NCBI RefSeq assembly: GCF_016026235.1
Contig: NZ_CP065613.1
Direction: 5' to 3' (one strand)
Length of the DNA stretch: 64,000 nucleotides
DNA from: Escherichia coli
GTDB taxonomy: Bacteria > Pseudomonadota > Gammaproteobacteria > Enterobacterales > Enterobacteriaceae
Part shown: positions 1 to 64,000 of the stretch, one piece after another
How positions within the stretch are numbered: the first letter of the stretch is position 1
Layout of the letters: the number at the start of each line of letters is the position of its first letter
Position numbers and translations under genes: made by a program
Notes under the pieces: generated by a model
Told to the model about the DNA's origin: nothing
The model's database searches: none
What the model saw: the letters and a program-made list of their open reading frames with translations, nothing else

Positions 1-1771
1 CAGAAAGCAGGGCGAGGTTGGCGCTCAGGCGGTTCAGGTGCTGATAGTAGCGTTTAGTGGCATCGCCGGTTGGCGTGCTGCTGGTTAAACCGCGCGTCAG
101 GCCCAGCCAGAAGCTGCGAACTTTGTTGCTACCGACGTGACCGATATGTTTGAACAACAGTTTATCGAACGCGTTGACGTCATTGTTCTTCGCCGCTTCC
201 ATCTCTTCCAGCACGTACGGATGGCAACGAATCGCTCCTTGTCCGAAGATCATCATGCTGCGGGTCAGAATGTTAGCCCCTTCAACGGTGATGGCAATCG
301 GTGCGCCCTGGTAAGCACGCGCCAGGAAGTTGCTTTGCCCGAGCATAATGCCTTTGCCACCAGTGATATCCATCGCATCAATAATCGACTGCTGCCCGCG
401 GTGGGTACAGTGATACTTAACGATAGCCGACAGCACGGCAGGTTTTTCGCCGAGCATAATGCCGTAGGTAATCAGCGATGCCGCAGCATCCATCACGTAG
501 GCATTACCGGCAATACGCGCCAGCGGCTCTTCAATCCCTTCCATCTTACCGATAGAGATTTTGAACTGACGGCGAATGTGAGCATACGCGCCCGTTGCCA
601 GCGCTACCGATTTCACGCCGCCGGTTGAGTTGGAAGGCAGGGTGATGCCGCGGCCTACCGAGAGGCACTCCACCAGCATCCGCCAGCCTTGCCCGGCCAT
701 TTTCGGCCCACCGATGATGTAATCGATCGGTACGAAGACATCTTTACCGCGCGTCGGTCCGTTCTGGAACGGTACGTTCAGCGGGAAGTGGCGACGACCA
801 ATTTCCACGCCCGGCGTGGTGGTCGGGATCAGCGCACAGGTAATACCTAAATCTTCTGCGCCACCCAGCAGCTTTTCCGGGTCGGAGAGTTTAAACGCCA
901 GCCCAAGCACAGTCGCAATCGGTGCCAGCGTAATATAGCGTTTGTTCCAGGTCAGACGCATCCCCAGCACCTGCTGGCCCTGCCATTCGCCCATGCAGAC
1001 AATCCCGGTGTCCGGAATCGCGCCCGCATCGGAACCCGCTTCCGGGCTTGTCAGTGCAAAGCAAGGGATCTCCTGACCACGCGCCAGACGCGGCAGATAG
1101 TGATCTTTCTGCTCGTCAGTGCCGTAATGTTGCAGCAGCTCGCCCGGGCCTAATGAGTTCGGCACGCCGACGGTAATCGCCAGGATCCCGCTCACGCCGG
1201 AGAGTTTTTGCAGCACGCGAGACTGGGCATAAGCTGAGAACTCCAGTCCGCCGTACTCTTTTTTGATAATCATCGCGAAGAAGCGATGCTCTTTAAGGTA
1301 CGCCCACAACTCCGGCGGCAGATCCGCCAGCTCATGAGTAATCTGGAAATCATTCGCCATCCGGCAGGCTTCTTCTACCGGGCCGTCGAGAAACGCTTGC
1401 TCTTCGGCGGTCAGGCGCGGCTGCGGATAGTTATGCAGCTTTTTCCAGTCCGGCTTGCCCTGGAACAAGTCGCCCTCCCACCAGGTGGTGCCCGCATCAA
1501 TCGCTTCTTTCTCAGTGCGCGACATCGGCGGCATCACCTTACGGAAACCGCGAAATACCGGCGCGGAAATCATCGACTTACGCATAGGCGCAAAGTTAAA
1601 TGGCACGAGGATAATGGCCAGAGGCACCAGTACCCACGCCGACCACAGACCAGCAACGCCGAGGGCGGCTGTCCAGGCGAGCAAAATCAGACTGCTGATA
1701 AATAAGCTCACGCGGTGATAGAACAACGCGCCGAGCAGGACAACCGTAGCGAGAATACTCAAAATCATCAT
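1..1771 (-). CDS. fadE: acyl-CoA dehydrogenase FadE, 5' portion only (C-terminal end lies beyond window start)
   Basis: Reverse-strand frame open from window edge to ATG at 1769-1771; N-terminus [24 protein letters not shown]... recognisable as FadE. Absent from ORF track because no stop falls inside the window. Confidence 0.9.
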
Positions 1772-1791
1772 AACGAAAAGCCCCTTACTTG

Positions 1792-1808
1792 TAGGAGGTC
1801 TGACCACT
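1792..1808 (-). promoter_or_regulatory. candidate FadR operator upstream of fadE (TGGTCAGACC core)
   Basis: Near-palindromic GGTCTGACC about 20-40 nt upstream of the fadE start; resembles the FadR box core CTGGTNNGACC. Confidence 0.35.
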
Positions 1809-2010
1809 TGTGATGATATGGTTGTAGTGGATGTAAAAACATTTAGCAATGTGTTTACAATATAATTACAACAAAGCTCACATTGTTGCTGTTTTTATCC
1901 GCACTTCAGGTCAAAAAGTCCTGGTCATAGCACCTGCCCGTACTTCTCGCTTTTGGCGGTATCCGGTACACTGCATTTTGTCTATTACATTTATGCTGAA
2001 GGATATCCTC

Positions 2011-2589
2011 ATGTACCAGGATCTTATTCGTAACGAACTGAACGAAGCGGCGGAAACGCTGGCTAACTTTTTAAAAGATGACGCCAATATTCACGCCATT
2101 CAGCGCGCGGCGGTCCTGTTAGCAGACAGCTTTAAAGCCGGTGGCAAAGTGCTTTCCTGCGGCAACGGCGGTTCCCATTGCGACGCTATGCACTTTGCCG
2201 AAGAGTTGACCGGTCGCTACCGTGAAAACCGTCCGGGCTACCCGGCGATTGCTATTTCTGACGTTAGTCATATTTCCTGCGTCGGTAATGATTTCGGTTT
2301 CAATGATATTTTCTCCCGCTACGTTGAAGCGGTAGGTCGCGAAGGCGATGTACTGCTGGGGATCTCCACCTCCGGTAACTCTGCAAACGTGATCAAAGCG
2401 ATCGCAGCGGCGCGTGAGAAGGGGATGAAAGTGATCACCCTGACCGGTAAAGACGGCGGTAAAATGGCTGGCACGGCGGATATCGAAATTCGCGTTCCGC
2501 ACTTTGGTTATGCCGACCGCATTCAGGAGATTCACATTAAAGTGATCCATATCCTGATCCAGTTAATTGAAAAAGAGATGGTTAAGTAA
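2011..2589 (+). CDS. gmhA: D-sedoheptulose-7-phosphate isomerase (SIS domain)
   Basis: 192-aa product starting [20 protein letters not shown]; the ORF-track start at 1849 is an upstream in-frame extension. Confidence 0.9.
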
Positions 2590-2745
<156 letters not shown>

Positions 2746-2794
2746 ATCAATCTTCGCCGGGGGCCATGCGCTCCCGCTGTTGTGGAGGTTACCC

Positions 2795-3562
2795 ATGTGC
2801 GAATTGCTCGGGATGAGCGCCAACGTCCCTACCGATATCTGCTTTAGTTTCACCGGTCTGGTGCAGCGTGGTGGTGGAACCGGGCCACATAAAGATGGCT
2901 GGGGCATTACCTTTTACGAAGGTAAAGGCTGTCGCACATTTAAAGATCCACAACCCAGCTTTAATTCCCCCATCGCCAAACTTGTCCAGGACTACCCGAT
3001 AAAATCCTGTTCGGTGGTGGCTCATATTCGCCAGGCCAATCGGGGCGAGGTGGCGCTGGAAAATACTCACCCGTTTACCCGTGAGTTATGGGGGCGTAAC
3101 TGGACTTATGCCCATAACGGACAACTGACGGGCTACAAATCACTGGAAACCGGCAACTTCCGCCCGGTCGGTGAAACCGATAGCGAAAAAGCCTTCTGCT
3201 GGCTCCTGCATAAATTAACGCAGCGTTACCCGCGCACACCGGGCAACATGGCGGCAGTGTTTAAATATATCGCCTCACTGGCGGATGAACTGCGGCAGAA
3301 GGGCGTTTTCAACATGCTGCTTTCTGACGGGCGCTATGTGATGGCGTATTGCTCGACTAATTTACACTGGATCACCCGCCGCGCGCCGTTTGGCGTGGCA
3401 ACGCTGCTGGATCAGGATGTGGAAATCGACTTCAGCTCGCAGACCACACCGAATGATGTGGTCACGGTGATTGCAACACAGCCGCTGACGGGCAATGAAA
3501 CCTGGCAAAAGATTATGCCAGGCGAATGGCGCTTATTTTGCCTCGGGGAGCGTGTAGTTTGA
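2795..3562 (+). CDS. yafJ: class II glutamine amidotransferase-like protein
   Basis: Start ATG 2795 preceded by GGAGG at 2784-2788; product [19 protein letters not shown]... (N-terminal Cys nucleophile). Confidence 0.9.
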
Positions 3563-4273
3563 TGCCAGTTGTGGCTGCACAACTTCGTGGCTTAACGGCT
3601 TGCTGACCACGTAACGACCATTGACCACAGAAACGGTCGGTGGCTTACGGGTTTGCTCAAAGTAGTCGTAACCCAGCTTCAGTTGCTCCCAGAAGTCCTT
3701 AAAGTTGGAATATTTATGGCGCTTCATATTGGCGTCGGTCATGCGGAACGGGTAAATACTCACTTGCACGCTCGGCTGACCAAACACCAGCGCACCAGTA
3801 ACGAACTGGAAGATCTCATCAATACCCTGATTGGTCATTGCGTAGCAGCCGATGGAAACACAATCGCCGTGGATCATCAGGTATTTCCCTTCATAACCAT
3901 GCGCACGGTCATAGGCATTGGGGAAACCAATATTAATCGCTTTGTAGTAACGGCTGTCTGGTTTTAACTGATTACGCTGGACGCTATAAAACCCTTCCGG
4001 GCTTTTGAAATCGCCCTGACGCTGTTTTGGCCCTAAGCCGCCGGAATATTTACAGATTTTATAACTGTCGAGCAGCTGATATTGCTCGCCCATTTTGACG
4101 TAGAGATCGAGCGTACGTTCTTCCTTGAAGATCTGGATGTAGACAGGGGATCCCATCAACTGCTGCTTATACTCTTTGCTCACTGGCGTGGTCGAGCTAC
4201 TGCTGCCCAGCAAACCGGCAAACGAAACGCACGGGATCAACAACATCGCAAGAATTAATGCGATTTTACGCAT
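3533..4273 (-). CDS. yafK: L,D-transpeptidase family periplasmic protein
   Basis: 246-aa ORF with signal peptide [19 protein letters not shown] and YkuD-like catalytic region (HGDCVSIGC). Confidence 0.9.
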
Positions 4274-4428
4274 ACTGCTTATTCCTTGATAAAACGGTTA
4301 CACACGCCAGGACGGCAAAATAGATCCCAAATCGGAATAGTCTGGATTTGGAAGGCTCACATTATCACCAAAAGAGTTTTACGCAAGCCTGTCGGCGCAG
4401 GGTTTACAAATTTCATCGGCAGCGTGCT

Positions 4429-4707
4429 TTACCCAAAGAGCGCCGCGTGAGTTCCAGTTCTCTCAAATCGTAAAAGTTTATCGGTAAGTTTGTAAATCAG
4501 GATCCAGTCCGGTTCGACATGAGCATCGCGATAACCTTTCCATGAACCTTGCAGCGGGTGGTCTTTATAAACAGCTGGAAGCGGTAAAGCATTATTGATA
4601 AGAAGCGTCATAAGATATTTCAATTTATTCATATACTTATGACGCTTTTGTGCAAGTTTTACATCCTTTGAAAATTGTCCCGAGTATTCAATATCCCTTT
4701 GAATCAT
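4429..4707 (-). CDS. yafQ: type II toxin YafQ (RelE/ParE-fold mRNA interferase)
   Basis: 92-aa ORF MIQRDIEYSGQFSKDVKLAQKRHK... immediately downstream of dinJ. Confidence 0.9.
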   Translation of the reverse strand: MIQRDIEYSGQFSKDVKLAQKRHKYMNKLKYLMTLLINNALPLPAVYKDHPLQGSWKGYRDAHVEPDWILIYKLTDKLLRFERTGTHAALFG

Positions 4708-4709
4708 AT

Positions 4710-4970
4710 TTAAATTCCTAATTTATCAAATAAATCATCGGCGTCTTTGGCCTTATGAACATCAACGCCAGCTTCGCTGTTTTTGATTGATTGAATGGTT
4801 AATTGATTAGGCTCGCGTAAATCAAACGGCAATGCCTTTTCACGCGCGACCTTTGTGAGGGTTATGCGAACCAGGTCAGAGATGGTCAGCCCCATCCCGG
4901 CCAGTACGTCCGCCGCCTGATTCTTCAGATCTTCATCGATTCGGGCACGAACAAACGCGTTAGCAGCCAT
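4710..4970 (-). CDS. dinJ: antitoxin DinJ
   Basis: 86-aa ORF MAANAFVRARIDEDLKNQAADVLAGMGLTISDL...; 2-nt gap to yafQ. Confidence 0.9.
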   Translation of the reverse strand: MAANAFVRARIDEDLKNQAADVLAGMGLTISDLVRITLTKVAREKALPFDLREPNQLTIQSIKNSEAGVDVHKAKDADDLFDKLGI

Positions 4971-4986
4971 TGGGGTATCTCCTGTG

Positions 4987-5002
4987 CTGTATATTTATTC
5001 AG
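4987..5002. promoter_or_regulatory. LexA box upstream of dinJ (CTGTATATTTATTCAG)
   Basis: CTG-N10-CAG SOS-box-like palindrome 17 nt upstream of the dinJ start. Confidence 0.5.
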
Positions 5003-5179
5003 CTTGAATTGTAGCTCAAATGAGCAACAGCGGCAATTCATGAGCAATTCAATAAACTGATGTATTTACATAATTCACTGAAATATATATGTTAATTTTA
5101 TAATAATGGTTTATTAAGTTTGTTCAGAAACGATCTGGGATACACTGCAACATTAAAGCATGACCAGCCATTATTGAGT

Positions 5180-5929
5180 ATGTCCTTGCCGTCGATTCCA
5201 TCCTTTGTATTGTCGGGATTACTGTTGATTTGTTTGCCGTTTTCTTCATTTGCCAGCGCCACCACATCACATATCTCTTTCAGCTACGCCGCCCGCCAGC
5301 GGATGCAAAACCGTGCGCGTTTATTAAAACAGTACCAAACCCATCTGAAAAAGCAGGCCAGCTATATTGTGGAAGGCAATGCCGAAAGCAGAAGGGCGCT
5401 GCGCCAGCACAACCGCGAACAGATAAAACAGCATCCAGAATGGTTTCCTGCGCCGCTCAAGGCGAGTGACAGACGCTGGCAGGCGCTGGCGGAAAACAAC
5501 CACTTTTTAAGCAGCGATCACCTGCATAACATCACCGAAGTGGCGATTCACCGCCTGGAGCAGCAGCTTGGCAAGCCTTACGTCTGGGGCGGCACGCGGC
5601 CTGATAAAGGCTTCGACTGTAGCGGGTTGGTTTTTTATGCCTACAACAAGATCCTCGAGGCGAAGCTCCCGCGCACGGCCAATGAGATGTATCACTACCG
5701 CCGGGCAACGATTGTGGCGAATAACGACCTGCGCCGGGGAGATTTGCTGTTTTTCCATATTCACAGTCGTGAGATTGCCGACCATATGGGGGTGTATCTG
5801 GGCGACGGTCAGTTTATTGAGTCACCGCGCACCGGGGAAACCATTCGGGTAAGTCGGTTAGCTGAACCTTTCTGGCAGGATCACTTTTTAGGCGCGCGGC
5901 GGATTTTGACGGAGGAGACGATTTTGTAG
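5180..5929 (+). CDS. yafL: NlpC/P60-family lipoprotein/peptidase
   Basis: Start at MSLPSIPSFVLSGLLLICLPFSSFA (signal peptide); NlpC/P60 Cys motif region GFDCSGLVFYAY and a His further downstream. Confidence 0.85.
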   Translation: MSLPSIPSFVLSGLLLICLPFSSFASATTSHISFSYAARQRMQNRARLLKQYQTHLKKQASYIVEGNAESRRALRQHNREQIKQHPEWFPAPLKASDRRWQALAENNHFLSSDHLHNITEVAIHRLEQQLGKPYVWGGTRPDKGFDCSGLVFYAYNKILEAKLPRTANEMYHYRRATIVANNDLRRGDLLFFHIHSREIADHMGVYLGDGQFIESPRTGETIRVSRLAEPFWQDHFLGARRILTEETIL

Positions 5930-6013
5930 GACGGATAAGGCGTTTACGCCGCATCCGGCAGTTGTGCACGGATGCCTGATGCGACGCTGACGCGTCTTAT
6001 CATGCCTACAAAT
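5927..6013. repeat. REP/BIME element
   Basis: Same REP consensus pair as at 2590-2745. Confidence 0.85.
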
Positions 6014-6104
6014 TTGTGCGTTTTTGCGAGCCGCTTTCCCGTTATTCCATCACCTCATTGCCGACCTTTCCTTTTCTTCTTACCGTTGAGAAAAAGGAGT
6101 CGCC

Positions 6105-6602
6105 ATGTCTGAATATCGTCGGTATTACATCAAAGGGGGAACCTGGTTTTTCACGGTTAACCTACGAAATCGTCGAAGCCACCTTCTGACCGCTCAGTTC
6201 CAGATGCTCCGTAACGCCATTATTAACGTTAAGCGAGACAGACCTTTTGAAATTAACGCCTGGGTCGTTTTGCCGGAGCATATGCATTGCATATGGACAT
6301 TACCCGAAAGCGATGATGATTTTTCCTCGCGCTGGCGGGAGATTAAAAAGCAGTTCACCCATGCTTGCGGATTGAATAATATCTGGCAACCGCGTTTTTG
6401 GGAGCATGCCATTCGCAATACCACAGATTACCGACATCATGTTGATTATATTTATATAAATCCAGTGAAACATGGCTGGGTAAAGCAGGTGAGAGATTGG
6501 CCATTCTCAACGTTCCATCGCGATGTGGCGCGAGGGTTATATCCCATTGATTGGGCGGGAGACATAACGGATTTAAATGCTGGCGAGCGTATTATTTTAT
6601 AA
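6105..6602 (+). CDS. rayT: REP-associated tyrosine transposase (RayT/TnpA-REP, HUH family)
   Basis: 165-aa ORF MSEYRRYYIKGGTWFFTVNL... with HxH motif region (LPEHMHCIW); flanked by REP clusters on both sides. Confidence 0.85.
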   Translation: MSEYRRYYIKGGTWFFTVNLRNRRSHLLTAQFQMLRNAIINVKRDRPFEINAWVVLPEHMHCIWTLPESDDDFSSRWREIKKQFTHACGLNNIWQPRFWEHAIRNTTDYRHHVDYIYINPVKHGWVKQVRDWPFSTFHRDVARGLYPIDWAGDITDLNAGERIIL

Positions 6603-6776
<174 letters not shown>

Positions 6777-6787
6777 ATGCCGAATAC

Positions 6788-8864
<2,077 letters not shown>

Positions 8865-8881
<17 letters not shown>

Positions 8882-10004
8882 CCAGTTTAAGCACCTCTTT
8901 GGGAATGGAAATATGTCTGTTCAGGGCCGGGCGCGGCTGTGCGCCCTCGCGCCAGTGTTTCATTTGCAGGACGTAGGTCAGAACGTGGGCGATGGCCCGG
9001 TAAAGCTGAAACGGAATTTGCTGGTTCACCTGGGTGGTGTAGTAAACCGAGCGCGCCAGCCGCGGGAACTCGACCACTTCCACCTGATTCTCAGCGGCGA
9101 CCTGGCGAATATAGAGGGCGATTTCATCGGTGCCCTTCGCCACCACAAACGGCGCGGCGGCGCGCGACTGGTCATACTGCAACGCCACGGCGTAGTGGGT
9201 CGGGTTGGTGATCACCACGTTGGCTTTCGGCACCACTTTGCGAATTTGCCCCATCGCCAGTTGCCGTTGCAGCCGCCGCACGCGCGCCTTCACTTCCGGC
9301 TTGCCTTCCTGATTTTTGTACTCTTCTTTCAGCTCCTGTTTGGTCATCTTCAGCCCTTTGGTGAACAGGGCTTTCGCCAGCGGCACGTCGAGAAGCGCAA
9401 AGAAGATAAACAGGATGACAAAGTTGCGCATCACGCTGGCGTAGAGCGACAAACCCTCATTCATCGCCAGTTTGAAGGGGAGCGCCTGCAGGCCGAGAAA
9501 GGAGGCAAAGTTATTGCGCAGGCTTACCCACAGCATCACCAGCACCACCACCGACTTCACCGTCATCTTTCCCGTTTCCGCCAGATGCTCACTGGAAAAC
9601 AGCCGCCCAATGCCTTTTAACGGACTGATTTTGCTGAAGTCCGGGAGGATTTTTTTCGGTAAAAACAGCCAGCCGCCGGGCACCAGCGAAGAGAGCAGCG
9701 CGGCGGCGGGCATCGGCAGCAAGGTGAGAATAAACTTGCCGAGAATTAACAGGTGATGGCGCAGAAACTGGCCGATCACTTGCGGGTTATTAATCTCCTG
9801 CGCGTACTGATGCACGCTGATAAAACTCTCGCGTACAAAATCGGCATACCACGGGAAGCTGCTGGAGATCACCACAAACGCCGCAAACAGGCTCGCCGCC
9901 AGCCCCATATCCTTCGAGCGCGGCAGTTGCCCCTCTTCACGCGCTTTACGCAGCTTTTGCGCCGAGGGTTTCTCTGTTTTTTCTTCGCTGCTGCTATCCG
10001 CCAT
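8865..10004 (-). CDS. lfhB: lateral flagellar export protein, FlhB family
   Basis: 379-aa ORF MADSSSEEKTEKPSAQKLRKAREEGQ...; NPTH autocleavage motif present (VVITNPTHYAVAL). Confidence 0.9.
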
Positions 10005-10776
10005 AGTGACCTTTCAGCGCGTCGAGCTGCTGCAACACAAAATTCGCCAGATGCAGGTAGTGATCCGGCAGGTTGTAGAGCAAGGTGGCGAAGCAAACCA
10101 GCCCCGCCAGCATGTTGATGGGAAAGCCCAGTGAAAAGAGATTCAGCGGCGGCGCAATGCGGTTGAGCAGGCCAAAGCAGCCCTGCACAATCAGCATGAT
10201 AAAGGTGGTCGGCAGCGCCAGCAGCGATGCGGACGCCAGCACCCAGCTAAAGGCCAGCGCGATGGTGCGCAGGGTTTGTGGATGCAGCGCGTTGCCAATC
10301 GGCCAGTAGGTGAAACCTTTGTACAACACGCTTACCAGCAGCAGATGTCCGTCCATGGCAAAAAACAGCAGGATCGCGTAAACGTTAATAAGCTCCGCCA
10401 GCACGGTGGTCGATGCGCCGCTGCTTGGGTCGTTCATCACCGCCATGCTCATCCCCATATTGAACGAGAGAATTTGCCCGGCGAGTTGTAGCGCCAGAAA
10501 CAGAAACTGGAACATCAGCCCGAATAACATGCCCCATAAAATTTGCTCCACCGTCAGGATCAGACTGTTGAGCGATAACAGATCGTGGGGAATGGGATGG
10601 GGGATCAACGGCGTGATGATGATTGCCAGCGCCAGCGACAGAATAATCCGCACGCGCACGGTCAGGGCGCTGTTATCCAGCACCGGCACATAGCGCAGAA
10701 ACGCCATAATGCGCACGAAGGGAAACCACAGCCCCAGCGCCAGATCCGTCAGTTGCGTAACGTCGCTTGTGCGCAT
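9994..10776 (-). CDS. lfiR: lateral flagellar export protein, FliR family
   Basis: Polytopic membrane protein; start chosen at MRTSDVTQLTD... abutting the lfiQ stop (ORF-track start at 10827 is an upstream extension). Confidence 0.8.
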   Translation of the reverse strand: MRTSDVTQLTDLALGLWFPFVRIMAFLRYVPVLDNSALTVRVRIILSLALAIIITPLIPHPIPHDLLSLNSLILTVEQILWGMLFGLMFQFLFLALQLAGQILSFNMGMSMAVMNDPSSGASTTVLAELINVYAILLFFAMDGHLLLVSVLYKGFTYWPIGNALHPQTLRTIALAFSWVLASASLLALPTTFIMLIVQGCFGLLNRIAPPLNLFSLGFPINMLAGLVCFATLLYNLPDHYLHLANFVLQQLDALKGHYGG

Positions 10777-10777
10777 C

Positions 10778-11050
10778 TTAATGAACCAGCAGAGCGGCTT
10801 GGGTAAACAGATGAATGCACAGATCATGCAACTGGATAATCATCCATTTGCCGCACACGCCCAGCACCACCAGCGTGACAATCAGCCTCGGCAAAAAGCT
10901 CAGGGTCTGTTCGTTAATCTGCGTCACCGCCTGGAACACGCTCACCAGCAGGCCAACCAGCAGGCTTGGCACCACCAGTACCGAAACCAGCAAAATCACT
11001 ACTTTTATGCCGCTGGCGACAATGTCGGCGGCAACGTCTACGGTCAACAT
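10778..11050 (-). CDS. lfiQ: lateral flagellar export protein, FliQ family
   Basis: 90-aa two-TM protein MLTVDVAADIVASGIKVVILL... Confidence 0.85.
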   Translation of the reverse strand: MLTVDVAADIVASGIKVVILLVSVLVVPSLLVGLLVSVFQAVTQINEQTLSFLPRLIVTLVVLGVCGKWMIIQLHDLCIHLFTQAALLVH

Positions 11051-11052
11051 AA

Positions 11053-11805
11053 TCAGCCCAGCCCCAGCCCGCGAATGCTGGTGGTGAGCGTGCCGATGGT
11101 CAGCGACCAGCCGTCGATCAGCACAAACAGCATCAGCTTAAAGGGCAGCGAAACAATCAGCGGCGACAGCATCATCATCCCCATCGCCATCAATACGCTT
11201 GCGACAATCAGGTCGATAACCAGAAACGGGATGTAAATCATAAAGCCAATCTGGAAGGCCGTTTTCAGCTCGCTCAACACATAGGCAGGCACCACAATCG
11301 TGAGATCCTGGTCGGCGGCATTGCCCTTCGCGCCTCCGATGGTCATGATTTGCGCCATCGCTTTTTTGTCTGTCTGCGCCAGCATAAAGCGTTTGAGTGG
11401 CGTCGCGGCGGTGCTTAACGCATCGGTCAGGGTAATCTGATCGTTTTCGAACGGTACCACCGCGTGGTCGTAAATATTGAGCCAGATAGGGCGCATCACC
11501 AGCATGGTGAGGGAGAGCGCAATGCCAATCAGAATGCGATTCGGCGGCGTTTGTTGCAGCCCCAGCGCCTGGCGCAGCAGCGACAGCACGATAATAAAGC
11601 GCGTAAAGCAGGTCATCATCAGCACCATCGTCGGCAGCAAACCGACGAGGGTCATCAGAATCAGTACCTGAATTTTGACGCTGTACTCCTGGGTGTTGCC
11701 GTGGGTGACCACGTTAAGTAGCGCAATATCGCCGCCCTGGGCCAACGCCAGCGGGGCGAGCGCCAGCAGCCCAAGGCCCAGCGTCAGTTGAGTGCGGCGT
11801 TTCAT
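11053..11805 (-). CDS. lfiP: lateral flagellar export protein, FliP family
   Basis: 250-aa ORF with signal peptide and FliP-like membrane core. Confidence 0.9.
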   Translation of the reverse strand: MKRRTQLTLGLGLLALAPLALAQGGDIALLNVVTHGNTQEYSVKIQVLILMTLVGLLPTMVLMMTCFTRFIIVLSLLRQALGLQQTPPNRILIGIALSLTMLVMRPIWLNIYDHAVVPFENDQITLTDALSTAATPLKRFMLAQTDKKAMAQIMTIGGAKGNAADQDLTIVVPAYVLSELKTAFQIGFMIYIPFLVIDLIVASVLMAMGMMMLSPLIVSLPFKLMLFVLIDGWSLTIGTLTTSIRGLGLG

Positions 11806-12173
11806 GGCGCCAGGTCGTTGATATCGCGGGTGTTAAACTCCAGCACGCGCAGGCCGTACTTCTCGTTGACCACCACCACTTCCGCTTTGCCCAGCAGGAT
11901 ATTGTTCACTTTAATATCCAGCGGCTCCCCGGCGAGTTTATCCAGCTCAATCACCGTGTCGTCGTCGATATTAAGGAGGTCGGCTAACATGATTTCCACC
12001 GACGACACTTCCAGCGTTAAGGTCACCGGAATGCGTTTCAGCAGCGTCATCGAGTCGGAAAAACGGTCTTCCAGGCGGGTGACCAGCGTTTCAGCGTCGG
12101 CGGATTTTGCGACAGGCGCAACTTCATCGGTGAGGCCAAAATCCCCGGCTAAAATATCTTCTTGCTTACTCAT
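11802..12173 (-). CDS. lfiN: lateral flagellar switch protein, FliN family
   Basis: C-terminal SpoA/FliN domain (LAGEPLDIKVNNILLGKAEVVVVNEKYGLRV); start taken at MSKQEDIL (ATG 12171-12173); ATG at 12183-12185 is an alternative. Confidence 0.75.
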   Translation of the reverse strand: MSKQEDILAGDFGLTDEVAPVAKSADAETLVTRLEDRFSDSMTLLKRIPVTLTLEVSSVEIMLADLLNIDDDTVIELDKLAGEPLDIKVNNILLGKAEVVVVNEKYGLRVLEFNTRDINDLAP

Positions 12174-13017
12174 GGCTATTCTCATTTTTGCCCGCCAGCT
12201 CCGACAAAAACAGTTTGTCTTTGTCTTCCACAATCAGAGCGCTAAATAATTCAGATTGCCCAATCGCCACCGGGAACGTTTCTCCCAGTGATATGGGTAA
12301 AATATCCCCGGCTTTTATCTGCGTGAGATCCGCGACATTCATCGATAGCTCGGCGATTTTGACGTTCAGGGTCAGCGGCAGGGAGCGGATGATCTCTTTA
12401 ATCAGGGCCGGTTTATTAACGGATTTCGCCACCTGCTGCGGTTTACTGTGCTCGCTGTGGCGGATCAGATTTAAAATAAAATCGGTGTGGGCGTCGTCGA
12501 GCAAAATACGAAAACTGCTCTCTTCATCGCCCGCAAGGGTAAAGGTTAATTGATACGCCCAGTGGGTAATTACCGTGCTGCTGTCCAGCTTTAATTTCAG
12601 CGCAATACCGGATGTTTGCAGATTAAATATCAGCGTGCAGATATCCAGCGCCAGACGGTTTTTTAATCGTGTTTCAGTTTTGGTCGGCAGGACGTTATGC
12701 GCTTTAGCCTCTTCCAGAGACGACTCCAGACCATAAAAATTGCCCAGCAGCATTAACAGCAAGGAGCGATCGATATTAAACGCCAGATGCCCGACCTGGG
12801 AAACCATCAGTTCAGCGTTTTTATTAATAATATCCATTTCGCAGCCAATCTTTTTTAAGGTGATATTGCTGCGATGCTTTTTGAGAAAGTAGCTGCCCAG
12901 ATGCGAATCAATCACGTCAAAATTCCCTGTAAACAGGGTCGGCAGGCGATGGTAGGGGCGTCCGAGCCGATTACCTTCTAATTTAAAGATGCCTGGCGTT
13001 TTACTGTACTTCAGCAT
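12166..13017 (-). CDS. lfiM: lateral flagellar switch protein, FliM family
   Basis: 283-aa ORF heading the lfiMNPQR-lfhBA gene string; C-terminal FliN-like domain. Confidence 0.8.
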   Translation of the reverse strand: MLKYSKTPGIFKLEGNRLGRPYHRLPTLFTGNFDVIDSHLGSYFLKKHRSNITLKKIGCEMDIINKNAELMVSQVGHLAFNIDRSLLLMLLGNFYGLESSLEEAKAHNVLPTKTETRLKNRLALDICTLIFNLQTSGIALKLKLDSSTVITHWAYQLTFTLAGDEESSFRILLDDAHTDFILNLIRHSEHSKPQQVAKSVNKPALIKEIIRSLPLTLNVKIAELSMNVADLTQIKAGDILPISLGETFPVAIGQSELFSALIVEDKDKLFLSELAGKNENSHE

Positions 13018-13196
13018 GGCTTACTTTCTCTGCTGTAATGGTATGGGCGATTTTGTGCACGCAAATCCGGCAGTGACACAAGGTGAGGTATTAAATAGAG
13101 AGGGCGTGAAAGGGGCAAATTATTAATAGGGTGAAAAAATAATTAAATTATTAAAGGGTGAGATATCGGGCATCGTCATAACACATTGCACGAACT

Positions 13197-13285
<89 letters not shown>

Positions 13286-13404
13286 TAACTCATTGTTTAC
13301 CATCAAATAATATTTTTATTATCGTTTAATTCGAACTTGTTAATCCCGCCGGTGATACGCTTCACAATATCCTGTTTTCTGTCGCTACTTATATCGTTCA
13401 CCCT

Positions 13405-31689: not shown

Positions 31690-32355
31690 GTGAAAAATTA
31701 TCTCTGGCTGGTGGCGCTGCTTCCCCTGCTTAGCGGGTGTGAATCGCAGGCCATTCTGGTCAAAAAAGACGACGCATACTTTGCGCCACCGAAAACCGAA
31801 GCGCCGCCTCCGGCAGACGGGCGTGCCGGGGGCGTATTTGAAACCGGCTACAACTGGTCGCTAACCGCCGATCGGCGGGCTTATCGTGTGGGCGATATCC
31901 TGACGGTGATCCTCGAAGAATCCACCCAGTCGAGCAAACAGGCGAAAACCAACTTCGGCAAAAGCAACACCGTCGATATCGGCGCGCCGACCATTTTTGG
32001 ACACACCAAAGATAAGCTTTCCGGCTCCATCGATGCCAACCGCGACTTTGACGGCAGCGCCACCTCCCAGCAGCAGAACAGTCTGCGCGGGGAGATCACC
32101 GTGTCCGTCCACGCGGTGCAGCCCAACGGCATCCTGGAAATTCGCGGCGAAAAATGGCTGACCCTCAACCAGGGCGATGAGTACATCCGTTTAAGCGGCC
32201 TTGTGCGCGCCGACGACATCCAGAACGACAACTCGGTTTCCTCCCAGCGGATCGCCGATGCCCGCATCTCCTATGCCGGACGCGGCGCGTTAAGCGACGC
32301 CAACGCCGCAGGCTGGCTGACGCGACTGTTTAACCATCCTCTGTTCCCGATTTAA
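31690..32355 (+). CDS. lfgH: lateral flagellar L-ring lipoprotein, FlgH family
   Basis: Lipobox LLSGC near the N-terminus; FlgH-like sequence. Confidence 0.9.
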
Positions 32356-32369
32356 TGCCGGAGAGTGCA

Positions 32370-33470
32370 ATGCAAAACTGGATAAAGGCCGCCGTTATCG
32401 CCGTAAGCCTGGCGCTGCCCGGCGTGGCGCTGGCACAATCGCTGGAGTCGCTGGTCAACGTACAGGGCGTGCGTGAAAACCAACTGGTCGGCTACAGCCT
32501 GGTGGTCGGCCTCGACGGCACCGGTGATAAAAACCAGGTCAAATTCACCAACCAGACCATCACCAATATGCTGCGCCAGTTCGGCGTGCAATTGCCGAAT
32601 AAAATCGACCCGAAGGTGAAAAACGTCGCCGCAGTGGCGGTGAGCGCCACGTTGCCGCCGATGTACTCGCGCGGGCAGACCATTGATGTCACCGTCTCGT
32701 CGATTGGCGATGCGAAAAGTATTCGCGGCGGCACCTTGTTGCTGACCCAGCTTCACGGCGCGGATGGCGAAGTGTATGCCCTGGCGCAGGGCTGCGTGGT
32801 GGTCGGCGGGATGAACGCCACCGGGGCCAGCGGTTCCAGCGTGACGGTTAACACACCGACCGCTGGGTTAATTCCCAACGGCGCGACGGTGGAGCGCGAG
32901 ATCCCCAGCGATTTTCAGATGGGCGATACCATCACGCTTAACCTGAAACGCCCGTCATTTAAAGACGCCAACAATATTGCGGCGGCGATTAACGCCTCGT
33001 TTGGCGGCATTGCCACGGCGCAGAGTTCCACCAACGTTACCGTGCGCGCGCCCACCAGCCCCGGCGCGCGGGTGGCGTTTATGTCGCAACTGGATGATGT
33101 GCAGGTGCAGGCGGAGAAAATCCGCGCCCGCGTGGTGTTTAACTCGCGTACCGGTACGGTGGTGATGGGCGATGGCGTTGCGCTACATGCGGCGGCGGTG
33201 TCTCACGGCAGTCTGACCGTCTCGATTAACGAAACCAGCAACGTCAGCCAGCCGAATGCCTTTGCGGGCGGGCGCACGGCGGTAACGCCGCAGAGCAATA
33301 TCGCGGTGAATCATGCGCGCCCGGGCGTGGTGAGTTTGCCGGAGTCGAGCAGCCTGAAAACGCTGGTCAATGCGTTGAACAGTTTGGGCGCGACGCCGGA
33401 CGACATTATGTCGATTTTACAGGCGTTGCATGAAGCGGGCGCACTGGATGCTGACCTGGAGGTGATCTGA
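32370..33470 (+). CDS. lfgI: lateral flagellar P-ring protein, FlgI family
   Basis: Start ATG 32370 after GGAGAG; signal peptide [22 protein letters not shown]. Confidence 0.9.
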
Positions 33471-33769
33471 TGAAAGTTAACGCCAGCGGCGGGATTGACG
33501 GCAGCGATGCGTTAATGGGGCCGAAGGTTCAGGCCAATGATATCAAGCAGGCCGCGGAGCAGTTTGAGGCGATTTTTTTACGCAACATGCTGAAAGAGAT
33601 GCGTAAAACCAACGAGCTGTTTGATTCGAAAGATAACCCGTTTAACAGCGATTCGGTGCGCATGATGCAGGGGTTTTATGACGATGAGCTGTGTAACACC
33701 CTGGCGCAGCAGCACGGGATCGGGATTGCGGCGATGATTGTGAAGCAGTTGTCGCCGAAGCATAAATGA
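33470..33769 (+). CDS. lfgJ: FlgJ-like rod-binding domain protein (no muramidase domain)
   Basis: 99-aa ORF resembling only the FlgJ N-terminal rod-binding domain (EQFEAIFLRNMLKEMRK). Confidence 0.7.
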   Translation: MKVNASGGIDGSDALMGPKVQANDIKQAAEQFEAIFLRNMLKEMRKTNELFDSKDNPFNSDSVRMMQGFYDDELCNTLAQQHGIGIAAMIVKQLSPKHK

Positions 33770-33784
33770 GGTTCCGGCGTTCGG

Positions 33785-34060
33785 CGCACGGTGCCTGATG
33801 CGACGCTGACGCGTCTTATCAGGCCTACGAGTCGCCCGTATGTAGGCCGGATAAGGCGTTCACGCCGCATCCGGCATTTGGTGCACGGTGCCTGATGCGA
33901 CGCTGACGCGTCTTATCAGGCCTACGAATCGCCCGTATGTAGGCCGGATAAGGCGTTCACGCCGCATCCGGCATTTGGTGCACGGTGCCTGATGCGACGC
34001 TGACGCGTCTTATCAGGCCTACGAGTCGCCCGTATGTAGGCCGGATAAGGCGTTCACGCC
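33785..34060. repeat. tandem BIME array, about three copies of a ~98 bp unit
   Basis: Unit cacggtgcctgatgcgacgctgacgcgtcttatcaggcctacga[g/a]tcgcccgtatgtaggccggataaggcgttcacgccgcatccggcatttggtg repeated head-to-tail. Confidence 0.9.
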
Positions 34061-34097
34061 GCTTTTAACCGGCACGATTTACCGGTAAGGATCCAAC

Positions 34098-35474
34098 ATG
34101 GACATGATTAACATCGGCTACAGCGGCGCATCAACCGCGCAGGTGGAGCTGAACGTCACGGCGCAAAACACCGCCAACGCCATGACCACGGGCTACACCC
34201 GCCAGGTGGCGGAGATCAGCACCATCGGCGCCAGCGGCGGTTCGCCGAACAGCGCCGGTAACGGCGTGCAGGTCGACAGCATTCGCCGCGTCTCTAACCA
34301 GTATCAGGTGAATCAGGTGTGGTATGCCGCCAGCGATTACGGCTATTACAGCACCCAGCAGGAGTATCTCACGCAACTGGAAGCGGTATTGAGCGACGAT
34401 AACAGCAGCCTGAGCGGCGGGTTCGATAACTTCTTCGCCGCCCTTAACGAAGCGACCACCAGCCCTGATGATTCCGCCCTGCGCGAGCAGGTGATCAGCG
34501 AAGCCGGGGCGCTGTCGTTGCGTATCGATAACACACTCGATTACGTCGACTCGCAAAGCACGGAAATCATCAGCCAGCAGCAGGCGATGGTGTCGCAAAT
34601 CAATACGCTCACCAGCGGCATCGCCAGCTATAACAAGCAAATCGCCCAGGCCGAAGCCAACGGTGATAACGCCTCTGCGCTGTACGACGCCCGCGATCAG
34701 ATGGTGGAAGAACTCAGCGGGATGATGGATGTGCAGGTTAATATCTACGACCAGGGCAACTACAACGTCACGCTGAAAAATGGTCAGCCGCTGGTGAGCG
34801 GGCAGCAAAGTTCGACCATCGCGCTGGAAACCAACGCCGATGGCACGCCGACCATGTCGCTGACCTTCGCTGGCACTACCTCGACGATGACCACCGACAC
34901 CGGCGGTTCATTAGGCGCACTGTTTGATTATCAAAACGACGTCCTGACGCCGCTGACCGACACCATCAACAGCATGGCGTCGCAGTTTGCCGATGCGGTC
35001 AACAACCAGCTGGCGCAGGGCTACGATCTCAATGGTAACTCCGGCGAGCCGCTGTTTATCTATGACGCCAGCAACGCCGATGGCCCGCTGACCGTTAACC
35101 CGGTTATCACCGCCGATGAGCTGGCGTTTTCCAGTTCACCGGACGAAAGCGGCAACAGCGACAACCTCCAGGCGCTGATCAACATCTCCACCGAACCGCT
35201 GGAGATCGACAATCTTGGCAGCGTGACGGTCGGGCAGGCGTGCTCGTCAATCATCAGCAATATCGGCATCTACAGTCAGCAAAACCAGACGGAAGTCGAT
35301 GCTGCGTCCAATGTCTATTCCGAAGCGCAAAACCAGCAGAGCAGCGTCAGCGGCGTTAGCATGGACGAAGAAGCGGTGAACCTGATCACCTATCAACAAA
35401 TTTATGAAGCCAATCTGAAAGTCATTTCCGCCGGGGCCGAGATTTTCGATTCGGTGCTGGAAATGTGCAGCTAA
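34098..35474 (+). CDS. lfgK: lateral flagellar hook-associated protein 1, FlgK family
   Basis: 458-aa ORF with FlgK-like N-terminus and C-terminal helices. Confidence 0.85.
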   Translation: MDMINIGYSGASTAQVELNVTAQNTANAMTTGYTRQVAEISTIGASGGSPNSAGNGVQVDSIRRVSNQYQVNQVWYAASDYGYYSTQQEYLTQLEAVLSDDNSSLSGGFDNFFAALNEATTSPDDSALREQVISEAGALSLRIDNTLDYVDSQSTEIISQQQAMVSQINTLTSGIASYNKQIAQAEANGDNASALYDARDQMVEELSGMMDVQVNIYDQGNYNVTLKNGQPLVSGQQSSTIALETNADGTPTMSLTFAGTTSTMTTDTGGSLGALFDYQNDVLTPLTDTINSMASQFADAVNNQLAQGYDLNGNSGEPLFIYDASNADGPLTVNPVITADELAFSSSPDESGNSDNLQALINISTEPLEIDNLGSVTVGQACSSIISNIGIYSQQNQTEVDAASNVYSEAQNQQSSVSGVSMDEEAVNLITYQQIYEANLKVISAGAEIFDSVLEMCS

Positions 35475-35488
35475 GCGGGAGCGCGAAA

Positions 35489-36418
35489 ATGCGAGTAACC
35501 ACCCAACAAACCTACGTCTCGATGACGCAAAGTTTTAATAATCTCTCCGGCGATCTGGCGCACGTGGTCGAGCAGATGGCAACCGGTAAGCAGATTTTGC
35601 AGCCGTCGGATGACCCGATCGCCGCCACGCGCATCACCCAGTTAAACCGCCAGCAGTCGGCGATTGAACAGTATCAGAGCAATATCGACTCCGCGTCGGC
35701 GGGGTTAAGCCAGCAGGAATCGATTCTCGATGGCGTCAACAACAGCCTGCTGGCGGTGCGCGACGACCTACTGGAAGCGGCGAACGGCACCAATACCGCC
35801 GATTCGCTCGCAAGCCTCGGCCAGGATATTGAGACGCTCACCGAATCGATGGTCGCGGCGCTGAACTATCAGGATGAAGACGGGCACTACGTGTTTGGCG
35901 GCACCATCAACGATCAGCCGCCGATTGTGGCAGTGGACGATGATGGCGATGGTGTCACCGACAGCTATAGCTACCAGGGCAACAGCGACCACCGCCAGAC
36001 CACCGTATCGAACGGCGTGGAAGTGGATACCAACGTGGCGGCGAGCGATTTCTTCGGCAGCAATTTAGACGTGCTCAACACGCTCAATTCGCTCTCGCAG
36101 GAGTTGCAAAACCCCAACGTTGACCCGGCAGATCCGCAGGTGCAGAGTGATATTCAGAACGCCGTTGATGTGGTGGACACCGCCTCGGACGACCTCAACG
36201 CCTCGATTGCGTCACTCGGCGAGACGCAGAACACCATGTCGATGTTGAGCGATGCGCAGACCGATATCTCTACCTCTAATGATGAGTTGATTGGTTCATT
36301 ACAGGATCTCGATTACGGCCCGGCGTCGATCACCTTTACCGGACTGGAAGTGGCAATGGAAGCTACCCTCAAGACTTACTCGAAGGTGAGTGAGTTGAAT
36401 TTGTTCAGCGTTCTCTAA
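35489..36418 (+). CDS. lfgL: lateral flagellar hook-associated protein 3, FlgL family
   Basis: Start at MRVTTQQTYVSM; flagellin-like N-domain motif QPSDDPIAA. Confidence 0.8.
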   Translation: MRVTTQQTYVSMTQSFNNLSGDLAHVVEQMATGKQILQPSDDPIAATRITQLNRQQSAIEQYQSNIDSASAGLSQQESILDGVNNSLLAVRDDLLEAANGTNTADSLASLGQDIETLTESMVAALNYQDEDGHYVFGGTINDQPPIVAVDDDGDGVTDSYSYQGNSDHRQTTVSNGVEVDTNVAASDFFGSNLDVLNTLNSLSQELQNPNVDPADPQVQSDIQNAVDVVDTASDDLNASIASLGETQNTMSMLSDAQTDISTSNDELIGSLQDLDYGPASITFTGLEVAMEATLKTYSKVSELNLFSVL

Positions 36419-36434
36419 CTCTTTCAGGAACAGT

Positions 36435-37412
36435 ATGCAGGTCGGACTTACTTCTTCGTCACTCGCCACCGGCGGCGCGCACAGCGCTGCGGTATCGTCG
36501 TCAACCGTTGCGCCCACTCAGGCGGTGCGGCAAAAGCTCCCGGTGACGGCGAGTGAATATCCGGCCTCGCCGCTGATTACCACTCGCCCGCAGCGTTACA
36601 GCGTGCAGCTTAACGACCAGCTCACCACGTTGCAGCAGGCGGATCACTACCTCGGGCAACTGGAGCAGCAGTTGCTCGATTATCGTCATAGCCAGCGTAA
36701 GGGCGGGCAGGCGCAGAGTTCGGCGCTGATGCAGATGCTGGACAAACGCACCGCGCTTTCCGGCGGCGCGGTGGACCGCCAGTTACAGCCGGTGTTGCAG
36801 GGTGAAGCGCGGGTGACCTTTCACTCACCAGATCTGGCAAATCTGGTACACAATTCCACGCCGGGAACGCGTATGTTCAGCGTCTCTGACGGGCGACAGA
36901 CGCAGCTTTCGGCGGTAATGCTATCTGATGATGACAACGCCGGGCAGTATCAGACGCGGCTGACCAACGCCCTGCGCCGCGTGGGCGTGCAGCTACATCA
37001 GCAAGCGGATGGCATCAGTTTCTCCACCACTGAAAAACAGTGGCCCCATATCGAGCGCACCTTAAGCGTGCGTACCGATGGCGATAAATCAGCATTTATG
37101 CCGCTGAAAACCTTTGCTGAGCCGTCACAGGCGGACCGCTTAGCGCAAAGCCTGCAACAGGGCGGGGCGGGGATTTCTCAAATGCTGGAAAACATTAATC
37201 AGCAGCGCGCGCAGATGGCGGTGCAGCAGGAAAAAGCCCGCCAATTGATCGACGGCATGTCCCGCTTCCCGCAAACGGAAAATGCGGTGCAGGCATCGGA
37301 AAACCTCGGCGGCGTACTCGACAGCGCCAATCATAACTATCAGGTGTTATTGCAGGCGGTGAACGGCCAGGCGCGAATTTCCAGCCAGACGGTGAGGAAT
37401 TTATTGGGGTAG
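36435..37412 (+). CDS. lafW: Flag-2 protein of unknown function, LafW-like
   Basis: 325-aa Gln/Ala-rich ORF co-directional with lfgKL; symbol assigned by position. Confidence 0.5.
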   Translation: MQVGLTSSSLATGGAHSAAVSSSTVAPTQAVRQKLPVTASEYPASPLITTRPQRYSVQLNDQLTTLQQADHYLGQLEQQLLDYRHSQRKGGQAQSSALMQMLDKRTALSGGAVDRQLQPVLQGEARVTFHSPDLANLVHNSTPGTRMFSVSDGRQTQLSAVMLSDDDNAGQYQTRLTNALRRVGVQLHQQADGISFSTTEKQWPHIERTLSVRTDGDKSAFMPLKTFAEPSQADRLAQSLQQGGAGISQMLENINQQRAQMAVQQEKARQLIDGMSRFPQTENAVQASENLGGVLDSANHNYQVLLQAVNGQARISSQTVRNLLG

Positions 37413-37661
37413 GGTTATTGAAAATCAAACAAATGAGGCTGTCGCAAAAAATCATTTCAGTGCAGAATATGCTATAAATCTGCGGGTTAAAAAGGAATGA
37501 AATGGCCACTCTCAAGCAACTGATGGATAAGCAAAGCCCCGAAAGTCGTAGGCGAATAATTAAAAAAACAGAACGAATCCGGCAAACTATAATTAACAAA
37601 AAATTAGAGTTACCAATAACTACAACTATCAGTAATTCCGATTGATTTCATTCGGAATTTT

Positions 37662-37702
37662 CGTAGGCCGGATAAGACGCGTTTAGCGTCGCATCCGGCA
37701 TT
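37662..37702. repeat. REP element
   Basis: gtaggccggataagacgcgtttagcgtcgcatccggc. Confidence 0.75.
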
Positions 37703-37714
37703 TATTAGCGCTCA

Positions 37715-38557
37715 TCAGCATTTCTGCACAGTATTTAACAACTTCTCTAAATTCTGGTACATCGCGCTATTAATATCACTATTCTGCCAGCCTTCCACAT
37801 TAAACGTTAATTGCCAGCTACCATTGCACTGGTTGCGCAGAACAATATCACTTTCCAGTCGGTTGCGAACATATTTATAATAGGTTGTCATTGTCATATT
37901 ATGCGCTGACAATAAATTATCGAGTTTGTCTTTCCCTGGTGCGAGGGTTTGTGAAAGTAACGGTGCGGAATTATTTTCTTTTCCAGAACTAAGATGAAAT
38001 ATTTTTATTCTTGGACTATTAACGGATTCTTTTACCAGCTGCGGGGCGTCAGGTGTATTTTTTAAGTGTGAATAACCCACGGTCGAGCCAATAAATATAA
38101 CAGCCGCGGTCAAGGCTAACCCCATCAGTCCTTTATGTTTTTTTCTAACAGGCACAGGCGGTGTTGTCGAAGATATCTCTTCTGGCGCTGTTTCTTTTAT
38201 CTGGTCGGTAATAATCAGCGCTTCCGCAGGCGATGACTCCGGCAAAGACACATACTCTTTATTGCATAAGTAACCTTTCTTCGGAATTGTTTTAATAATG
38301 TTCTGTTGTTTGCCATCATCGTCGATAGCAACGCGCAACGCATGAATCGCCGTCGGCAGGCTGTTACCGCCGACAATGCGGTTCTTCCATACTTCGGCAC
38401 ATAAATAAGATCGCGATAAAACTACATCGGCATTTTTTGCTAATGTTTCCAGCAAAATAAAATGGTATTCGCCGAGACGACGTGTTTCACCCGTTTCGCA
38501 ATGTATTAAGGCATTAAGCGACGGGTCCATCCGCCAGTTGTTGATAATAATACTCAT
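37715..38557 (-). CDS. lafZ: membrane-anchored ToxR/CadC-like winged-helix transcriptional regulator (probable)
   Basis: AT-rich ORF; OmpR/ToxR-type DNA-binding region then a TM segment (LMGLALTAAVIFIGSTV) and periplasmic domain; start taken at MSIIINNWRMD (ORF-track start 38614). Confidence 0.55.
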   Translation of the reverse strand: MSIIINNWRMDPSLNALIHCETGETRRLGEYHFILLETLAKNADVVLSRSYLCAEVWKNRIVGGNSLPTAIHALRVAIDDDGKQQNIIKTIPKKGYLCNKEYVSLPESSPAEALIITDQIKETAPEEISSTTPPVPVRKKHKGLMGLALTAAVIFIGSTVGYSHLKNTPDAPQLVKESVNSPRIKIFHLSSGKENNSAPLLSQTLAPGKDKLDNLLSAHNMTMTTYYKYVRNRLESDIVLRNQCNGSWQLTFNVEGWQNSDINSAMYQNLEKLLNTVQKC

Positions 38558-39042
38558 AGTTGAGTTTACCTTAGCAAGGGATAAATGTTCCTGATAGTGC
38601 TTTGCATAAAGCACAGTCTTATACGTCCCTGAGAAGATGATTTTTCTGCGTGATAATTAATATTTTATGGTAATAGGATTATTCTTAATCACTATATGGC
38701 GTGGAAATGTAACGAAATGACAGGACAGGTACAATAGCCAAATGTGTACTATTTGCAACGCAATGTAAATTTTGGCATCAGTACATTGAGAAGAAAACGC
38801 ATTAATTGATGGTAATCTTAACTATATCAAGCGTTTGATAAAGACATATTTTGATACCTGGCCATGTGGCAGATATTGCTAATAATCTTTTTATCTGAAT
38901 TTAAACTCTGCTTTTTTTTAGCTAAAAGTGGCATCAGATAATACGTAGCGAAAATTTTTTCATAGCGATTTTAAGTTTGCTCCTGAGGTGTCGTTTTTAC
39001 AGGGTATCGAAACGAAAACGATTAATCCCAAGGAGCAGTATC

Positions 39043-39957
39043 ATGTTATCTATTAACACCAATAACGCCTCAATGGCCGCCGTTAATGCAATCAGCAAAA
39101 GCAGCTCTTCTCTGTCTACATCTATGGAACGCCTGGCGACAGGTAACCGGATTAACTCTTCTGCCGATGACGCCGCAGGCAAACAAATTGCTAACCGTCT
39201 GACTGCACAGTCCAGCGGTATGGGCGTGGCGCTGAGCAACATCAATGATGCCACCGCGATGCTGCAAACCGCTGACAGCATGTTCGACGAAATGTCTGAC
39301 GTGCTGGGCCGTATGAAAGACCTGTCAACTCAGGCAGCGAACGGCACCTACAGCGACGACGATCTGCAGGCGATGCAGGACGAATACGACGAACTGGGTC
39401 AGCAGATGTCTGACATGCTGCAAAATACCACTTACGGCGGTACCAACCTGTTCGGTGTTTCCGGTACCAGCAACACCGGTACTGACGGTCTGTTCCAGAG
39501 CGCGGTAACTTTCCAGGTGGGCGCGGAATCTTCCGACACCATGACCGTGAATATTTCAAGCCAGCTGAATACCCTGGTGACGGATCTTTCTGCTATCAGC
39601 AACTCCTTCAGTGCGGATCAGGCAGACACCACGGGTACTGCAGGCGTGTCTGGCGGTACTGAGCTGACTGCGTCTGGCTCGGCTAACCAGATGATCACCA
39701 GCATTTCTACCGCGATGGATGACGTGTCGCAGATCCAGTCCAAACTGGGTGCGTCTATTAACCGTCTGAACGACACTGCCAACAACCTGACCAGCATGCA
39801 GGACAACACCGAAGTCGCTATCGGTAACATCATGGATACCGACTACGCGACGGAAGCGTCCAACATGACCAAACAGCAGGTGCTGATGCAAACCGGCATC
39901 ACCATGCTGAAACAGTCCAACAGCATGTCCAGCATGGTTTCCAGCCTGCTGCAGTAA
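39043..39957 (+). CDS. lafA: lateral flagellin
   Basis: Start ATG 39043 after AGGAG; conserved flagellin N-terminus (MLSINTNNASMAAVNAISKSSSSL) and C-terminus (LMQTGITMLKQSNSMSSMVSSLLQ). Confidence 0.9.
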   Translation: MLSINTNNASMAAVNAISKSSSSLSTSMERLATGNRINSSADDAAGKQIANRLTAQSSGMGVALSNINDATAMLQTADSMFDEMSDVLGRMKDLSTQAANGTYSDDDLQAMQDEYDELGQQMSDMLQNTTYGGTNLFGVSGTSNTGTDGLFQSAVTFQVGAESSDTMTVNISSQLNTLVTDLSAISNSFSADQADTTGTAGVSGGTELTASGSANQMITSISTAMDDVSQIQSKLGASINRLNDTANNLTSMQDNTEVAIGNIMDTDYATEASNMTKQQVLMQTGITMLKQSNSMSSMVSSLLQ

Positions 39958-39967
39958 TGGCGGACTT

Positions 39968-40000
39968 GCCGGATGCGGCGTAAACGCCTTATTCGGCCTA
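39968..40000. repeat. REP element downstream of lafA
   Basis: ccggatgcggcgtaaacgccttattcggcctac. Confidence 0.75.
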
Positions 40001-40004
40001 CGAA

Positions 40005-40033
40005 CAACACCGCCTGCGGGCGGTGTTGTGCTT
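40005..40033 (+). terminator. rho-independent terminator after lafA
   Basis: Hairpin aacaccgcc-tgcg-ggcggtgtt followed by a T-rich tract. Confidence 0.5.
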
Positions 40034-40116
40034 TCTGCGGCAGGCTTTTTTCCGCCAGACCGGAAACGCCATTTCCGCCAGTTTTTCAATCTATTGATTA
40101 TTCACATAAAAAATAT

Positions 40117-40131
40117 TGGCACGCCTTTTGC
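40117..40131 (+). promoter_or_regulatory. sigma-54 promoter upstream of lafB (TGGCACG-N4-TTGC)
   Basis: tggcacgccttttgc is a full match to the -24 GG / -12 GC consensus, 33 nt upstream of the lafB start. Confidence 0.65.
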
Positions 40132-40163
40132 CAATAACCTGACATCGTTACCCGGAGTCATCA

Positions 40164-41480
40164 ATGATCAACCCAAGAACCATTGCGCAAGAAATCGCGT
40201 ATGCGGATGTTGCCACTCAGGCGGCAAACTTGCAGGAAAAGCAAACGGAGCTGGATGCCGAAAGCAGCGGCCTGGACTCGCTCAGCTCAGCGTTGAGCGA
40301 TTTCCAGAGCGCCGTCGACGCGCTGAACAGCGATACCGACGGCCCGGTGACTTTTGCCGCCACCAGCAATAATGACTCGGCGACTGTTTCCGCTAACTCG
40401 CAGGCGCAGGCGGGAAGCTACTCATTTTTCGTTGAGCAACTGGCGCAGGGGCAGCAAACCACGTTCAGTATGGGCGACGACGCCTTTTCCGCCACCGGCA
40501 CTTTTGAACTGACGATGGGCGACAGCACCATGGATATCGATCTGTCTGCGGCAGATCAGAACGGTGACGGCGACGGTTATATCGACGCCAGCGAGCTGGT
40601 GAGCGCGATTAACGACTCCGACGATAATCCGGGCGTTTCAGCGGCACTGGTAAAAACCGACGGCACCACCACGATAATGTTCACCTCGGATAGCACCGGG
40701 GCGCAGAGCGCGTTTTCGGTGAGCGTAACGGGGCATGACGCCAGCAACGATAGCACCAGCGCGCCCGTTGCCACGGATGTTTCCTCAGCCCAGGACGCGA
40801 TTATTCATCTCGGCAGCGCCACGGGGCCAGCCATCACCAACAGCAGCAACACTTTTGATGATGTGATCCCCGGCGTCACCATGACCTTTAGCGAAGTCAG
40901 CGACTCTGACAGCGATCTCACCACCTTTAACATTAGCGAAGATTCCAGCGCCACCGAAGACAAAGTGCAGACCTTTGTCGATGCCTATAACACGCTGATT
41001 GATACCGTCGATTCACTGACCACCAGCGGCAGCGACAGTACCAGCGCCGGGGTTTTTGCCGGAGATGCGGGACTCAGCTCACTGGCAAACCAGCTCGATG
41101 ACATCGCCCACGCCAGCTACAACGGCGAGTCGATTGTCGATTACGGCATTACGCTCGACTCCAATGGCCATTTGCAGATCGACTCTGATCAGTTCAACGA
41201 CGCGATGAAAAGTGACCCTGACGGTCTGACCTCTATTTTCGTTGGCGACAACAGCATGGTGGCGCAGATGGACGACCTGATTAACACCTACACGGACTCC
41301 AGCAACGGCATCATCACCCTGCGCCAGCAGAACATTGACGATCAGATGAGCAAAATTCAGGACGAAGGCGATCAGCTTACCGATACCTATAACGCCAACT
41401 ACGACCGTTATCTCGAGGAGTACACCAACACGCTGGTCGAGGTGTACACCATGAAAGCCAGCATGGCGGCATTCGCGTAA
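40164..41480 (+). CDS. lafB: lateral flagellar filament cap protein (HAP2), FliD family
   Basis: 438-aa ORF; motif VQTFVDAYNTLIDTVDSLT matches the FliD C-terminal region. Confidence 0.8.
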   Translation: MINPRTIAQEIAYADVATQAANLQEKQTELDAESSGLDSLSSALSDFQSAVDALNSDTDGPVTFAATSNNDSATVSANSQAQAGSYSFFVEQLAQGQQTTFSMGDDAFSATGTFELTMGDSTMDIDLSAADQNGDGDGYIDASELVSAINDSDDNPGVSAALVKTDGTTTIMFTSDSTGAQSAFSVSVTGHDASNDSTSAPVATDVSSAQDAIIHLGSATGPAITNSSNTFDDVIPGVTMTFSEVSDSDSDLTTFNISEDSSATEDKVQTFVDAYNTLIDTVDSLTTSGSDSTSAGVFAGDAGLSSLANQLDDIAHASYNGESIVDYGITLDSNGHLQIDSDQFNDAMKSDPDGLTSIFVGDNSMVAQMDDLINTYTDSSNGIITLRQQNIDDQMSKIQDEGDQLTDTYNANYDRYLEEYTNTLVEVYTMKASMAAFA

Positions 41481-41502
41481 CTCAGAAGGAATATCCCTAA
41501 AG

Positions 41503-41895
41503 ATGTACCAAGTACAGGACGGCTATTCACAATATAAAGAGATCGATCTCGCGGCGCGTACTGCGGCGGCATCGCCTCTGGAACTGGTGCTGGTGCTGTT
41601 TTCTGGCCTGATGGACGAGCTGGAACGCGCCAAAAGCCATATTGAAGGGCGGCGTTTCGAGAAGAAAGCCCAGAGCATCAATAAATGCATCGACATTCTC
41701 AATGCGCTCACCAGTTCGCTGGAGTTTGAAACTGGCGGCGAGCTGGTGGTCAACCTTTCGCGACTCTATGACCACTGCGTTTACCGATTGTATGAGGCCA
41801 GCGGCGAACTGTCGGCAGAGAAAATCGATGAAGTGATGCTGATCTTAAGCAACCTGCGCGAAGGCTGGGAAGGGCTTTCGGGCAAGCTGGGTTAA
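41503..41895 (+). CDS. lafC: flagellin-specific chaperone, FliS family
   Basis: 130-aa four-helix-bundle-like ORF with FliS-like sequence. Confidence 0.8.
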   Translation: MYQVQDGYSQYKEIDLAARTAAASPLELVLVLFSGLMDELERAKSHIEGRRFEKKAQSINKCIDILNALTSSLEFETGGELVVNLSRLYDHCVYRLYEASGELSAEKIDEVMLILSNLREGWEGLSGKLG

Positions 41896-41899
41896 GACG

Positions 41900-42211
41900 A
41901 TGGAAAAACAACGCAGGCAACTTTTCGCACTGGTCGAGGCGATGAATGAAGCCCTCGACAAGCAACGCTGGCGACGCCTTCCGGCACTGCATCAGCAGTT
42001 GATACGCCAGTTTCACGATTACGCGGCGGCGGAAACCGATGCGGCGCAGTTGGATGCAGTGAAAGCGCGACTGTATGACGCGTTTAACGCCCTGATTAAA
42101 CGGCGTGAGCAGCGCGCAGAAGTGTTGAAAGCGCGTATGGAACAGCATCAGCGGCATCAGGAAGGCGTACTGGCCTACTCAATTGTTAATTTACTTTCGG
42201 AGAAGTCATGA
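41900..42211 (+). CDS. lafD: FliT-like export chaperone (probable)
   Basis: 103-aa helical ORF between fliS- and fliK-like genes. Confidence 0.55.
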   Translation: MEKQRRQLFALVEAMNEALDKQRWRRLPALHQQLIRQFHDYAAAETDAAQLDAVKARLYDAFNALIKRREQRAEVLKARMEQHQRHQEGVLAYSIVNLLSEKS

Positions 42212-43269
42212 ATCCGGCATTGCTTGCCACGCTCGGAACGCTTGCGGAAACCGCTTCGTTGAAGGCGGATATTTTACCGCCGGTGAGCGGTGAAAATGCG
42301 CCCGCGTTTACCCTGCCGAAAATGGCGGTCGCGGCGGTGGCGGAGCGCGTTCATAGCGCTAAAACCAGTCAGCAACAGGCGACGCGCCCGCAGGAGAACG
42401 ATCCGGTGGCGATGCAGGCGCTAATGGCGCTGTTACTTCCGCAACCTGCCGCGCCGCATCAGGACACGCCGCAGCCGCGAAACGTCGCAACATCGCCGGT
42501 TATCCAGCAATTGACGAAAGCGGTGGTGCAAAACGCGCCGCAACGCCCGACGCAACAGCAGGAACTCACGCCGTTGCCGCCGCAGTTGCAGGAACTGATC
42601 AGTCAGTTGCCGCAGGCGAAGCCCGAACAGCAGGCCAGATTAGCGACTTACGCCAGTGAAGATTTACATGCCATTGCGCCGACGCAGCCGCGCGTCTCAA
42701 CACAGCCAGCTCGCCCGAAACCTGAACTAACCCGTGTGACCGCGCGCCCGCAGGTCGAGCGTAAAACGGAAAAAGTGCCGGACAGCGAACCGGTGATTGC
42801 GCGTGCGGTGTTGCAGGTTAAGACGCCGGAGCTGCTCAGCGAGCATCAGGAGATTGTCGCCAAACCAGCCACGCTTTCGATGGATGAACTGGGCGAAAAA
42901 CTGACGACGCTGTTGAAAGATCAGATCCACTTTCAGCTCAACAAACAACAGCAGATCTCCACCATCCGTCTCGATCCACCGTCGCTTGGCAAGCTCGAGA
43001 TCGCCGTACAACTCGACAACGGCAAACTGATGGTGCACATCGGCGCGAACCAAAGTGAAGTTTGCCGCGCGTTACAGCAGTTTAGCGACGATCTCCGCCA
43101 GCATCTGACGGCGCAAAATTTTATGGAGGTGAACGTACAGGTTTCCTCCGAAGGGCAGTCGCAGCAACAACAACAGTCGGGCCATCAGCAGGAAGAGGTG
43201 AGTGCTGCCTTACAGCTTGATGATGCGCCTCAATTTCAACAGAACGAATCCGTTTTGATCAAAGTGTAA
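42208..43269 (+). CDS. lafE: hook-length control protein, FliK family
   Basis: Pro/Gln-rich central region and FliK-like C-terminal domain (LGKLEIAVQLDNGKLMVHIGANQSEV). Confidence 0.7.
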   Translation: MNPALLATLGTLAETASLKADILPPVSGENAPAFTLPKMAVAAVAERVHSAKTSQQQATRPQENDPVAMQALMALLLPQPAAPHQDTPQPRNVATSPVIQQLTKAVVQNAPQRPTQQQELTPLPPQLQELISQLPQAKPEQQARLATYASEDLHAIAPTQPRVSTQPARPKPELTRVTARPQVERKTEKVPDSEPVIARAVLQVKTPELLSEHQEIVAKPATLSMDELGEKLTTLLKDQIHFQLNKQQQISTIRLDPPSLGKLEIAVQLDNGKLMVHIGANQSEVCRALQQFSDDLRQHLTAQNFMEVNVQVSSEGQSQQQQQSGHQQEEVSAALQLDDAPQFQQNESVLIKV

Positions 43270-43276
43270 AGGCAAT

Positions 43277-43744
43277 ATGAAGAAAATCGTGGTGGCGGGC
43301 GTGGTCAGCGCCGTTCTGGCGTTGGTGGTGGGGGCCGGAGCTGGATGGGGTGTCTGGCATCATTATGCCGGAAAAGGAAAACCGACTGCCGCCGCGCAGA
43401 CGGAAACGGTGGAAACCCTGGATGAAAGCAAAAGCGTGTTTGTGACGTTGCCGGAAACCATTGTCACGCTGCATGACAATAACGGCGCGGACCATTATTT
43501 GTCGGCGGAATTAGTGATGGTGGTCGCCAGTGACAAAGAAGCGGAAAAAATAAAACATCAGGAGCCACTGTATCAAAGTATTGCGGTTGAATGCCTGACG
43601 GAAATGAAATTTGAAGATTTGCGTGGCATGAAAATATCTGCCATCCGCAAACTGATTTCGGATGCGTTAAAGAAAGATCTTCAGCGTCGCAAAATGAGCG
43701 CACCGTATAAGGATTTGCTGGTGAAAAAAGTGGTCTTCCAGTAA
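43277..43744 (+). CDS. lafF: flagellar basal-body-associated protein, FliL family
   Basis: 155-aa ORF with a single N-terminal TM segment and FliL-like periplasmic domain. Confidence 0.7.
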   Translation: MKKIVVAGVVSAVLALVVGAGAGWGVWHHYAGKGKPTAAAQTETVETLDESKSVFVTLPETIVTLHDNNGADHYLSAELVMVVASDKEAEKIKHQEPLYQSIAVECLTEMKFEDLRGMKISAIRKLISDALKKDLQRRKMSAPYKDLLVKKVVFQ

Positions 43745-43763
43745 TCACCAGGCGGATATAAAT

Positions 43764-44480
43764 ATGCGACAGGATGTATTCGAGTCGGAAGAATTTGCTG
43801 CCGCGCCGGTATTAACCCCGCAGCAGGAGAGCCACTACTTGCAGGCCTATTTACCGTTGGTGCGTAAAGTGGTGCGGCAACTTGCCCCGCAGTGTAATTG
43901 CATTATTGATCGTCAGGATATGGAACAAACGGCGTTAATGGGGCTGCTTAATGCCATCCGCCGCTACGGGCTGCCGGACGAAGGTTTTGCGGGCTATGCC
44001 GTGCACCGTATTCGCGGCGCGATCCTGGATGAGCTGCGCGCTCTCGACTGGCGACCGCGCCAGCTGCGACAGAAATATCATCAGATGAAAGATCTGATTC
44101 GCGAAACGCGCAAAAAACTGGGGCACGAACCGGAGTGGTCAGAACTGGCCGTGGAAGGGATCTCGCATGAAGATTATCTCGAATATCAGCAACTGGAAGG
44201 GGCGGAAACGCTCGCCAGCCTAGACGAACTGCTGAACGGCGAAGGGCCTGGCATTCTGCTTGCTGGCCGGGAGCTGGAAGATCAGTTTGTCACCCAGCAA
44301 ATGCTGCAACAGGCGCTTTCACAATTAAGCGAAAAAGAGCAACTGATCCTCTCCATGTATTACCAGCATGAGATGAATCTCAAAGAGATTGCGCTGGTAT
44401 TAGGGCTAACCGAGGCCCGAATTTGTCAACTGAATAAACAGATCGCGCAGAAAATTCGTGATTTTGTCTATCCGAATTAA
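43764..44480 (+). CDS. lafS: lateral flagellar sigma-28 factor (FliA family)
   Basis: 238-aa sigma-70-family protein with region 2 and region 4 HTH (LKEIALVLGLTEARICQL). Confidence 0.85.
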   Translation: MRQDVFESEEFAAAPVLTPQQESHYLQAYLPLVRKVVRQLAPQCNCIIDRQDMEQTALMGLLNAIRRYGLPDEGFAGYAVHRIRGAILDELRALDWRPRQLRQKYHQMKDLIRETRKKLGHEPEWSELAVEGISHEDYLEYQQLEGAETLASLDELLNGEGPGILLAGRELEDQFVTQQMLQQALSQLSEKEQLILSMYYQHEMNLKEIALVLGLTEARICQLNKQIAQKIRDFVYPN

Positions 44481-44492
44481 AGTGAAGAAATC

Positions 44493-45356
44493 ATGCAAAA
44501 AATATTAGGTTTACTGGTGGTGCTCGGCTGCGTATTTGGCGGTTATTTTGAAGCGGGCGGGCAATTAGTGGCTATCTGGCAACCGGCGGAAATGATCATT
44601 ATTTTGGGTGCCGGTTTCGGGGCGATGATTATTGGTAACCCGAAACATGTGCTGAAAGAGATTGCCCATCAAATTAAAGGCGTAATCAGTAAAAAACAGC
44701 TCGGGCCGGAGTTTCAGCGCCAGCTATTAATGTGCCTGTATGAGTTGCTGGAAATGGTGCAAAACGGCGGCCTGCGCATGCTGGATCAACATATTGAGCA
44801 ACCGGAAGAGAGCACCATTTTCCAGAAATACCCGCTGGTGTTAACCCAGAAGCGGCTGGTGACCTTTATTGCCGATAACTTTCGCCTGATGGCGATGGGT
44901 AAAATCGACGCCCATGAACTGGAAGGCATTCTCGATCAGGAACTGGATACCGCCGAAGAGTCGCTGCTAACGCCGTCGCGCTCGCTGCAACGTACTGCCG
45001 AAGCGATGCCGGGATTTGGTATTTGTGCCGCCGTGCTGGGCATCATCATCACCATGCAGTCGATTGACGGCTCTATCGCCCTGATTGGCCTGAAAGTGGC
45101 GGCAGCGCTGGTGGGGACGTTTTTAGGCGTCTTTATCTGCTACTGCCTGATGGATCCGCTCGCCAACGCCATGGAACAACAGGCGCGGGCAGAACATTCT
45201 TTGCTGGAATGCGTGCGTACCGTGCTGGTGGCGCAGGCAGGCGGCAAACCGACGCTGCTGGCGGTGGATGCCGGGCGTAAGCTGCTGCATCTGGCATCTA
45301 AACCGACCTTCGCCAACCTCGACGCGTGGGTGAATGCGATGCTGGAGCAAGAATAA
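44493..45356 (+). CDS. lafT: lateral flagellar stator protein, MotA family
   Basis: 287-aa four-TM MotA/PomA-like protein. Confidence 0.85.
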   Translation: MQKILGLLVVLGCVFGGYFEAGGQLVAIWQPAEMIIILGAGFGAMIIGNPKHVLKEIAHQIKGVISKKQLGPEFQRQLLMCLYELLEMVQNGGLRMLDQHIEQPEESTIFQKYPLVLTQKRLVTFIADNFRLMAMGKIDAHELEGILDQELDTAEESLLTPSRSLQRTAEAMPGFGICAAVLGIIITMQSIDGSIALIGLKVAAALVGTFLGVFICYCLMDPLANAMEQQARAEHSLLECVRTVLVAQAGGKPTLLAVDAGRKLLHLASKPTFANLDAWVNAMLEQE

Positions 45357-45358
45357 GC

Positions 45359-46282
45359 ATGAGAAAGACGGGCAACCGCCGCGAGCGTGGGGCAAAAACC
45401 ACCATCGTCCGGCGGCAGATCAAAAAGAATCATGCCGGGCACCACGGCGGGGCGTGGAAGGTGGCGTTCGCCGACTTTACTTTGGCAATGATGGCGCTGT
45501 TTATGACGCTGTGGATTGTCAACAGCGTCAGTAAATCCGAGCGTGAAAGCATTATCGCCGCGCTGCACGGGCAGTCGATTTTTAACGGTGGCGGGCTGTC
45601 GCCGTTAAATAAAATCAGCCCGTCTCATCCGCCAAAACCTGCCACCGTGGCGGTGCCGGAAGAGACGGAGAAAAAAGCGCGTGACGTCAATGAGAAAACG
45701 GCGCTGCTGAAGAAGAAATCCGCCACCGAGCTTGGCGAGCTGGCAACCAGTATCAACACTATTGCCCGTGATGCGCATATGGAAGCGAATCTGGAGATGG
45801 AGATTGTCCCGCAGGGATTACGCGTGCTGATTAAAGACGACCAGAATCGCAATATGTTCGAACGCGGCAGCGCGCAGATTATGCCGTTCTTTAAAACGCT
45901 GCTGGTGGAGCTCGCGCCAGTTTTCGACTCGCTCGATAACAAAATTATTATTACCGGGCATACCGATGCGATGGCCTACAAAAACAATATCTACAACAAC
46001 TGGAACCTTTCGGGCGATCGCGCGCTTTCGGCTCGTCGGGTGCTGGAAGAGGCCGGAATGCCGGAAGATAAAGTGATGCAGGTGAGCGCAATGGCGGACC
46101 AGATGCTGCTGGACGCCAAAAATCCGCAAAGCGCGGGCAACCGGCGCATTGAGATTATGGTGCTGACCAAAAGTGCGTCCGATACGTTGTATCAATACTT
46201 TGGTCAGCATGGAGATAAAGTGGTGCAGCCGCTGGTGAAAAAGCTGGATAAGCAGCAGGTGCTTTCGCAGCGAACGCGTTAA
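45359..46282 (+). CDS. lafU: lateral flagellar stator protein, MotB family (OmpA-like C-domain)
   Basis: Start at MRKTGNRRE (ATG 45359); TM segment FADFTLAMMALFMTLWIV; OmpA-like peptidoglycan-binding domain (IITGHTD...NRRIEIMV). Confidence 0.85.
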   Translation: MRKTGNRRERGAKTTIVRRQIKKNHAGHHGGAWKVAFADFTLAMMALFMTLWIVNSVSKSERESIIAALHGQSIFNGGGLSPLNKISPSHPPKPATVAVPEETEKKARDVNEKTALLKKKSATELGELATSINTIARDAHMEANLEMEIVPQGLRVLIKDDQNRNMFERGSAQIMPFFKTLLVELAPVFDSLDNKIIITGHTDAMAYKNNIYNNWNLSGDRALSARRVLEEAGMPEDKVMQVSAMADQMLLDAKNPQSAGNRRIEIMVLTKSASDTLYQYFGQHGDKVVQPLVKKLDKQQVLSQRTR

Positions 46283-46320
46283 ATGCTGAATCTTTACGCA
46301 TTTCTCAAACCCTGAAATCA

Positions 46321-46336
46321 CTGTATACTTTACCAG
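46321..46336. promoter_or_regulatory. LexA box upstream of dinB (CTGTATACTTTACCAG)
   Basis: CTGT-N8-CCAG SOS box about 17 nt upstream of the dinB start. Confidence 0.6.
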
Positions 46337-46352
46337 TGTTGAGAGGTGAGCA

Positions 46353-47408
46353 ATGCGTAAAATCATTCATGTGGATATGGACTGCTTTTTCGCCGCAGTG
46401 GAGATGCGCGACAATCCCGCCCTGCGCGATATCCCTATTGCTATTGGCGGCAGCCGTGAACGTCGGGGGGTGATCAGCACCGCCAATTATCCCGCGCGTA
46501 AATTTGGCGTGCGTAGCGCTATGCCTACTGGGATGGCGCTCAAATTATGCCCACATCTCACCTTGCTTCCGGGGCGCTTTGACGCCTACAAAGAAGCCTC
46601 AAATCATATCCGTGAAATCTTCTCGCGCTACACCTCGCGCATTGAACCGTTGTCACTGGATGAGGCTTATCTCGATGTCACCGATAGCGTCCATTGCCAC
46701 GGTTCTGCGACCCTCATCGCCCAGGAAATCCGCCAGACGATTTTCAGCGAGCTGCAACTGACGGCGTCTGCGGGCGTGGCACCAGTAAAGTTTCTCGCCA
46801 AAATCGCCTCCGACATGAATAAACCCAACGGCCAGTTTGTGATTACGCCGGCAGAAGTTCCGGCATTTTTACAAACCTTACCACTGGCAAAAATCCCCGG
46901 CGTCGGCAAAGTCTCGGCGGCAAAACTGGAAGCGATGGGGCTGCGGACCTGCGGTGATGTACAAAAGTGTGATCTGGTGATGCTGCTTAAACGCTTTGGC
47001 AAATTTGGCCGCATTTTGTGGGAGCGTAGTCAGGGGATTGACGAACGCGATGTTAACAGCGAACGGTTGCGAAAATCCGTCGGCGTGGAACGCACGATGG
47101 CGGAAGATATTCATCACTGGTCTGAATGTGAGGCGATTATCGAGCGGCTGTATCCGGAACTTGAACGCCGTCTGGCAAAGGTAAAACCTGATTTACTGAT
47201 TGCTCGCCAGGGGGTGAAATTAAAGTTCGACGATTTTCAGCAAACCACCCAGGAGCACGTCTGGCCGCGGCTGAATAAAGCTGACTTAATCGCCACCGCG
47301 CGTAAAACCTGGGATGAACGCCGCGGCGGGCGAGGTGTGCGTCTGGTGGGGCTGCACGTGACGTTGCTGGATCCGCAAATGGAAAGACAACTGGTGCTGG
47401 GATTATGA
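46353..47408 (+). CDS. dinB: DNA polymerase IV (Y-family)
   Basis: 351-aa [25 protein letters not shown]... Confidence 0.95.
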
Positions 47409-47857
47409 ATAACATACAAATAAGAAACTATCAGCCTGGCGATTTTCAGCAACTATGCGCTATTTTCATTAGAGCGGTTACGATGACAGCCAGTGAGCAT
47501 TATTCACCACAACAAATTGCCGCCTGGGCGCAGATTGACGAATCTCGCTGGAAGGAGAAACTCGCGAAATCACAAGTGCGGGTTGCAGTCATTAATGCAC
47601 AACCGGTCGGCTTTATTACCTGCGTTGAACACTATATCGATATGTTATTTGTTGACCCTGAATACACCCGCCGTGGGGTTGCCAGCGCTTTGTTAAAACC
47701 TTTGATTAAGTCTGAATCCGAACTTACGGTAGATGCCAGCATAACTGCAAAACCCTTTTTTGAACGTTATGGTTTTCAGACAGTTAAGCAGCAGCGCGTT
47801 GAATGCCGGGGAGCGTGGTTTACTAATTTTTATATGCGATATAAACAGCAACATTAA
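47405..47857 (+). CDS. yafP: GNAT-family N-acetyltransferase
   Basis: 150-aa ORF whose start overlaps the dinB stop (ATGA); no yafN/yafO ORFs lie between dinB and this gene. Confidence 0.85.
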
Positions 47858-48174
47858 ATCCAGCTTGCAATGAAAATAACGCAAGTCTAGTATGTGCGCG
47901 TTTTCTCATTCCACAAACTGCAAGGAGGTAAATCATGACAAATCCTTTATCAATGACTCTTTGCAGACCTTTCCAGGATTAATTCTTTTTTTCTTGCCCT
48001 GGATTCGTCTGCCATTTCCTGATTTTTATATTTATATACTCTAAATAATTCGAGTTGCAGGAAGGCGACAAGCGAGTGAATCGCCAGGAGCTTACTAAAG
48101 TAAGTGACTGGGGTGAACGAACGCAGTCGCAGTACATGCAACTTGAAGTATGACGAGTATAAATGGAATGGTAC

Positions 48175-48429
48175 ATGGGCAAATATATTCGTCCCTTATC
48201 CGATGCGGTATTTACCATCGCATCTGATGACCTGTGGATCGAGAGTTTAGCGATCCAACAATTACACACCACGGCAAATTTACCCAACATGCAGCGCGTA
48301 GTGGGGATGCCAGATTTACACCCCGGACGCGGCTACCCGATTGGCGCGGCGTTCTTCTCTGTTGGTCGTTTTTACCCGGCAAGACGTCGCGGTAACGGTG
48401 CTGGAAACCGAAGCCGGGCGTTATCCTGA
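48175..48429 (+). pseudogene. ykfJ: RtcB-like RNA ligase N-terminal remnant
   Basis: MGKYIRPL...[19 protein letters not shown] resembles an RtcB N-terminus; the frame ends after ~85 codons. Confidence 0.5.
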
Positions 48430-48709
48430 CACGCTGCGTTCGTCGGGGCCGGGCGGTCAACATGTCAATAAAACCGACTTGGCGGTACGCGCCACGCATC
48501 TGGCATCCGGTATTAGCGTGAAGGTTCAGTCAGAGCGCAGCCAGCATGCTAACAAACGGCTGGCGCGATTGCTGATTGCCTGGAAGCTGGGGCAGCAGCA
48601 ACAGGAAAATAGCGCGGCGCTGAAATCGCAGCGGCGAATGTTCCATCACCAGATTGAACGTGGCAACCCGCGACGGACATTTACAGGGATGGCTTTTATC
48701 GAAGGATAA
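48341..48709 (+). pseudogene. prfH: peptide chain release factor homolog RF-H, C-terminal remnant
   Basis: GGQ motif region ([21 protein letters not shown]) with no complete N-terminal domain; overlaps the RtcB-like remnant in another frame. Confidence 0.55.
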
Positions 48710-48765
48710 TGAAGGATGAAACTGCCGGAAGGTGATTGAACGCCATCCGGCAGCAAATCAAATAA

Positions 48766-50223
48766 TTACTTCGCCGGAATTTCTTTCAGCAGTTCAGTCA
48801 GCAGTGTCCAGTAATGACCTACGCTTTCGATGTGAACTTGCTCATCCGGAGAGTGTGGACCGGTGATAGTTGGCCCGATAGAAACCATGTCCATTTCCGG
48901 ATACGGTTTTTTGAACAGACCACATTCCAGGCCCGCGTGGATAATCTGGATGTTCGGTGTCTTGTTGAACAGGCGCTGATAGGTTTCACGTACCAGATGC
49001 ATCACCGGAGAATTAGCGTCCGGCTGCCAGCCAGGATATGCGCCTTTCGCTTCGGTTTTCGCGCCAGCCAGTTTACCCAGCGAATCCAGCATGCTCACCA
49101 CGTAGTCTTTACCGCTGTCGATCAGAGAACGGATCAGACAGTGAATTTCTACGTTATTGTCAGTCATGGTCACCACACCGACGTTCAGGGAGGTTTCGAC
49201 CACACCTTTTGCCACGTCGGAATTGCGGATCACACCGTTCGGGGTGGCGTTCAGCAGACGAATAAAGGTATCGCGAGATTTCGCAATCAGGGCAGCTTTA
49301 TCGTTCGCAACAGAGTCCAGCAGCAATGCCAGATTCTTCTCTTTTTCTGCCAGCTCGTTTTTCAGAATGTCCTGATAGGTATTCACCAGAGATTTCAGTG
49401 CGTCGACTTTATCAGCTGCGACAGCAATGGTCGCAAAGGCTTCACGCGGGATGGCGTTACGCAGTGTACCGCCGTTGAAATCGATAAGGCGCAGATCCAG
49501 TTCTTCCGCATGACCCGCCAAGAAGCGCACCAGCAGTTTGTTGGCATTACCGAGGCCAACGTGGATTTCACCGCCGGAGTGACCGCCTTTCAGACCTTTT
49601 AAGGTTAACTTGAAGGTTTCAAAACCAGCTGGAACCTCTTCACGATCTAAATGCAGGTTGGAGGTGAAGTCGATACCCCCCGCACAACCCATGTAGATTT
49701 CACCTTCTTCTTCGGAGTCGGTGTTAATCAGAATATCAGCCTGCAACCAGTTGCTCTGTAAGCCAAAAGCACCGTCCATACCGGCTTCTTCGGTCATGGT
49801 CAGCAGCACTTCCAGCGGACCGTGAACCACGTTTTCGTCAGCCAGAACCGCCAGTGCAGAGGCCATACCAATGCCGTTATCCGCACCCAGCGTGGTGCCG
49901 CGCGCTTTAACCCATTCGCCATCAATATAAGGCTGGATAGGATCTTTCGTGAAGTCATGCACGGTGTCGTTATTTTTCTGCGGCACCATATCGAGGTGGG
50001 CCTGTAAGACGACCGGTTTACGATTTTCCATACCTGCGGTAGCAGGTTTACGAATCAGGATATTACCTACCTGATCGCGTTCGACATGGAAACCTTTCTC
50101 TTTTGCCCAACCAACAATGTATTCAGCGAGTTGCTCTTCATGATAGGACGGGTGAGGAATAGAACAGATTTTGGCAAAAATATCCCACAGCGGCTGTGGA
50201 GATAATTGAGACAGTTCAGACAC
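48766..50223 (-). CDS. pepD: cytosol non-specific dipeptidase (M20 family)
   Basis: 485-aa ORF MSELSQLSPQPLWDIFAKICSIPHPSYHEE... Confidence 0.95.
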   Translation of the reverse strand: MSELSQLSPQPLWDIFAKICSIPHPSYHEEQLAEYIVGWAKEKGFHVERDQVGNILIRKPATAGMENRKPVVLQAHLDMVPQKNNDTVHDFTKDPIQPYIDGEWVKARGTTLGADNGIGMASALAVLADENVVHGPLEVLLTMTEEAGMDGAFGLQSNWLQADILINTDSEEEGEIYMGCAGGIDFTSNLHLDREEVPAGFETFKLTLKGLKGGHSGGEIHVGLGNANKLLVRFLAGHAEELDLRLIDFNGGTLRNAIPREAFATIAVAADKVDALKSLVNTYQDILKNELAEKEKNLALLLDSVANDKAALIAKSRDTFIRLLNATPNGVIRNSDVAKGVVETSLNVGVVTMTDNNVEIHCLIRSLIDSGKDYVVSMLDSLGKLAGAKTEAKGAYPGWQPDANSPVMHLVRETYQRLFNKTPNIQIIHAGLECGLFKKPYPEMDMVSIGPTITGPHSPDEQVHIESVGHYWTLLTELLKEIPAK

Positions 50224-50483
50224 GTTAAGTCTCCTTGTCGATCACCCGCAAAACAGTATTGCAGGTCACAGGGTTAGCAGAAAATGTTGTCAACACAAGA
50301 CAGGCTTGCGAGATATGTTTGAGAATACCACTTTATCCCGCGTCAGGGAGAGGCAGTGCGTAAAAAGACGCGGACTCATGTGAAATACTGGTTTTTAGTG
50401 CGCCAGATCTCTATAATCTCGCGCAACCTATTTTCCCCTCGAACACTTTTTAAGCCGTAGATAAACAGGCTGGGACACTTCAC

Positions 50484-50942
50484 ATGAGCGAAAAATACAT
50501 CGTCACCTGGGACATGTTGCAGATCCATGCACGTAAACTCGCAAGCCGACTGATGCCTTCTGAACAATGGAAAGGCATTATTGCCGTAAGCCGTGGCGGT
50601 CTGGTACCGGGTGCGTTACTGGCGCGTGAACTGGGTATTCGTCATGTCGATACCGTTTGTATTTCCAGCTACGATCACGACAACCAGCGCGAGCTTAAAG
50701 TGCTGAAACGCGCAGAAGGCGATGGCGAAGGCTTCATAGTTATTGATGACCTGGTGGATACCGGTGGTACTGCTGTTGCGATTCGTGAAATGTATCCAAA
50801 AGCGCACTTTGTCACCATCTTCGCAAAACCGGCTGGTCGTCCGCTGGTTGATGACTATGTTGTTGATATTCCGCAAGATACCTGGATCGAACAGCCGTGG
50901 GATATGGGCGTCGTATTCGTCCCGCCAATCTCCGGTCGCTAA
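50484..50942 (+). CDS. gpt: xanthine-guanine phosphoribosyltransferase
   Basis: 152-aa ORF with PRPP-binding motif [11 protein letters not shown]. Confidence 0.95.
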
Positions 50943-50949
50943 TCTTTTC

Positions 50950-50981
50950 AACGCCTGGCACTGCCGGGCGTTGTTCTTTTT
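50950..50981 (+). terminator. rho-independent terminator after gpt
   Basis: Hairpin aacgcc-tggcactgccg-ggcgtt followed by gttcttttt. Confidence 0.6.
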
Positions 50982-51033
50982 AACTTCAGGCAGGTTACAA
51001 TAGTTTCCAGTAAGTATTCTGGAGGCTGCATCC

Positions 51034-52278
51034 ATGACACAGGCAAACCTGAGCGAAACCCTGTTCAAACCCCGCTTTAAACATCCTGAAACCTCGACGC
51101 TAGTCCGCCGCTTTAATCACGGCGCACAACCGCCTGTGCAGTCGGCTCTTGATGGTAAAACCATCCCTCACTGGTATCGCATGATTAACCGTCTGATGTG
51201 GATCTGGCGCGGCATTGACCCACGCGAAATCCTCGACGTCCAGGCACGTATTGTGATGAGCGATGCTGAACGTACCGACGATGATTTATACGATACTGTG
51301 ATTGGCTACCGTGGTGGCAACTGGATTTATGAGTGGGCCACCCAGGCGATGGTGTGGCAACAAAAAGCCTGTGCGGAAGAAGATCCGCAACTCAGTGGTC
51401 GTCACTGGCTGCATGCGGCTACGTTGTACAACATTGCCGCCTATCCTCATCTGAAAGGAGATGACCTGGCCGAGCAAGCGCAGGCTTTGTCAAACCGCGC
51501 CTATGAAGAGGCCGCTCAGCGTCTGCCGGGCACGATGCGGCAGATGGAGTTTACCGTACCCGGCGGTGCGCCCATCACCGGCTTTTTGCATATGCCGAAA
51601 GGCGATGGCCCGTTCCCGACGGTATTAATGTGTGGTGGTCTGGATGCGATGCAGACGGACTATTACAGCCTGTATGAACGTTATTTTGCGCCGCGCGGCA
51701 TTGCGATGCTGACTATTGATATGCCGTCGGTGGGCTTTTCTTCAAAATGGAAGCTCACCCAGGACTCCAGCCTGTTGCATCAGCACGTCTTAAAGGCTCT
51801 GCCTAACGTACCGTGGGTGGATCACACTCGCGTCGCGGCCTTTGGTTTCCGTTTCGGCGCTAACGTTGCCGTGCGTCTGGCATATCTTGAATCGCCGCGT
51901 CTGAAAGCGGTTGCCTGTCTTGGTCCGGTAGTTCATACCCTGTTGAGTGATTTTAAGTGCCAGCAACAGGTGCCGGAAATGTATCTTGACGTTCTGGCGA
52001 GTCGTTTGGGGATGCATGATGCTTCCGATGAAGCGTTGCGCGTGGAGCTGAATCGCTATTCATTAAAAGTGCAAGGATTGCTGGGACGTCGATGCCCAAC
52101 GCCAATGTTATCAGGCTACTGGAAGAACGATCCGTTCAGCCCGGAAGAGGACTCACGCTTAATCACCTCATCATCTGCTGACGGTAAATTATTAGAGATC
52201 CCATTTAACCCGGTGTATCGGAATTTTGACAAAGGTCTTCAGGAAATCACCGACTGGATCGAAAAACGCTTGTGTTAA
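51034..52278 (+). CDS. frsA: esterase FrsA (alpha/beta hydrolase)
   Basis: 414-aa [27 protein letters not shown]... Confidence 0.9.
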
Positions 52279-52737
<459 letters not shown>

Positions 52738-52775
52738 GTGAAATGTGCCGGATGCATCACATCCGGCAATAATCA

Positions 52776-53831
52776 TTAAAACTGATAGGTCATGCCAACC
52801 GCGACAATATCATCATTATTAATATTCAATTTGTTATCGCTATCCAGTTGGTTGATTTTATAATCAACAAACGCTGACATATTTTTGTTGAAATAATATG
52901 TAGCCCCGACATCGATATAATTGACCAGATCTTCATCACCGATACCTTCAATATCTTTCCCTTTCGATAAGACATAACCCAGCGATGGACGCAGACCAAA
53001 ATCAAACTGGTATTGAGCGACCGCTTCAAAGTTCTGTGTCTTATTGGCAAAGCCGCCAGTTATTGGCGTCATTTTGCGTGTTTCAGAATAAAAAGTTGCC
53101 AGATAAATATTATTGGCATCGTATTTCAGACCTGTAGCCCATGCTTCTGCACGCTTGCCTGTGCCACGGCTTTGCAGGTTCTGCTCGTTGGTGCGATCTG
53201 AGTTGGTATAGGCCCCACTAATGGCGAAATCGCTGCCGCCAAAGTCATATGTCAATGACGTGCCGAAGCCATCGCCGTTTTGCTTTTTAACGTCGCGGTT
53301 TTCGTTTTTCCCTTGATATTGCAGGGTTAAGTTCAGGCCATCGATAACGCCGAAGAAGTCGGTGTTCCGATACGTCGCCAGACCGCTGGCGCGTTTGGTC
53401 ATAAAGTTGTCGGTCTGCGCCGAGGAGTCGCCACCAAATTCCGGGAACATATCGGTCCAGGCTTCCACGTCATACAACGCGCCCAGGTTACGACCATAAT
53501 CGAAAGAACCCAAATCTTTATATTTCAACCCGGCAAAAGCGAGACGCGTTTTTTGCTGTGCAGTATCACTCTCTGCTTTATTACCGGCAAACTCTGCTTC
53601 CCAACGACCATAACCAGTCAGTTGATCGTTAATTTGTGTTTCGCCTTTAAAACCAAAACGGATATAACTCTGGTCGCCATCTTTACTGTCGTTATCACTC
53701 ATATAATGCATGGCTTTAACTTTGCCATAGACATCCAGTTTATTACCGTCTTTGTTATATATTTCTGCGGCCTGTACGGATGCAGATGCCACAATGCCCA
53801 TCACCACTAATGCCAGAGTGCTCTTTTTCAT
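52776..53831 (-). CDS. phoE: outer membrane phosphoporin PhoE
   Basis: Signal peptide [21 protein letters not shown]; porin C-terminus ending in F. Confidence 0.9.
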
Positions 53832-53892
53832 TTTCATTCCTGATTTTAATTAACGCGCGAATATTCAGCGGGAGAGTCCCGTTGAAAACAGG

Positions 53893-53930
53893 AAAGTTTT
53901 TAACCTGAGATTGTTAAAGATATATTACAG
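53893..53930 (-). promoter_or_regulatory. candidate Pho boxes (PhoB binding region) in the phoE promoter
   Basis: Minus strand reads CTGTAATATATCTTTAACAATCTCAGGTTAAAAACTTTCC, 60-100 nt upstream of the phoE start. Confidence 0.45.
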
Positions 53931-54118
53931 ATTAATAATATTCTTAAAATGTGGTAATTTATTAAATCTGTAATAAAAGCGTAAACAACTGCCGCTAGGC
54001 TTGCTGATCCCGCGCAACAAAACACCATGCTTTGCTCGCAGATGGTTGGCAACCGACGACAGTCCTGCTAAAACGTTCGTTTGATATCATTTTTCCTAAA
54101 ATTGAATGGCAGAGAATC

Positions 54119-55222
54119 ATGAGTGACAGCCAGACGCTGGTGGTAAAACTCGGCACCAGTGTGCTAACAGGCGGATCGCGCCGTCTGAACCGTGCCCATA
54201 TCGTTGAACTTGTTCGCCAGTGCGCGCAGTTACATGCCGCCGGGCATCGGATTGTTATTGTGACGTCGGGCGCGATCGCCGCCGGACGTGAGCACCTGGG
54301 TTACCCGGAACTGCCAGCGACTATCGCCTCGAAACAACTGCTGGCGGCGGTAGGGCAGAGTCGACTGATTCAACTGTGGGAACAGCTGTTTTCGATTTAT
54401 GGCATTCACGTCGGGCAAATGCTGCTGACTCGTGCTGATATGGAAGACCGTGAACGCTTCCTGAACGCCCGCGACACCCTGCGTGCGTTGCTCGATAACA
54501 ATATCGTTCCGGTAATCAATGAGAACGATGCTGTCGCTACGGCAGAGATTAAGGTCGGCGATAACGATAACCTTTCTGCGCTGGCGGCGATTCTGGCGGG
54601 TGCCGATAAACTGTTGCTGCTGACCGATCAAAAAGGTTTGTATACCGCTGATCCGCGCAGCAATCCGCAGGCAGAACTGATTAAAGATGTTTACGGCATT
54701 GATGACGCACTGCGCGCGATTGCCGGTGACAGCGTTTCAGGCCTCGGAACTGGCGGCATGAGTACCAAATTGCAGGCCGCAGACGTGGCTTGCCGTGCGG
54801 GTATCGACACCATTATTGCCGCGGGCAGCAAGCCGGGCGTCATTGGTGATGTGATGGAAGGCATTTCCGTCGGTACGCTGTTCCATGCCCAGGCGACTCC
54901 GCTTGAAAACCGTAAACGCTGGATTTTCGGTGCGCCGCCTGCGGGTGAAATCACGGTAGATGAAGGGGCAACCGCCGCCATTCTTGAACGCGGCAGCTCC
55001 CTGTTGCCGAAAGGCATTAAAAGCGTGACTGGCAACTTCTCGCGTGGTGAAGTCATCCGCATTTGTAACCTCGAAGGTCGCGATATCGCCCACGGCGTCA
55101 GTCGTTACAACAGCGATGCATTACGCCGTATTGCCGGACACCACTCGCAAGAAATTGATGCAATACTGGGATATGAATACGGCCCGGTTGCCGTTCACCG
55201 TGATGACATGATCACCCGTTAA
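54119..55222 (+). CDS. proB: glutamate 5-kinase
   Basis: Start at [19 protein letters not shown] (ATG 54119); PUA domain at the C-terminus. Confidence 0.95.
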
Positions 55223-55233
55223 GGAGCAGGCTG

Positions 55234-56487
55234 ATGCTGGAACAAATGGGCATTGCCGCGAAGCAAGCCTCGTATAAATTAGCGCAACTCTCCAGCCGCG
55301 AAAAAAATCGCGTGCTGGAAAAAATCGCCGATGAACTGGAAGCACAAAGCGAAATCATCCTCAACGCTAACACCCAGGATGTTGCTGACGCGCGAGCCAA
55401 TGGTCTTAGCGAAGCGATGCTTGACCGTCTGGCACTGACGCCCGCACGGCTGAAAGGCATTGCCGACGATGTACGTCAGGTGTGCAACCTCGCCGATCCA
55501 GTGGGGCAGGTAATCGATGGCGGCGTACTGGACAGCGGCCTGCGTCTTGAGCGTCGTCGCGTACCGCTGGGGGTTATTGGCGTGATTTATGAAGCGCGCC
55601 CGAACGTGACGGTTGATGTCGCTTCGCTGTGCCTGAAAACCGGTAATGCGGTGATCCTGCGTGGTGGCAAAGAAACCTGTCGCACTAACGCGGCAACGGT
55701 GGCGGTGATTCAGGACGCCCTGAAATCCTGTGGCTTACCGGCGGGTGCCGTGCAGGCGATTGATAATCCTGACCGTGCGCTGGTCAGTGAAATGCTGCGT
55801 ATGGATAAATACATCGACATGCTGATCCCGCGCGGCGGGGCTGGTTTGCATAAACTGTGCCGCGAACAGTCGACGATCCCGGTGATCACAGGTGGTATAG
55901 GCGTATGCCATATTTACGTTGATGAAAGTGCAGAGATCGCTGAAGCATTAAAAGTGATCGTCAACGCCAAAACTCAGCGTCCGAGCACATGTAATACGGT
56001 AGAAACGTTGCTGGTGAATAAAAACATCGCCGATAGCTTCCTGCCCGTATTAAGCAAACAAATGGCGGAAAGCGGCGTGACATTACACGCAGATGCAGCT
56101 GCGCTGACACAGTTGCAGGCAGGCCCCGCGAAGGTGGTGGCGGTTAAAGCCGAAGAGTATGACGATGAGTTTCTGTCATTAGATTTGAACGTCAAAATCG
56201 TCAGCGATCTTGACGATGCCATCGCCCATATTCGTGAACACGGCACGCAACACTCCGATGCGATCCTGACCCGCGATATGCGCAACGCCCAGCGTTTTGT
56301 TAACGAAGTGGATTCGTCCGCTGTTTACGTTAACGCCTCTACGCGTTTTACCGACGGCGGCCAGTTTGGACTGGGTGCGGAAGTGGCGGTAAGCACACAA
56401 AAACTGCACGCACGTGGCCCAATGGGGCTGGAAGCACTGACCACTTACAAGTGGATCGGCATTGGTGATTACACCATTCGTGCGTAA
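55234..56487 (+). CDS. proA: gamma-glutamyl phosphate reductase
   Basis: 417-aa aldehyde-dehydrogenase-family ORF directly after proB. Confidence 0.95.
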
Positions 56488-56601
56488 ATAAAACCGGGTG
56501 ATGCAAAAGTAGCCATTTGATTCACAAGGCCATTGACGCATCGCCCGGTTAGTTTTAACCTTGTCCACCGTGATTCACGTTCGTGAACATGTCCTTTCAG
56601 G

Positions 56602-56677
56602 GCCGATATAGCTCAGTTGGTAGAGCAGCGCATTCGTAATGCGAAGGTCGTAGGTTCGACTCCTATTATCGGCACCA
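56602..56677 (+). tRNA. thrW: tRNA-Thr (anticodon CGU)
   Basis: 76-nt sequence GCCGATATAGCTCAGTTGGTAGAGCAGCGCATTCGTAATGCG...GGCACCA with cloverleaf features and anticodon CGT. Confidence 0.95.
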
Positions 56678-56803
56678 TTTAAATCAAGTAGTTACCCCAT
56701 ATTTAAATACACCACGTTTCCTCCTGTGCCGTATTTGTGCCATTGTAACCCTGGCAATTAATCAAAATACTGTTCTGACATCAGGCAATGCAGGTGCAGA
56801 CAT

Positions 56804-57214
56804 TTAAGCCAATTGCTGCCGCCATTCCTTGACGTGGTCAATCAGGGCGCGGAGCTTTGGTGCAATATTGCGACGCTGTGGGAAATACAGATAGAAGCCC
56901 GGAAATTGTGGAAGAAAGTCATCAAGCAGAGATACAAGCCTACCGCTTTCAATATATGGCCTGAAAGTTTCCTGAGTGGCAATTGTTATTCCTCCGCCGG
57001 CAAGAGCCAGCCTCAACATCAGACGCAGATCATTAGTCGTAATCTGTGGTTCAATCGCAAGGTCGAAAGTTCTCCCGTTTTCTTCAAATGGCCAGCGATA
57101 AGGCGCAACCTCCGGGGACTGACGCCAGCCGATACACTTATGGGTATTTCCCCCGGAGGTGAGAAAGCGCTTTCCACGCCCGGCCGCAAGGATCAGGACG
57201 ACGGGGGCAGGCAT
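56804..57214 (-). pseudogene. yagP: LysR-family regulator fragment (C-terminal substrate-binding domain only)
   Basis: 136 codons from MPAPVV...; LysR C-terminal motifs (LRLALAGGGITIATQ...SGRLVSLLDDFLPQFPGFYLYFPQRR); no N-terminal HTH domain. Confidence 0.5.
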
Positions 57215-58150
57215 GAATCCTCCTCCTGATGGAGACGTACAGAGGCGACTTCTGCCAGCACGGAGAGTGCCAGAGTATGCGCATCCCGGGCTTTGGGGAA
57301 TATCCCGACGGGTGCCCGAATTTGCGCTGTCTCCTCCCTGGACCATCCCAGCTCGTGGAGCTTTTGCAGACGTAACGTGTGGGTTCGATAGCTGCCCAAT
57401 GCGCCGAGATAAAAGGGTTTTGCTTCTCGCGCGGCCTGCAACACTGGCAGCTCCCGGTTGAGATCATGGCACAGCAAAATGACCGCCGTATCGGTATCGA
57501 TCTGAGCGCTGGCTGAGGCCGGAAAAAGATCGAAGATATGGCTGTCATAGCCTGTGGCTGCTGCAAGACTCGCGGTTGCCTGCGCCTCAAGAGAACGTCC
57601 GTAAATCATCAGCCTGACGCATGGCCTGAACCCCACCTCAAAGCCATTGAGATTCCAGCCACGTTCGGGTTTGCGTGGGCAGGCACACCAACGATTGTGC
57701 TTGCGGATCGTAGCGCAGCCCCGCCGGTTTTCTCTGTTCCAGGCGGTTCAGCACGGCGAGCAGAGGCTGTGCCGAGCGTAGTTTATGGAGCGTCAGCGTG
57801 ATCCCACCGCCGCAGGGCAGAACGATGTCAAACCACGGCGAACCTTCGCCATAGCGAATTTCGCGATCGCAGCCTGAGCCCATCATCTCCAGCGCTTCAA
57901 AAGCGGCAGCGGCCTCCACGCAGCCGCCAGAGACAAAACCGCAGTAACGACCATCTTCGCGCACCACCATCTGCGCCCCGAGCGGGCGCGCCGCGCCGCC
58001 GCGTATCTCCACCAGCGTCACCAGCACCGCTCCTTTACCGGACATTAGCGCCTCTACGGCGAAGCGCAGAATGGTCCGGTGGTCATCGGTGAGAAACGCC
58101 TGCTCTGGCTTATGCCAGTGTTCGTCTTTATCAAAAAGCGGGTATGACAT
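57193..58150 (-). pseudogene. paoD: XdhC-family molybdenum cofactor insertion chaperone, apparently frameshifted
   Basis: N-domain ORF (57638-58150) and C-domain ORF (57193-57636) are adjacent in different frames; together they make one XdhC/CoxI-like protein. Confidence 0.6.
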
Positions 58151-58159
58151 TGTTCCTCC

Positions 58160-60358
58160 TTAAACCACATCCGGCAGCTTATCGAGCAGCTTATCCAGAG
58201 TGATGGGATAATCGCGTACCCGAATACCGGTGGCGTTATACACCGCGTTGGCGATAGCAGCGCTCACGCCGCACAGGCCCAGCTCACCGACACCTTTGGC
58301 CTTCATCGGGGAGGATATGGGGTCGGTATCATCCAGGAAAATCACCTCCTGTTTTGGGATATCCGCATGGACCGGCACCTCATACCCCGCCATATCGTGA
58401 TTAACGAAGTAGCCCAAACGGTCATCCACCGCCAGCTCCTCCATCAGTGCCGCGCCCATGCCCATAGTCATTGCGCCAATGACCTGGCTGCGTGCAGTTT
58501 TCGGATTCAGGATGCGTCCTGCAGCACACACAGCGAGCATATGCCGGACCCGAACTTCTCCCGTCGCGCTATGCACGCCGACCTCCACAAAATGCCCGGC
58601 AAAGGTCGACTGCTGGTACTCCTTGCTCAGTGTTCCGAATTCAATGCTCTCTTCCGCTGTCAGTCTGCCGCCTGCGGTGGCCTCATGTAGCGTGGCGCTT
58701 CGGGTACCGTTGGTAATCTTGCCGTCGGCAAACTGCGACTGCTCAGGATCAAACCCGACTGCCGAGGCAATCATTTCGCGAAGCTTCACACAGGCGGCGT
58801 AAACGCCGGAGGTGGAGGTATTCGCGCCCCATTGTCCGCCAGAACCCGCAGAAACCGGGAAACTGGAGTCGCCAAGGTGAACCGCAACCTGCTCCAGCGG
58901 TACGCCAAGCATTTCCGCCGCCGTCTGGGCCAGAATGGTGTAGCTGCCGGTGCCAATGTCGGTCATGTCCGTTTCCACGGTAACGGTGCCGTTTTGTTCG
59001 AGGTGAACCCGAGCCCCCGATTTTTCCAGCAGATTATTGCGAAAGCCCGCCGCGACGCCGTGGCCGACTAGCCACTCTCCGTCGCGTACCTGTCCGGGTG
59101 TGGCGTTGCGCTGCTTCCAGCCAAATTTATCCGCTCCGGTGCGCAAGCACTCGATAAGCTGACGGCGAGAGAAGCGGCGCGTCGGGTCGGCGGGGTCAAC
59201 CTGAGTGTCATTCAGGATGCGAAACTCGACGGGATCGATGCCCGCTTTTTCCGCCAGTTCGTCGATCGCGATTTCGAGCGCCATCAGACCGGGGGCTTCG
59301 CCGGGCGCACGCATGGCGTTCCCTTCCGGCAAATCAAGCGTGGCGAGCCGCAGGCCGGTATGACGGTTTGCCCCGGCGTAGAGTAATTCGCTTTGCTGTA
59401 CCGCCGTTTCCGGCGTGCCGCCGAGCAGGTTTCCGGACCAGCTTTCATGTGAGATAGCTGTGATTTTCCCGCTCTGGTCGGCACCGATACGCAGGTGCTG
59501 AAGGGTGGCGGGGCGGTGCGTGGTGTTATTGGGAATAGTGGGGCGGGGGAGCATCACTTTAACCGGACGTTTCACCGCTCGGGCGGCGAGGGCCGCCAGC
59601 AGCGCATCGCTTCTCAGGAACAGCTTGCCGCCAAACCCTCCGCCGATATACGGGGAGATAATACGCACATTCTCCACGGGCACTTTCAGCGTTTTTGCCA
59701 GATCGGTGCGGCACCAGTCAATCATCTGATTTGAGGTCCAGAGAGTAAGCTTATTTCCATCCCAGACGGCCATCGAGGCATGCGGCTCCATCGCCATATG
59801 GCTCTGGTCCGGGGTCGTGTAGGTAGCATCAATCTTCACCGCAGCGGAGGAGAAAGCCCCGTCAAAGTCACCGACGTTTTTGTCGGGCGTGCCTTCCGGC
59901 GGCTGATTGACGGCCTGTTTTTCGTCCGCCAGGGAGTAAGCTCCTTTATTACGGCGATAGTGCGCCTGCACCAGCGAGGCCGCCGCTCGCGCCTGTTCGA
60001 AGGTCTCGGCCACTACCAGCGCAATGGCCTGATGATAGTGCTCAATAGTGGGGCCGCCTAACAGCCTGGCGGTGTTTTTGTCGCCTTTGCCGAGTGCCCC
60101 GGCGTTACTGGCGGTAATGACAGCCAGTACGCCCGGCGCTTTTTGCGCGGCGTCCGTATCAAGGGCGGTGAGGCGTCCTTTGGCAATGGCGGAACCGACG
60201 ATATAGCCATAGGCGGCGTTGGGGGATTCTTCATGCCATTCGTAGGCGTAGCGTGCCGTGCCGGTAGTTTTCAGCGGTCCGTCGATGCGGTCATAGGGAC
60301 GACCGACAACCTTCAGCTGATCGATCGGGTTTTCCCCTGCGGGTTTATCAAATTTCAT
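58160..60358 (-). CDS. paoC: aldehyde oxidoreductase molybdopterin-binding subunit
   Basis: 732-aa xanthine dehydrogenase-family large subunit. Confidence 0.9.
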
Positions 60359-61311
60359 GCTTGTGCCCTCGCTTCAGCCAGTACGGAGGCAAGCGTTCGC
60401 TTCGCCAACAGGAGTTTAAAGGTGTTTTCAGCGGTGGGATGGGCGCTGGCGAACAGCGCGTCATATACGGCCTGCGCCCCCTGGGATAGCTGAGCATCCG
60501 CAGCCTCAATGCGCCAGGGCTTATGTGCTACTCCGCCCAGCGCGACGCGCCCGCTGCCGTCAGGCTGAATAATCGCCGCGACCGATACCAGGGCAAAGGC
60601 GTAGGAGGCGCGATCGCGCACCTTACGGTAGATATGTTTTCCGCCGAGCGGCGGAGGTAACGTCACCGCAACGATAAGCTCACCGGGAAGCAGGGCGGTT
60701 TCAATGTGCGGCGTTTTCCCCGGTGGGTGATAAAAATCAGCCAGTGTGATACTGCGAGTCTTTCCCTCCGGCGTGATGGTTTCCACCACCGCATCCAGCA
60801 ACCGCATTGCGACCGCCATATCGCTCGGATGGGTGGCAATGCAGGCTTCGCTTACGCCTACCACCGCGTGCTGACGGCTAAAGCCTTCAAGCGCCGCGCA
60901 GCCGCTCCCGGGCAGGCGCTTATTGCAGGGCTGATTGGTGTCGTAAAAATAGGGGCAGCGCGTGCGCTGGAGCAGATTACCTGCGGTGGTTGCCTGATTA
61001 CGTAACTGACCAGACGCGCCAGCGAGCAGGGCGCGGGAGAGTACCGCGTAATCACGACGCACGCGCTCGTGAGCCGCCAGGTCGGTGTTCCGTACCAGTG
61101 CGCCGATGCGCAGCCCACCCGCGTCGGTCACTTCAATCTTATCGAGCCCGAGGCCGTTCACATCGATAAGGTGGGTGGGCGTTTCAATTTCCAGCTTCAT
61201 CAGGTCCAGCAGATTGGTCCCGCCCGCGATAAATTTTGCGCCGGGTACGCGCTGAGCGCTAAGTGCCGCCTCGGCCGGGGTGTTCACTCGTTCATAGGTA
61301 AACGCCTTCAT
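60355..61311 (-). CDS. paoB: aldehyde oxidoreductase FAD-binding subunit
   Basis: 318-aa CO dehydrogenase flavoprotein-like ORF. Confidence 0.9.
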
Positions 61312-61997
61312 GATTTTATCTCCCCCGCAGCGTCTTCAATGGCGGCAAGGATGTTAGCGTATGCACCACAGCGACAGATGTTGCCGCTCATACGTTCACG
61401 GATCTCATCGGCAGTTCTTTCTGGAGGGGAAACCAAATCGACCGTGACGTGACTGGGAATGCCGTCCTGAATCTCTTTTAGCACCGCTACTGATGAGCAA
61501 ATTTGCCCGGAGGTGCAGTAGCCGCACTGGAAGCCATCATGCTTGATAAAGGCCGCCTGCATGGGGTGAAGATTATCTGGTGAACCCAGGCCTTCAATGG
61601 TGGTGATCTCGGCCCCCTGATGCATGACTGCCAGCGTCAGGCAGGCATTAAGCCTGCGACCATTGACCAGCACGGTACAGGCTCCGCACTGTCCGTGATC
61701 GCAACCTTTCTTGGTACCGATCAAATGCAGATTTTCACGCAAAGCGTCCAGTAGCGTGGTTCGGGTATCCACCTCAAGCTGCTCGGTTTTGCCGTTCACC
61801 TTAAGTGTCAGGGGCATTATCTCTGGCGCGGGTGTAGCTGCCGGAACGCTTGCCGCAAGCGTAGAATGAGGATAAACCACGGCGGTCGCCGCCGTTGCGG
61901 CGCTCACTTTAATCAGATCGCGACGGGTCAAACTTAAATCGTGCGGCTCGTGCTTCCCAACCCGATTATCTTCGGGGTATTCGCCTTGGTTGCTCAT
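61308..61997 (-). CDS. paoA: aldehyde oxidoreductase 2Fe-2S subunit with Tat signal peptide
   Basis: Twin-arginine motif [16 protein letters not shown]; two [2Fe-2S] Cys clusters ([18 protein letters not shown]). Confidence 0.9.
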
Positions 61998-62414
61998 ACC
62001 AGGCCTCCGGTATTCTAAAGGGGAAAATAAGAGTGCGTTGCGAGAGTGCTGATGCTTTTTTAAACGTTAAGCATAGTCGGCGACAGCAGGAGGATTATTC
62101 TTAAAACGCGAATGCAGCTATGAGTCCGGCTGATAAATTCATGTTCGCCGGGATGTTGATGATGATGGGAGCTGGTTTATTGCTTGAGTTGTACGATGCA
62201 AAAACCGATAAGGAAACCTGTGATTGTCAGCTCTGCATCACCCTGCAAATCTATGTCACTTCTAATATAAAAATAGGGAGAAATGATGGTGCTTATATTC
62301 TTTGGCGATTAGACAACCATTTTGTTATACAAAACAATACAGTTCTTTACATTTACCTTGTTTTATGAATACTCCTAAAGAGGTGTATAACATAATGGTA
62401 CAAGCAGGGTAGAT

Positions 62415-63029
62415 ATGAATATATTTGAACAAACTCCACCGAACCGCAGACGTTATGGTCTTGCTGCATTCATTGGGCTGATTGCTGGCGTTGTTTCCGC
62501 ATTTGTGAAGTGGGGGGCTGAAGTTCCATTGCCGCCACGTAGCCCGGTGGATATGTTTAATGCAGCGTGTGGCCCGGAATCATTAATCAGGGCTGCTGGG
62601 CAAATTGATTGCTCGCGTAATTTTCTCAATCCTCCGTATATTTTTCTTCGAGACTGGCTGGGGCTGACAGATCCCAATGCGGCTGTTTATACCTTTGCCG
62701 GGCATGTCTTTAACTGGGTTGGTGTTACGCACATTATCTTTTCGATAGTGTTTGCTGTCGGTTATTGTGTGGTCGCTGAAGTATTTCCAAAAATTAAACT
62801 CTGGCAGGGCTTACTGGCAGGTGCTTTAGCCCAACTTTTTGTTCATATGATTTCATTCCCTCTCATGGGACTGACACCACCTCTGTTTGATCTCCCGTGG
62901 TATGAGAATGTTTCTGAAATTTTTGGACATTTAGTCTGGTTCTGGTCCATTGAAATTATTCGCAGAGATTTACGAAACAGAATTACTCATGAGCCAGACC
63001 CTGAGATCCCTTTAGGCTCAAACAGATAA
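62415..63029 (+). CDS. yagU: inner membrane protein YagU (DUF1440)
   Basis: 204-aa multi-[39 protein letters not shown]... Confidence 0.8.
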
Positions 63030-63043
63030 TGCATTGAATGATA

Positions 63044-63073
63044 AAAATGGCGCAAATACAGCGCCATTTTTAT
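63044..63073 (+). terminator. rho-independent terminator after yagU
   Basis: Hairpin aatggcgc-aaataca-gcgccatt followed by tttat. Confidence 0.55.
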
Positions 63074-63219
63074 AGGTTAAAAACATTGCTTTTTATATTC
63101 TGATTCAGATAGTCAGTGAGTATATCGCGCTACTTCAGGATGATGTAGATCCGAAGAACGCTACAGAAGAGAGGCATTGTTGCTGGCAAATAGAAGAAGT
63201 ATCGGGTTTTGTTGCCCCT

Positions 63220-63252
63220 AAAAACGAAGCCCCGCTATTACAGTAGGCGGGG
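63220..63252 (-). terminator. rho-independent terminator after ykgJ
   Basis: Minus strand: stem gccccgcc / ggcggggc followed by TTCGTTTTT. Confidence 0.55.
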
Positions 63253-63275
63253 CAGTGCAATTAATTATTGTATGT

Positions 63276-63605
63276 TTATAACGGTGTCAGCCCGTATTTA
63301 GCCCTTGCACGATTGCAAGCCTCATTGACGACTCCGTTCTCACCAGACATGGCGAATTCTCTGCATGTGGACGATCGATTTTTATATATCGTGCAGCAGG
63401 CATTTTTGCCCGGGGTTCCTGCAAGGGCAATACATCGGGGGTTTTTCTGATTGGTACCGCTCATGCATCGGTGAAAAGGGGATATTTGTTCAGTGAGCCT
63501 GGCGGGAATAGTGCCGCCAGCATCGTCGGCTTCGGCCCAGTAGAAAGAGACGCGGAAAAATGCACAACAGGCACCACACGTCATGCATGGATTCAGATTG
63601 CTCAT
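63276..63605 (-). CDS. ykgJ: YkgJ-family Cys-rich putative metal-binding protein
   Basis: 109-aa ORF with CxxCxxCC cluster ([17 protein letters not shown]). Confidence 0.8.
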
Positions 63606-64000
63606 AATTCACCAGTACAGCTATAAATCGTAAAGAGAACAGCGGTACATCGTATGTAAGAACGTACCGCGGTTGGCTGGGGAACTTTCGATAGTGTGAG
63701 TATTGAATGATTTCCAGCCGTTACCGATTTTACGTACTAATTCGTGATTAAACCACTCGTTAGCAGGCTGCCTGATACCTTTCCGTGTCTCCTGAACACT
63801 ATGGTGTGCATATGAGAAAGCCCATCGTTACAGGTGATATTGACGATCGCTTCCACATCATTTAAACGATTTTTGGGGCTCTGAAGTGGAATTCTTCCCT
63901 CGACCGATGGATAAGTCTTAGTCCGCCGAAGGGGGCTTAGCCGGACAGGAATCGCTAATCTTAATGAATTTGTCGTTATAGACCAGATAATGATTCCCCG

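Follow-up and report, generated by a model that had tools for sequence, protein, structure and literature searches.

The closest described counterpart of the circuit considered here is the lateral flagellar system of Vibrio parahaemolyticus. In this species, LafK and sigma-54 activate the class II genes, including that of the lateral sigma-28 factor, which in turn serves class III (PMC4481668, PMC3658858). The V. parahaemolyticus class II operon (fliDSTKLA-motAB, VPA1550-1557) has the same gene order as lafB-lafU of Escherichia coli, with the sigma-28 gene inside it. LafK is encoded in the lateral gene system itself, and the three-tier hierarchy is like the one proposed below. A sigma-54 site, TAGGCACGTATCTTGCGAT, has been predicted at V. 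parahaemolyticus lafB; expression of lafBCD is down in an rpoN mutant, and purified RpoN on its own gave no mobility shift with a fragment of the lafB promoter (PMC9817140). A shift assay that uses RpoN without core polymerase has little power, however. Transcription of many lateral gene clusters in A. hydrophila does not need LafK (PMC4481668), so dependence on this activator need not be strict.

The stretch of E. coli DNA analysed here (64 kb, referred to as the window) holds the Flag-2 locus with the clusters lfhAB-lfiRQPNM-lafK-lfiEFGHIJ, lfgNMAB...L, and lafWZABCDEFSTU. The Flag-2 locus of E. coli 042 is reportedly the subject of Ren et al. 2005 (J Bacteriol 187:1430). The flag-2 loci of Enterobacterales compared by De Maayer et al. 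2020 (PMC6993521) consist of the same three clusters; that work names LafK as a predicted regulator and leaves promoters unmentioned, the term occurring 0 times. Carriers of Flag-2 amount to about one quarter of E. coli genomes and include many Enterobacterales. Unlike the locus of E. coli 042 and other Enterobacterales, the one in this strain lacks lfgE and has other lesions, among them an IS4-family fragment that splits the fliB-like methylase gene described below. Because the locus is decayed, the circuit probably no longer builds a flagellum in this strain. In the accessible literature, we found no transcript start for E. coli lafB and no data on it from rpoN or lafK mutants.

A sequence-only reading of the window had proposed a hierarchy in which LafK with sigma-54 drives lafS from a promoter upstream of lafB, and LafS then drives late genes such as lafA and lfgMN. 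The features of the lafA-lafB spacer and the genes downstream of it are as follows.

39954-39998, no strand assigned: REP element between the lafA stop codon and the hairpin (sub-threshold naRNA4 match and fold)
40004-40029, plus strand: 11-bp GC-rich hairpin, likely lafA terminator (RNA fold)
40117-40131, plus strand: sigma-54 promoter core TGGCAC-N5-TTGC, TGGCACGCCTTTTGC, read directly
40164-46282, plus strand: lafB-lafC-lafD-lafE-lafF-lafS-lafT-lafU, predicted transcription unit (gene families, junctions, terminator-like sites not in excess)

The lafB-lafU genes form a tight co-directional string that holds the sigma-28 gene lafS. Their junctions measure -4 to 22 nt, in line with the short or overlapping junctions claimed before, and terminator-like sites are not in excess (10 found versus 8.5 expected). 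Family matches identified LafB as FliD-like, LafC as FliS, LafS as a FliA-type sigma factor (NF009091, 447 bits), LafT as MotA, and LafU as LafU/MotB. LafE gave a weak, sub-threshold match to a type III needle-length-determinant domain and is annotated as FliK in RefSeq, LafF gave weak sub-threshold FliL matches, and LafD had no NCBIfam family match. The same gene order was found in Vibrio, Pseudomonas-type, and Rouxiella-like loci. Upstream of the string, the RNA fold of 39955-40090 reached -65 kcal/mol (z = -5.7), and the lafA hairpin is followed by a weak U-tract (CUUUCU). Rfam returned only the sub-threshold match to the REP-derived naRNA4 in the lafA-lafB region, and no RNA family explains it.

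The motif TGGCACGCCTTTTGC lies in the sense orientation within the noncoding 206-nt lafA-lafB spacer, 3' of the lafA hairpin. Its -24 GG (40118-40119) and -12 GC (40130-40131) elements are exactly 10 bp apart within TGGCAC-N5-TTGC. The lafB start codon is at 40164, preceded by a GGAG Shine-Dalgarno sequence at 40154-40157. The consensus, its spacing, and its location had all been recognized correctly by the sequence-only reading, and only its count of 33 nt upstream of lafB needs amending: 32 nt intervene between the core and the start codon, 33 being the distance from the last C. Based on the usual sigma-54 geometry, transcription is predicted to start at about 40143, about 21 nt before the start codon.

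On both strands of the 64 kb, this is the only exact match to TGGCAC-N5-TTGC. Shuffled windows contained a mean of 0.35 matches, and because 29 of 100 shuffles gave at least one, the single match is by itself statistically not significant across the window. For the sense strand of the 206-nt spacer, the expected number is about 6e-4, a rate scaled from the shuffles. A weight-matrix scan of the locus, which had been put forward as a check on the motif, placed the lafB site at the top of the window with 17.8 bits, using an approximate, uncurated matrix based on the consensus of Barrios et al. 1999. The maxima of 30 shuffles had a mean of 14.9 (sd 1.3), the highest being 17.9. No sigma-54 score above about 6 was found in the lfiM/lafK intergenic region or before lfgF, lfgG, lfgH, lfgK, and lafS.

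We searched a genome collection for related lafB loci with a 9-sequence alignment of close LafB relatives. Of 5426 complete E. coli genomes, 1275 contain the region around the promoter, and the core is invariant in seven diverse E. coli strains. TGGCAY-N5-TTGC was found 29-42 nt before the lafB ATG in 22 Enterobacterales loci (Escherichia, Pseudocitrobacter, Citrobacter, Phytobacter, Leminorella, Enterobacter, Pseudescherichia, and further Enterobacteriaceae), with varying spacer and flanks, and again in six distant loci whose LafB identity is about 35% (Vibrio alfacsensis, two Pseudomonas-type, one Rouxiella-like, and two other contigs); related loci are not independent samples, and such counts overstate significance. 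From Escherichia to Vibrio and Pseudomonas, the motif is thus conserved at its -24 and -12 elements and in its spacing, while the neighboring positions drift. As weak controls, a Rubrivivax locus in which no lafK gene was called in the fliM-fliE interval and a Paludibacterium locus of unchecked lafK content had neither the sigma-54 motif nor the upstream repeat described below. A lateral cluster that lacks lafK occurs in Plesiomonas. A metagenome scan with the V. parahaemolyticus lafB site as a 19-mer matched only unrelated coding sequences from gut metagenomes.

The cognate activator is encoded in the same locus.

13405-14382, plus strand: lafK, 325-aa sigma-54 enhancer-binding protein (AAA+ domain and C-terminal helix-turn-helix)

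LafK is a sigma-54 activator, as had been claimed from the sequence; it is intact and has a Walker A motif (GETGAGKE), a GAFTGA motif, and a C-terminal helix-turn-helix. Domain analysis found no N-terminal receiver domain; since GAFTGA and the helix-turn-helix are present without one, LafK is probably active whenever it is made. The gene for sigma-54, rpoN, is a core gene of E. coli and lies outside the window. We found no published LafK-binding site or repeat in the accessible literature, although an earlier description of the E. coli lafB core, or of a LafK-binding site, is possible.

An inverted repeat upstream of lafB is a candidate for such a site, and two further copies occur in the window, each near a sigma-54-type motif.

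40049-40056, no strand assigned: extra half-site TTTCCGCC upstream of the lafB inverted repeat
40061-40077, no strand assigned: inverted repeat CGGAAA-N5-TTTCCG, candidate LafK enhancer (UAS), centered about -74 from the predicted lafB start
40087-40099, minus strand: IHF-like site AATCAATAGATTG, a perfect match to WATCAANNNNTTR, centered about -50, between the repeat and the -24 element
28304-28318, no strand assigned: second inverted repeat, GGAAATACAACTTCC, about -85 from the predicted lfgB start, in the 5' end of the divergent lfgA
28370-28384, plus strand: damaged lfgB sigma-54 promoter, TGACACGGCGATTGC here versus TGGCACGGCGATTGC in E. coli A32
26712-26726, minus strand: sigma-54-type promoter CGGCACGCTTATTGC, 35 nt before the fliB-like lysine-N-methylase gene
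26767-26781, no strand assigned: third inverted repeat, GGAAAATCCATTTCC, about -74 from the predicted start of the methylase gene

The window contains three instances of GGAAR-N5-YTTCC, where 0.26 would be expected, and none of 100 shuffles reached three. All three copies stand upstream of sigma-54-type motifs, those of lafB, lfgB, and the fliB-like methylase gene (ATG at 26676, minus strand), with centers at about -74 (lafB and methylase gene) or -85 (lfgB) from the predicted starts. One upstream repeat common to three sigma-54-type promoters is what would be expected for a single dedicated activator. In this strain, the lfgB promoter has changed from GG to GA, whereas its counterparts in P. 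vulneris-like, Leminorella, Paramixta, and E. cloacae-complex loci are intact. This change and the missing lfgE mark decay of the locus at both the regulatory and the coding level. Leminorella also has an equivalent sigma-54 site with a repeat at its methylase gene.

The association holds in the related loci. At the lafB promoters of all 22 Enterobacterales loci, the repeat is found 47-51 nt from its center to the GG. In 583 kb of related loci, we counted 45 strict repeats, where uniform chance would give about 2; for 36 of them, a sigma-54 site scoring 16 bits or more follows 40-130 nt downstream and, conversely, 35 of the 38 such sites have an upstream repeat. The repeat-to-core distances (35 loci) form two groups, 47-51 and 59-62 nt, that differ by roughly one helical turn. 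Some strains and species carry arrays of the repeat with 23-bp spacing; strain 2013C-4081, for instance, has 3.3 tandem copies of the 23-bp unit TTTCCGCCAGACCGGAAACGCCA upstream of lafB, and such arrays may tune promoter strength. In a Pseudomonas fragi-like locus, a DegT aminotransferase gene carries the repeat and sigma-54 signature.

We conclude that the repeat upstream of lafB is probably a docking site, or enhancer, of LafK. For the broader claim, that GCGGAAA-N5-TTTCCGC is the LafK DNA site from Vibrio through Enterobacterales to Pseudomonas and, with the core, delimits in any genome a LafK regulon that includes flagellin-modification genes, the balance is slightly in favor. If the repeat is a true LafK site, it would provide a simple cis-signature of the LafK regulon and put the flagellin-modification genes on the same regulatory level as those for rod, hook, and cap.

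The IHF-like site between repeat and core was compared across 29 lafB promoters. At the same offset and orientation, 10 of 29 match WATCAANNNNTTR perfectly and 18 of 29 with at most one mismatch, in a region that is AT-rich and in sequences that are related; shuffled spacers gave means of 0.25 and 3.65, respectively. The conserved position of this putative site is suggestive only.

Upstream of lafA and lfgM, we found sigma-28-type promoters and no sigma-54 motif.

38971-38997, plus strand: lafA sigma-28-type promoter TTAAGTTT-N11-GTCGTTTT, conserved upstream of lafA
27561-27588, minus strand: lfgMN candidate sigma-28-type promoter TAAAGTTT-N12-ACCGCTTT, seen in a single sequence

The reference pattern for late genes was TAAAGTTT-N11-GCCGATAA-like. 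At lafA, the pattern TTAA(G/T)TTT-N11/12-G(T/C)CG(T/C)TTT is kept across genera.

Several other explanations would fit parts of these data. The lafB motif could be a functionless match to the consensus: at least one exact match arose in 29 of the 100 shuffles of the 64 kb, one shuffled sequence equalled the lafB matrix score, and the other good scores in the window are themselves attributed to chance, the one at 21851 (minus strand) lying within a REP/BIME element with a poor -12 element and no upstream repeat, and the one at 44248 (plus strand, in lafS) being unconserved beyond Escherichia and Pseudocitrobacter. Position, orientation, and consensus positions of the lafB motif, however, are kept across genera down to about 35% LafB identity, its cognate activator is encoded in the locus, and it co-occurs with the shared repeat, which makes a chance match extremely improbable. 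We give as little credence to the idea that 40114-40136 is no promoter but a palindrome that serves some unrelated dimeric regulator as its operator, or else a terminator on the minus strand. The motif there does sit within a perfect 8-bp inverted repeat, TATTGGCA-N7-TGCCAATA, and 40136-40114 was flagged as terminator-like on the minus strand (8-pair hairpin and T-run), but no minus-strand gene ends in this interval and lafB runs in the opposite direction. Moreover, the sigma-54 consensus is partly self-complementary itself, and the symmetry drifts (TGTTGGCA in YZMc3-1; TTGCTGACT, TTGCTTTTG, or TTGCTAACA downstream in other genera), whereas the asymmetric TGGCAY-N5-TTGC stays invariant; on these grounds we rejected an operator or terminator at this position. 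A further element overlaps the core.

40110-40137: sigma-28-like element AAAATATT-N12-GCCAATAA, matching 12 of 16 FliA consensus positions

With this match, with read-through from the lafA promoter made possible by the weak U-tract, and with the precedent of Salmonella fliD, which has both class 2 and class 3 promoters, lafB-lafU might be transcribed mainly by sigma-28, leaving the sigma-54 site minor or vestigial. Yet GCCAATAA occurs only in the Escherichia/Pseudocitrobacter clade and other genera are unrelated after TTGC, so the element was rejected as the main promoter, and because lafS is inside the lafB operon, a purely sigma-28-dependent operon could not start itself. We consider this explanation very unlikely.

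A different doubt accepts the sigma-54 promoter and concerns the repeat, which could act as an RNA hairpin that helps to terminate lafA and lfgMN, or as the site of another regulator such as LafZ. At lafB and the methylase gene, a T-run comes after the repeat, which a simple scan flagged as terminator-like (at lafB, stem CGGAAA/TTTCCG and tail CCAGTTTTTC), and the copy at the methylase gene comes directly after the lfgN stop codon; these two copies might also, or instead, serve as terminators. Against a hairpin, the copy at lfgB lies inside the 5' coding sequence of lfgA in five genera and is therefore not a terminator, and a strong hairpin apart from the repeat is already available to lafA, in E. 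coli as in distant loci. Conservation extends to the sequence of the arms, which show no compensatory pattern; at the fifth arm position, A/T, G/T, A/C, and G/C all occur, and this independent variation of the two sides is more in keeping with protein binding than with an RNA stem. As for the bound protein, LafZ is a ToxR/CadC-like membrane protein encoded beside lafA, with a winged-helix Trans_reg_C domain. Winged-helix proteins of the ToxR type, however, usually bind direct repeats, and the repeat is kept in Vibrio and Rouxiella-like loci without a Trans_reg_C gene beside lafA. The fixed distance from the repeat to the -24 element (47-51 or 59-62 nt) also speaks against a role unconnected with LafK. 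We regard a hairpin or another regulator as unlikely, although less remote than the explanations above.

We therefore return to LafK-dependent activation. It is quite likely, judged from the sequence, that a real, conserved sigma-54 core drives the lafB-lafU mRNA, with LafK acting at the repeat, IHF bending the DNA, and LafS then serving the late promoters. RpoN holoenzyme at the core would direct a single mRNA, lafB-C-D-E-F-S-T-U, starting about 21 nt before lafB and encoding the filament cap, the FliS-type export chaperone LafC, the small protein LafD, a hook-length protein, a FliL-like protein, the lateral sigma-28 factor LafS, and the stator LafT/LafU. Sigma-54 holoenzyme forms a closed complex that is unable to open alone; here it would need the AAA+ activator LafK, presumably bound to CGGAAA-N5-TTTCCG near -74. 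A bend introduced by IHF near -50 may bring the LafK oligomer into contact with the holoenzyme, and ATP hydrolysis would open the promoter. The same module of repeat and promoter before lfgB (rod, hook, and ring genes) and the fliB-like flagellin methylase gene would make these part of a LafK regulon, and LafS made from the lafB operon would act at the sigma-28-type promoters of lafA and lfgMN. We infer that E. coli lafB-lafU depends on RpoN and LafK. Because the core is conserved, lafS is in the operon, LafK is intact, the repeat is shared, and lafA and lfgM have sigma-28-type promoters, the hierarchy proposed by the sequence-only reading appears to be well founded. It is the V. parahaemolyticus model carried to an orthologous locus and, as such, contains little new. 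The lafB promoter likewise adds little, beyond supporting the view that E. coli Flag-2 keeps the V. parahaemolyticus cascade from LafK and sigma-54 to LafS and sigma-28.

Compared with the Vibrio systems, the E. coli site is an exact consensus, unlike the lafB site of V. parahaemolyticus. Like E. coli, Vibrio alfacsensis has a sigma-54-type site (TGGCGTACATTTTGC) before lafB and GGAAA-N5-TTTCC upstream of it, although the distance from the center of the repeat to the GG is shorter in Enterobacterales (about 49 nt) than in Vibrio (60 nt), by about one helical turn. E. coli, unlike V. parahaemolyticus, has no polar flagellum as a surface sensor, and its circuit is known from sequence. The arrangement of a dyad candidate activator site, a putative IHF-like site, and -24 GG/-12 GC elements is the same as at Klebsiella pneumoniae nifH and E. 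coli pspA and glnHp2. LafK resembles PspF, an activator without a regulatory domain. Many UAS elements lie at -100 to -150, and the lafB-type repeat is closer, at about -74 or -85. To our knowledge, GGAAA-N5-TTTCC is unlike the sites of NtrC, NifA, and PspF and the FleQ box. Finally, the class II promoters of the FleQ, FlrA, and FlaK systems likewise combine sigma-54 with a dedicated AAA+ activator, followed by a sigma-28 tier (PMC3930126). Flag-2 differs from those systems, in which there are four tiers and a second activator pair (FlrBC/FleSR), and whose activators have the N-terminal FleQ or receiver domains that E. coli LafK lacks.

The window, 99.9% identical to strain FDAARGOS_943, contains the lateral-type, secondary flagellar Flag-2 locus of Escherichia coli. 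Of 5426 complete E. coli genomes, about 1275 carry the lafA-lafB stretch. Genes were placed by alignment with translations of the annotated genes of another E. coli strain, A32.

Gene map of the Flag-2 locus, from the A32 alignment
6791-13017, minus strand: lfhA to lfiM
13405-14379, plus strand: lafK
up to 19863: lfiE-J
after lfiE-J: variable region with glycosyltransferase and fliB-like methylase genes
26809-28340, minus strand: lfgN, lfgM and lfgA
28422-36418, plus strand: lfgB to lfgL
between lfgL and lafA: lafW, then lafZ (minus strand)
39043-39957: lafA
40164-41480: lafB
after lafB, ending at 46282, with dinB next: lafC, lafD, lafE, lafF, lafS, lafT and lafU

As the sequence-only reading had claimed, positions 40117-40131 (plus strand, TGGCACGCCTTTTGC) match TGGCAC-N5-TTGC exactly, with ten bases from GG to GC. 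This predicted sigma-54 promoter does lie just upstream of lafB: 32 nt separate the motif from the ATG (the 33 nt of that reading counts from the motif's last C), with a GGAG ribosome-binding site in between. It is the sole exact match in the window; as 0.35 are expected by chance and 29 of 100 shuffles held at least one, the consensus match by itself proves nothing. For one strand of the 206-nt spacer, in the sense direction, that rate gives an expected count of about 6e-4. The weight-matrix scan proposed in that reading, run with an approximate matrix based on the Barrios et al. consensus, gave the lafB site the highest score in the window, 17.8 bits; shuffle maxima averaged 14.9. Two other good-scoring matches, one inside a REP element and one inside lafS without conservation, were put down to chance, and an Rfam search returned nothing relevant.

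We regard the comparative evidence as what decides between a real site and a chance one. The sequence TTGGCACGCCTTTTGCCAATAA is identical in seven diverse E. coli strains, with differing bases on both flanks. A genome-collection search with a LafB alignment yielded 22 Enterobacterales loci (Escherichia spp., Pseudocitrobacter, nine Citrobacter lineages, Phytobacter, Leminorella, Enterobacter sp., Pseudescherichia, and other Enterobacteriaceae). In all 22, the top sigma-54 match in the 400 nt before lafB scored 16.6-19.7 bits and lay 29-42 nt from the true ATG, and the invariant positions were exactly TGGCA(C/T)-N5-TTGC(T/C), the five spacer bases and both flanks being free to vary. The site is kept even at about 35% LafB identity, before lafB of Vibrio alfacsensis (TGGCGTACATTTTGC) and in two Pseudomonas-type loci, a Rouxiella-like locus, and two further contigs; it is absent from a Rubrivivax locus in which no lafK is called between fliM and fliE and fliD directly follows fliJ. 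The same comparisons bear on two other readings of the motif, both of which we rejected. A simple scan labels the perfect 8-bp palindrome that embeds it a minus-strand terminator, but the position is not the end of any gene, and other strains and genera lack the symmetry; an overlapping sigma-28-like element that might serve as the promoter before lafB is limited to the Escherichia/Pseudocitrobacter clade. The lafA-lafB spacer differs widely in length among E. coli strains, from 763 nt in A32 (locus L002, 43759-44523) to 409 nt in an O25b:H4 strain and 206 nt in the window (39958-40163); its final ~110 nt, which hold the promoter and the two upstream elements described below, are constant among these strains.

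The 64-kb window holds exactly three copies of an inverted repeat, GGAAR-N5-YTTCC (0.26 expected; three reached in 0 of 100 shuffles), and the locus has three sigma-54-type motifs, each with one copy upstream.

Copies of the inverted repeat, with centres relative to the predicted start
40062-40076: lafB copy, centre about -74
28304-28318: lfgB copy, centre about -85; motif TGACACGGCGATTGC at 28370-28384
26767-26781: copy before the fliB-like lysine-N-methylase gene (minus strand), centre about -74; motif CGGCACGCTTATTGC at 26726-26712

A32 has the same three pairs, with TGGCAC intact at lfgB. The repeat lies 47-51 nt (centre to GG) upstream in 22 of 22 Enterobacterales lafB promoters and at 60-62 nt in the lfgB promoters of a Pseudescherichia-like contig, Leminorella, and Paramixta; the Enterobacter cloacae-complex lfgB promoter carries it with one mismatch, and Leminorella also has the methylase-gene pair. 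It is found 60 nt upstream of the lafB sigma-54 site of V. alfacsensis, about 52 and 94 nt upstream in Pseudomonas-type loci, and as a GGAAC variant in the Rouxiella-like locus. In 583 kb of loci whose relatedness makes the counts non-independent, the strict repeat was counted 45 times, where uniform chance would give about 2. A sigma-54 site scoring 16 bits or more follows 36 of these repeats at a distance of 40-130 nt, and 35 of 38 sites of this kind are preceded by one. Even allowing for that relatedness, two distance classes about 11 bp apart, a fixed orientation, and a reach across orders are hard to explain otherwise.

An upstream activator site, a bend introduced by IHF, and a -24/-12 core make up the textbook layout of an enhancer-dependent promoter. 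The IHF consensus WATCAANNNNTTR is matched at 40087-40099 (minus strand), between the repeat and the -24 element; at a constant offset, 10 of 29 promoters match it perfectly and 18 with at most one mismatch (shuffled-spacer means, 0.25 and 3.65). Because repeat, IHF-like site, and core together form this architecture, we take the repeat, with moderate confidence, to be the LafK enhancer: LafK would bind it, and IHF would bend the DNA in between. In some strains and species the repeat is doubled or tripled at 23-bp spacing, the pattern that would be expected of dimer sites nucleating an AAA+ oligomer; before lafB, E. coli 2013C-4081 carries 3.3 perfect tandem copies of the 23-bp unit TTTCCGCCAGACCGGAAACGCCA (L003, 344-420), and Pseudescherichia vulneris, UBA7338, and one other contig (L026, L027, L033) have two copies.

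The obvious alternative is a terminator hairpin, and the lafB copy was indeed flagged as terminator-like in a scan. However, the lfgB copy falls within the first codons of the divergent lfgA in every genus examined, and a separate, stronger hairpin follows lafA in the window and in distant loci. Conservation extends to the arm sequence itself, beyond pairing ability, and the single variable arm position changes independently on each side (A/T, G/T, A/C, and G/C are all seen). LafZ is a weaker candidate than LafK for the protein acting at the repeat, which is kept in loci without such a gene beside lafA. Further pairs were observed elsewhere. In a Pseudomonas fragi-like contig (L044, 15182-15322), a strong sigma-54 site, TTGGCACGGCTTCTGCA, follows the repeat GGAAGTGGCGCTTCC at a distance of 119 nt; the pair stands before a DegT-type aminotransferase gene adjoining a large glycosyltransferase, which suggests that flagellin-glycosylation genes may belong to the same regulon there. 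Enterobacteriaceae RIT691 has an extra pair about 1.8 kb upstream of lafB, with ATGGCATGCTTATTGCT 59 nt from the repeat (L029, about 4590-4670, minus strand).

LafK, which the earlier reading had named as the sigma-54 activator of the locus, has the expected features: its 325 residues include Walker A (GETGAGKE), a GAFTGA loop, the element that contacts sigma-54, Walker B, and a C-terminal Fis-type HTH. There is no receiver or other regulatory domain at the N-terminus, where the AAA+ domain begins near residue 3. LafK resembles PspF in this respect and is therefore probably active whenever made, so that control would act on lafK expression. No sigma-54 motif was found before lafK or the divergent lfiM operon, in agreement with reports from Vibrio and Aeromonas that place these genes above or outside LafK control (PMC3930126, PMC4481668). 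The promoters atop the hierarchy (lafK-lfiE-J and lfiM-lfhA) are of another type; their intergenic region (13018-13404) holds a REP element and neither a sigma-54 nor a convincing sigma-28 motif.

Two features flank or follow the ends of lafA.

38971-38997: predicted sigma-28-type promoter of lafA, TTAAGTTT-N11-GTCGTTTT
40004-40029: 11-bp GC-rich hairpin, preceded by a REP element, 3' of lafA

The REP element and hairpin imply that lafB has its own predicted promoter; some read-through may still occur past the hairpin, whose U-tract is weak. The co-directional lafB-lafU string with short or overlapping junctions was confirmed (-4 to 22 nt), terminator-like sites within it are no more frequent than in shuffles, and a single transcription unit would be the simplest reading. 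NCBIfam scans gave a clear family for five of the eight genes: LafB (FliD-like), LafC (FliS), LafT (MotA), LafU (LafU/MotB), and LafS, a FliA-type sigma factor (lateral-specific model NF009091, 447 bits). LafF had weak, sub-threshold FliL matches; LafE, annotated FliK in RefSeq, matched nothing beyond a type III needle-length-determinant domain, weakly and below threshold; LafD matched no NCBIfam family.

No sigma-54 motif precedes lafA. TTAA(G/T)TTT-N11/12-G(T/C)CG(T/C)TTT is strongly conserved upstream of lafA across the same genera (L008-L045), and an A/T-tract, AAAATTTTTT, lies immediately upstream of the promoter. The -10 element GTCGTTTT is unlike the E. coli FliA consensus GCCGATAA and may therefore be LafS-specific. 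In the window, lfgM has a candidate sigma-28-type promoter, TAAAGTTT-N12-ACCGCTTT. The proposed cascade from LafK/sigma-54 through LafS to late genes such as lafA and lfgMN is consistent with the sequence.

This copy of the locus is decayed. The hook gene lfgE, 400 residues in A32, is missing: lfgD ends at 29904, lfgF starts at 30006, and the gap (29905-30005) holds a REP-like element and the apparent last lfgE codons. The lfgB promoter (28370-28384) reads TGACAC for TGGCAC, a GG to GA change in the near-invariant -24 element (GG in A32 and four other genera) that is likely a promoter-down mutation. In the methylase gene (24444-26676, minus strand), an insertion with an IS4-family transposase fragment (ORF 25439-26128) separates 26676-26386 from 25091-24444; the sigma-54-type promoter of this gene and the repeat before it are intact. 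In the variable region, a large glycosyltransferase gene (21958-24392, minus strand) is broken near 22740, and the A32 protein aligns to it in two parts, residues 1-551 and 553-812. A flagellum is unlikely to be built from this locus, but transcription of the operon may persist, since no damage is apparent in the lafB promoter, its repeat, or lafK.

We infer the functions of the promoter, the repeat, LafK, and the IHF-like site from sequence. The 2020 comparative study of flag-2 loci leaves promoters unmentioned (De Maayer et al.; PMC6993521). The searchable literature, which does not reach key Vibrio and Aeromonas papers, yielded no description of a LafK-binding site, and the conserved repeat may therefore be new. 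In V. parahaemolyticus, a sigma-54 site is predicted before lafB and lafBCD expression is lower in an rpoN mutant; the lafB fragment did not shift with RpoN alone (PMC9817140). The E. coli cascade is the model published for V. parahaemolyticus, and the lafB promoter is the orthologue of a known LafK/sigma-54 class II promoter and hence no surprise to a specialist.

Follow-up and report, generated by a model that had tools for sequence, protein, structure and literature searches.

The DNA analysed here (a stretch of 64 kb from one strand of Escherichia coli, hereafter the window) shows, as can be said with high confidence, the usual gene arrangement of this E. coli chromosomal region, lafU-dinB-yafP-(rtcB2-prfH)-pepD, with two segregating loss alleles, and the locus is a case of ordinary gene decay. 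Both the two-gene dinB-yafP operon and the K-12-type loss of rtcB2-prfH have already been published; previously undescribed here is only a rare 189-bp deletion in prfH together with an adjacent cluster of substitutions. The 2.5 kb around the locus were 100% identical to the chromosome of E. coli FDAARGOS_943 (NZ_CP065615.1), for which the annotation lists the gene order lafU, dinB, yafP, “RtcB family protein” pseudogene, “peptide chain release factor-like protein” pseudogene, pepD (minus strand), gpt, and frsA, with both the rtcB2 and the prfH remnant designated incomplete pseudogenes by PGAP (NCBI). All population counts given below refer to 5426 complete E. coli genomes, nearly all of which were matched by the 2.5-kb query at 95–99% identity.

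The upstream part of the locus comprises the following features:

46321..46336, plus strand: LexA (SOS) box CTGTATACTTTACCAG, 5' of dinB, a match to CTG-N10-CAG
46353..47408, plus strand: dinB, DNA polymerase IV, intact, 351 aa (WP_001226183.1), an open reading frame with Pfam matches to IMS (6e-51), IMS_HHH, and IMS_C
47405..47408, plus strand: ATGA, shared by the dinB stop and the yafP start as seen in the sequence, a junction without the 759-bp yafN-yafO segment
47405..47857, plus strand: yafP, GNAT N-acetyltransferase, intact, 150 aa, an annotated open reading frame with a Pfam match to Acetyltransf_10 (2.5e-19)

The element CTGTATACTTTACCAG is taken to be the dinB SOS box given what is established about the K-12 dinB promoter, and dinB-yafP would accordingly be SOS-induced through it. 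YafP has the same length as its K-12 counterpart, and translation of yafP is presumably coupled to that of dinB at the ATGA overlap. This overlap exists because the 759-bp yafN-yafO module, which in K-12 has ATTATGA at both ends, is absent exactly between the two ATTATGA repeats, and tblastn with K-12 YafN and YafO as queries returned no match anywhere in the 64-kb window. A preceding reading made from the sequence alone (henceforth the sequence-only reading) had described dinB as directly overlapping yafP without toxin-antitoxin genes between them and had called the operon reduced. The first statement was borne out by the ATGA at 47405–47408 and the blank tblastn search of the window, and the term is apt, yet it denotes the normal state of about 46–48% of E. 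coli genomes, published in 2011 (PMC3105422). LexA box, intact dinB, ATGA overlap, and intact yafP, i.e., the gene-pair features of the two-gene operon of Gutierrez et al. 2011, were all found. That study reported the two-gene ATGA operon for 40% of sequenced strains and 50% of the ECOR strains, with CFT073 as the model (PMC3105422). Compared to the two-gene operon of CFT073 and B1 strains (PMC3105422), the ATGA overlap, the lack of yafN and yafO, the LexA box, and the intactness of both genes are shared, and dinB-yafP shows no structural difference. The downstream region does differ, as many strains with the two-gene operon have an intact rtcB2-prfH, which is deleted here; CFT073 is probably one of these strains (PMC1586002).

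The yafNO segment was present in 2847 of the 5426 genomes and hence missing from about 48% of them, and the 38-nt ATGA junction between dinB and yafP was found in 2518. Copies at other sites were rare across the population (2861 places in 2853 records). Loci of other species were retrieved with a degenerate pattern of the DinB C-terminus, which yielded four Escherichia species-representative loci. Two of these (E. whittamii and the SCPM-O-B-8794 representative) carry the four-gene dinB operon, one (MOD1-EC7003) has a two-gene operon with the identical ATGA junction, and in Escherichia sp. E1V33 the order is dinB-yafN-yafP, with yafO alone gone via a separate small microhomology deletion. Toxin-antitoxin modules are often horizontally mobile, and the two-gene form could thus be ancestral, with yafNO a mobile cassette that was inserted later in some lineages and an operon that was never expanded in the strain analysed here. 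The 7-nt direct repeat ATTATGA around the 759-bp segment is equally possible as a target duplication, the identical two-gene junction recurs in the one other species representative, MOD1-EC7003, and among the native gene overlaps of E. coli ATGA is the most frequent (PMC3105422). Against this scenario, the operon has four genes in E. fergusonii (PMC3105422) as well as in E. whittamii and the SCPM-O-B-8794 representative, the E1V33 arrangement is a decay intermediate that makes sense only if the four-gene form came first, and yafNO is 95–100% identical among genomes and almost always single-copy at one site, unlike an actively mobile cassette. We therefore regard later insertion as unlikely. 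The ATTATGA brackets, taken together with the operons of E. fergusonii and the other Escherichia representatives, favour repeated loss of yafNO over its insertion.

Downstream of yafP, an intergenic repeat and the remnants of two genes were delineated:

48034..48157, no strand assigned: ERIC-type intergenic repeat between yafP and the rtcB2 remnant, an insertion relative to the intact locus of strain UID2404240036
48175..48381, plus strand: rtcB2 remnant (K-12 ykfJ), residues 1–69 of 379, with 98.6% identity to an intact homologue in tblastn and a pseudogene annotation
48373..48381, plus strand: junction of deletion 1 (1027 bp lost) with microhomology TACCCGGCA, derived from pairwise offsets and alignment
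48374..48709, plus strand: prfH remnant, residues about 31–53 and 117–204 of 204, based on alignments, tblastn, Pfam RF-1 (2e-22), and a pseudogene annotation

The ERIC-type repeat also occurs in K-12, is missing from some intact operons, and has multiple short matching places per genome. The ERIC2 primer sequence matches 48098–48119 with one mismatch, and the only Rfam hit on the element was a sub-threshold one to V_AS5 (44 bits, cut-off 96). Scanning of 47700–48800 returned no promoter-like site above the threshold and a single minus-strand terminator-like site, as expected by chance. A hand-picked TTGCAA-17-TAGTAT (8/12 matches) lies below the threshold of the promoter scan. RNA folding of the rtcB2 leader, taken from an intact operon, gave a z-score of −1.25, which is not significant. 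A conserved 15-codon open reading frame with a perfect Shine-Dalgarno sequence was also observed upstream of rtcB2.

The frame of the rtcB2 remnant continues to a TGA at 48427–48429. Its Pfam RtcB match covers profile positions 1–35 of 426 only and lies under the gathering score, and in place of a full-length RtcB2 of about 379 aa with the catalytic H294, only the N-terminal residues were found, H294 being located in the deleted part. The prfH remnant retains the GGQ motif (Q122) and the RF-1 domain, and is without a start codon and without most of domain 2; a full-length PrfH of 204 aa coupled to the rtcB2 stop was thus not found, and the GGQ motif is insufficient by itself. Mechanically called open reading frames (48163–48429 and 48341–48709), which differ in frame, share 89 nt only because both continue beyond the deletion junction, while the truly homologous rtcB2 and prfH segments overlap solely in the 9-nt junction microhomology.

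For reconstruction of the deletions, the yafP-pepD interval was aligned to K-12 (L002), to the intact locus with yafNO of strain UID2404240036 (L004), and to an intact-length locus without yafNO (L003); L004, L003, and L006 served as intact operons for comparison. Calculated from alignment offsets of −128 and +899, deletion 1 measures 1027 bp, with both breakpoints within the 9-nt microhomology TACCCG(G/A)CA. Deletion 1 took RtcB2 residues 70–379, the overlap of the rtcB2 stop with the prfH start, and about the first 30 residues of PrfH, and left the two remnants mutually out of frame. It would have been microhomology-mediated and would have preceded the second deletion described below. A deletion of roughly 1000 nt across prfH and the gene upstream of it was reported for K-12 MG1655, W3110, and O157:H7, both genes being intact in CFT073, 042, and UTI89 (Baranov et al. 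2006, PMC1586002). Relative to K-12 ykfJ/prfH (b0235/b0236), the site between yafP and pepD, the ERIC insertion, the junction of deletion 1, and the out-of-frame remnant of RtcB2 residues 1–69 are the same, whereas prfH has here undergone an additional in-frame deletion of 189 bp and carries a neighbouring cluster of substitutions. Moreover, K-12 has kept yafNO and lost the lateral-flagella (Flag-2) cluster, while here yafNO is absent and a degraded Flag-2 cluster is kept.

For deletion 1, the junction 38-mer matches MG1655 with 100% identity. At least 1213 genomes carry it, and the true number may be higher, since a single SNP is enough to prevent a megablast seed. The rtcB2-prfH interior removed by the deletion is still found in 2715 of the 5426 genomes, i.e., it is missing from about half, and rtcB2 copies elsewhere are rare across the population (2758 places in 2717 records). 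Since the 1213 genomes with the junction are far fewer than the 2711 without the rtcB2 interior, other junctions or junction SNPs must exist. Judging from these sequences, the deletion is the same as that of K-12 for this window, which does not necessarily hold for every truncated strain. In O157:H7 TR01, the locus shows an apparent duplicated block.

Two further features mark the prfH remnant:

48427..48442, plus strand: junction of deletion 2 (189 bp, i.e., 63 codons, in frame), with the one surviving repeat GA(C)ACNCTGCGTTCG that encodes (D/E)TLRS, based on alignments
48409..48427, plus strand: patch of about seven clustered, mostly synonymous substitutions 5' of deletion 2, based on alignments

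Deletion 2 spans two 15-nt direct repeats encoding DTLRS (residues 49–53) and ETLRS (residues 112–116). It would be the later event, between these repeats, removing 63 more codons of PrfH. Its junction 38-mer was detected in 32 of the 5426 genomes (0.6%), and the 189-bp segment was undetectable in 42. Three backgrounds carry the deletion: one with yafNO (14EC033, whose yafP is additionally interrupted by IS elements), one lacking yafNO and having Flag-2 deleted as in K-12 (ETEC6335 and an isolate from a horse), and one without yafNO in which Flag-2 is present (this window). A 45-mer of the patch was found only in the 32 genomes with deletion 2, apart from 9 partial matches that represent intact alleles with just two of the changes, and a 27-mer of the patch was matched exactly by none of 100,044 species-representative genomes. 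Compared by eye, the patch has CGTTAT in common with the sequence 5' of the second repeat, which fails to explain all changes. Simple slippage does not account for the mostly synonymous cluster beside deletion 2, and recombination at this site may have been more complex.

Taken together, the operon retains 535 of its 1751 bp and physically lacks 1216 bp, so that no frame correction restores rtcB2-prfH. Decay by frameshifts only was rejected, given that 1027 and 189 bp are absent rather than frameshifted. The sequence-only reading had proposed an RtcB-like N-terminal and a release-factor-H C-terminal remnant overlapping in different frames, both of which lie where it had placed them, and an internal deletion that joined the 5' end of rtcB to the 3' part of prfH, which the alignment to intact operons confirmed. 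It had further named full-length rtcB-like and prfH frames emerging upon frame correction as the finding that would speak against it, and with 1216 of 1751 bp missing none emerged. Regarding the number of events, its single deletion corresponds to the main one of 1027 bp, which is the deletion known from K-12 and O157:H7 (PMC1586002) and not peculiar to this strain; the count has to be amended, as a second one of 189 bp lies inside prfH.

Missing sequence and disrupted frames could in principle stem from assembly or sequencing errors in one record, and the source record is indeed the only one with at least 99% identity across the whole 2.5-kb query. All three junctions are shared, which refutes this reading: at least 1213 genomes, MG1655 among them, have exactly the junction of deletion 1, that of deletion 2 recurs in 31 further genomes, which were assembled independently and come from various hosts and countries, and the ATGA junction is common to 2517 other genomes. 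An assembly error is very unlikely for deletion 2, because 32 independent assemblies share its junction, and an artefact of one record as the source of the whole pattern is next to inconceivable.

The other Escherichia representatives had an intact rtcB2 in three cases, wherever the locus reaches the gene, and an intact prfH in both loci that extend that far (L013 and L017, the latter from MOD1-EC7003). The operon being intact in related species, the deletions are derived. All four combinations of the yafNO and rtcB2-prfH states exist. As estimated from 29 evenly spaced records, yafNO with a deleted rtcB2-prfH accounts for about 41%, no yafNO with an intact rtcB2-prfH for about 34%, no yafNO with a deleted rtcB2-prfH for about 14% (roughly one in seven, including the source genome), and yafNO with an intact rtcB2-prfH for about 10%. 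The pattern is, as far as sequence comparison goes, that of a pseudogene in decay through one repeat-mediated deletion after another, while recombination reassorts polymorphisms at closely linked sites.

The intact pair had been thought by the sequence-only reading to act in ribosome rescue or repair, which has meanwhile been demonstrated experimentally (PMC9304027, PMC9223846): PrfH frees the peptide from ribosomes in which a colicin E3-type toxin has cleaved the 16S rRNA (Tian et al. 2022, PMC9304027; Maviza et al. 2022, PMC9223846), and RtcB2 religates the cut 16S rRNA (PMC9304027, PMC9223846). RtcB2 H294 and PrfH Q122 are catalytic residues that were mutated in PMC9304027. While the intact operon protects against colicin E3, the truncated operon of BW25113/K-12 is non-functional and provides no protection (PMC9223846). 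Relative to the intact module of ATCC 25922 (Tian 2022, Maviza 2022), the remnants occupy the same locus and share the leader, 69 RtcB2 codons, and the GGQ and C-terminal part of PrfH, but the catalytic core of RtcB2, the prfH start, the translational coupling, and most of the PrfH domain reading the damaged decoding centre are lost.

The prfH remnant might nevertheless be alive as a minimal GGQ domain with a C-terminal tail, i.e., an ArfB-like, stop-codon-independent peptidyl-tRNA hydrolase. Deletion 2 is in frame (63 codons) and spares the GGQ motif along with the last 88 residues, a 122-codon frame is open from a TTG at 48341, and the substitutions of the adjacent patch are mostly synonymous; if the remnant were expressed, this patch would be a trace of selection. 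An ATG or GTG with a Shine-Dalgarno sequence is lacking though, the TTG at 48341, a position within the rtcB2 remnant, has no ribosome-binding site, and the promoter scan passed no promoter-like site. The ATG of the 141-codon open reading frame once proposed for K-12 prfH (PMC1586002) appears, by position estimate, to fall within the 189-bp segment of deletion 2. Three non-synonymous changes and one synonymous change were counted by eye in a comparison of deletion-2 alleles, which suggests neutral decay, and in E. coli C122 a different secondary deletion has taken out the GGQ region altogether. Furthermore, prfH alone was not protective even when full-length and overexpressed (PMC9223846). A living remnant is therefore considered extremely improbable, and hardly any credence is given either to an ArfB-like minimal rescue factor translated from a non-canonical start or, separately, to the 15-codon open reading frame as a leader peptide sensing ribosome damage.

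The rtcB2-prfH remnants are thus best regarded as non-functional, by analogy with the truncated operon of K-12/BW25113. As neither a catalytic RtcB core nor a prfH start codon is left, a loss of rescue and religation is expected, and the strain would lack the RtcB2-PrfH-dependent rescue and religation of ribosomes cut at A1493 of the 16S rRNA by colicin E3-type toxins. Its predicted sensitivity to colicin E3-type ribotoxins equals that of K-12, barring some other form of protection. The population counts can be of use as a reference when choosing strains for the study of RtcB2-PrfH, and they illustrate continuing, stepwise pseudogene decay via repeat-mediated deletions.

Directly 5' of the junction of the in-frame 189-bp deletion in the prfH remnant, the window carries a cluster of about 7 mostly synonymous substitutions (48409-48427). 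This patch is limited to alleles with the 189-bp deletion, and the sequence flanking it is 97-98% identical to K-12. Simple slippage does not account for the patch; no donor sequence for it was found, including by exact search of species-representative genomes with a 27-mer. A block of roughly 83 nt, of the type seen in alleles with the 189-bp deletion, occurs in two copies in one genome only, that of E. coli O157:H7 TR01 (NZ_CP033605.1; positions ~2494-2800 of comparison locus L007), where the copies enclose ~106 nt of the segment deleted in the window. The doubling may mark an intermediate of recombination or the outcome of two alleles having recombined, or it may be an error of assembly.

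The neighbouring operon also varies among the compared loci. In E. coli 14EC033, which carries the 189-bp deletion, nested IS1 and IS3 insertions break yafP (449-2939 of locus L010). At the locus of Escherichia sp. E1V33 (L015, 1690-2120) the dinB operon takes yet another, third form: yafN is retained but yafO is deleted beyond its first ~10 codons, so that the antitoxin gene stands orphaned, with dinB on one side and yafP on the other. Two small features lie upstream of the rtcB2 remnant.

Features upstream of the rtcB2 remnant (window positions)
47935-47982, plus strand, 15-codon ORF MTNPLSMTLCRPFQD in the leader upstream of rtcB2
48034-48157, ERIC-type intergenic repeat, an insertion downstream of yafP and upstream of the rtcB2 remnant

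The repeat is common to the window, K-12 and MOD1-EC7003, partial in E1V33 and in L003 (E. coli, intact-length rtcB2-prfH without yafNO), and missing from L004 (E. coli, intact operon with yafNO) and L013 (another Escherichia species representative); in Rfam it matches Vibrio RNA AS5 below threshold. The ORF starts 6 nt after a perfect Shine-Dalgarno sequence (AAGGAGGT), and in the alignments it is kept, with a single S-to-L change, in K-12, intact-operon strains and 3 other Escherichia species representatives. This conservation carries little weight, because the relatives compared are too close. The ORF may encode a leader peptide or have arisen by chance. The leader is not mentioned in the published rtcB2-prfH accounts examined.

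Elsewhere in the window (~4400-46282), the lateral-flagella (Flag-2) gene cluster, missing from K-12, is present yet degraded, and lafU is full length (924 nt), in contrast to the fused form of 786 nt in K-12.

Disrupted genes and insertions in the Flag-2 region (window positions)
18712-19556, IS5
20497-24239, glycosyltransferase gene, split by a second ISEc60
30234-32203, flgH, split by an ISEc60
35489-36418, flgL, with an internal stop

A toxin-antitoxin pair lies near the start of the window.

Toxin-antitoxin neighbourhood (window positions)
2053-2594, minus strand, dinJ-yafQ toxin-antitoxin pair, intact
3729-4226, rayT REP-associated transposase, adjoining dinJ-yafQ

Since dinJ-yafQ is intact, the strain has not undergone a general loss of the toxin-antitoxin systems of this neighbourhood.

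Follow-up and report, generated by a model that had tools for sequence, protein, structure and literature searches.

The 15-codon open reading frame (ORF) downstream of yafP is probably the leader of an attenuator that senses ribosomes and controls the ribosome-repair operon rtcB2-prfH, and the ORF is orthologous to PA5471.1, the leader of armZ (PA5471)-PA5470 (prfH) in Pseudomonas aeruginosa. The frame and its Shine-Dalgarno (SD) sequence were conserved upstream of intact rtcB2-prfH operons, the surrounding RNA formed alternative helices with covariation, and the element was homologous to PA5471.1. A preliminary description of the window, the 64,000-nucleotide stretch of Escherichia coli DNA analyzed here, had suggested a leader peptide or attenuator remnant of a former rtcB-prfH operon, and this suggestion was supported by both the conservation and the orthology with PA5471.1. 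The features of the locus needed at this point were as follows.

47935..47982, plus strand: leader ORF of 15 codons, MTNPLSMTLCRPFQD, with a TAA stop; orthologue of P. aeruginosa PA5471.1
48175-48381, plus strand: rtcB2 remnant, first 69 codons
48428-48709, plus strand: prfH remnant; this and the rtcB2 remnant are annotated by PGAP as pseudogenes in strain FDAARGOS_943, which is 100% identical

The AGGAGG at 47923-47928, the 6-nt spacer, the ATG at 47935, and the 15 codons first described were all found at these positions. The start codon occupied 47935-47937, the TAA stop ended at 47982, and the frame ATG ACA AAT CCT TTA TCA ATG ACT CTT TGC AGA CCT TTC CAG GAT TAA encoded MTNPLSMTLCRPFQD. The ORF lay downstream of yafP, as described, with the end of yafP at 47857 and the start of the RtcB-like remnant at 48175. 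The term remnant was appropriate, since rtcB2 and prfH both carried deletions in the window; a BLAST map against the intact operon of strain BH100 placed two deletions in rtcB2-prfH. The pattern AGGAGG-N6-ATG occurred once in the window on both strands, versus 0.19 occurrences expected, and 19 of 100 shuffled windows contained at least one match. The pattern alone was weakly unusual and not significant, so that the comparative evidence carries the case. Judging from the conserved SD, ATG, frame, and stop, the leader ORF is presumably translated in E. coli. It was unannotated in K-12 and in PGAP genomes, the peptide was not found in the text of the Stringer 2021 ribosome-profiling supplement, and the peptide string gave no match in the literature text searched. 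E. coli annotations include neither this conserved 15-codon ORF, at 253239-253286 in K-12, nor the cis-regulatory RNA surrounding it.

A short SD-led ORF in the same orientation was located directly 5' of intact rtcB2-prfH in strains BH100 and 2013C-3252, as it was in over 15 other genera, and it lay approximately 110 nt 5' of rtcB2 in all gamma- and betaproteobacterial operons examined. The ATG, the SD, and the same structural end of the ORF were found upstream of intact rtcB2-prfH in Escherichia, Salmonella, Citrobacter, Klebsiella, Kosakonia, Cronobacter, and Intestinirhabdus, and further in Entomohabitans, Limnobaculum, Leminorella, Proteus, Providencia, Pseudomonas, and Ralstonia. Whereas these elements were kept, the peptide sequence, whose conservation the preliminary description had also named as a check, was not. 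The ORF had 15 codons in 24 chromosomal leaders of Enterobacterales, except those of Providencia (14) and of one further leader, L021 (18), and had 13-14 codons in Pseudomonas, Ralstonia, and an IncC plasmid (L052). The upstream neighbors varied and included yafP, dinB, a C92 peptidase gene, deoR, an amidohydrolase gene, and an asnC-type gene; because the element was present even without yafP, it belongs to rtcB2 and not to yafP. A covariance model, R1, was built from Enterobacterales and one Pseudomonas, and gave scores of 68 bits for Pseudomonas sp. YH-1 (a training sequence), 34 for the IncC plasmid, and 24 for Ralstonia; P. aeruginosa reached only 13 bits because of a 190-nt insertion. Scanning of metagenomes with a 19-mer from the rtcB2 start yielded 25 loci, 10 of which (six distinct sequences) were chance matches. 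Methylosinus and Aureibacter had short SD-led ORFs 5' of rtcB with no detectable similarity to the leader. The comparison shows the leader to be an ancestral component, conserved in structure, of the rtcB2-prfH operons of Gamma- and Betaproteobacteria. That the SD and ATG had instead arisen by chance in an intergenic region, and seem conserved through low divergence within E. coli, would agree with the 0.19 matches expected per window and with the identity of at least 95% of everything at the locus within the species. However, this explanation is hardly credible and was refuted by the cross-genus data, in which the element was kept in Enterobacterales, Pseudomonas, and Ralstonia despite unalignable flanks, and the covariance model gave a single match in the window and none at unrelated loci.

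RNA structure prediction, which the preliminary description had proposed as a check, gave a four-segment attenuator layout with alternative pairings in the leader coding region. The elements of this RNA were as follows.

47865..47904, plus strand: promoter-like element, TTGCAA (47865-47870), 17 nt, TAGTAT (47888-47893), a GC-rich discriminator GTGCGCG, and a T-run
47918..47928, plus strand: segment 1, CTGCAAGGAG and the leader SD AGGAGG; 5' arm of helix P1
47957..47968, plus strand: segment 2, leader codons 8-11, with CTCTTTGCAG as the 3' arm of P1 and GCAGAC, which overlaps it, as the 5' arm of helix A
47972..48003, plus strand: helix B, TCCAGG (47972-47977, leader codons 13-15) with its perfect complement CCTGGA (47998-48003)
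48004..48019, plus strand: segment 3, the anti-TIR (TIR, translation-initiation region), TTCGTCTGCCATTTCC, 22-37 nt past the leader stop
48165..48177, plus strand: segment 4, the rtcB2 TIR GGAATGGTACATG (weak SD and start codon), which pairs with 48010-48018

The promoter-like element agreed with the consensus at 8 of 12 positions, which was under the scan threshold, and in at least 18 of the 28 leaders, Pseudomonas included, TTGC-N17-TAnnAT lay at a constant spacing from the leader ATG. Transcription of the E. coli leader probably starts near 47900; in P. aeruginosa, the leader and armZ have been reported to be transcribed from a constitutive promoter. Segment 1 was complementary to 47957-47966 with nine Watson-Crick pairs and one G·U pair, and the resulting P1 was present in the minimum-free-energy fold of nearly every species, with 93.6% of cells paired in alignment A4; its covariation was uninformative because its pairs were almost invariant. 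Since their arms overlap at GCAG, P1 and helix A are mutually exclusive. Segment 2 contained the most conserved block of alignments A2 and A5, CUUUGCRG. In helix A, GTCTGC (48007-48012), the 3' arm within segment 3, was perfectly complementary to GCAGAC (47963-47968); 98% of cells were paired, three of the six pairs showed compensatory changes, and the column pair 65:129 was AU in 16, GC in 6, and GU in 5 leaders. In helix B, 92% of cells were paired and changes on both sides occurred in four of five pairs; its U-rich loop held the leader stop codon and carried insertions of approximately 180-190 nt in Intestinirhabdus and P. aeruginosa. The second partner of segment 3 was the rtcB2 SD region, to which TGCCATTTC (48010-48018) paired with seven Watson-Crick and two G·U pairs; this anti-TIR:TIR helix was paired in 88.7% of cells, with an AU/UA swap at 138:245, and GGAWTGG-N5-ATGGGCAA was kept from E. 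coli to P. aeruginosa. We also considered a third closing helix, P5 (TTGCCC at 47994-47999 with GGGCAA of rtcB2 codons 2-3), and rejected it, as it showed 77% pairing and no covariation and was equaled by 274 of 500 shuffles.

The conserved object appears from these alignments to be an RNA switch covered by the ORF rather than a peptide sequence. In the ON structure (helices A and B), 95.5% of cells were paired, both-side changes were present in 7 of 11 pairs, none of 500 shuffles was as good, and slid registers gave 15-49%. The OFF structure had 90.9% of cells paired and seven pairs with double changes, again with 0/500 shuffles as good, although these shuffle statistics are inflated because the sequences are phylogenetically related. 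Large insertions were confined to loops; the window, two further leaders (L006 and L015), and P. aeruginosa were left out of the pair counts because R1 mis-threads large loop insertions. Proteus was misaligned near helix A in alignments A2 and A4 and was scored against the structure in the counts; its compensatory GCGGACA:UGUCCGC pairing was evident on visual inspection and in the fold of the Proteus leader itself. The N-terminal half of the peptide varied freely among leaders, and the CUUUGCAGG core was read as F-A-G instead of L-C-R in L021 and in the IncC plasmid leader. The indels add up to multiples of three, which leaves the start and the stop at the same places in the structure. Where Arg codons have changed to Gly, in Proteus, Providencia, and Ralstonia, the 3' arm has changed to match, and the seemingly conserved C-terminal residues are by-products of the RNA helices.

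These observations bear on two other explanations of the conservation. A role in trans for the 15-residue peptide, as a functional small protein, is highly improbable. A strong SD, together with what looks like a C-terminal motif, L-C-R-x-x-Q, in most Enterobacterales, would be expected of such a protein, but the conserved residues coincide with helix nucleotides and lie in another frame in two lineages, the R-to-G changes are compensated in the RNA, the N-terminal half is unconstrained, and Q3K and F4L in PA5471.1 had no effect in the wild type. The conserved RNA could also be a site for a trans factor (an sRNA, CsrA at GGA motifs, a ribosomal protein, or RtcB2/PrfH), with an incidental ORF. 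Three GGA-containing motifs (the leader SD, CCAGGA, and AUGGAAUGG), a conserved U-rich loop, and the influence of PNPase, SuhB, and an sRNA on armZ expression in P. aeruginosa speak for such a site. Nevertheless, we regard it as very unlikely, given that a strong SD, an ATG, an open frame, and a stop at a fixed position are kept across orders, that the indels come in multiples of three, and that P. aeruginosa genetics link regulation to translation of the leader.

In the attenuator that we favor, a dedicated promoter would give a transcript with four interacting segments: the leader SD, codons 8-11, the anti-TIR, and the rtcB2 SD/start. Segment 2 would pair with segment 1 (P1) or segment 3 (helix A), and segment 3 with segment 2 or segment 4. 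Ribosomes reading to the leader stop would strip segment 2 off segment 3, which would then close the rtcB2 start and turn the operon off. A ribosome held on the leader SD, AUG, or first codons would cover segment 1 and leave segment 2 free, so that helices A and B could form, the anti-TIR would be partly withdrawn, the rtcB2 start would loosen, and the operon would be turned on; the peptide product itself would have no role. Folding of 27 leaders was consistent with this scheme. Without a ribosome, the pairing values were 0.67 for P1, 0.08 for helix A, and 0.74 for the outer anti-TIR pairs; with a ribosome at the AUG, they were 0, 0.79, and 0.26, respectively; and with a ribosome anywhere from codon 8 to the stop, helix A was at 0 and the outer anti-TIR pairs at 0.76. 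A modeled ribosome on leader codons 1-5 thus favored the 2:3 pairing and loosened the rtcB2 start, which was closed with the ribosome further along or with none. Opening the rtcB2 TIR cost 11.9 kcal/mol, and this dropped to 8.1-9.1 kcal/mol only when the ribosome stood on codon 1, 2, or 5 (12 of 14 lineages). The predicted opening was partial, at approximately 3-4 kcal/mol, with the inner anti-TIR pairs remaining at 0.30, and Pseudomonas sp. YH-1 showed no effect in the ribosome-position scan. The folding models represent equilibrium, and the modeled process is probably kinetic.

The enteric version would act mainly on translation initiation of rtcB2. The same leader might instead have a transcriptional output, in which full translation allows a terminator or Rho loading before rtcB2 and an early stall prevents it, the TIR pairing being secondary. 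This is the model currently published for PA5471.1, for which reviews and a 2026 study describe a segment 3:4 terminator; in addition, the stretch past the enteric leader stop was pyrimidine-rich, G-poor, and thus rut-like, and rtcB2 left untranslated would be exposed to Rho in any case. We consider a primarily transcriptional output rather unlikely, because no hairpin-plus-U-tract terminator was detected between the leader and rtcB2 in the window, BH100, Klebsiella oxytoca, or P. aeruginosa, and because the covarying partner of segment 3 in enterics was the rtcB2 SD/AUG itself. The scan for a hairpin and T-run, which found none in the window, BH100, and K. oxytoca, is a weak test, since the same simple scan finds none in P. 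aeruginosa. A search for an intrinsic terminator after yafP or within the leader likewise found none on the plus strand. A 2025 review states that the transcriptional mechanism is still to be confirmed and reports a separate translational control via the armZ 5' UTR. Transcriptional and translational outputs are not mutually exclusive and can coexist.

Arrest at early codons is the outcome of colicin-E3-type damage to the decoding center and of many translation inhibitors, so that the very lesion repaired by the operon would induce it, and damaged ribosomes are presumably its natural trigger. Ribosomes cleaved by E3 have been reported to initiate with approximately 75% efficiency, to halt after a few codons, and to give a toeprint at the start codon. 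We tentatively propose, as a plausible rather than a probable extension, that the leader is a direct cis sensor of ribosomes with damaged decoding centers. Ribosomes cut by E3/CdiA-type toxins would park on the SD, AUG, or first codons, the sole position that frees segment 2, and rtcB2-prfH would form a self-contained sense-and-repair module from Enterobacterales to Ralstonia, with a translational, not transcriptional, output in enterics and with the armZ-MexXY circuit of P. aeruginosa, which antibiotics induce, as a later co-option.

In the window itself, the element survives as a relic ahead of genes that have been deleted. The several short inverted repeats noted earlier in the approximately 180 bp past the ORF were real, and consisted of the 3' arms of helices A and B, whose 5' arms lie inside the ORF, together with an ERIC repeat that accounted for most of them.

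48030..48158, plus strand: ERIC/IRU repeat, 129 nt, inserted in the loop that separates the anti-TIR from the rtcB2 TIR

This sequence had the features of ERIC/IRU repeats, imperfect palindromes of approximately 127 nt with many intergenic copies per genome; the repeat occurred at a median of six places per E. coli genome, and this copy folded into its own long hairpin. A search of 46000-50500 against Rfam gave no match over 47900-48030, and the sole match was a sub-threshold one to V_AS5 at the ERIC copy (44 bits; gathering score, 96). As a mobile intergenic repeat, it lay outside the ancestral attenuator; it was absent in most other genera and had no counterpart in BH100, which indicated a presence/absence polymorphism at the site. 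Because rtcB2-prfH is deleted and the ERIC element splits segments 3 and 4, the leader is vestigial here, and with its target genes destroyed no present function can be claimed for it in the window.

In the RtcB2-PrfH ribosome-repair literature searched, heterologous promoters were used and the switching-on of the native operon was not addressed, and the PA5471.1 leader is regarded in the MexXY literature as peculiar to Pseudomonas and "unique to MexXY". These two literatures, which do not cite each other on the leader, meet at this element. The comparison suggests a concrete, testable trigger for the rtcB2-prfH operon, and provides an RNA model supported by covariation and a covariance model for finding further copies.

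Among known systems, attenuators of the trp/his type share a four-segment logic tied to the position of the ribosome on the leader, but their regulatory codon runs were absent from the rtcB2 leader and no intrinsic terminator was found in enterics. Translational attenuation of the ermC/cat type likewise involves a short SD-led leader, four segments, and a downstream SD/AUG hairpin freed by a stalled ribosome, with no sequence relationship to the rtcB2 leader. The ermC/cat leaders need a specific nascent peptide and a drug and stall inside the ORF on segment 1, whereas arrest on the rtcB2 leader would occur at initiation or the first codons, because segment 1 is the leader's own SD/start region. 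An arrest motif of the erm/cat type was not found, as the peptide was variable and L021 and L052 read the conserved codons in another frame. Stalling at the stop codon of the TnaC type was also rejected, as a modeled ribosome at the stop kept the rtcB2 TIR closed and the peptide was not conserved. The stalling leaders of rescue and protection genes (toiL-topAI in E. coli; hflXr and ABC-F in Firmicutes) are generic sensors of perturbed translation located 5' of genes that act on stalled ribosomes, as proposed for the rtcB2 leader; their sequences and structures are unrelated to it, and they have no linkage to rtcB2-prfH.

The closest counterpart was PA5471.1, which likewise lies 5' of an RtcB-family gene translationally coupled to prfH. 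The leader of P. aeruginosa armZ, MIQFSTLCRLRLA, with its ATG at -254, fits the published description of PA5471.1 (13 aa, Q3, F4, approximately 250 nt upstream), and in alignment A5 it had in common with enterics the SD context, CCCUUUGCAGGC, GGUCUGCC, and GGAUUGG-N5-AUGGGCAA. The two leaders shared the SD context GCAAAGGAGGUU, the CUUUGCAGG core read as L-C-R, and a downstream GYCUGCC. Ribosome-targeting drugs induce armZ in P. aeruginosa, and K-12 ykfJ is reportedly inducible by 4-azaleucine, according to a review citing Morita 2006. PA5471.1 has been characterized experimentally, and in the reports on it (PMC3516279, PMC12057347, PMC13041342), Q3Am or deletion leads to high ArmZ, complete translation permits the 3:4 hairpin, and stalls at Q3/F4 induce armZ; Q3K and F4L are described there as having no effect in the wild type. 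The logic would be the same in E. coli, where folding models predict that an early stall gives ON and complete translation gives OFF. In work attributed to Morita in 2009, a PA5471.1 start-codon mutant, M1T, was reportedly also constitutive, which fits ON in the absence of read-through of segment 2, and not the predicted OFF of ribosome-free RNA. The systems differ in that PA5471.1 has 13 codons versus 15 in E. coli and approximately 190 extra nt separate the P. aeruginosa leader from its 3' elements. Transcription termination is the output published for PA5471.1; in enterics, segment 3 had the rtcB2 SD/AUG as its partner, with no detectable terminator. The downstream protein in P. aeruginosa has been recruited as the MexZ anti-repressor.

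The 15-codon ORF with a strong SD site claimed in the preliminary description was confirmed: AGGAGG (47923–47928) is followed after 6 nt by ATG at 47935, and the frame, MTNPLSMTLCRPFQD, ends at TAA 47980–47982. The whole 64 kb contained a single AGGAGG-N6-ATG match where 0.19 would be expected, and 19% of shuffles also had a match, so the motif by itself was no proof. The ORF is annotated neither in PGAP genomes nor in the curated K-12 record, and K-12 has an identical leader ORF at 253239–253286. This part of the window was 100% identical to FDAARGOS_943, and its genes run in the order lafU-dinB-yafP-[rtcB' prfH']-pepD-gpt. The 172 nt on the 3' side of yafP were found in 5,391 of 5,426 complete E. 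coli genomes (at least 95% identity), and the region from just 5' of the SD to 45 nt beyond the stop was invariant in four E. coli lineages, two of them with intact rtcB-prfH; leader identity within E. coli is by itself uninformative. In BH100, which lacks the ERIC repeat, rtcB2 lies 112 nt downstream of the start of the leader ORF.

With the intact RtcB2 protein as query, loci were gathered from a genome collection at species level and from contigs that encode a graded series of homologues. PrfH-bearing plasmids and a metagenome scan for the rtcB2 start in its non-Escherichia form supplied further loci. An SD-led short ORF was located upstream of rtcB2 in all gamma- and betaproteobacterial operons examined.

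Leaders upstream of rtcB2 in other operons
Salmonella: MTLYSLNALCRHFQH
Citrobacter: MMTNSKNSICRHSQE
K. oxytoca: MNTDFQNALCRPSQE
Kosakonia: MTQHALISLCRPFQD
Cronobacter: MTYTTLITLCRLTQE
Limnobaculum: MQQIQLNILCRRIQD
Proteus: MTTINMNTLCGQSQK
Pseudomonas sp. YH-1: MQALITLCRSRLA
Ralstonia: MRYTVPPLCGPRLG
IncC plasmid: MQNTSTSFAGLVR
Providencia: 14 aa
Intestinirhabdus, Entomohabitans, Leminorella: leaders also found

Of the features that the preliminary description expected a genuine leader to share with related genomes, the SD and the start codon were conserved beyond E. coli, but the N-terminal half of the peptide varied freely. The apparent L-C-R..Q motif coincided with the nucleotides CUUUGCAG and CAGG, and the L-C-R nucleotides were read as F-A-G on the IncC plasmid and in L021, a lineage with an 18-codon leader in which 8 nt were added before the motif and 1 nt after it while start and stop stayed at their structural positions. 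Proteus, Providencia, and Ralstonia have a Gly codon (GGA or GGG) in place of the Arg codon AGA, and their downstream arm was changed to match (GCGGAC:GUCCGC, GCGGGC:GCCCGC, and GCGGGCC:GGCCUGC). Selection keeps an open frame that overlies an RNA structure.

The gene upstream of the leader differed among loci (yafP, dinB, a peptidase gene, deoR, an amidohydrolase gene, or an asnC-type gene), indicating that the leader element travels with rtcB2. Beside sul1 on the K. pneumoniae IncC plasmid pKpnB1_3 (L052, 134064–135775) lies a divergent rtcB-prfH operon that has a leader of its own; this plasmid is conjugative and multiresistant, so the ribosome-repair module is moving along with antibiotic-resistance genes. 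On an Aureibacter tunicatorum plasmid (Bacteroidota; L051, 540–650), a 10-codon ORF led by AAAGGAGG was situated 208 nt upstream of rtcB-prfH, and a perfect inverted repeat of 10 bp, ATTTCAGACA...TGTCTGAAAT, came after it. A strong SD is unusual in Bacteroidota, and this ORF may be an analogous leader; no sequence similarity was detected.

The short inverted repeats reported after the ORF proved real and fell into two classes, an ERIC/IRU repeat and a pair of short arms.

Features around the leader ORF
47865–47904: promoter-like TTGCAA-N17-TAGTAT, then a GC-rich discriminator and a T-run where the transcript is inferred to start
47998–48003: arm, perfect complement of 47972–47977 inside the ORF
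48007–48012: arm, perfect complement of 47963–47968 inside the ORF
48030–48158: ERIC/IRU repeat, 129 nt, a long self-contained hairpin when folded

The GC-rich discriminator (GTGCGCG / ACGCGCA) was conserved, and the promoter-like layout was common to L010, L011, L013, L014, L020, L023, L024, and L052; it is reminiscent of stringently controlled promoters of the translation apparatus or of UTP-sensitive start sites. The ERIC/IRU repeat was missing in BH100 and multi-copy (median of 6 places per genome), and its Rfam match, V_AS5, was sub-threshold. Short or variant ERIC-like elements occupied the same loop, between anti-TIR and rtcB2 start, in several E. coli lineages with intact operons (L003, L004, and L009) and in K. 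spallanzanii (L012, 2950–3010), suggesting either recurrent insertion there or an old insertion trimmed repeatedly. The ERIC core TGACTGGGGTGAA (48105–48117) was identical to 16S rRNA 1481–1493, whose last base, A1493, is where colicin E3 cuts. A match of 13 nt was reached by only 2 of 200 shuffled ERICs; curious as it is beside a gene repairing that very cut, it is probably a coincidence, because the match was a post hoc observation and ERIC occurs in many copies.

Base pairs of the proposed structures were counted in two alignments, A2 (27 distinct leaders, aligned with MAFFT) and A4 (28 leaders, aligned to a covariance model). Helix A, leader codons 10–11 with GYCYGC, was paired in 98% of cells, with compensatory changes in three of six pairs (pair 65:129 was AU in 16, GC in 6, and GU in 5), and helix B, codons 13–15 with 47998–48003, was 92% paired with double changes in four of five pairs. 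Together they were 95.5% paired, compared with 15–49% in slid registers, and were equaled by none of 500 shuffles, which ignore phylogeny. An alternative structure, consisting of P1 (the leader SD region with codons 8–10), helix B, and the anti-TIR UGCCAWWUCC paired with the rtcB2 translation-initiation region (TIR) GGAWUGGUA, was 90.9% paired with seven doubly changed pairs, and again 0 of 500 phylogeny-blind shuffles equaled it; P1 itself is nearly invariant and hence unproven. Since GCAG is common to helix A and P1, and UGC to helix A and the anti-TIR helix, the pairings are mutually exclusive. With the SD region, codons 8–11, anti-TIR, and rtcB2 SD/AUG taken as segments 1 to 4, the leader would thus form either 1:2 plus 3:4, or 2:3. 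Large insertions were confined to loops: ERIC forms in the anti-TIR/TIR loop of several E. coli lineages and K. spallanzanii, and about 180–190 nt in the helix-B loop of Intestinirhabdus and P. aeruginosa. The covariance model had a single hit in the window and did not hit unrelated loci. A further helix, P5, was dropped for lack of covariation. In the MFE fold of the window transcript, 5' UTR CAUUCCA (47907–47913) paired with UGGAAUG (48164–48170) of the rtcB2 initiation region, probably fortuitously, as it was not conserved outside Escherichia.

The RNA structure prediction that had been proposed gave alternative helices, and it also found a looser rtcB2 TIR with a ribosome at early leader codons. 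A 30-nt footprint was masked at each leader codon in an equilibrium model (ViennaRNA).

Mean pair probabilities over 27 leaders
No ribosome: P1 0.67; helix A 0.08; outer anti-TIR pairs 0.74
Ribosome at leader AUG: P1 0; helix A 0.79; outer anti-TIR pairs 0.26
Ribosome from codon 8 to stop: P1 ≤0.05; helix A 0; outer anti-TIR pairs about 0.76

Opening the rtcB2 TIR had an ensemble cost of 11.9 kcal/mol without a ribosome, 8.5, 9.1, and 8.1 kcal/mol with a ribosome at codons 1, 2, and 5, and 10.9–12.1 kcal/mol with one anywhere between codon 6 and the stop. The trend was the same in 12 of 14 lineages, and the modeled effect of ribosome position is partial. In Morita's work of 2009, a start-codon mutant of the P. 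aeruginosa leader was reportedly constitutive as well; if so, this would argue for an ON state of the ribosome-free RNA, contrary to the equilibrium fold.

A simple scan from leader to rtcB2 detected no canonical terminator in enterics or in P. aeruginosa. Segment 3 of the enteric leaders covaries with the rtcB2 SD/AUG, which favors a translational output in enterics, with secondary Rho polarity possible. The ribosomes that RtcB2-PrfH repairs have a 16S rRNA cut at A1493/G1494, and such ribosomes are the likely trigger in this model, in which they would stop at a leader position that gives ON. E3-cleaved ribosomes are reported to initiate with about 75% efficiency, to stop after a few codons, and to give a toeprint at the start codon. 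The RtcB2/PrfH papers examined mentioned neither the leader nor native operon regulation.

The window retains segments 1–3, the leader, and the promoter-like element in intact form, and ERIC lies between segments 3 and 4. Comparison with the intact operon of BH100 (L002) shows that a deletion of about 1 kb removed most of rtcB2, leaving 69 codons, and the prfH start. The prfH remnant has a second deletion (48373–48442 corresponds to L002 4415–4484 with 86% identity, and 48427–48769 to L002 4658–5000). The leader element here is a relic. The yafN-yafO toxin-antitoxin pair is also missing in this strain, where dinB (46353–47408) overlaps yafP (47405–47857) by 4 nt; the order is dinB-yafN-yafO-yafP in K-12, BH100, and ET5, and 2013C-3252 also lacks the pair.

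A literature search on ykfJ, which is reported to be 4-azaleucine-inducible in K-12, pointed to work on MexXY. PA5471 (ArmZ) of P. aeruginosa is an RtcB-family homologue of ykfJ, forms an operon with the release factor gene PA5470 (prfH), and is under the control of PA5471.1, a leader peptide of 13 aa located about 250 bp upstream. The leader in the fetched locus, MIQFSTLCRLRLA, had its ATG at -254, with Q3 and F4 in agreement with the published description. E. coli shares with it the SD context, CCCUUUGCAGGC, GGUCUGCC, and GGAUUGG-N5-AUGGGCAA, and the helix-B loop of P. aeruginosa is longer by about 190 nt. Ribosome-targeting drugs induce armZ; an amber codon at Q3 or leader deletion gave high ArmZ, a cca mutant stalls at Q3/F4 with induction, and complete translation was proposed to let an expression-blocking segment 3:4 hairpin form. 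This published logic is the same as that derived independently here from enteric sequences. Reviews called the mechanism transcriptional but unconfirmed, described separate translational control via the armZ 5' UTR, and termed the leader control 'unique to MexXY'. The suggestion of a leader peptide or attenuator remnant of a former rtcB-prfH operon is supported by retention of the leader upstream of rtcB2 and by this P. aeruginosa counterpart. The element, with its ORF predicted to be translated, is an unannotated, structurally defined enterobacterial addition to the known PA5471.1-type leader attenuators.

What the first reader, a model, noticed from the sequence alone, without database searches (positions are those of the whole stretch)
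56678..57214. thrW tRNA attachment site unoccupied, yet the neighbouring LysR-type gene is already a fragment
thrW is followed within ~125 bp by a LysR-family C-terminal fragment and then the pao operon; no integrase or prophage genes intervene, in contrast to genomes carrying a prophage at this tRNA. The LysR gene lacks its DNA-binding N-terminus even in this empty configuration. That suggests a past integration and excision at this site, or an ancestral truncation predating prophage acquisition.
Basis: partly seen in the sequence, partly recalled or inferred. Interest (0 to 1): 0.4.

Follow-up and report, generated by a model that had tools for sequence, protein, structure and literature searches.

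The report
Empty thrW site beside deletion-truncated yagP pseudogene
The LysR gene fragment next to the empty thrW phage-attachment site in this E. coli is the known yagP pseudogene, and it lost its front half to a 6.1-kb deletion on the side facing the pao operon, not to any phage coming or going at thrW, so the finding is real but ordinary.

Summary
thrW (56602-56677) has a single, unoccupied att core. 126 bp later, on the minus strand, comes the 3' end of a LysR gene that lacks its DNA-binding half, and then paoDCBA.

The phage-based interpretation does not hold. The missing 5' half would lie on the paoD side, away from thrW. O157:H7 and O145:H28 genomes carry the full 299-aa gene at the same spot. 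Compared with them, this window, E. coli B/C and K-12 share one identical 6,134-bp deletion joined at a 5-bp microhomology (CATAA, 57138-57142).

Occupancy of thrW and truncation vary independently across 5,426 complete genomes:
- empty and truncated: 768
- occupied and truncated: about 1,887
- empty and full-length: 39
- occupied and full-length: about 351

Two smaller results came out of the work. The annotated 136-aa "yagP" ORF is a chimera. Its first 24-26 codons are the start of a lost MocA-like gene that follows paoD in relatives, fused in frame to LysR residues 188-299. Also, the 68 bp after thrW are a relic of the 3' end of a P22/SfX-type integrase gene. This relic is present in every E. 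coli configuration examined, so it marks an old integration unrelated to the truncation.

Verdict: already-annotated pseudogene, low interest.

The parts
56602..56677 (+). thrW, tRNA-Thr(CGT)
   Evidence: ARAGORN. RefSeq annotates tRNA-Thr at the same place in strain C and BL21(DE3).
56632..56677 (+). 46-bp att core (ATTCGTAATGCGAAGGTCGTAGGTTCGACTCCTATTATCGGCACCA) used by SfI/SfII/SfV/SfX/P22-type integrases. Present as a single copy, so the attB is unoccupied.
   Evidence: 46/46 identical to the HK542 and SfX attP. The core sequence is published in PMC3636060. There is only one copy of the thrW 3' end in the window.
56678..56745 (-). Relic of the 3' end of a P22/SfX-family integrase gene, read here as an attL-type scar. 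56692-56745 correspond to the stop codon and last 17 codons (NGTNTAQEE...). The frame is broken by a 1-nt deletion. Homology ends abruptly at 56745/56746.
   Evidence: 60/68 identical (plus 1 gap) to the HK542 and SfX attP-int region, and 66/68 to the longer int' pseudogene beside thrW in strain H105. The Int tail is conserved in P22-family integrases from several host genera.
56746..56803 (.). 58-bp chromosomal spacer downstream of the yagP stop codon
   Evidence: It matches the genome with empty thrW and full-length LysR (O145, 44/45 over 56746-56790) and the K-12 attR flank (42/45), but not the phages.
56804..57142 (-). LysR-derived part of the yagP pseudogene: residues 188-299 of a 299-aa LysR regulator, plus the stop codon
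   Evidence: Codon-by-codon comparison with the O157:H7 full-length gene shows 4 synonymous and 2 non-synonymous differences. Pfam LysR_substrate positions 104-207 of 209 only. NCBIfam best model is YafC, positions 186-292 of 293.
57138..57142 (.). Deletion junction: 5-bp microhomology CATAA (TTATG on the + strand) joining the paoD-downstream gene stub to LysR codon 188
   Evidence: The blastn alignments to the two O157 flanks overlap at 57138-57142. The sequences of both O157 flanks and of the window are laid out. The deletion measures 6,134 bp in L006 coordinates.
57143..57214 (-). First 24 codons (26 counting the microhomology) of a lost MocA/MobA-like NTP_transf_3 gene. Its ATG at 57214 overlaps the paoD stop by 22 nt and is preceded by AGGAGG.
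   Evidence: In relatives (L091, L092) a 184-187-aa NTP_transf_3 gene follows paoD with the same overlap. Its N-terminus is MPAPVVLILAAGRGERFLTSGGSTHKL, 24/26 identical to the window.
56804..57214 (-). Chimeric 136-aa ORF, the 'yagP' of older K-12 annotation: MocA-like codons 1-24/26 fused in frame to LysR 188-299
   Evidence: Translation, alignment. Many E. coli carry frameshifted 64-65-aa versions of it.
57193..58150 (-). paoD (XdhC-family Moco chaperone). In this window it is split into two ORFs by one extra base at 57661.
   Evidence: ORF list. Base-by-base comparison with strain C. No complete genome among 3,597 matches shares the extra base; the best identity is 99.9% with one gap.

Best explanation
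The region 56678-57214 is the unoccupied thrW attB followed by the yagP pseudogene. Both are the product of ordinary genome decay.

Some E. coli (for example O157:H7 and O145:H28) carry, next to thrW, a complete 299-aa LysR regulator transcribed divergently from an SDR oxidoreductase gene. After that come a small hypothetical gene, a ykgR fragment, a second LysR gene, an alpha/beta hydrolase, an MFS transporter, and then the 3' end of paoABCD.

In the lineage that includes this window, E. coli B, C and K-12, one illegitimate recombination event between two CATAA pentamers deleted 6,134 bp. One pentamer lay in the stub of a MocA-like gene just after paoD. The other lay at LysR codons 188-189. 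The deletion removed LysR codons 1-187 (the HTH and half of the effector domain) and all the genes in between. It fused the 24-26 codon stub in frame to LysR residues 188-299.

The product has no DNA-binding domain and cannot act as a LysR regulator. It is a pseudogene, possibly still translated by coupling to paoD. Integration and loss of elements at thrW went on independently on both gene backgrounds.

Steps shown: breakpoints, microhomology, gene content, distribution across genomes. Steps inferred: the direction of the change (deletion rather than insertion) and that it happened once.
For: - Full-length gene at the same position: it has HTH_1 plus LysR_substrate domains, with divergent SDR and the other genes up to paoD, in O157:H7 and O145:H28.
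- Breakpoints: window 57138 maps to L006 13626 and window 57142 maps to L006 19756. CATAA is present on both sides.
- Retained part: residues 188-299, joined in frame.
- The full-length form is the original one: collinear 297-299-aa homologues at 83-90% identity occur in Pantoea, Kosakonia, Phytobacter and Atlantibacter.
- Same junction in a K-12-like genome that carries CP4-6. MG1655 and BW25113 stop matching the O157 probe at the same breakpoint.
- Counts in 5,426 genomes: the junction is in 2,655, of which 768 have thrW empty. The gene is intact across the breakpoint in 390, of which 39 have thrW empty. In all, 947 genomes have thrW contiguous with the yagP 3' end.
- A second, independent deletion of 2,049 bp also removes the yagP 5' part and the SDR gene in strain LR-58-2.
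- Origin of the stub.
- Signs of decay: frameshifted ORF variants and the PGAP pseudogene flag.
Against: - No genome of a sister Escherichia species was examined at this site. Polarity therefore rests on the full-length homologues in other genera and on parsimony.
- The left breakpoint lies within about 3 bp of the point where, in O157-type genomes, homology to the MocA-like gene already stops. That coincidence is not explained by a simple random deletion.
- The counts are not corrected for phylogeny. The shared junction could have spread by homologous recombination as well as by descent.
Confidence: 0.9

Rival explanations
1. A phage or island once integrated at thrW and its imprecise excision removed the LysR N-terminus.
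For: An integrase 3' relic lies between thrW and the gene. thrW is a known integration hotspot.
Against: - The missing part of the gene is at the end far from thrW, and the thrW-proximal end is complete.
- The relic and the spacer match in genomes that keep the full-length gene, whether thrW is empty or occupied.
- The junction partner is the DNA just downstream of paoD, not att or phage DNA.
- 39 genomes have empty thrW and an intact gene.
Confidence: 0.02
2. The fragment is an artefact of sequencing or assembly, and a full-length LysR gene would appear after correction.
For: The window does contain one probable single-base error or private mutation nearby, in paoD at 57661.
Against: The DNA that would encode residues 1-187 is simply absent, because paoD begins 51 bp beyond the junction. 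The identical junction is present in 2,655 independently assembled complete genomes.
Confidence: 0.01
3. The K-12/B arrangement is the older one, and O157-type genomes gained the 6.1-kb block by insertion.
For: The block is absent from most genomes that carry yagP: about 2,889 of 3,279 are not intact across the K-12 breakpoint, so at least its yagP end is missing there. Its paoD-side boundary is AT-rich and abrupt. The LysR-SDR pair appeared in no other Escherichia species among the best 80 loci of the species-representative scan.
Against: An insertion would have to supply exactly LysR codons 1-187 in frame, to recreate a gene collinear with homologues in other genera. The 5-bp repeat is present at both ends of the block and once in the short form, which is the signature of a deletion.
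Confidence: 0.04
4. The 136-aa chimeric ORF is a functional new small protein, for example an effector-binding half-domain co-expressed with the pao operon, rather than a dead remnant.
For: The frame is open across the junction. There is a strong AGGAGG and a 22-nt overlap with the paoD stop, inherited from the lost gene. The LysR-derived part shows 4 synonymous against 2 non-synonymous differences from O157.
Against: Only about half of the effector domain remains. Several E. coli lineages carry frameshifted 64-65-aa versions, and others have it fused to paoD as 448-aa proteins, which indicates no purifying selection. No expression data were examined.
Confidence: 0.04

Closest known systems
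yagP (b0282) pseudogene of E. coli K-12, next to ptwF/attR of cryptic prophage CP4-6
   Same: Same sequence and the same mocA'::LysR' junction, about 98% identical, contiguous with paoD. PGAP gives the same annotation, 'LysR substrate-binding domain-containing protein, missing N-terminus'.
   Different: In K-12 the gene is separated from thrW by the roughly 34-kb CP4-6 element (size from my own knowledge, not measured here) and lies beside the partial thrW copy. Here it sits 126 bp from the intact thrW, as in E. coli B, C and W (PMC3032704).
Full-length LysR-type regulator WP_000687183/WP_000687182 of E. coli O157:H7 and O145:H28, with its divergent SDR oxidoreductase gene
   Same: Same locus next to thrW. 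Residues 188-299 are 98% identical to the window fragment (110 of 112 residues).
   Different: It has the HTH_1 domain and the whole effector domain, and keeps its divergent partner and five further genes before paoD.
attB/attP of thrW-integrating phages (SfI, SfII, SfV, SfX, P22; lambdoid HK542, HK75, mEp213, mEp043)
   Same: Identical 46-bp core at the thrW 3' end.
   Different: The chromosome also carries 68 bp resembling the phage arm and the integrase 3' end (88% identical). It therefore resembles a decayed attL rather than a naive attB. No int gene is present.
MocA (CTP:molybdopterin cytidylyltransferase) / MobA-like NTP_transf_3 genes that follow paoD in other Enterobacterales
   Same: N-terminal 26 residues are 24/26 identical, with the same 22-nt overlap with the paoD stop.
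   Different: Only the first 24-26 codons survive in E. coli. No NTP_transf_3 domain is detectable.

Membership tests
LysR-type transcriptional regulator (LTTR) | N-terminal winged helix-turn-helix DNA-binding domain (Pfam HTH_1) | tested here: not met
   No HTH_1 hit in the 136-aa ORF. The O157 full-length orthologue has HTH_1 at residues 5-64. The DNA that would encode it is absent from the window.
LysR-type transcriptional regulator (LTTR) | Complete C-terminal effector-binding domain (Pfam LysR_substrate, both subdomains) | tested here: not met
   Only profile positions 104-207 of 209 are matched, with E = 7e-15. The orthologue matches positions 4-207.
LysR-type transcriptional regulator (LTTR) | Divergently transcribed target gene next to the regulator | tested here: not met
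   The SDR gene is divergent from the full-length gene in O157 and O145. It is deleted in the window.
Unoccupied tRNA-gene attB (thrW) | Intact tRNA gene containing the published 46-bp core, with no second copy of the core and no integrase gene beside it | tested here: met
   The same contiguous arrangement is found in 947 of 5,426 genomes.
Prophage remnant (attL scar) | Sequence homologous to phage DNA directly next to the core, on the integrase side, with a disrupted reading frame | tested here: met
   60/68 nt identical to HK542 and SfX, ending abruptly at 56745. It covers the last 17 int codons plus the stop, with a 1-nt deletion. The Int tail is native to the P22 family.
Microhomology-mediated (illegitimate) deletion | Short direct repeat at both ends of the long allele and a single copy at the junction of the short allele, with no mobile-element ends | tested here: met
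   CATAA lies at L006 ~13622-13626 and 19756-19760, and once at window 57138-57142. No repeats or IS ends lie nearby.
MocA/MobA-like nucleotidyltransferase (Pfam NTP_transf_3) | NTP_transf_3 domain | tested here: not met
   No Pfam, NCBIfam or PDB hit for the 26-57-aa peptide. Only the N-terminal 24-26 codons remain. Descent from such a gene is shown by identity and synteny.

The most novel reading that the evidence does not exclude
The CATAA site just after paoD may be a recurrent recombination breakpoint, since two different rearrangement junctions fall within about 3 bp of each other. Separately, the resulting MocA(1-26)::LysR(188-299) chimera, which keeps a strong ribosome-binding site and translational coupling to paoD, may be made as a small effector-binding protein with some role in the pao (periplasmic aldehyde oxidoreductase) system in K-12 and B strains.
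Probability: 0.04. Interest if true: 0.4.

Novelty: already known. Interest (0 to 1): 0.12.

Why it matters
It matters little for biology at large. It removes a tempting but wrong link between a tRNA attachment site and a neighbouring pseudogene. It shows that the thrW flank, the LysR-SDR block and the tail of the pao operon are decaying through small independent deletions. It also gives a precise origin for the K-12/B "yagP" ORF: a fusion of the start of a lost fifth pao-operon gene to the back half of a LysR regulator. That is useful for annotation, and for anyone using the thrW-yagP interval as a neutral or integration site in B, C, W or K-12 strains.

Tried and rejected
- Pfam, NCBIfam and PDB sequence searches with the 26-57-aa N-terminal peptide gave nothing. 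A word-indexed protein search returned only short E. coli ORF variants. The MocA-like origin was established only by looking at what follows paoD in relatives.
- Outgroup state of the thrW flank: the species-representative genome scan with the full-length LysR found no other Escherichia species, and its homologues in other genera are not near a tRNA-Thr.
- Four Citrobacter loci reached through ProA all had thrW occupied by integrases, so none gave an empty site to compare.
- Listing the ProA cluster returned only E. coli.
- The promoter and terminator scan of 56400-57400 found nothing.
- The repeat search around the junction found no IS ends or long repeats.
- Literature searches for yagP found only incidental mentions.
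- The window is not identical to strain C or BL21 outside 56350-57420. Its exact source strain was not pursued.

Full report
**What is at the coordinates**

The window is E. coli chromosome, with gene order ...phoE-proB-proA-thrW-(LysR fragment)-paoD-paoC-paoB-paoA. ARAGORN finds a single tRNA gene in the window, tRNA-Thr(CGT), at 56602-56677 on the + strand. The stretch 56350-57350 is 100% identical to E. coli C, BL21(DE3), REL606 and relatives. Outside that stretch the window differs from strain C at about 0.7% of positions, so it comes from another strain.

On the minus strand an ORF ends at 56804, 126 bp after thrW. Pfam matches it only to positions 104-207 of the 209-position LysR_substrate profile, with no HTH_1. 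PGAP annotates it in C, BL21 and K-12-like genomes as a pseudogene 'missing N-terminus'. No integrase or phage ORF lies between thrW and paoD. The thrW 3' end occurs once in the 64 kb.

**Which end of the gene is missing**

The gene reads from the paoD side towards thrW. Its stop codon and complete C-terminus face thrW. The missing 5' half would lie where paoD now ends. An event at thrW would have had to cross the surviving 3' part in order to remove the 5' part.

**The full-length allele and the deletion**

E. coli O157:H7 carries a 299-aa LysR regulator (HTH_1 at residues 5-64, LysR_substrate at 90-294) at the same place. The order there is:
- paoABCD
- MFS transporter
- alpha/beta hydrolase
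- a second LysR gene
- a ykgR fragment
- a 92-aa hypothetical gene
- an SDR oxidoreductase, divergent from the regulator
- the LysR regulator
- then elements integrated at thrW

O145:H28 RM12581 has the same gene order with thrW empty. There the full-length gene ends 127 bp after thrW.

Aligning the window to O157 gives two blocks that overlap at 57138-57142. Both O157 flanks carry CATAA at the break and the window carries it once. The difference is 6,134 bp. It removes LysR codons 1-187 and all the genes between the regulator and paoD. Residues 188-299 remain and show 4 synonymous and 2 non-synonymous differences from O157.

Full-length collinear homologues at 83-90% amino-acid identity exist in Pantoea, Kosakonia, Phytobacter and Atlantibacter. 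The long form is therefore the original one, and the short form arose by a microhomology-mediated deletion.

**Distribution**

Counts among 5,426 complete E. coli genomes:

| Feature | Genomes |
|---|---|
| Any part of the gene | 3,279 |
| Intact across the breakpoint | 390 |
| ...of which thrW contiguous with the gene (empty) | 39 |
| The fused junction (this window's type) | 2,655 |
| ...of which thrW empty | 768 |
| thrW contiguous with the gene's 3' end, all types | 947 |

K-12-like genomes carrying CP4-6 have exactly the same junction. All four combinations of occupancy and truncation exist. Genomes with the fused junction also differ in where their partial thrW copy starts (window positions 56626, 56629-56633 and 56659-56661), which implies different occupants.

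A second deletion, of 2,049 bp, removes the SDR gene and LysR codons 1 to about 223 in strain LR-58-2, where thrW is empty.

Published comparisons already list thrW as empty in B, W and Crooks and occupied by CP4-6 in K-12 (PMC3032704). thrW is a known integration hotspot (PMC7545054).

**The 5' end of the annotated ORF**

The ATG at 57214 overlaps the paoD stop codon by 22 nt and follows AGGAGG. The first 26 residues are MPAPVVLILAAGRGKRFLTSGGNTHK. Family and structure-sequence searches with so short a peptide found nothing.

In two relatives whose PaoD is 72% and 87% identical to that of E. coli, paoD is followed, with the same overlap, by a 184-187-aa gene carrying the NTP_transf_3 (MobA/MocA-like) domain. 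Its N-terminus is MPAPVVLILAAGRGERFLTSGGSTHKL.

All E. coli genomes examined keep only this stub. In O157-type genomes, homology to that gene stops just after CATAAA and AT-rich DNA follows. The 136-aa 'yagP' ORF is thus an in-frame fusion of that stub to LysR 188-299.

Frameshifted 64-65-aa versions of the ORF, and 448-aa PaoD-LysR fusions, occur in other strains. This argues that the ORF is not under selection.

The older junction in O157-type genomes and the 6.1-kb deletion junction fall within about 3 bp of each other. I cannot explain this (note).

**The spacer after thrW**

Positions 56632-56677 are the published 46-bp att core of SfI, SfII, SfV, SfX and P22 (PMC3636060) and match it 46/46.

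The next 68 bp (56678-56745) are 60/68 identical to the attP-integrase region of lambdoid phages HK542 and SfX, where they contain the last 17 codons and the stop of int. Homology stops abruptly at 56745. In the window the frame is broken by a 1-nt deletion.

The same 68 bp are found in four settings:
- next to the empty site with the full-length gene (O145)
- at the right flank of the occupied sites in K-12 and O157
- as the end of a longer 68-codon int' pseudogene beside thrW in strain H105
- in this window

The C-terminal tail of this integrase is conserved to residue 72 of the last 79 in P22-family integrases of Salmonella, Klebsiella, Enterobacter and Hamiltonella phages. The sequence is therefore native to the phage gene.

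I read this as a scar of an old P22/SfX-type prophage. It is present in all E. coli configurations examined and is unrelated to the LysR truncation. This step is inference. Sister species were not reached.

**Verdict**

The finding is real and correctly located, but ordinary. It is a known, annotated pseudogene beside a known, frequently empty attachment site. The truncation is a deletion on the far side of the gene and owes nothing to phage traffic at thrW. The chimeric origin of the ORF, the integrase relic and the paoD frameshift in this window are minor additions.

Noticed in passing
window 57661 (paoD, minus strand): One extra base relative to strain C, BL21 and every other complete genome splits paoD into 170-aa and 147-aa ORFs. 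The best of 3,597 genome matches is 99.9% with one gap. It is not in a homopolymer run. It is either a private frameshift or a sequencing error.
   Followed up: partly
window 57137-57214 (minus strand); L091 6936-7499; L092 8939-9493: The pao operon had a fifth gene, a MocA/MobA-like NTP_transf_3 gene overlapping the paoD stop codon. It is intact in relatives but reduced to its first 24-26 codons in all E. coli examined.
   Followed up: yes
window 57138-57142; L006 ~13626-13630: Two different rearrangement junctions lie within about 3 bp at the same CATAA(A): the end of MocA-like homology in O157-type genomes and the 6.1-kb deletion in K-12/B-type genomes. This is unexplained. It may be a fragile site or a coincidence.
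   Followed up: partly
window 56678-56745: A 68-bp relic of a P22/SfX-family integrase 3' end lies directly after thrW. It is present in all E. coli configurations examined.
   Followed up: yes
L005 5548-5556 (strain LR-58-2); L006 17815-19864: An independent 2,049-bp deletion, with about 9 bp of overlap at the junction, also removes the SDR gene and the 5' part of the LysR gene. thrW is empty in this strain.
   Followed up: partly
L006 20236 and 33104-33150 (O157:H7 Rafaela_II): Partial thrW copies lie at two places, so at least two elements sit in tandem at thrW in O157:H7. One is a P4-like satellite with its integrase next to a 47-bp copy.
   Followed up: no
proteins P0047-P0053: Some E. 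coli encode 448-aa PaoD-LysR_substrate fusion proteins, probably from a frameshift near the paoD stop that reads into the yagP fragment.
   Followed up: no
L004 4213-4416 (strain H105): In this strain thrW is followed by a 68-codon integrase pseudogene with an internal stop, then a type I restriction-modification island. Strain H105 was not itself checked for pao or yagP, but about a third of genomes lack paoD altogether.
   Followed up: no
L008 19138-19194 (O145:H28 RM12581): paoB is annotated as frameshifted in this genome, which otherwise shows the empty-thrW, full-length-LysR arrangement.
   Followed up: no

Follow-up and report, generated by a model that had tools for sequence, protein, structure and literature searches.

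A single-base insertion splits paoD, the chaperone gene of the paoABCD operon, in an Escherichia coli clone

PaoD is a chaperone of the XdhC class which receives MCD from MocA and is indispensable if sulfurated MCD is to be inserted into PaoABC (PMC3909100). Expression of paoABC without paoD results in an inactive, unstable and MCD-free enzyme (PMC2997495). In the window analysed here, a stretch of 64,000 nucleotides of the E. coli assembly GCF_016026235.1 (contig NZ_CP065613.1), paoD is found as two adjacent open reading frames (ORFs) instead of one. The locus thus raises the question of what has split the gene, whether the split is genuine, and whether a working chaperone could still be made from the two parts. 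The gene order in the window is proB, proA, tRNA-Thr(CGT), a LysR-type fragment and then, on the minus strand, paoD, paoC, paoB and paoA. Hereafter, we refer to the following features:

57193-58150, minus strand: paoD, frameshifted pseudogene and last gene of the paoABCD operon, as defined by nucleotide comparison with intact paoD.
57638-58150, minus strand: ORF1, 170 aa, with the XdhC_CoxI domain; its TGA lies at 57638-57640.
57193-57636, minus strand: ORF2, 147 aa if read from GTG (57634-57636), corresponding to native residues 172-318, with the XdhC_C Rossmann domain.
57661: inserted base, read as plus-strand A or coding-strand T, with which codon 164 begins, as located by alignments to intact alleles.
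58160-60358, minus strand: paoC, molybdenum-binding subunit, 732 aa, intact; protein identical to that of strain FDAARGOS_943.
60355-61311, minus strand: paoB, FAD-binding subunit, 318 aa, intact; protein identical to that of FDAARGOS_943.
61308-61997, minus strand: paoA, iron-sulfur subunit, 229 aa, intact; protein identical to that of FDAARGOS_943.

The paoD gene of the window is 99.9% identical to the annotated intact paoD of strains 1919D62 and FDAARGOS_943, with one inserted base as the sole difference. Global alignment with 1919D62 over 1,151 bp gives exactly one difference, the extra A at position 57661 of the plus strand, and a single difference to both 1919D62 and PS2Canimalfeces12 is seen in a 200-base stretch around the break. 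On the coding strand, the window reads ACCCGAACG[T]GGCTGG at the insertion, where the intact alleles read ACCCGAACGGGCTGG. The inserted T is located between two G's within ACGGGC, in surroundings that contain neither a homopolymer nor a repeat tract. When position 57661 is deleted in silico, a 318-aa protein is obtained which is identical to RefSeq WP_021577022.1, annotated as molybdenum cofactor insertion chaperone PaoD. The split of paoD is a single +1 insertion at codon 164; chance is not at issue here, because this is a direct sequence comparison and not a statistical signal. A previous sequence-only reading of this stretch had described two adjacent ORFs in different frames with the N- and C-domains divided between them, and the ORF and Pfam results confirm this arrangement along with its coordinates. 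It had also proposed a single inserted or deleted base near 57640-57660 as the explanation. One extra base is indeed the cause, yet it lies one base outside that range. The alignment to intact paoD of other strains that it had proposed yields this one inserted base, the removal of which restores 318 codons.

To establish how widely the insertion occurs, a 1,151-bp query across paoD was searched against 5,426 complete RefSeq E. coli genomes, a set from which the source genome of the window is absent. Matches were obtained in 3,602 of these genomes, the best of them with 99.9% identity and spanning 1,150 bases. The insertion itself, searched as a 61-mer centred on it, is carried by none of 3,551 records, i.e. 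by none of the 3,546 complete genomes that possess this stretch of paoD. Of the complete genomes, FDAARGOS_943 (NZ_CP065615.1), with its intact paoD, is the nearest. Between this genome and positions 34053-64000 of the window (29,948 bp), we count 17 substitutions and, as the single indel, the gap in paoD. Most of the first 28.5 kb of the window aligns with FDAARGOS_943 in five pieces of 99.77-100% identity, three of which contain no gap and two of which contain one gap each. By reading contigs, the exact 170-aa product was found encoded on 24 public contigs, Logan assemblies among them. The same product is deposited at NCBI as STL99534.1 on a 4.56-Mb contig, and the allele is publicly recorded as a pair of distinct 'xanthine dehydrogenase accessory factor' proteins. 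Moreover, the insertion is present in the Logan assemblies of four independent runs (SRR11606891, ERR926423, SRR13627093 and SRR17652784). Over 6,513 bp, the locus of SRR11606891 shows no difference to the window, whereas three private SNPs flank the insertion in ERR926423, and SRR13627093 and SRR17652784 have one private SNP each, at different positions. Since the four runs share the insertion while their flanks represent four slightly different genotypes, the allele is inherited within a small clade.

These data bear directly on the possibility that the split is a sequencing or assembly artefact and that the strain in fact has an intact paoD. Such an artefact would agree with the lack of the insertion in every complete RefSeq E. 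coli genome searched, and STL99534.1 seems to derive from what we take to be a long-read reference-collection assembly, in which indel errors can occur. However, the insertion is not a change in homopolymer length, it is the sole indel in 30 kb relative to the closest genome, and the identical allele recurs in four independent runs whose flanking sequences differ in their private SNPs. We therefore give the artefact hardly any credence; the independent runs, together with the near-absence of other indels, effectively refute sequencing error as the cause of the split. The resequencing suggested in the sequence-only reading, with a single 318-codon ORF as the result that would speak against the split, has in effect been carried out by these runs, and the split persists in all four of them as well as in STL99534.1. 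The paoD insertion is a real, inherited mutation, and of this we are practically certain.

With regard to the encoded proteins, ORF1 comprises native PaoD residues 1-163, followed by seven out-of-frame residues (WLESQWL) and the TGA. Pfam locates XdhC_CoxI (PF02625) at residues 35-101 of ORF1 (E=1.7e-20, 73.1 bits vs. a cut-off of 24.3) and XdhC_C (PF13478) at residues 9-130 of ORF2 (E=3.6e-21, 76.4 bits vs. a cut-off of 29.7). While intact PaoD carries both domains, here XdhC_CoxI is found in ORF1 only and XdhC_C in ORF2 only. The window's paoD hence does not encode a continuous chain of about 300-320 aa that unites the two domains, as required of this chaperone. Among the curated NCBIfam models we tested NF045664 (XdhC_rel_AOR, cut-off 350) and TIGR02964 (xanthine_xdhC, cut-off 161.6). 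None was passed, intact PaoD included, with scores of 76.4 bits (NF045664) and 48 bits (TIGR02964); judged by these scores, PaoD is a relative and not a member of the two equivalogs.

The two ORFs differ in their prospects of being translated. ORF1 keeps the strong native Shine-Dalgarno (SD) sequence AAGGAGG, whose duplex with the anti-SD amounts to -12.1 kcal/mol. For ORF2, gene callers choose an in-frame ATG at 57609 that gives 138 aa, and SD pairing is weak both at this ATG (-2.6 kcal/mol) and at the GTG at 57636 (-3.3 kcal/mol). A consensus scan of positions 56480-58300 found no sigma-70-like site for ORF2, and on this result an internal promoter was rejected. The stop of ORF1 and the GTG of ORF2 are one base apart (UGAgGUG), and termination-reinitiation would be the sole possible route to translation of the C-terminal ORF. 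Synthesis of the ORF2 product is thus probably low or nil.

To locate the break within the protein, we aligned 24 orthologues of 60-88% identity from Leclercia, Enterobacter, Citrobacter, Sodalis and other genera. In this alignment, conservation is 90% or higher at T163, G164 and W165. Among the relatives reachable from PaoD, those listed from outside E. coli each consist of one chain of 300-321 aa that bears the two domains. In the AlphaFold2 model of intact PaoD (mean pLDDT 86.4, pTM 0.83), residues 164-166 and 169-174 form a β-hairpin directly before the first Rossmann strand (179-183), and the 10-residue blocks of the hairpin region have pLDDT means of 93 and 95. In the solved homologue 2WE7, the segment GEGMEVFVSSY aligns with GWNLNGFEVGF of PaoD and is likewise situated just ahead of the Rossmann core. 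According to the model, the break is inside an ordered, conserved hairpin and not in a linker, and the near-invariant T-G-W motif is destroyed. In terms of the modelled structure, the ORF1 fragment is left without the hairpin and the ORF2 fragment starts in the middle of the second hairpin strand. A division between the N- and C-domains, as noted from the sequence, thus holds at the level of Pfam; the boundary is not a clean one, the cut being in the β-hairpin with removal of the TGW motif. That paoD is cleanly divided in a domain linker, with two halves that might still work, was rejected as the main reading in view of the hairpin position, the conservation among orthologues and the lack of a ribosome-binding site for ORF2.

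Taken together, the coding-strand T inserted at 57661 shifts the paoD frame at codon 164, and translation from the native ribosome-binding site stops seven codons past the shift to give a 170-aa fragment. This fragment keeps XdhC_CoxI, while the last β-hairpin of the N-terminal half and the entire Rossmann-like C-domain are gone. As the dedicated chaperone of the XdhC family, PaoD receives the molybdopterin cytosine dinucleotide cofactor, sulfurates it and inserts it into PaoC. In the absence of PaoD, the PaoABC subunits, although intact, should lack the cofactor and be neither stable nor active. We consider it likely, with a probability of roughly 0.85, that the clone makes PaoA, PaoB and PaoC but does not mature them, and that its periplasmic aldehyde oxidoreductase is non-functional. 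Loss of PaoABC is predicted for the clone because paoABC without paoD has been reported to be inactive and MCD-free. The loss of the cofactor-insertion chaperone that had been anticipated for PaoABC is supported by reasoning from the same published work (PMC2997495, PMC3909100). If PaoABC maturation is lost, carriers should detoxify aromatic aldehydes in the periplasm less well. For annotation purposes, the two ORFs would be better merged and flagged as one frameshifted pseudogene.

Readings in which some function survives centre on the stop codon that terminates ORF1:

57638-57643, minus strand: premature stop CUU UGA, followed by G; the same hexamer as in the prfB +1 'shifty stop'.

Residual function could arise either from a +1 slip at CUU UGA or from two separately made fragments that associate as a two-chain chaperone, and as a whole we regard it as unlikely. 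In the slip version, a 318-aa PaoD would be made in which residues 164-170 are changed from GWNLNGF to WLESQWL (junction peptide TWLESQWLEVGFR), and the slip would re-enter the native frame exactly at Glu171. CUU UGA is moreover the most critical element of the prfB site, where a mutant with a disrupted SD-like sequence is milder than a CUU-to-CUA mutant (PMC13245932). The other elements of that site, namely the SD-like AGGGGG, a UAU/UCU spacer and a C after the stop (PMC13245932), are however all absent from paoD, and a slip-rescued PaoD would still be without the near-invariant G164 and W165. In the two-chain version, the second fragment would be made by termination-reinitiation at UGAgGUG, helped by the position of the ORF2 GTG 1 nt after the stop, and a complete Pfam domain is retained in each ORF. 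Against this, the cut falls within a confidently modelled β-hairpin and not in a linker, SD pairing of ORF2 is negligible, and no two-chain orthologue is found among the relatives listed. Furthermore, PaoD is reported to be an unstable dimer even when intact (PMC3909100). The specific proposal that the accidental CUU UGA works as a weak +1 site, so that full-length PaoD with exchanged residues 164-170 is made at a level of a few per cent and matures some PaoABC, appears very improbable to us; if true, it would represent a natural case of a frameshift that suppresses itself in part through a chance shifty stop like that of prfB. That the frameshift is a programmed or phase-variable switch, and thus a regulated or reversible feature of paoD expression, is close to inconceivable. 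The chance occurrence of the CUU UGA hexamer is all that speaks for it, whereas the allele is a derived one that is limited to a single small clone and found in none of the 3,546 complete genomes with this stretch, the orthologues of other genera are single ORFs, and there is no simple-sequence tract able to slip back and forth. With one of four prfB elements present and a split that is not conserved, programmed frameshifting was rejected.

Returning to the loss of PaoABC maturation as the preferred reading, the remainder of the operon can be considered. The intact structural genes lie directly upstream of paoD, which is the last gene of paoABCD. Since paoA, paoB and paoC are intact and their proteins are those of FDAARGOS_943, the paoD lesion is recent, with no secondary decay accumulated. 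Unchanged PaoA, PaoB and PaoC would fit a very recent loss and would equally fit residual function.

Downstream of paoD, positions 57137-57214 of the minus strand encode MPAPVVLILAAGRGKRFLTSGGNTHK, which overlaps the last 22 bases of paoD and runs on beyond it. This peptide is identical at 22 of 26 positions to the N-terminus of a 187-aa NTP_transf_3 gene (MocA-like, PF12804) of Leclercia sp. 29361 (L010:5936-6499), which in that strain directly follows paoD. In E. coli, the similarity to the Leclercia gene ends after 26 codons, and the frame enters the LysR_substrate fragment (56804-57142), annotated as a 'LysR substrate-binding domain' pseudogene. The pao operon of E. coli hence appears to have lost a cytidylyltransferase-like fifth gene by deletion or fusion. 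The tRNA-Thr(CGT) at 56602-56677 is located between proA and the LysR fragment. As only ~125 bp separate it from the latter, no integrated island is present behind the tRNA here; in K-12 this tRNA-Thr(CGT) is presumably the site of the CP4-6 prophage.

Further afield, positions 1-48000 of the window contain a second flagellar cluster (lateral, Flag-2 type) with lafA, lafU and paralogues of flg and fli genes. An IS4-like ISEc60 copy at ~25091-26388 occupies the same site as the copy that splits a glycosyltransferase gene in FDAARGOS_943, while two other IS copies of that strain, ISEc60 in flgH and one IS5-family element, are missing from the window. The flgL gene (35489-36418) is intact in the window and has an internal stop in FDAARGOS_943. 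At 33773-34062, three 97-bp units (97% matches) form a tandem array, the site of which is intergenic in FDAARGOS_943, between the gene of a rod-binding protein and flgK. Inside this array the pairwise alignment of the two sequences breaks off, which suggests a difference in copy number. Between yafP and pepD, fragments of RtcB-family and release-factor-like genes are annotated in FDAARGOS_943. Positions 48175-48709 of the window correspond to that stretch (L003 21175-21709), and the alignment runs across it.

Across E. coli as a whole, the pao region is missing from 1,824 of the 5,426 complete genomes (about a third). Public data contain other disrupted PaoD products, including 448-aa fusions of PaoD with the LysR fragment and 336-aa variants. 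In addition, there are PaoD clusters whose representatives have 258 aa (1,010 member sequences) and 228 aa, and further products of 167, 187, 193 and 228 aa on chromosome-size contigs; the truncated products may include partials at contig ends or assembly errors. The PaoD of PS2Canimalfeces12, with 307 aa, is annotated merely as 'XdhC family protein'. Loss of PaoD function in E. coli appears to be recurrent and tolerated, given the absence of the pao region from 1,824 of 5,426 genomes and the other truncated or fused products. The case described here has little significance beyond the strain and adds one more example of the frequent loss of, or damage to, the pao locus in this species.

In conclusion, when compared with known cases, the paoD of this clone shares with intact E. 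coli PaoD the same locus and operon (proA-thrW-yagP'-paoDCBA), identity to WP_021577022.1 apart from one base, and both Pfam domains. Unlike intact PaoD, its frame is broken at codon 164, the domains are on separate ORFs, and the TGW motif and the hairpin 164-174 are lost. Compared to other disrupted paoD alleles of E. coli, the additional T at codon 164 is particular to a single clone. Like the +1 site of prfB (RF2), the paoD stop has an identical CUU UGA and the productive frame in +1. In contrast to prfB, however, paoD lacks the SD-like AGGGGG, its upstream sequence being GAA UCU CAA UGG, and has UGG instead of UAU/UCU as the spacer and G instead of C as the fourth base. Moreover, its CUU UGA arose by accident from the insertion, and the interrupted frame is not conserved. 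The paoD of the window is thus an ordinary strain-specific pseudogene of a dispensable gene, an already deposited allele that presents nothing mechanistically new.
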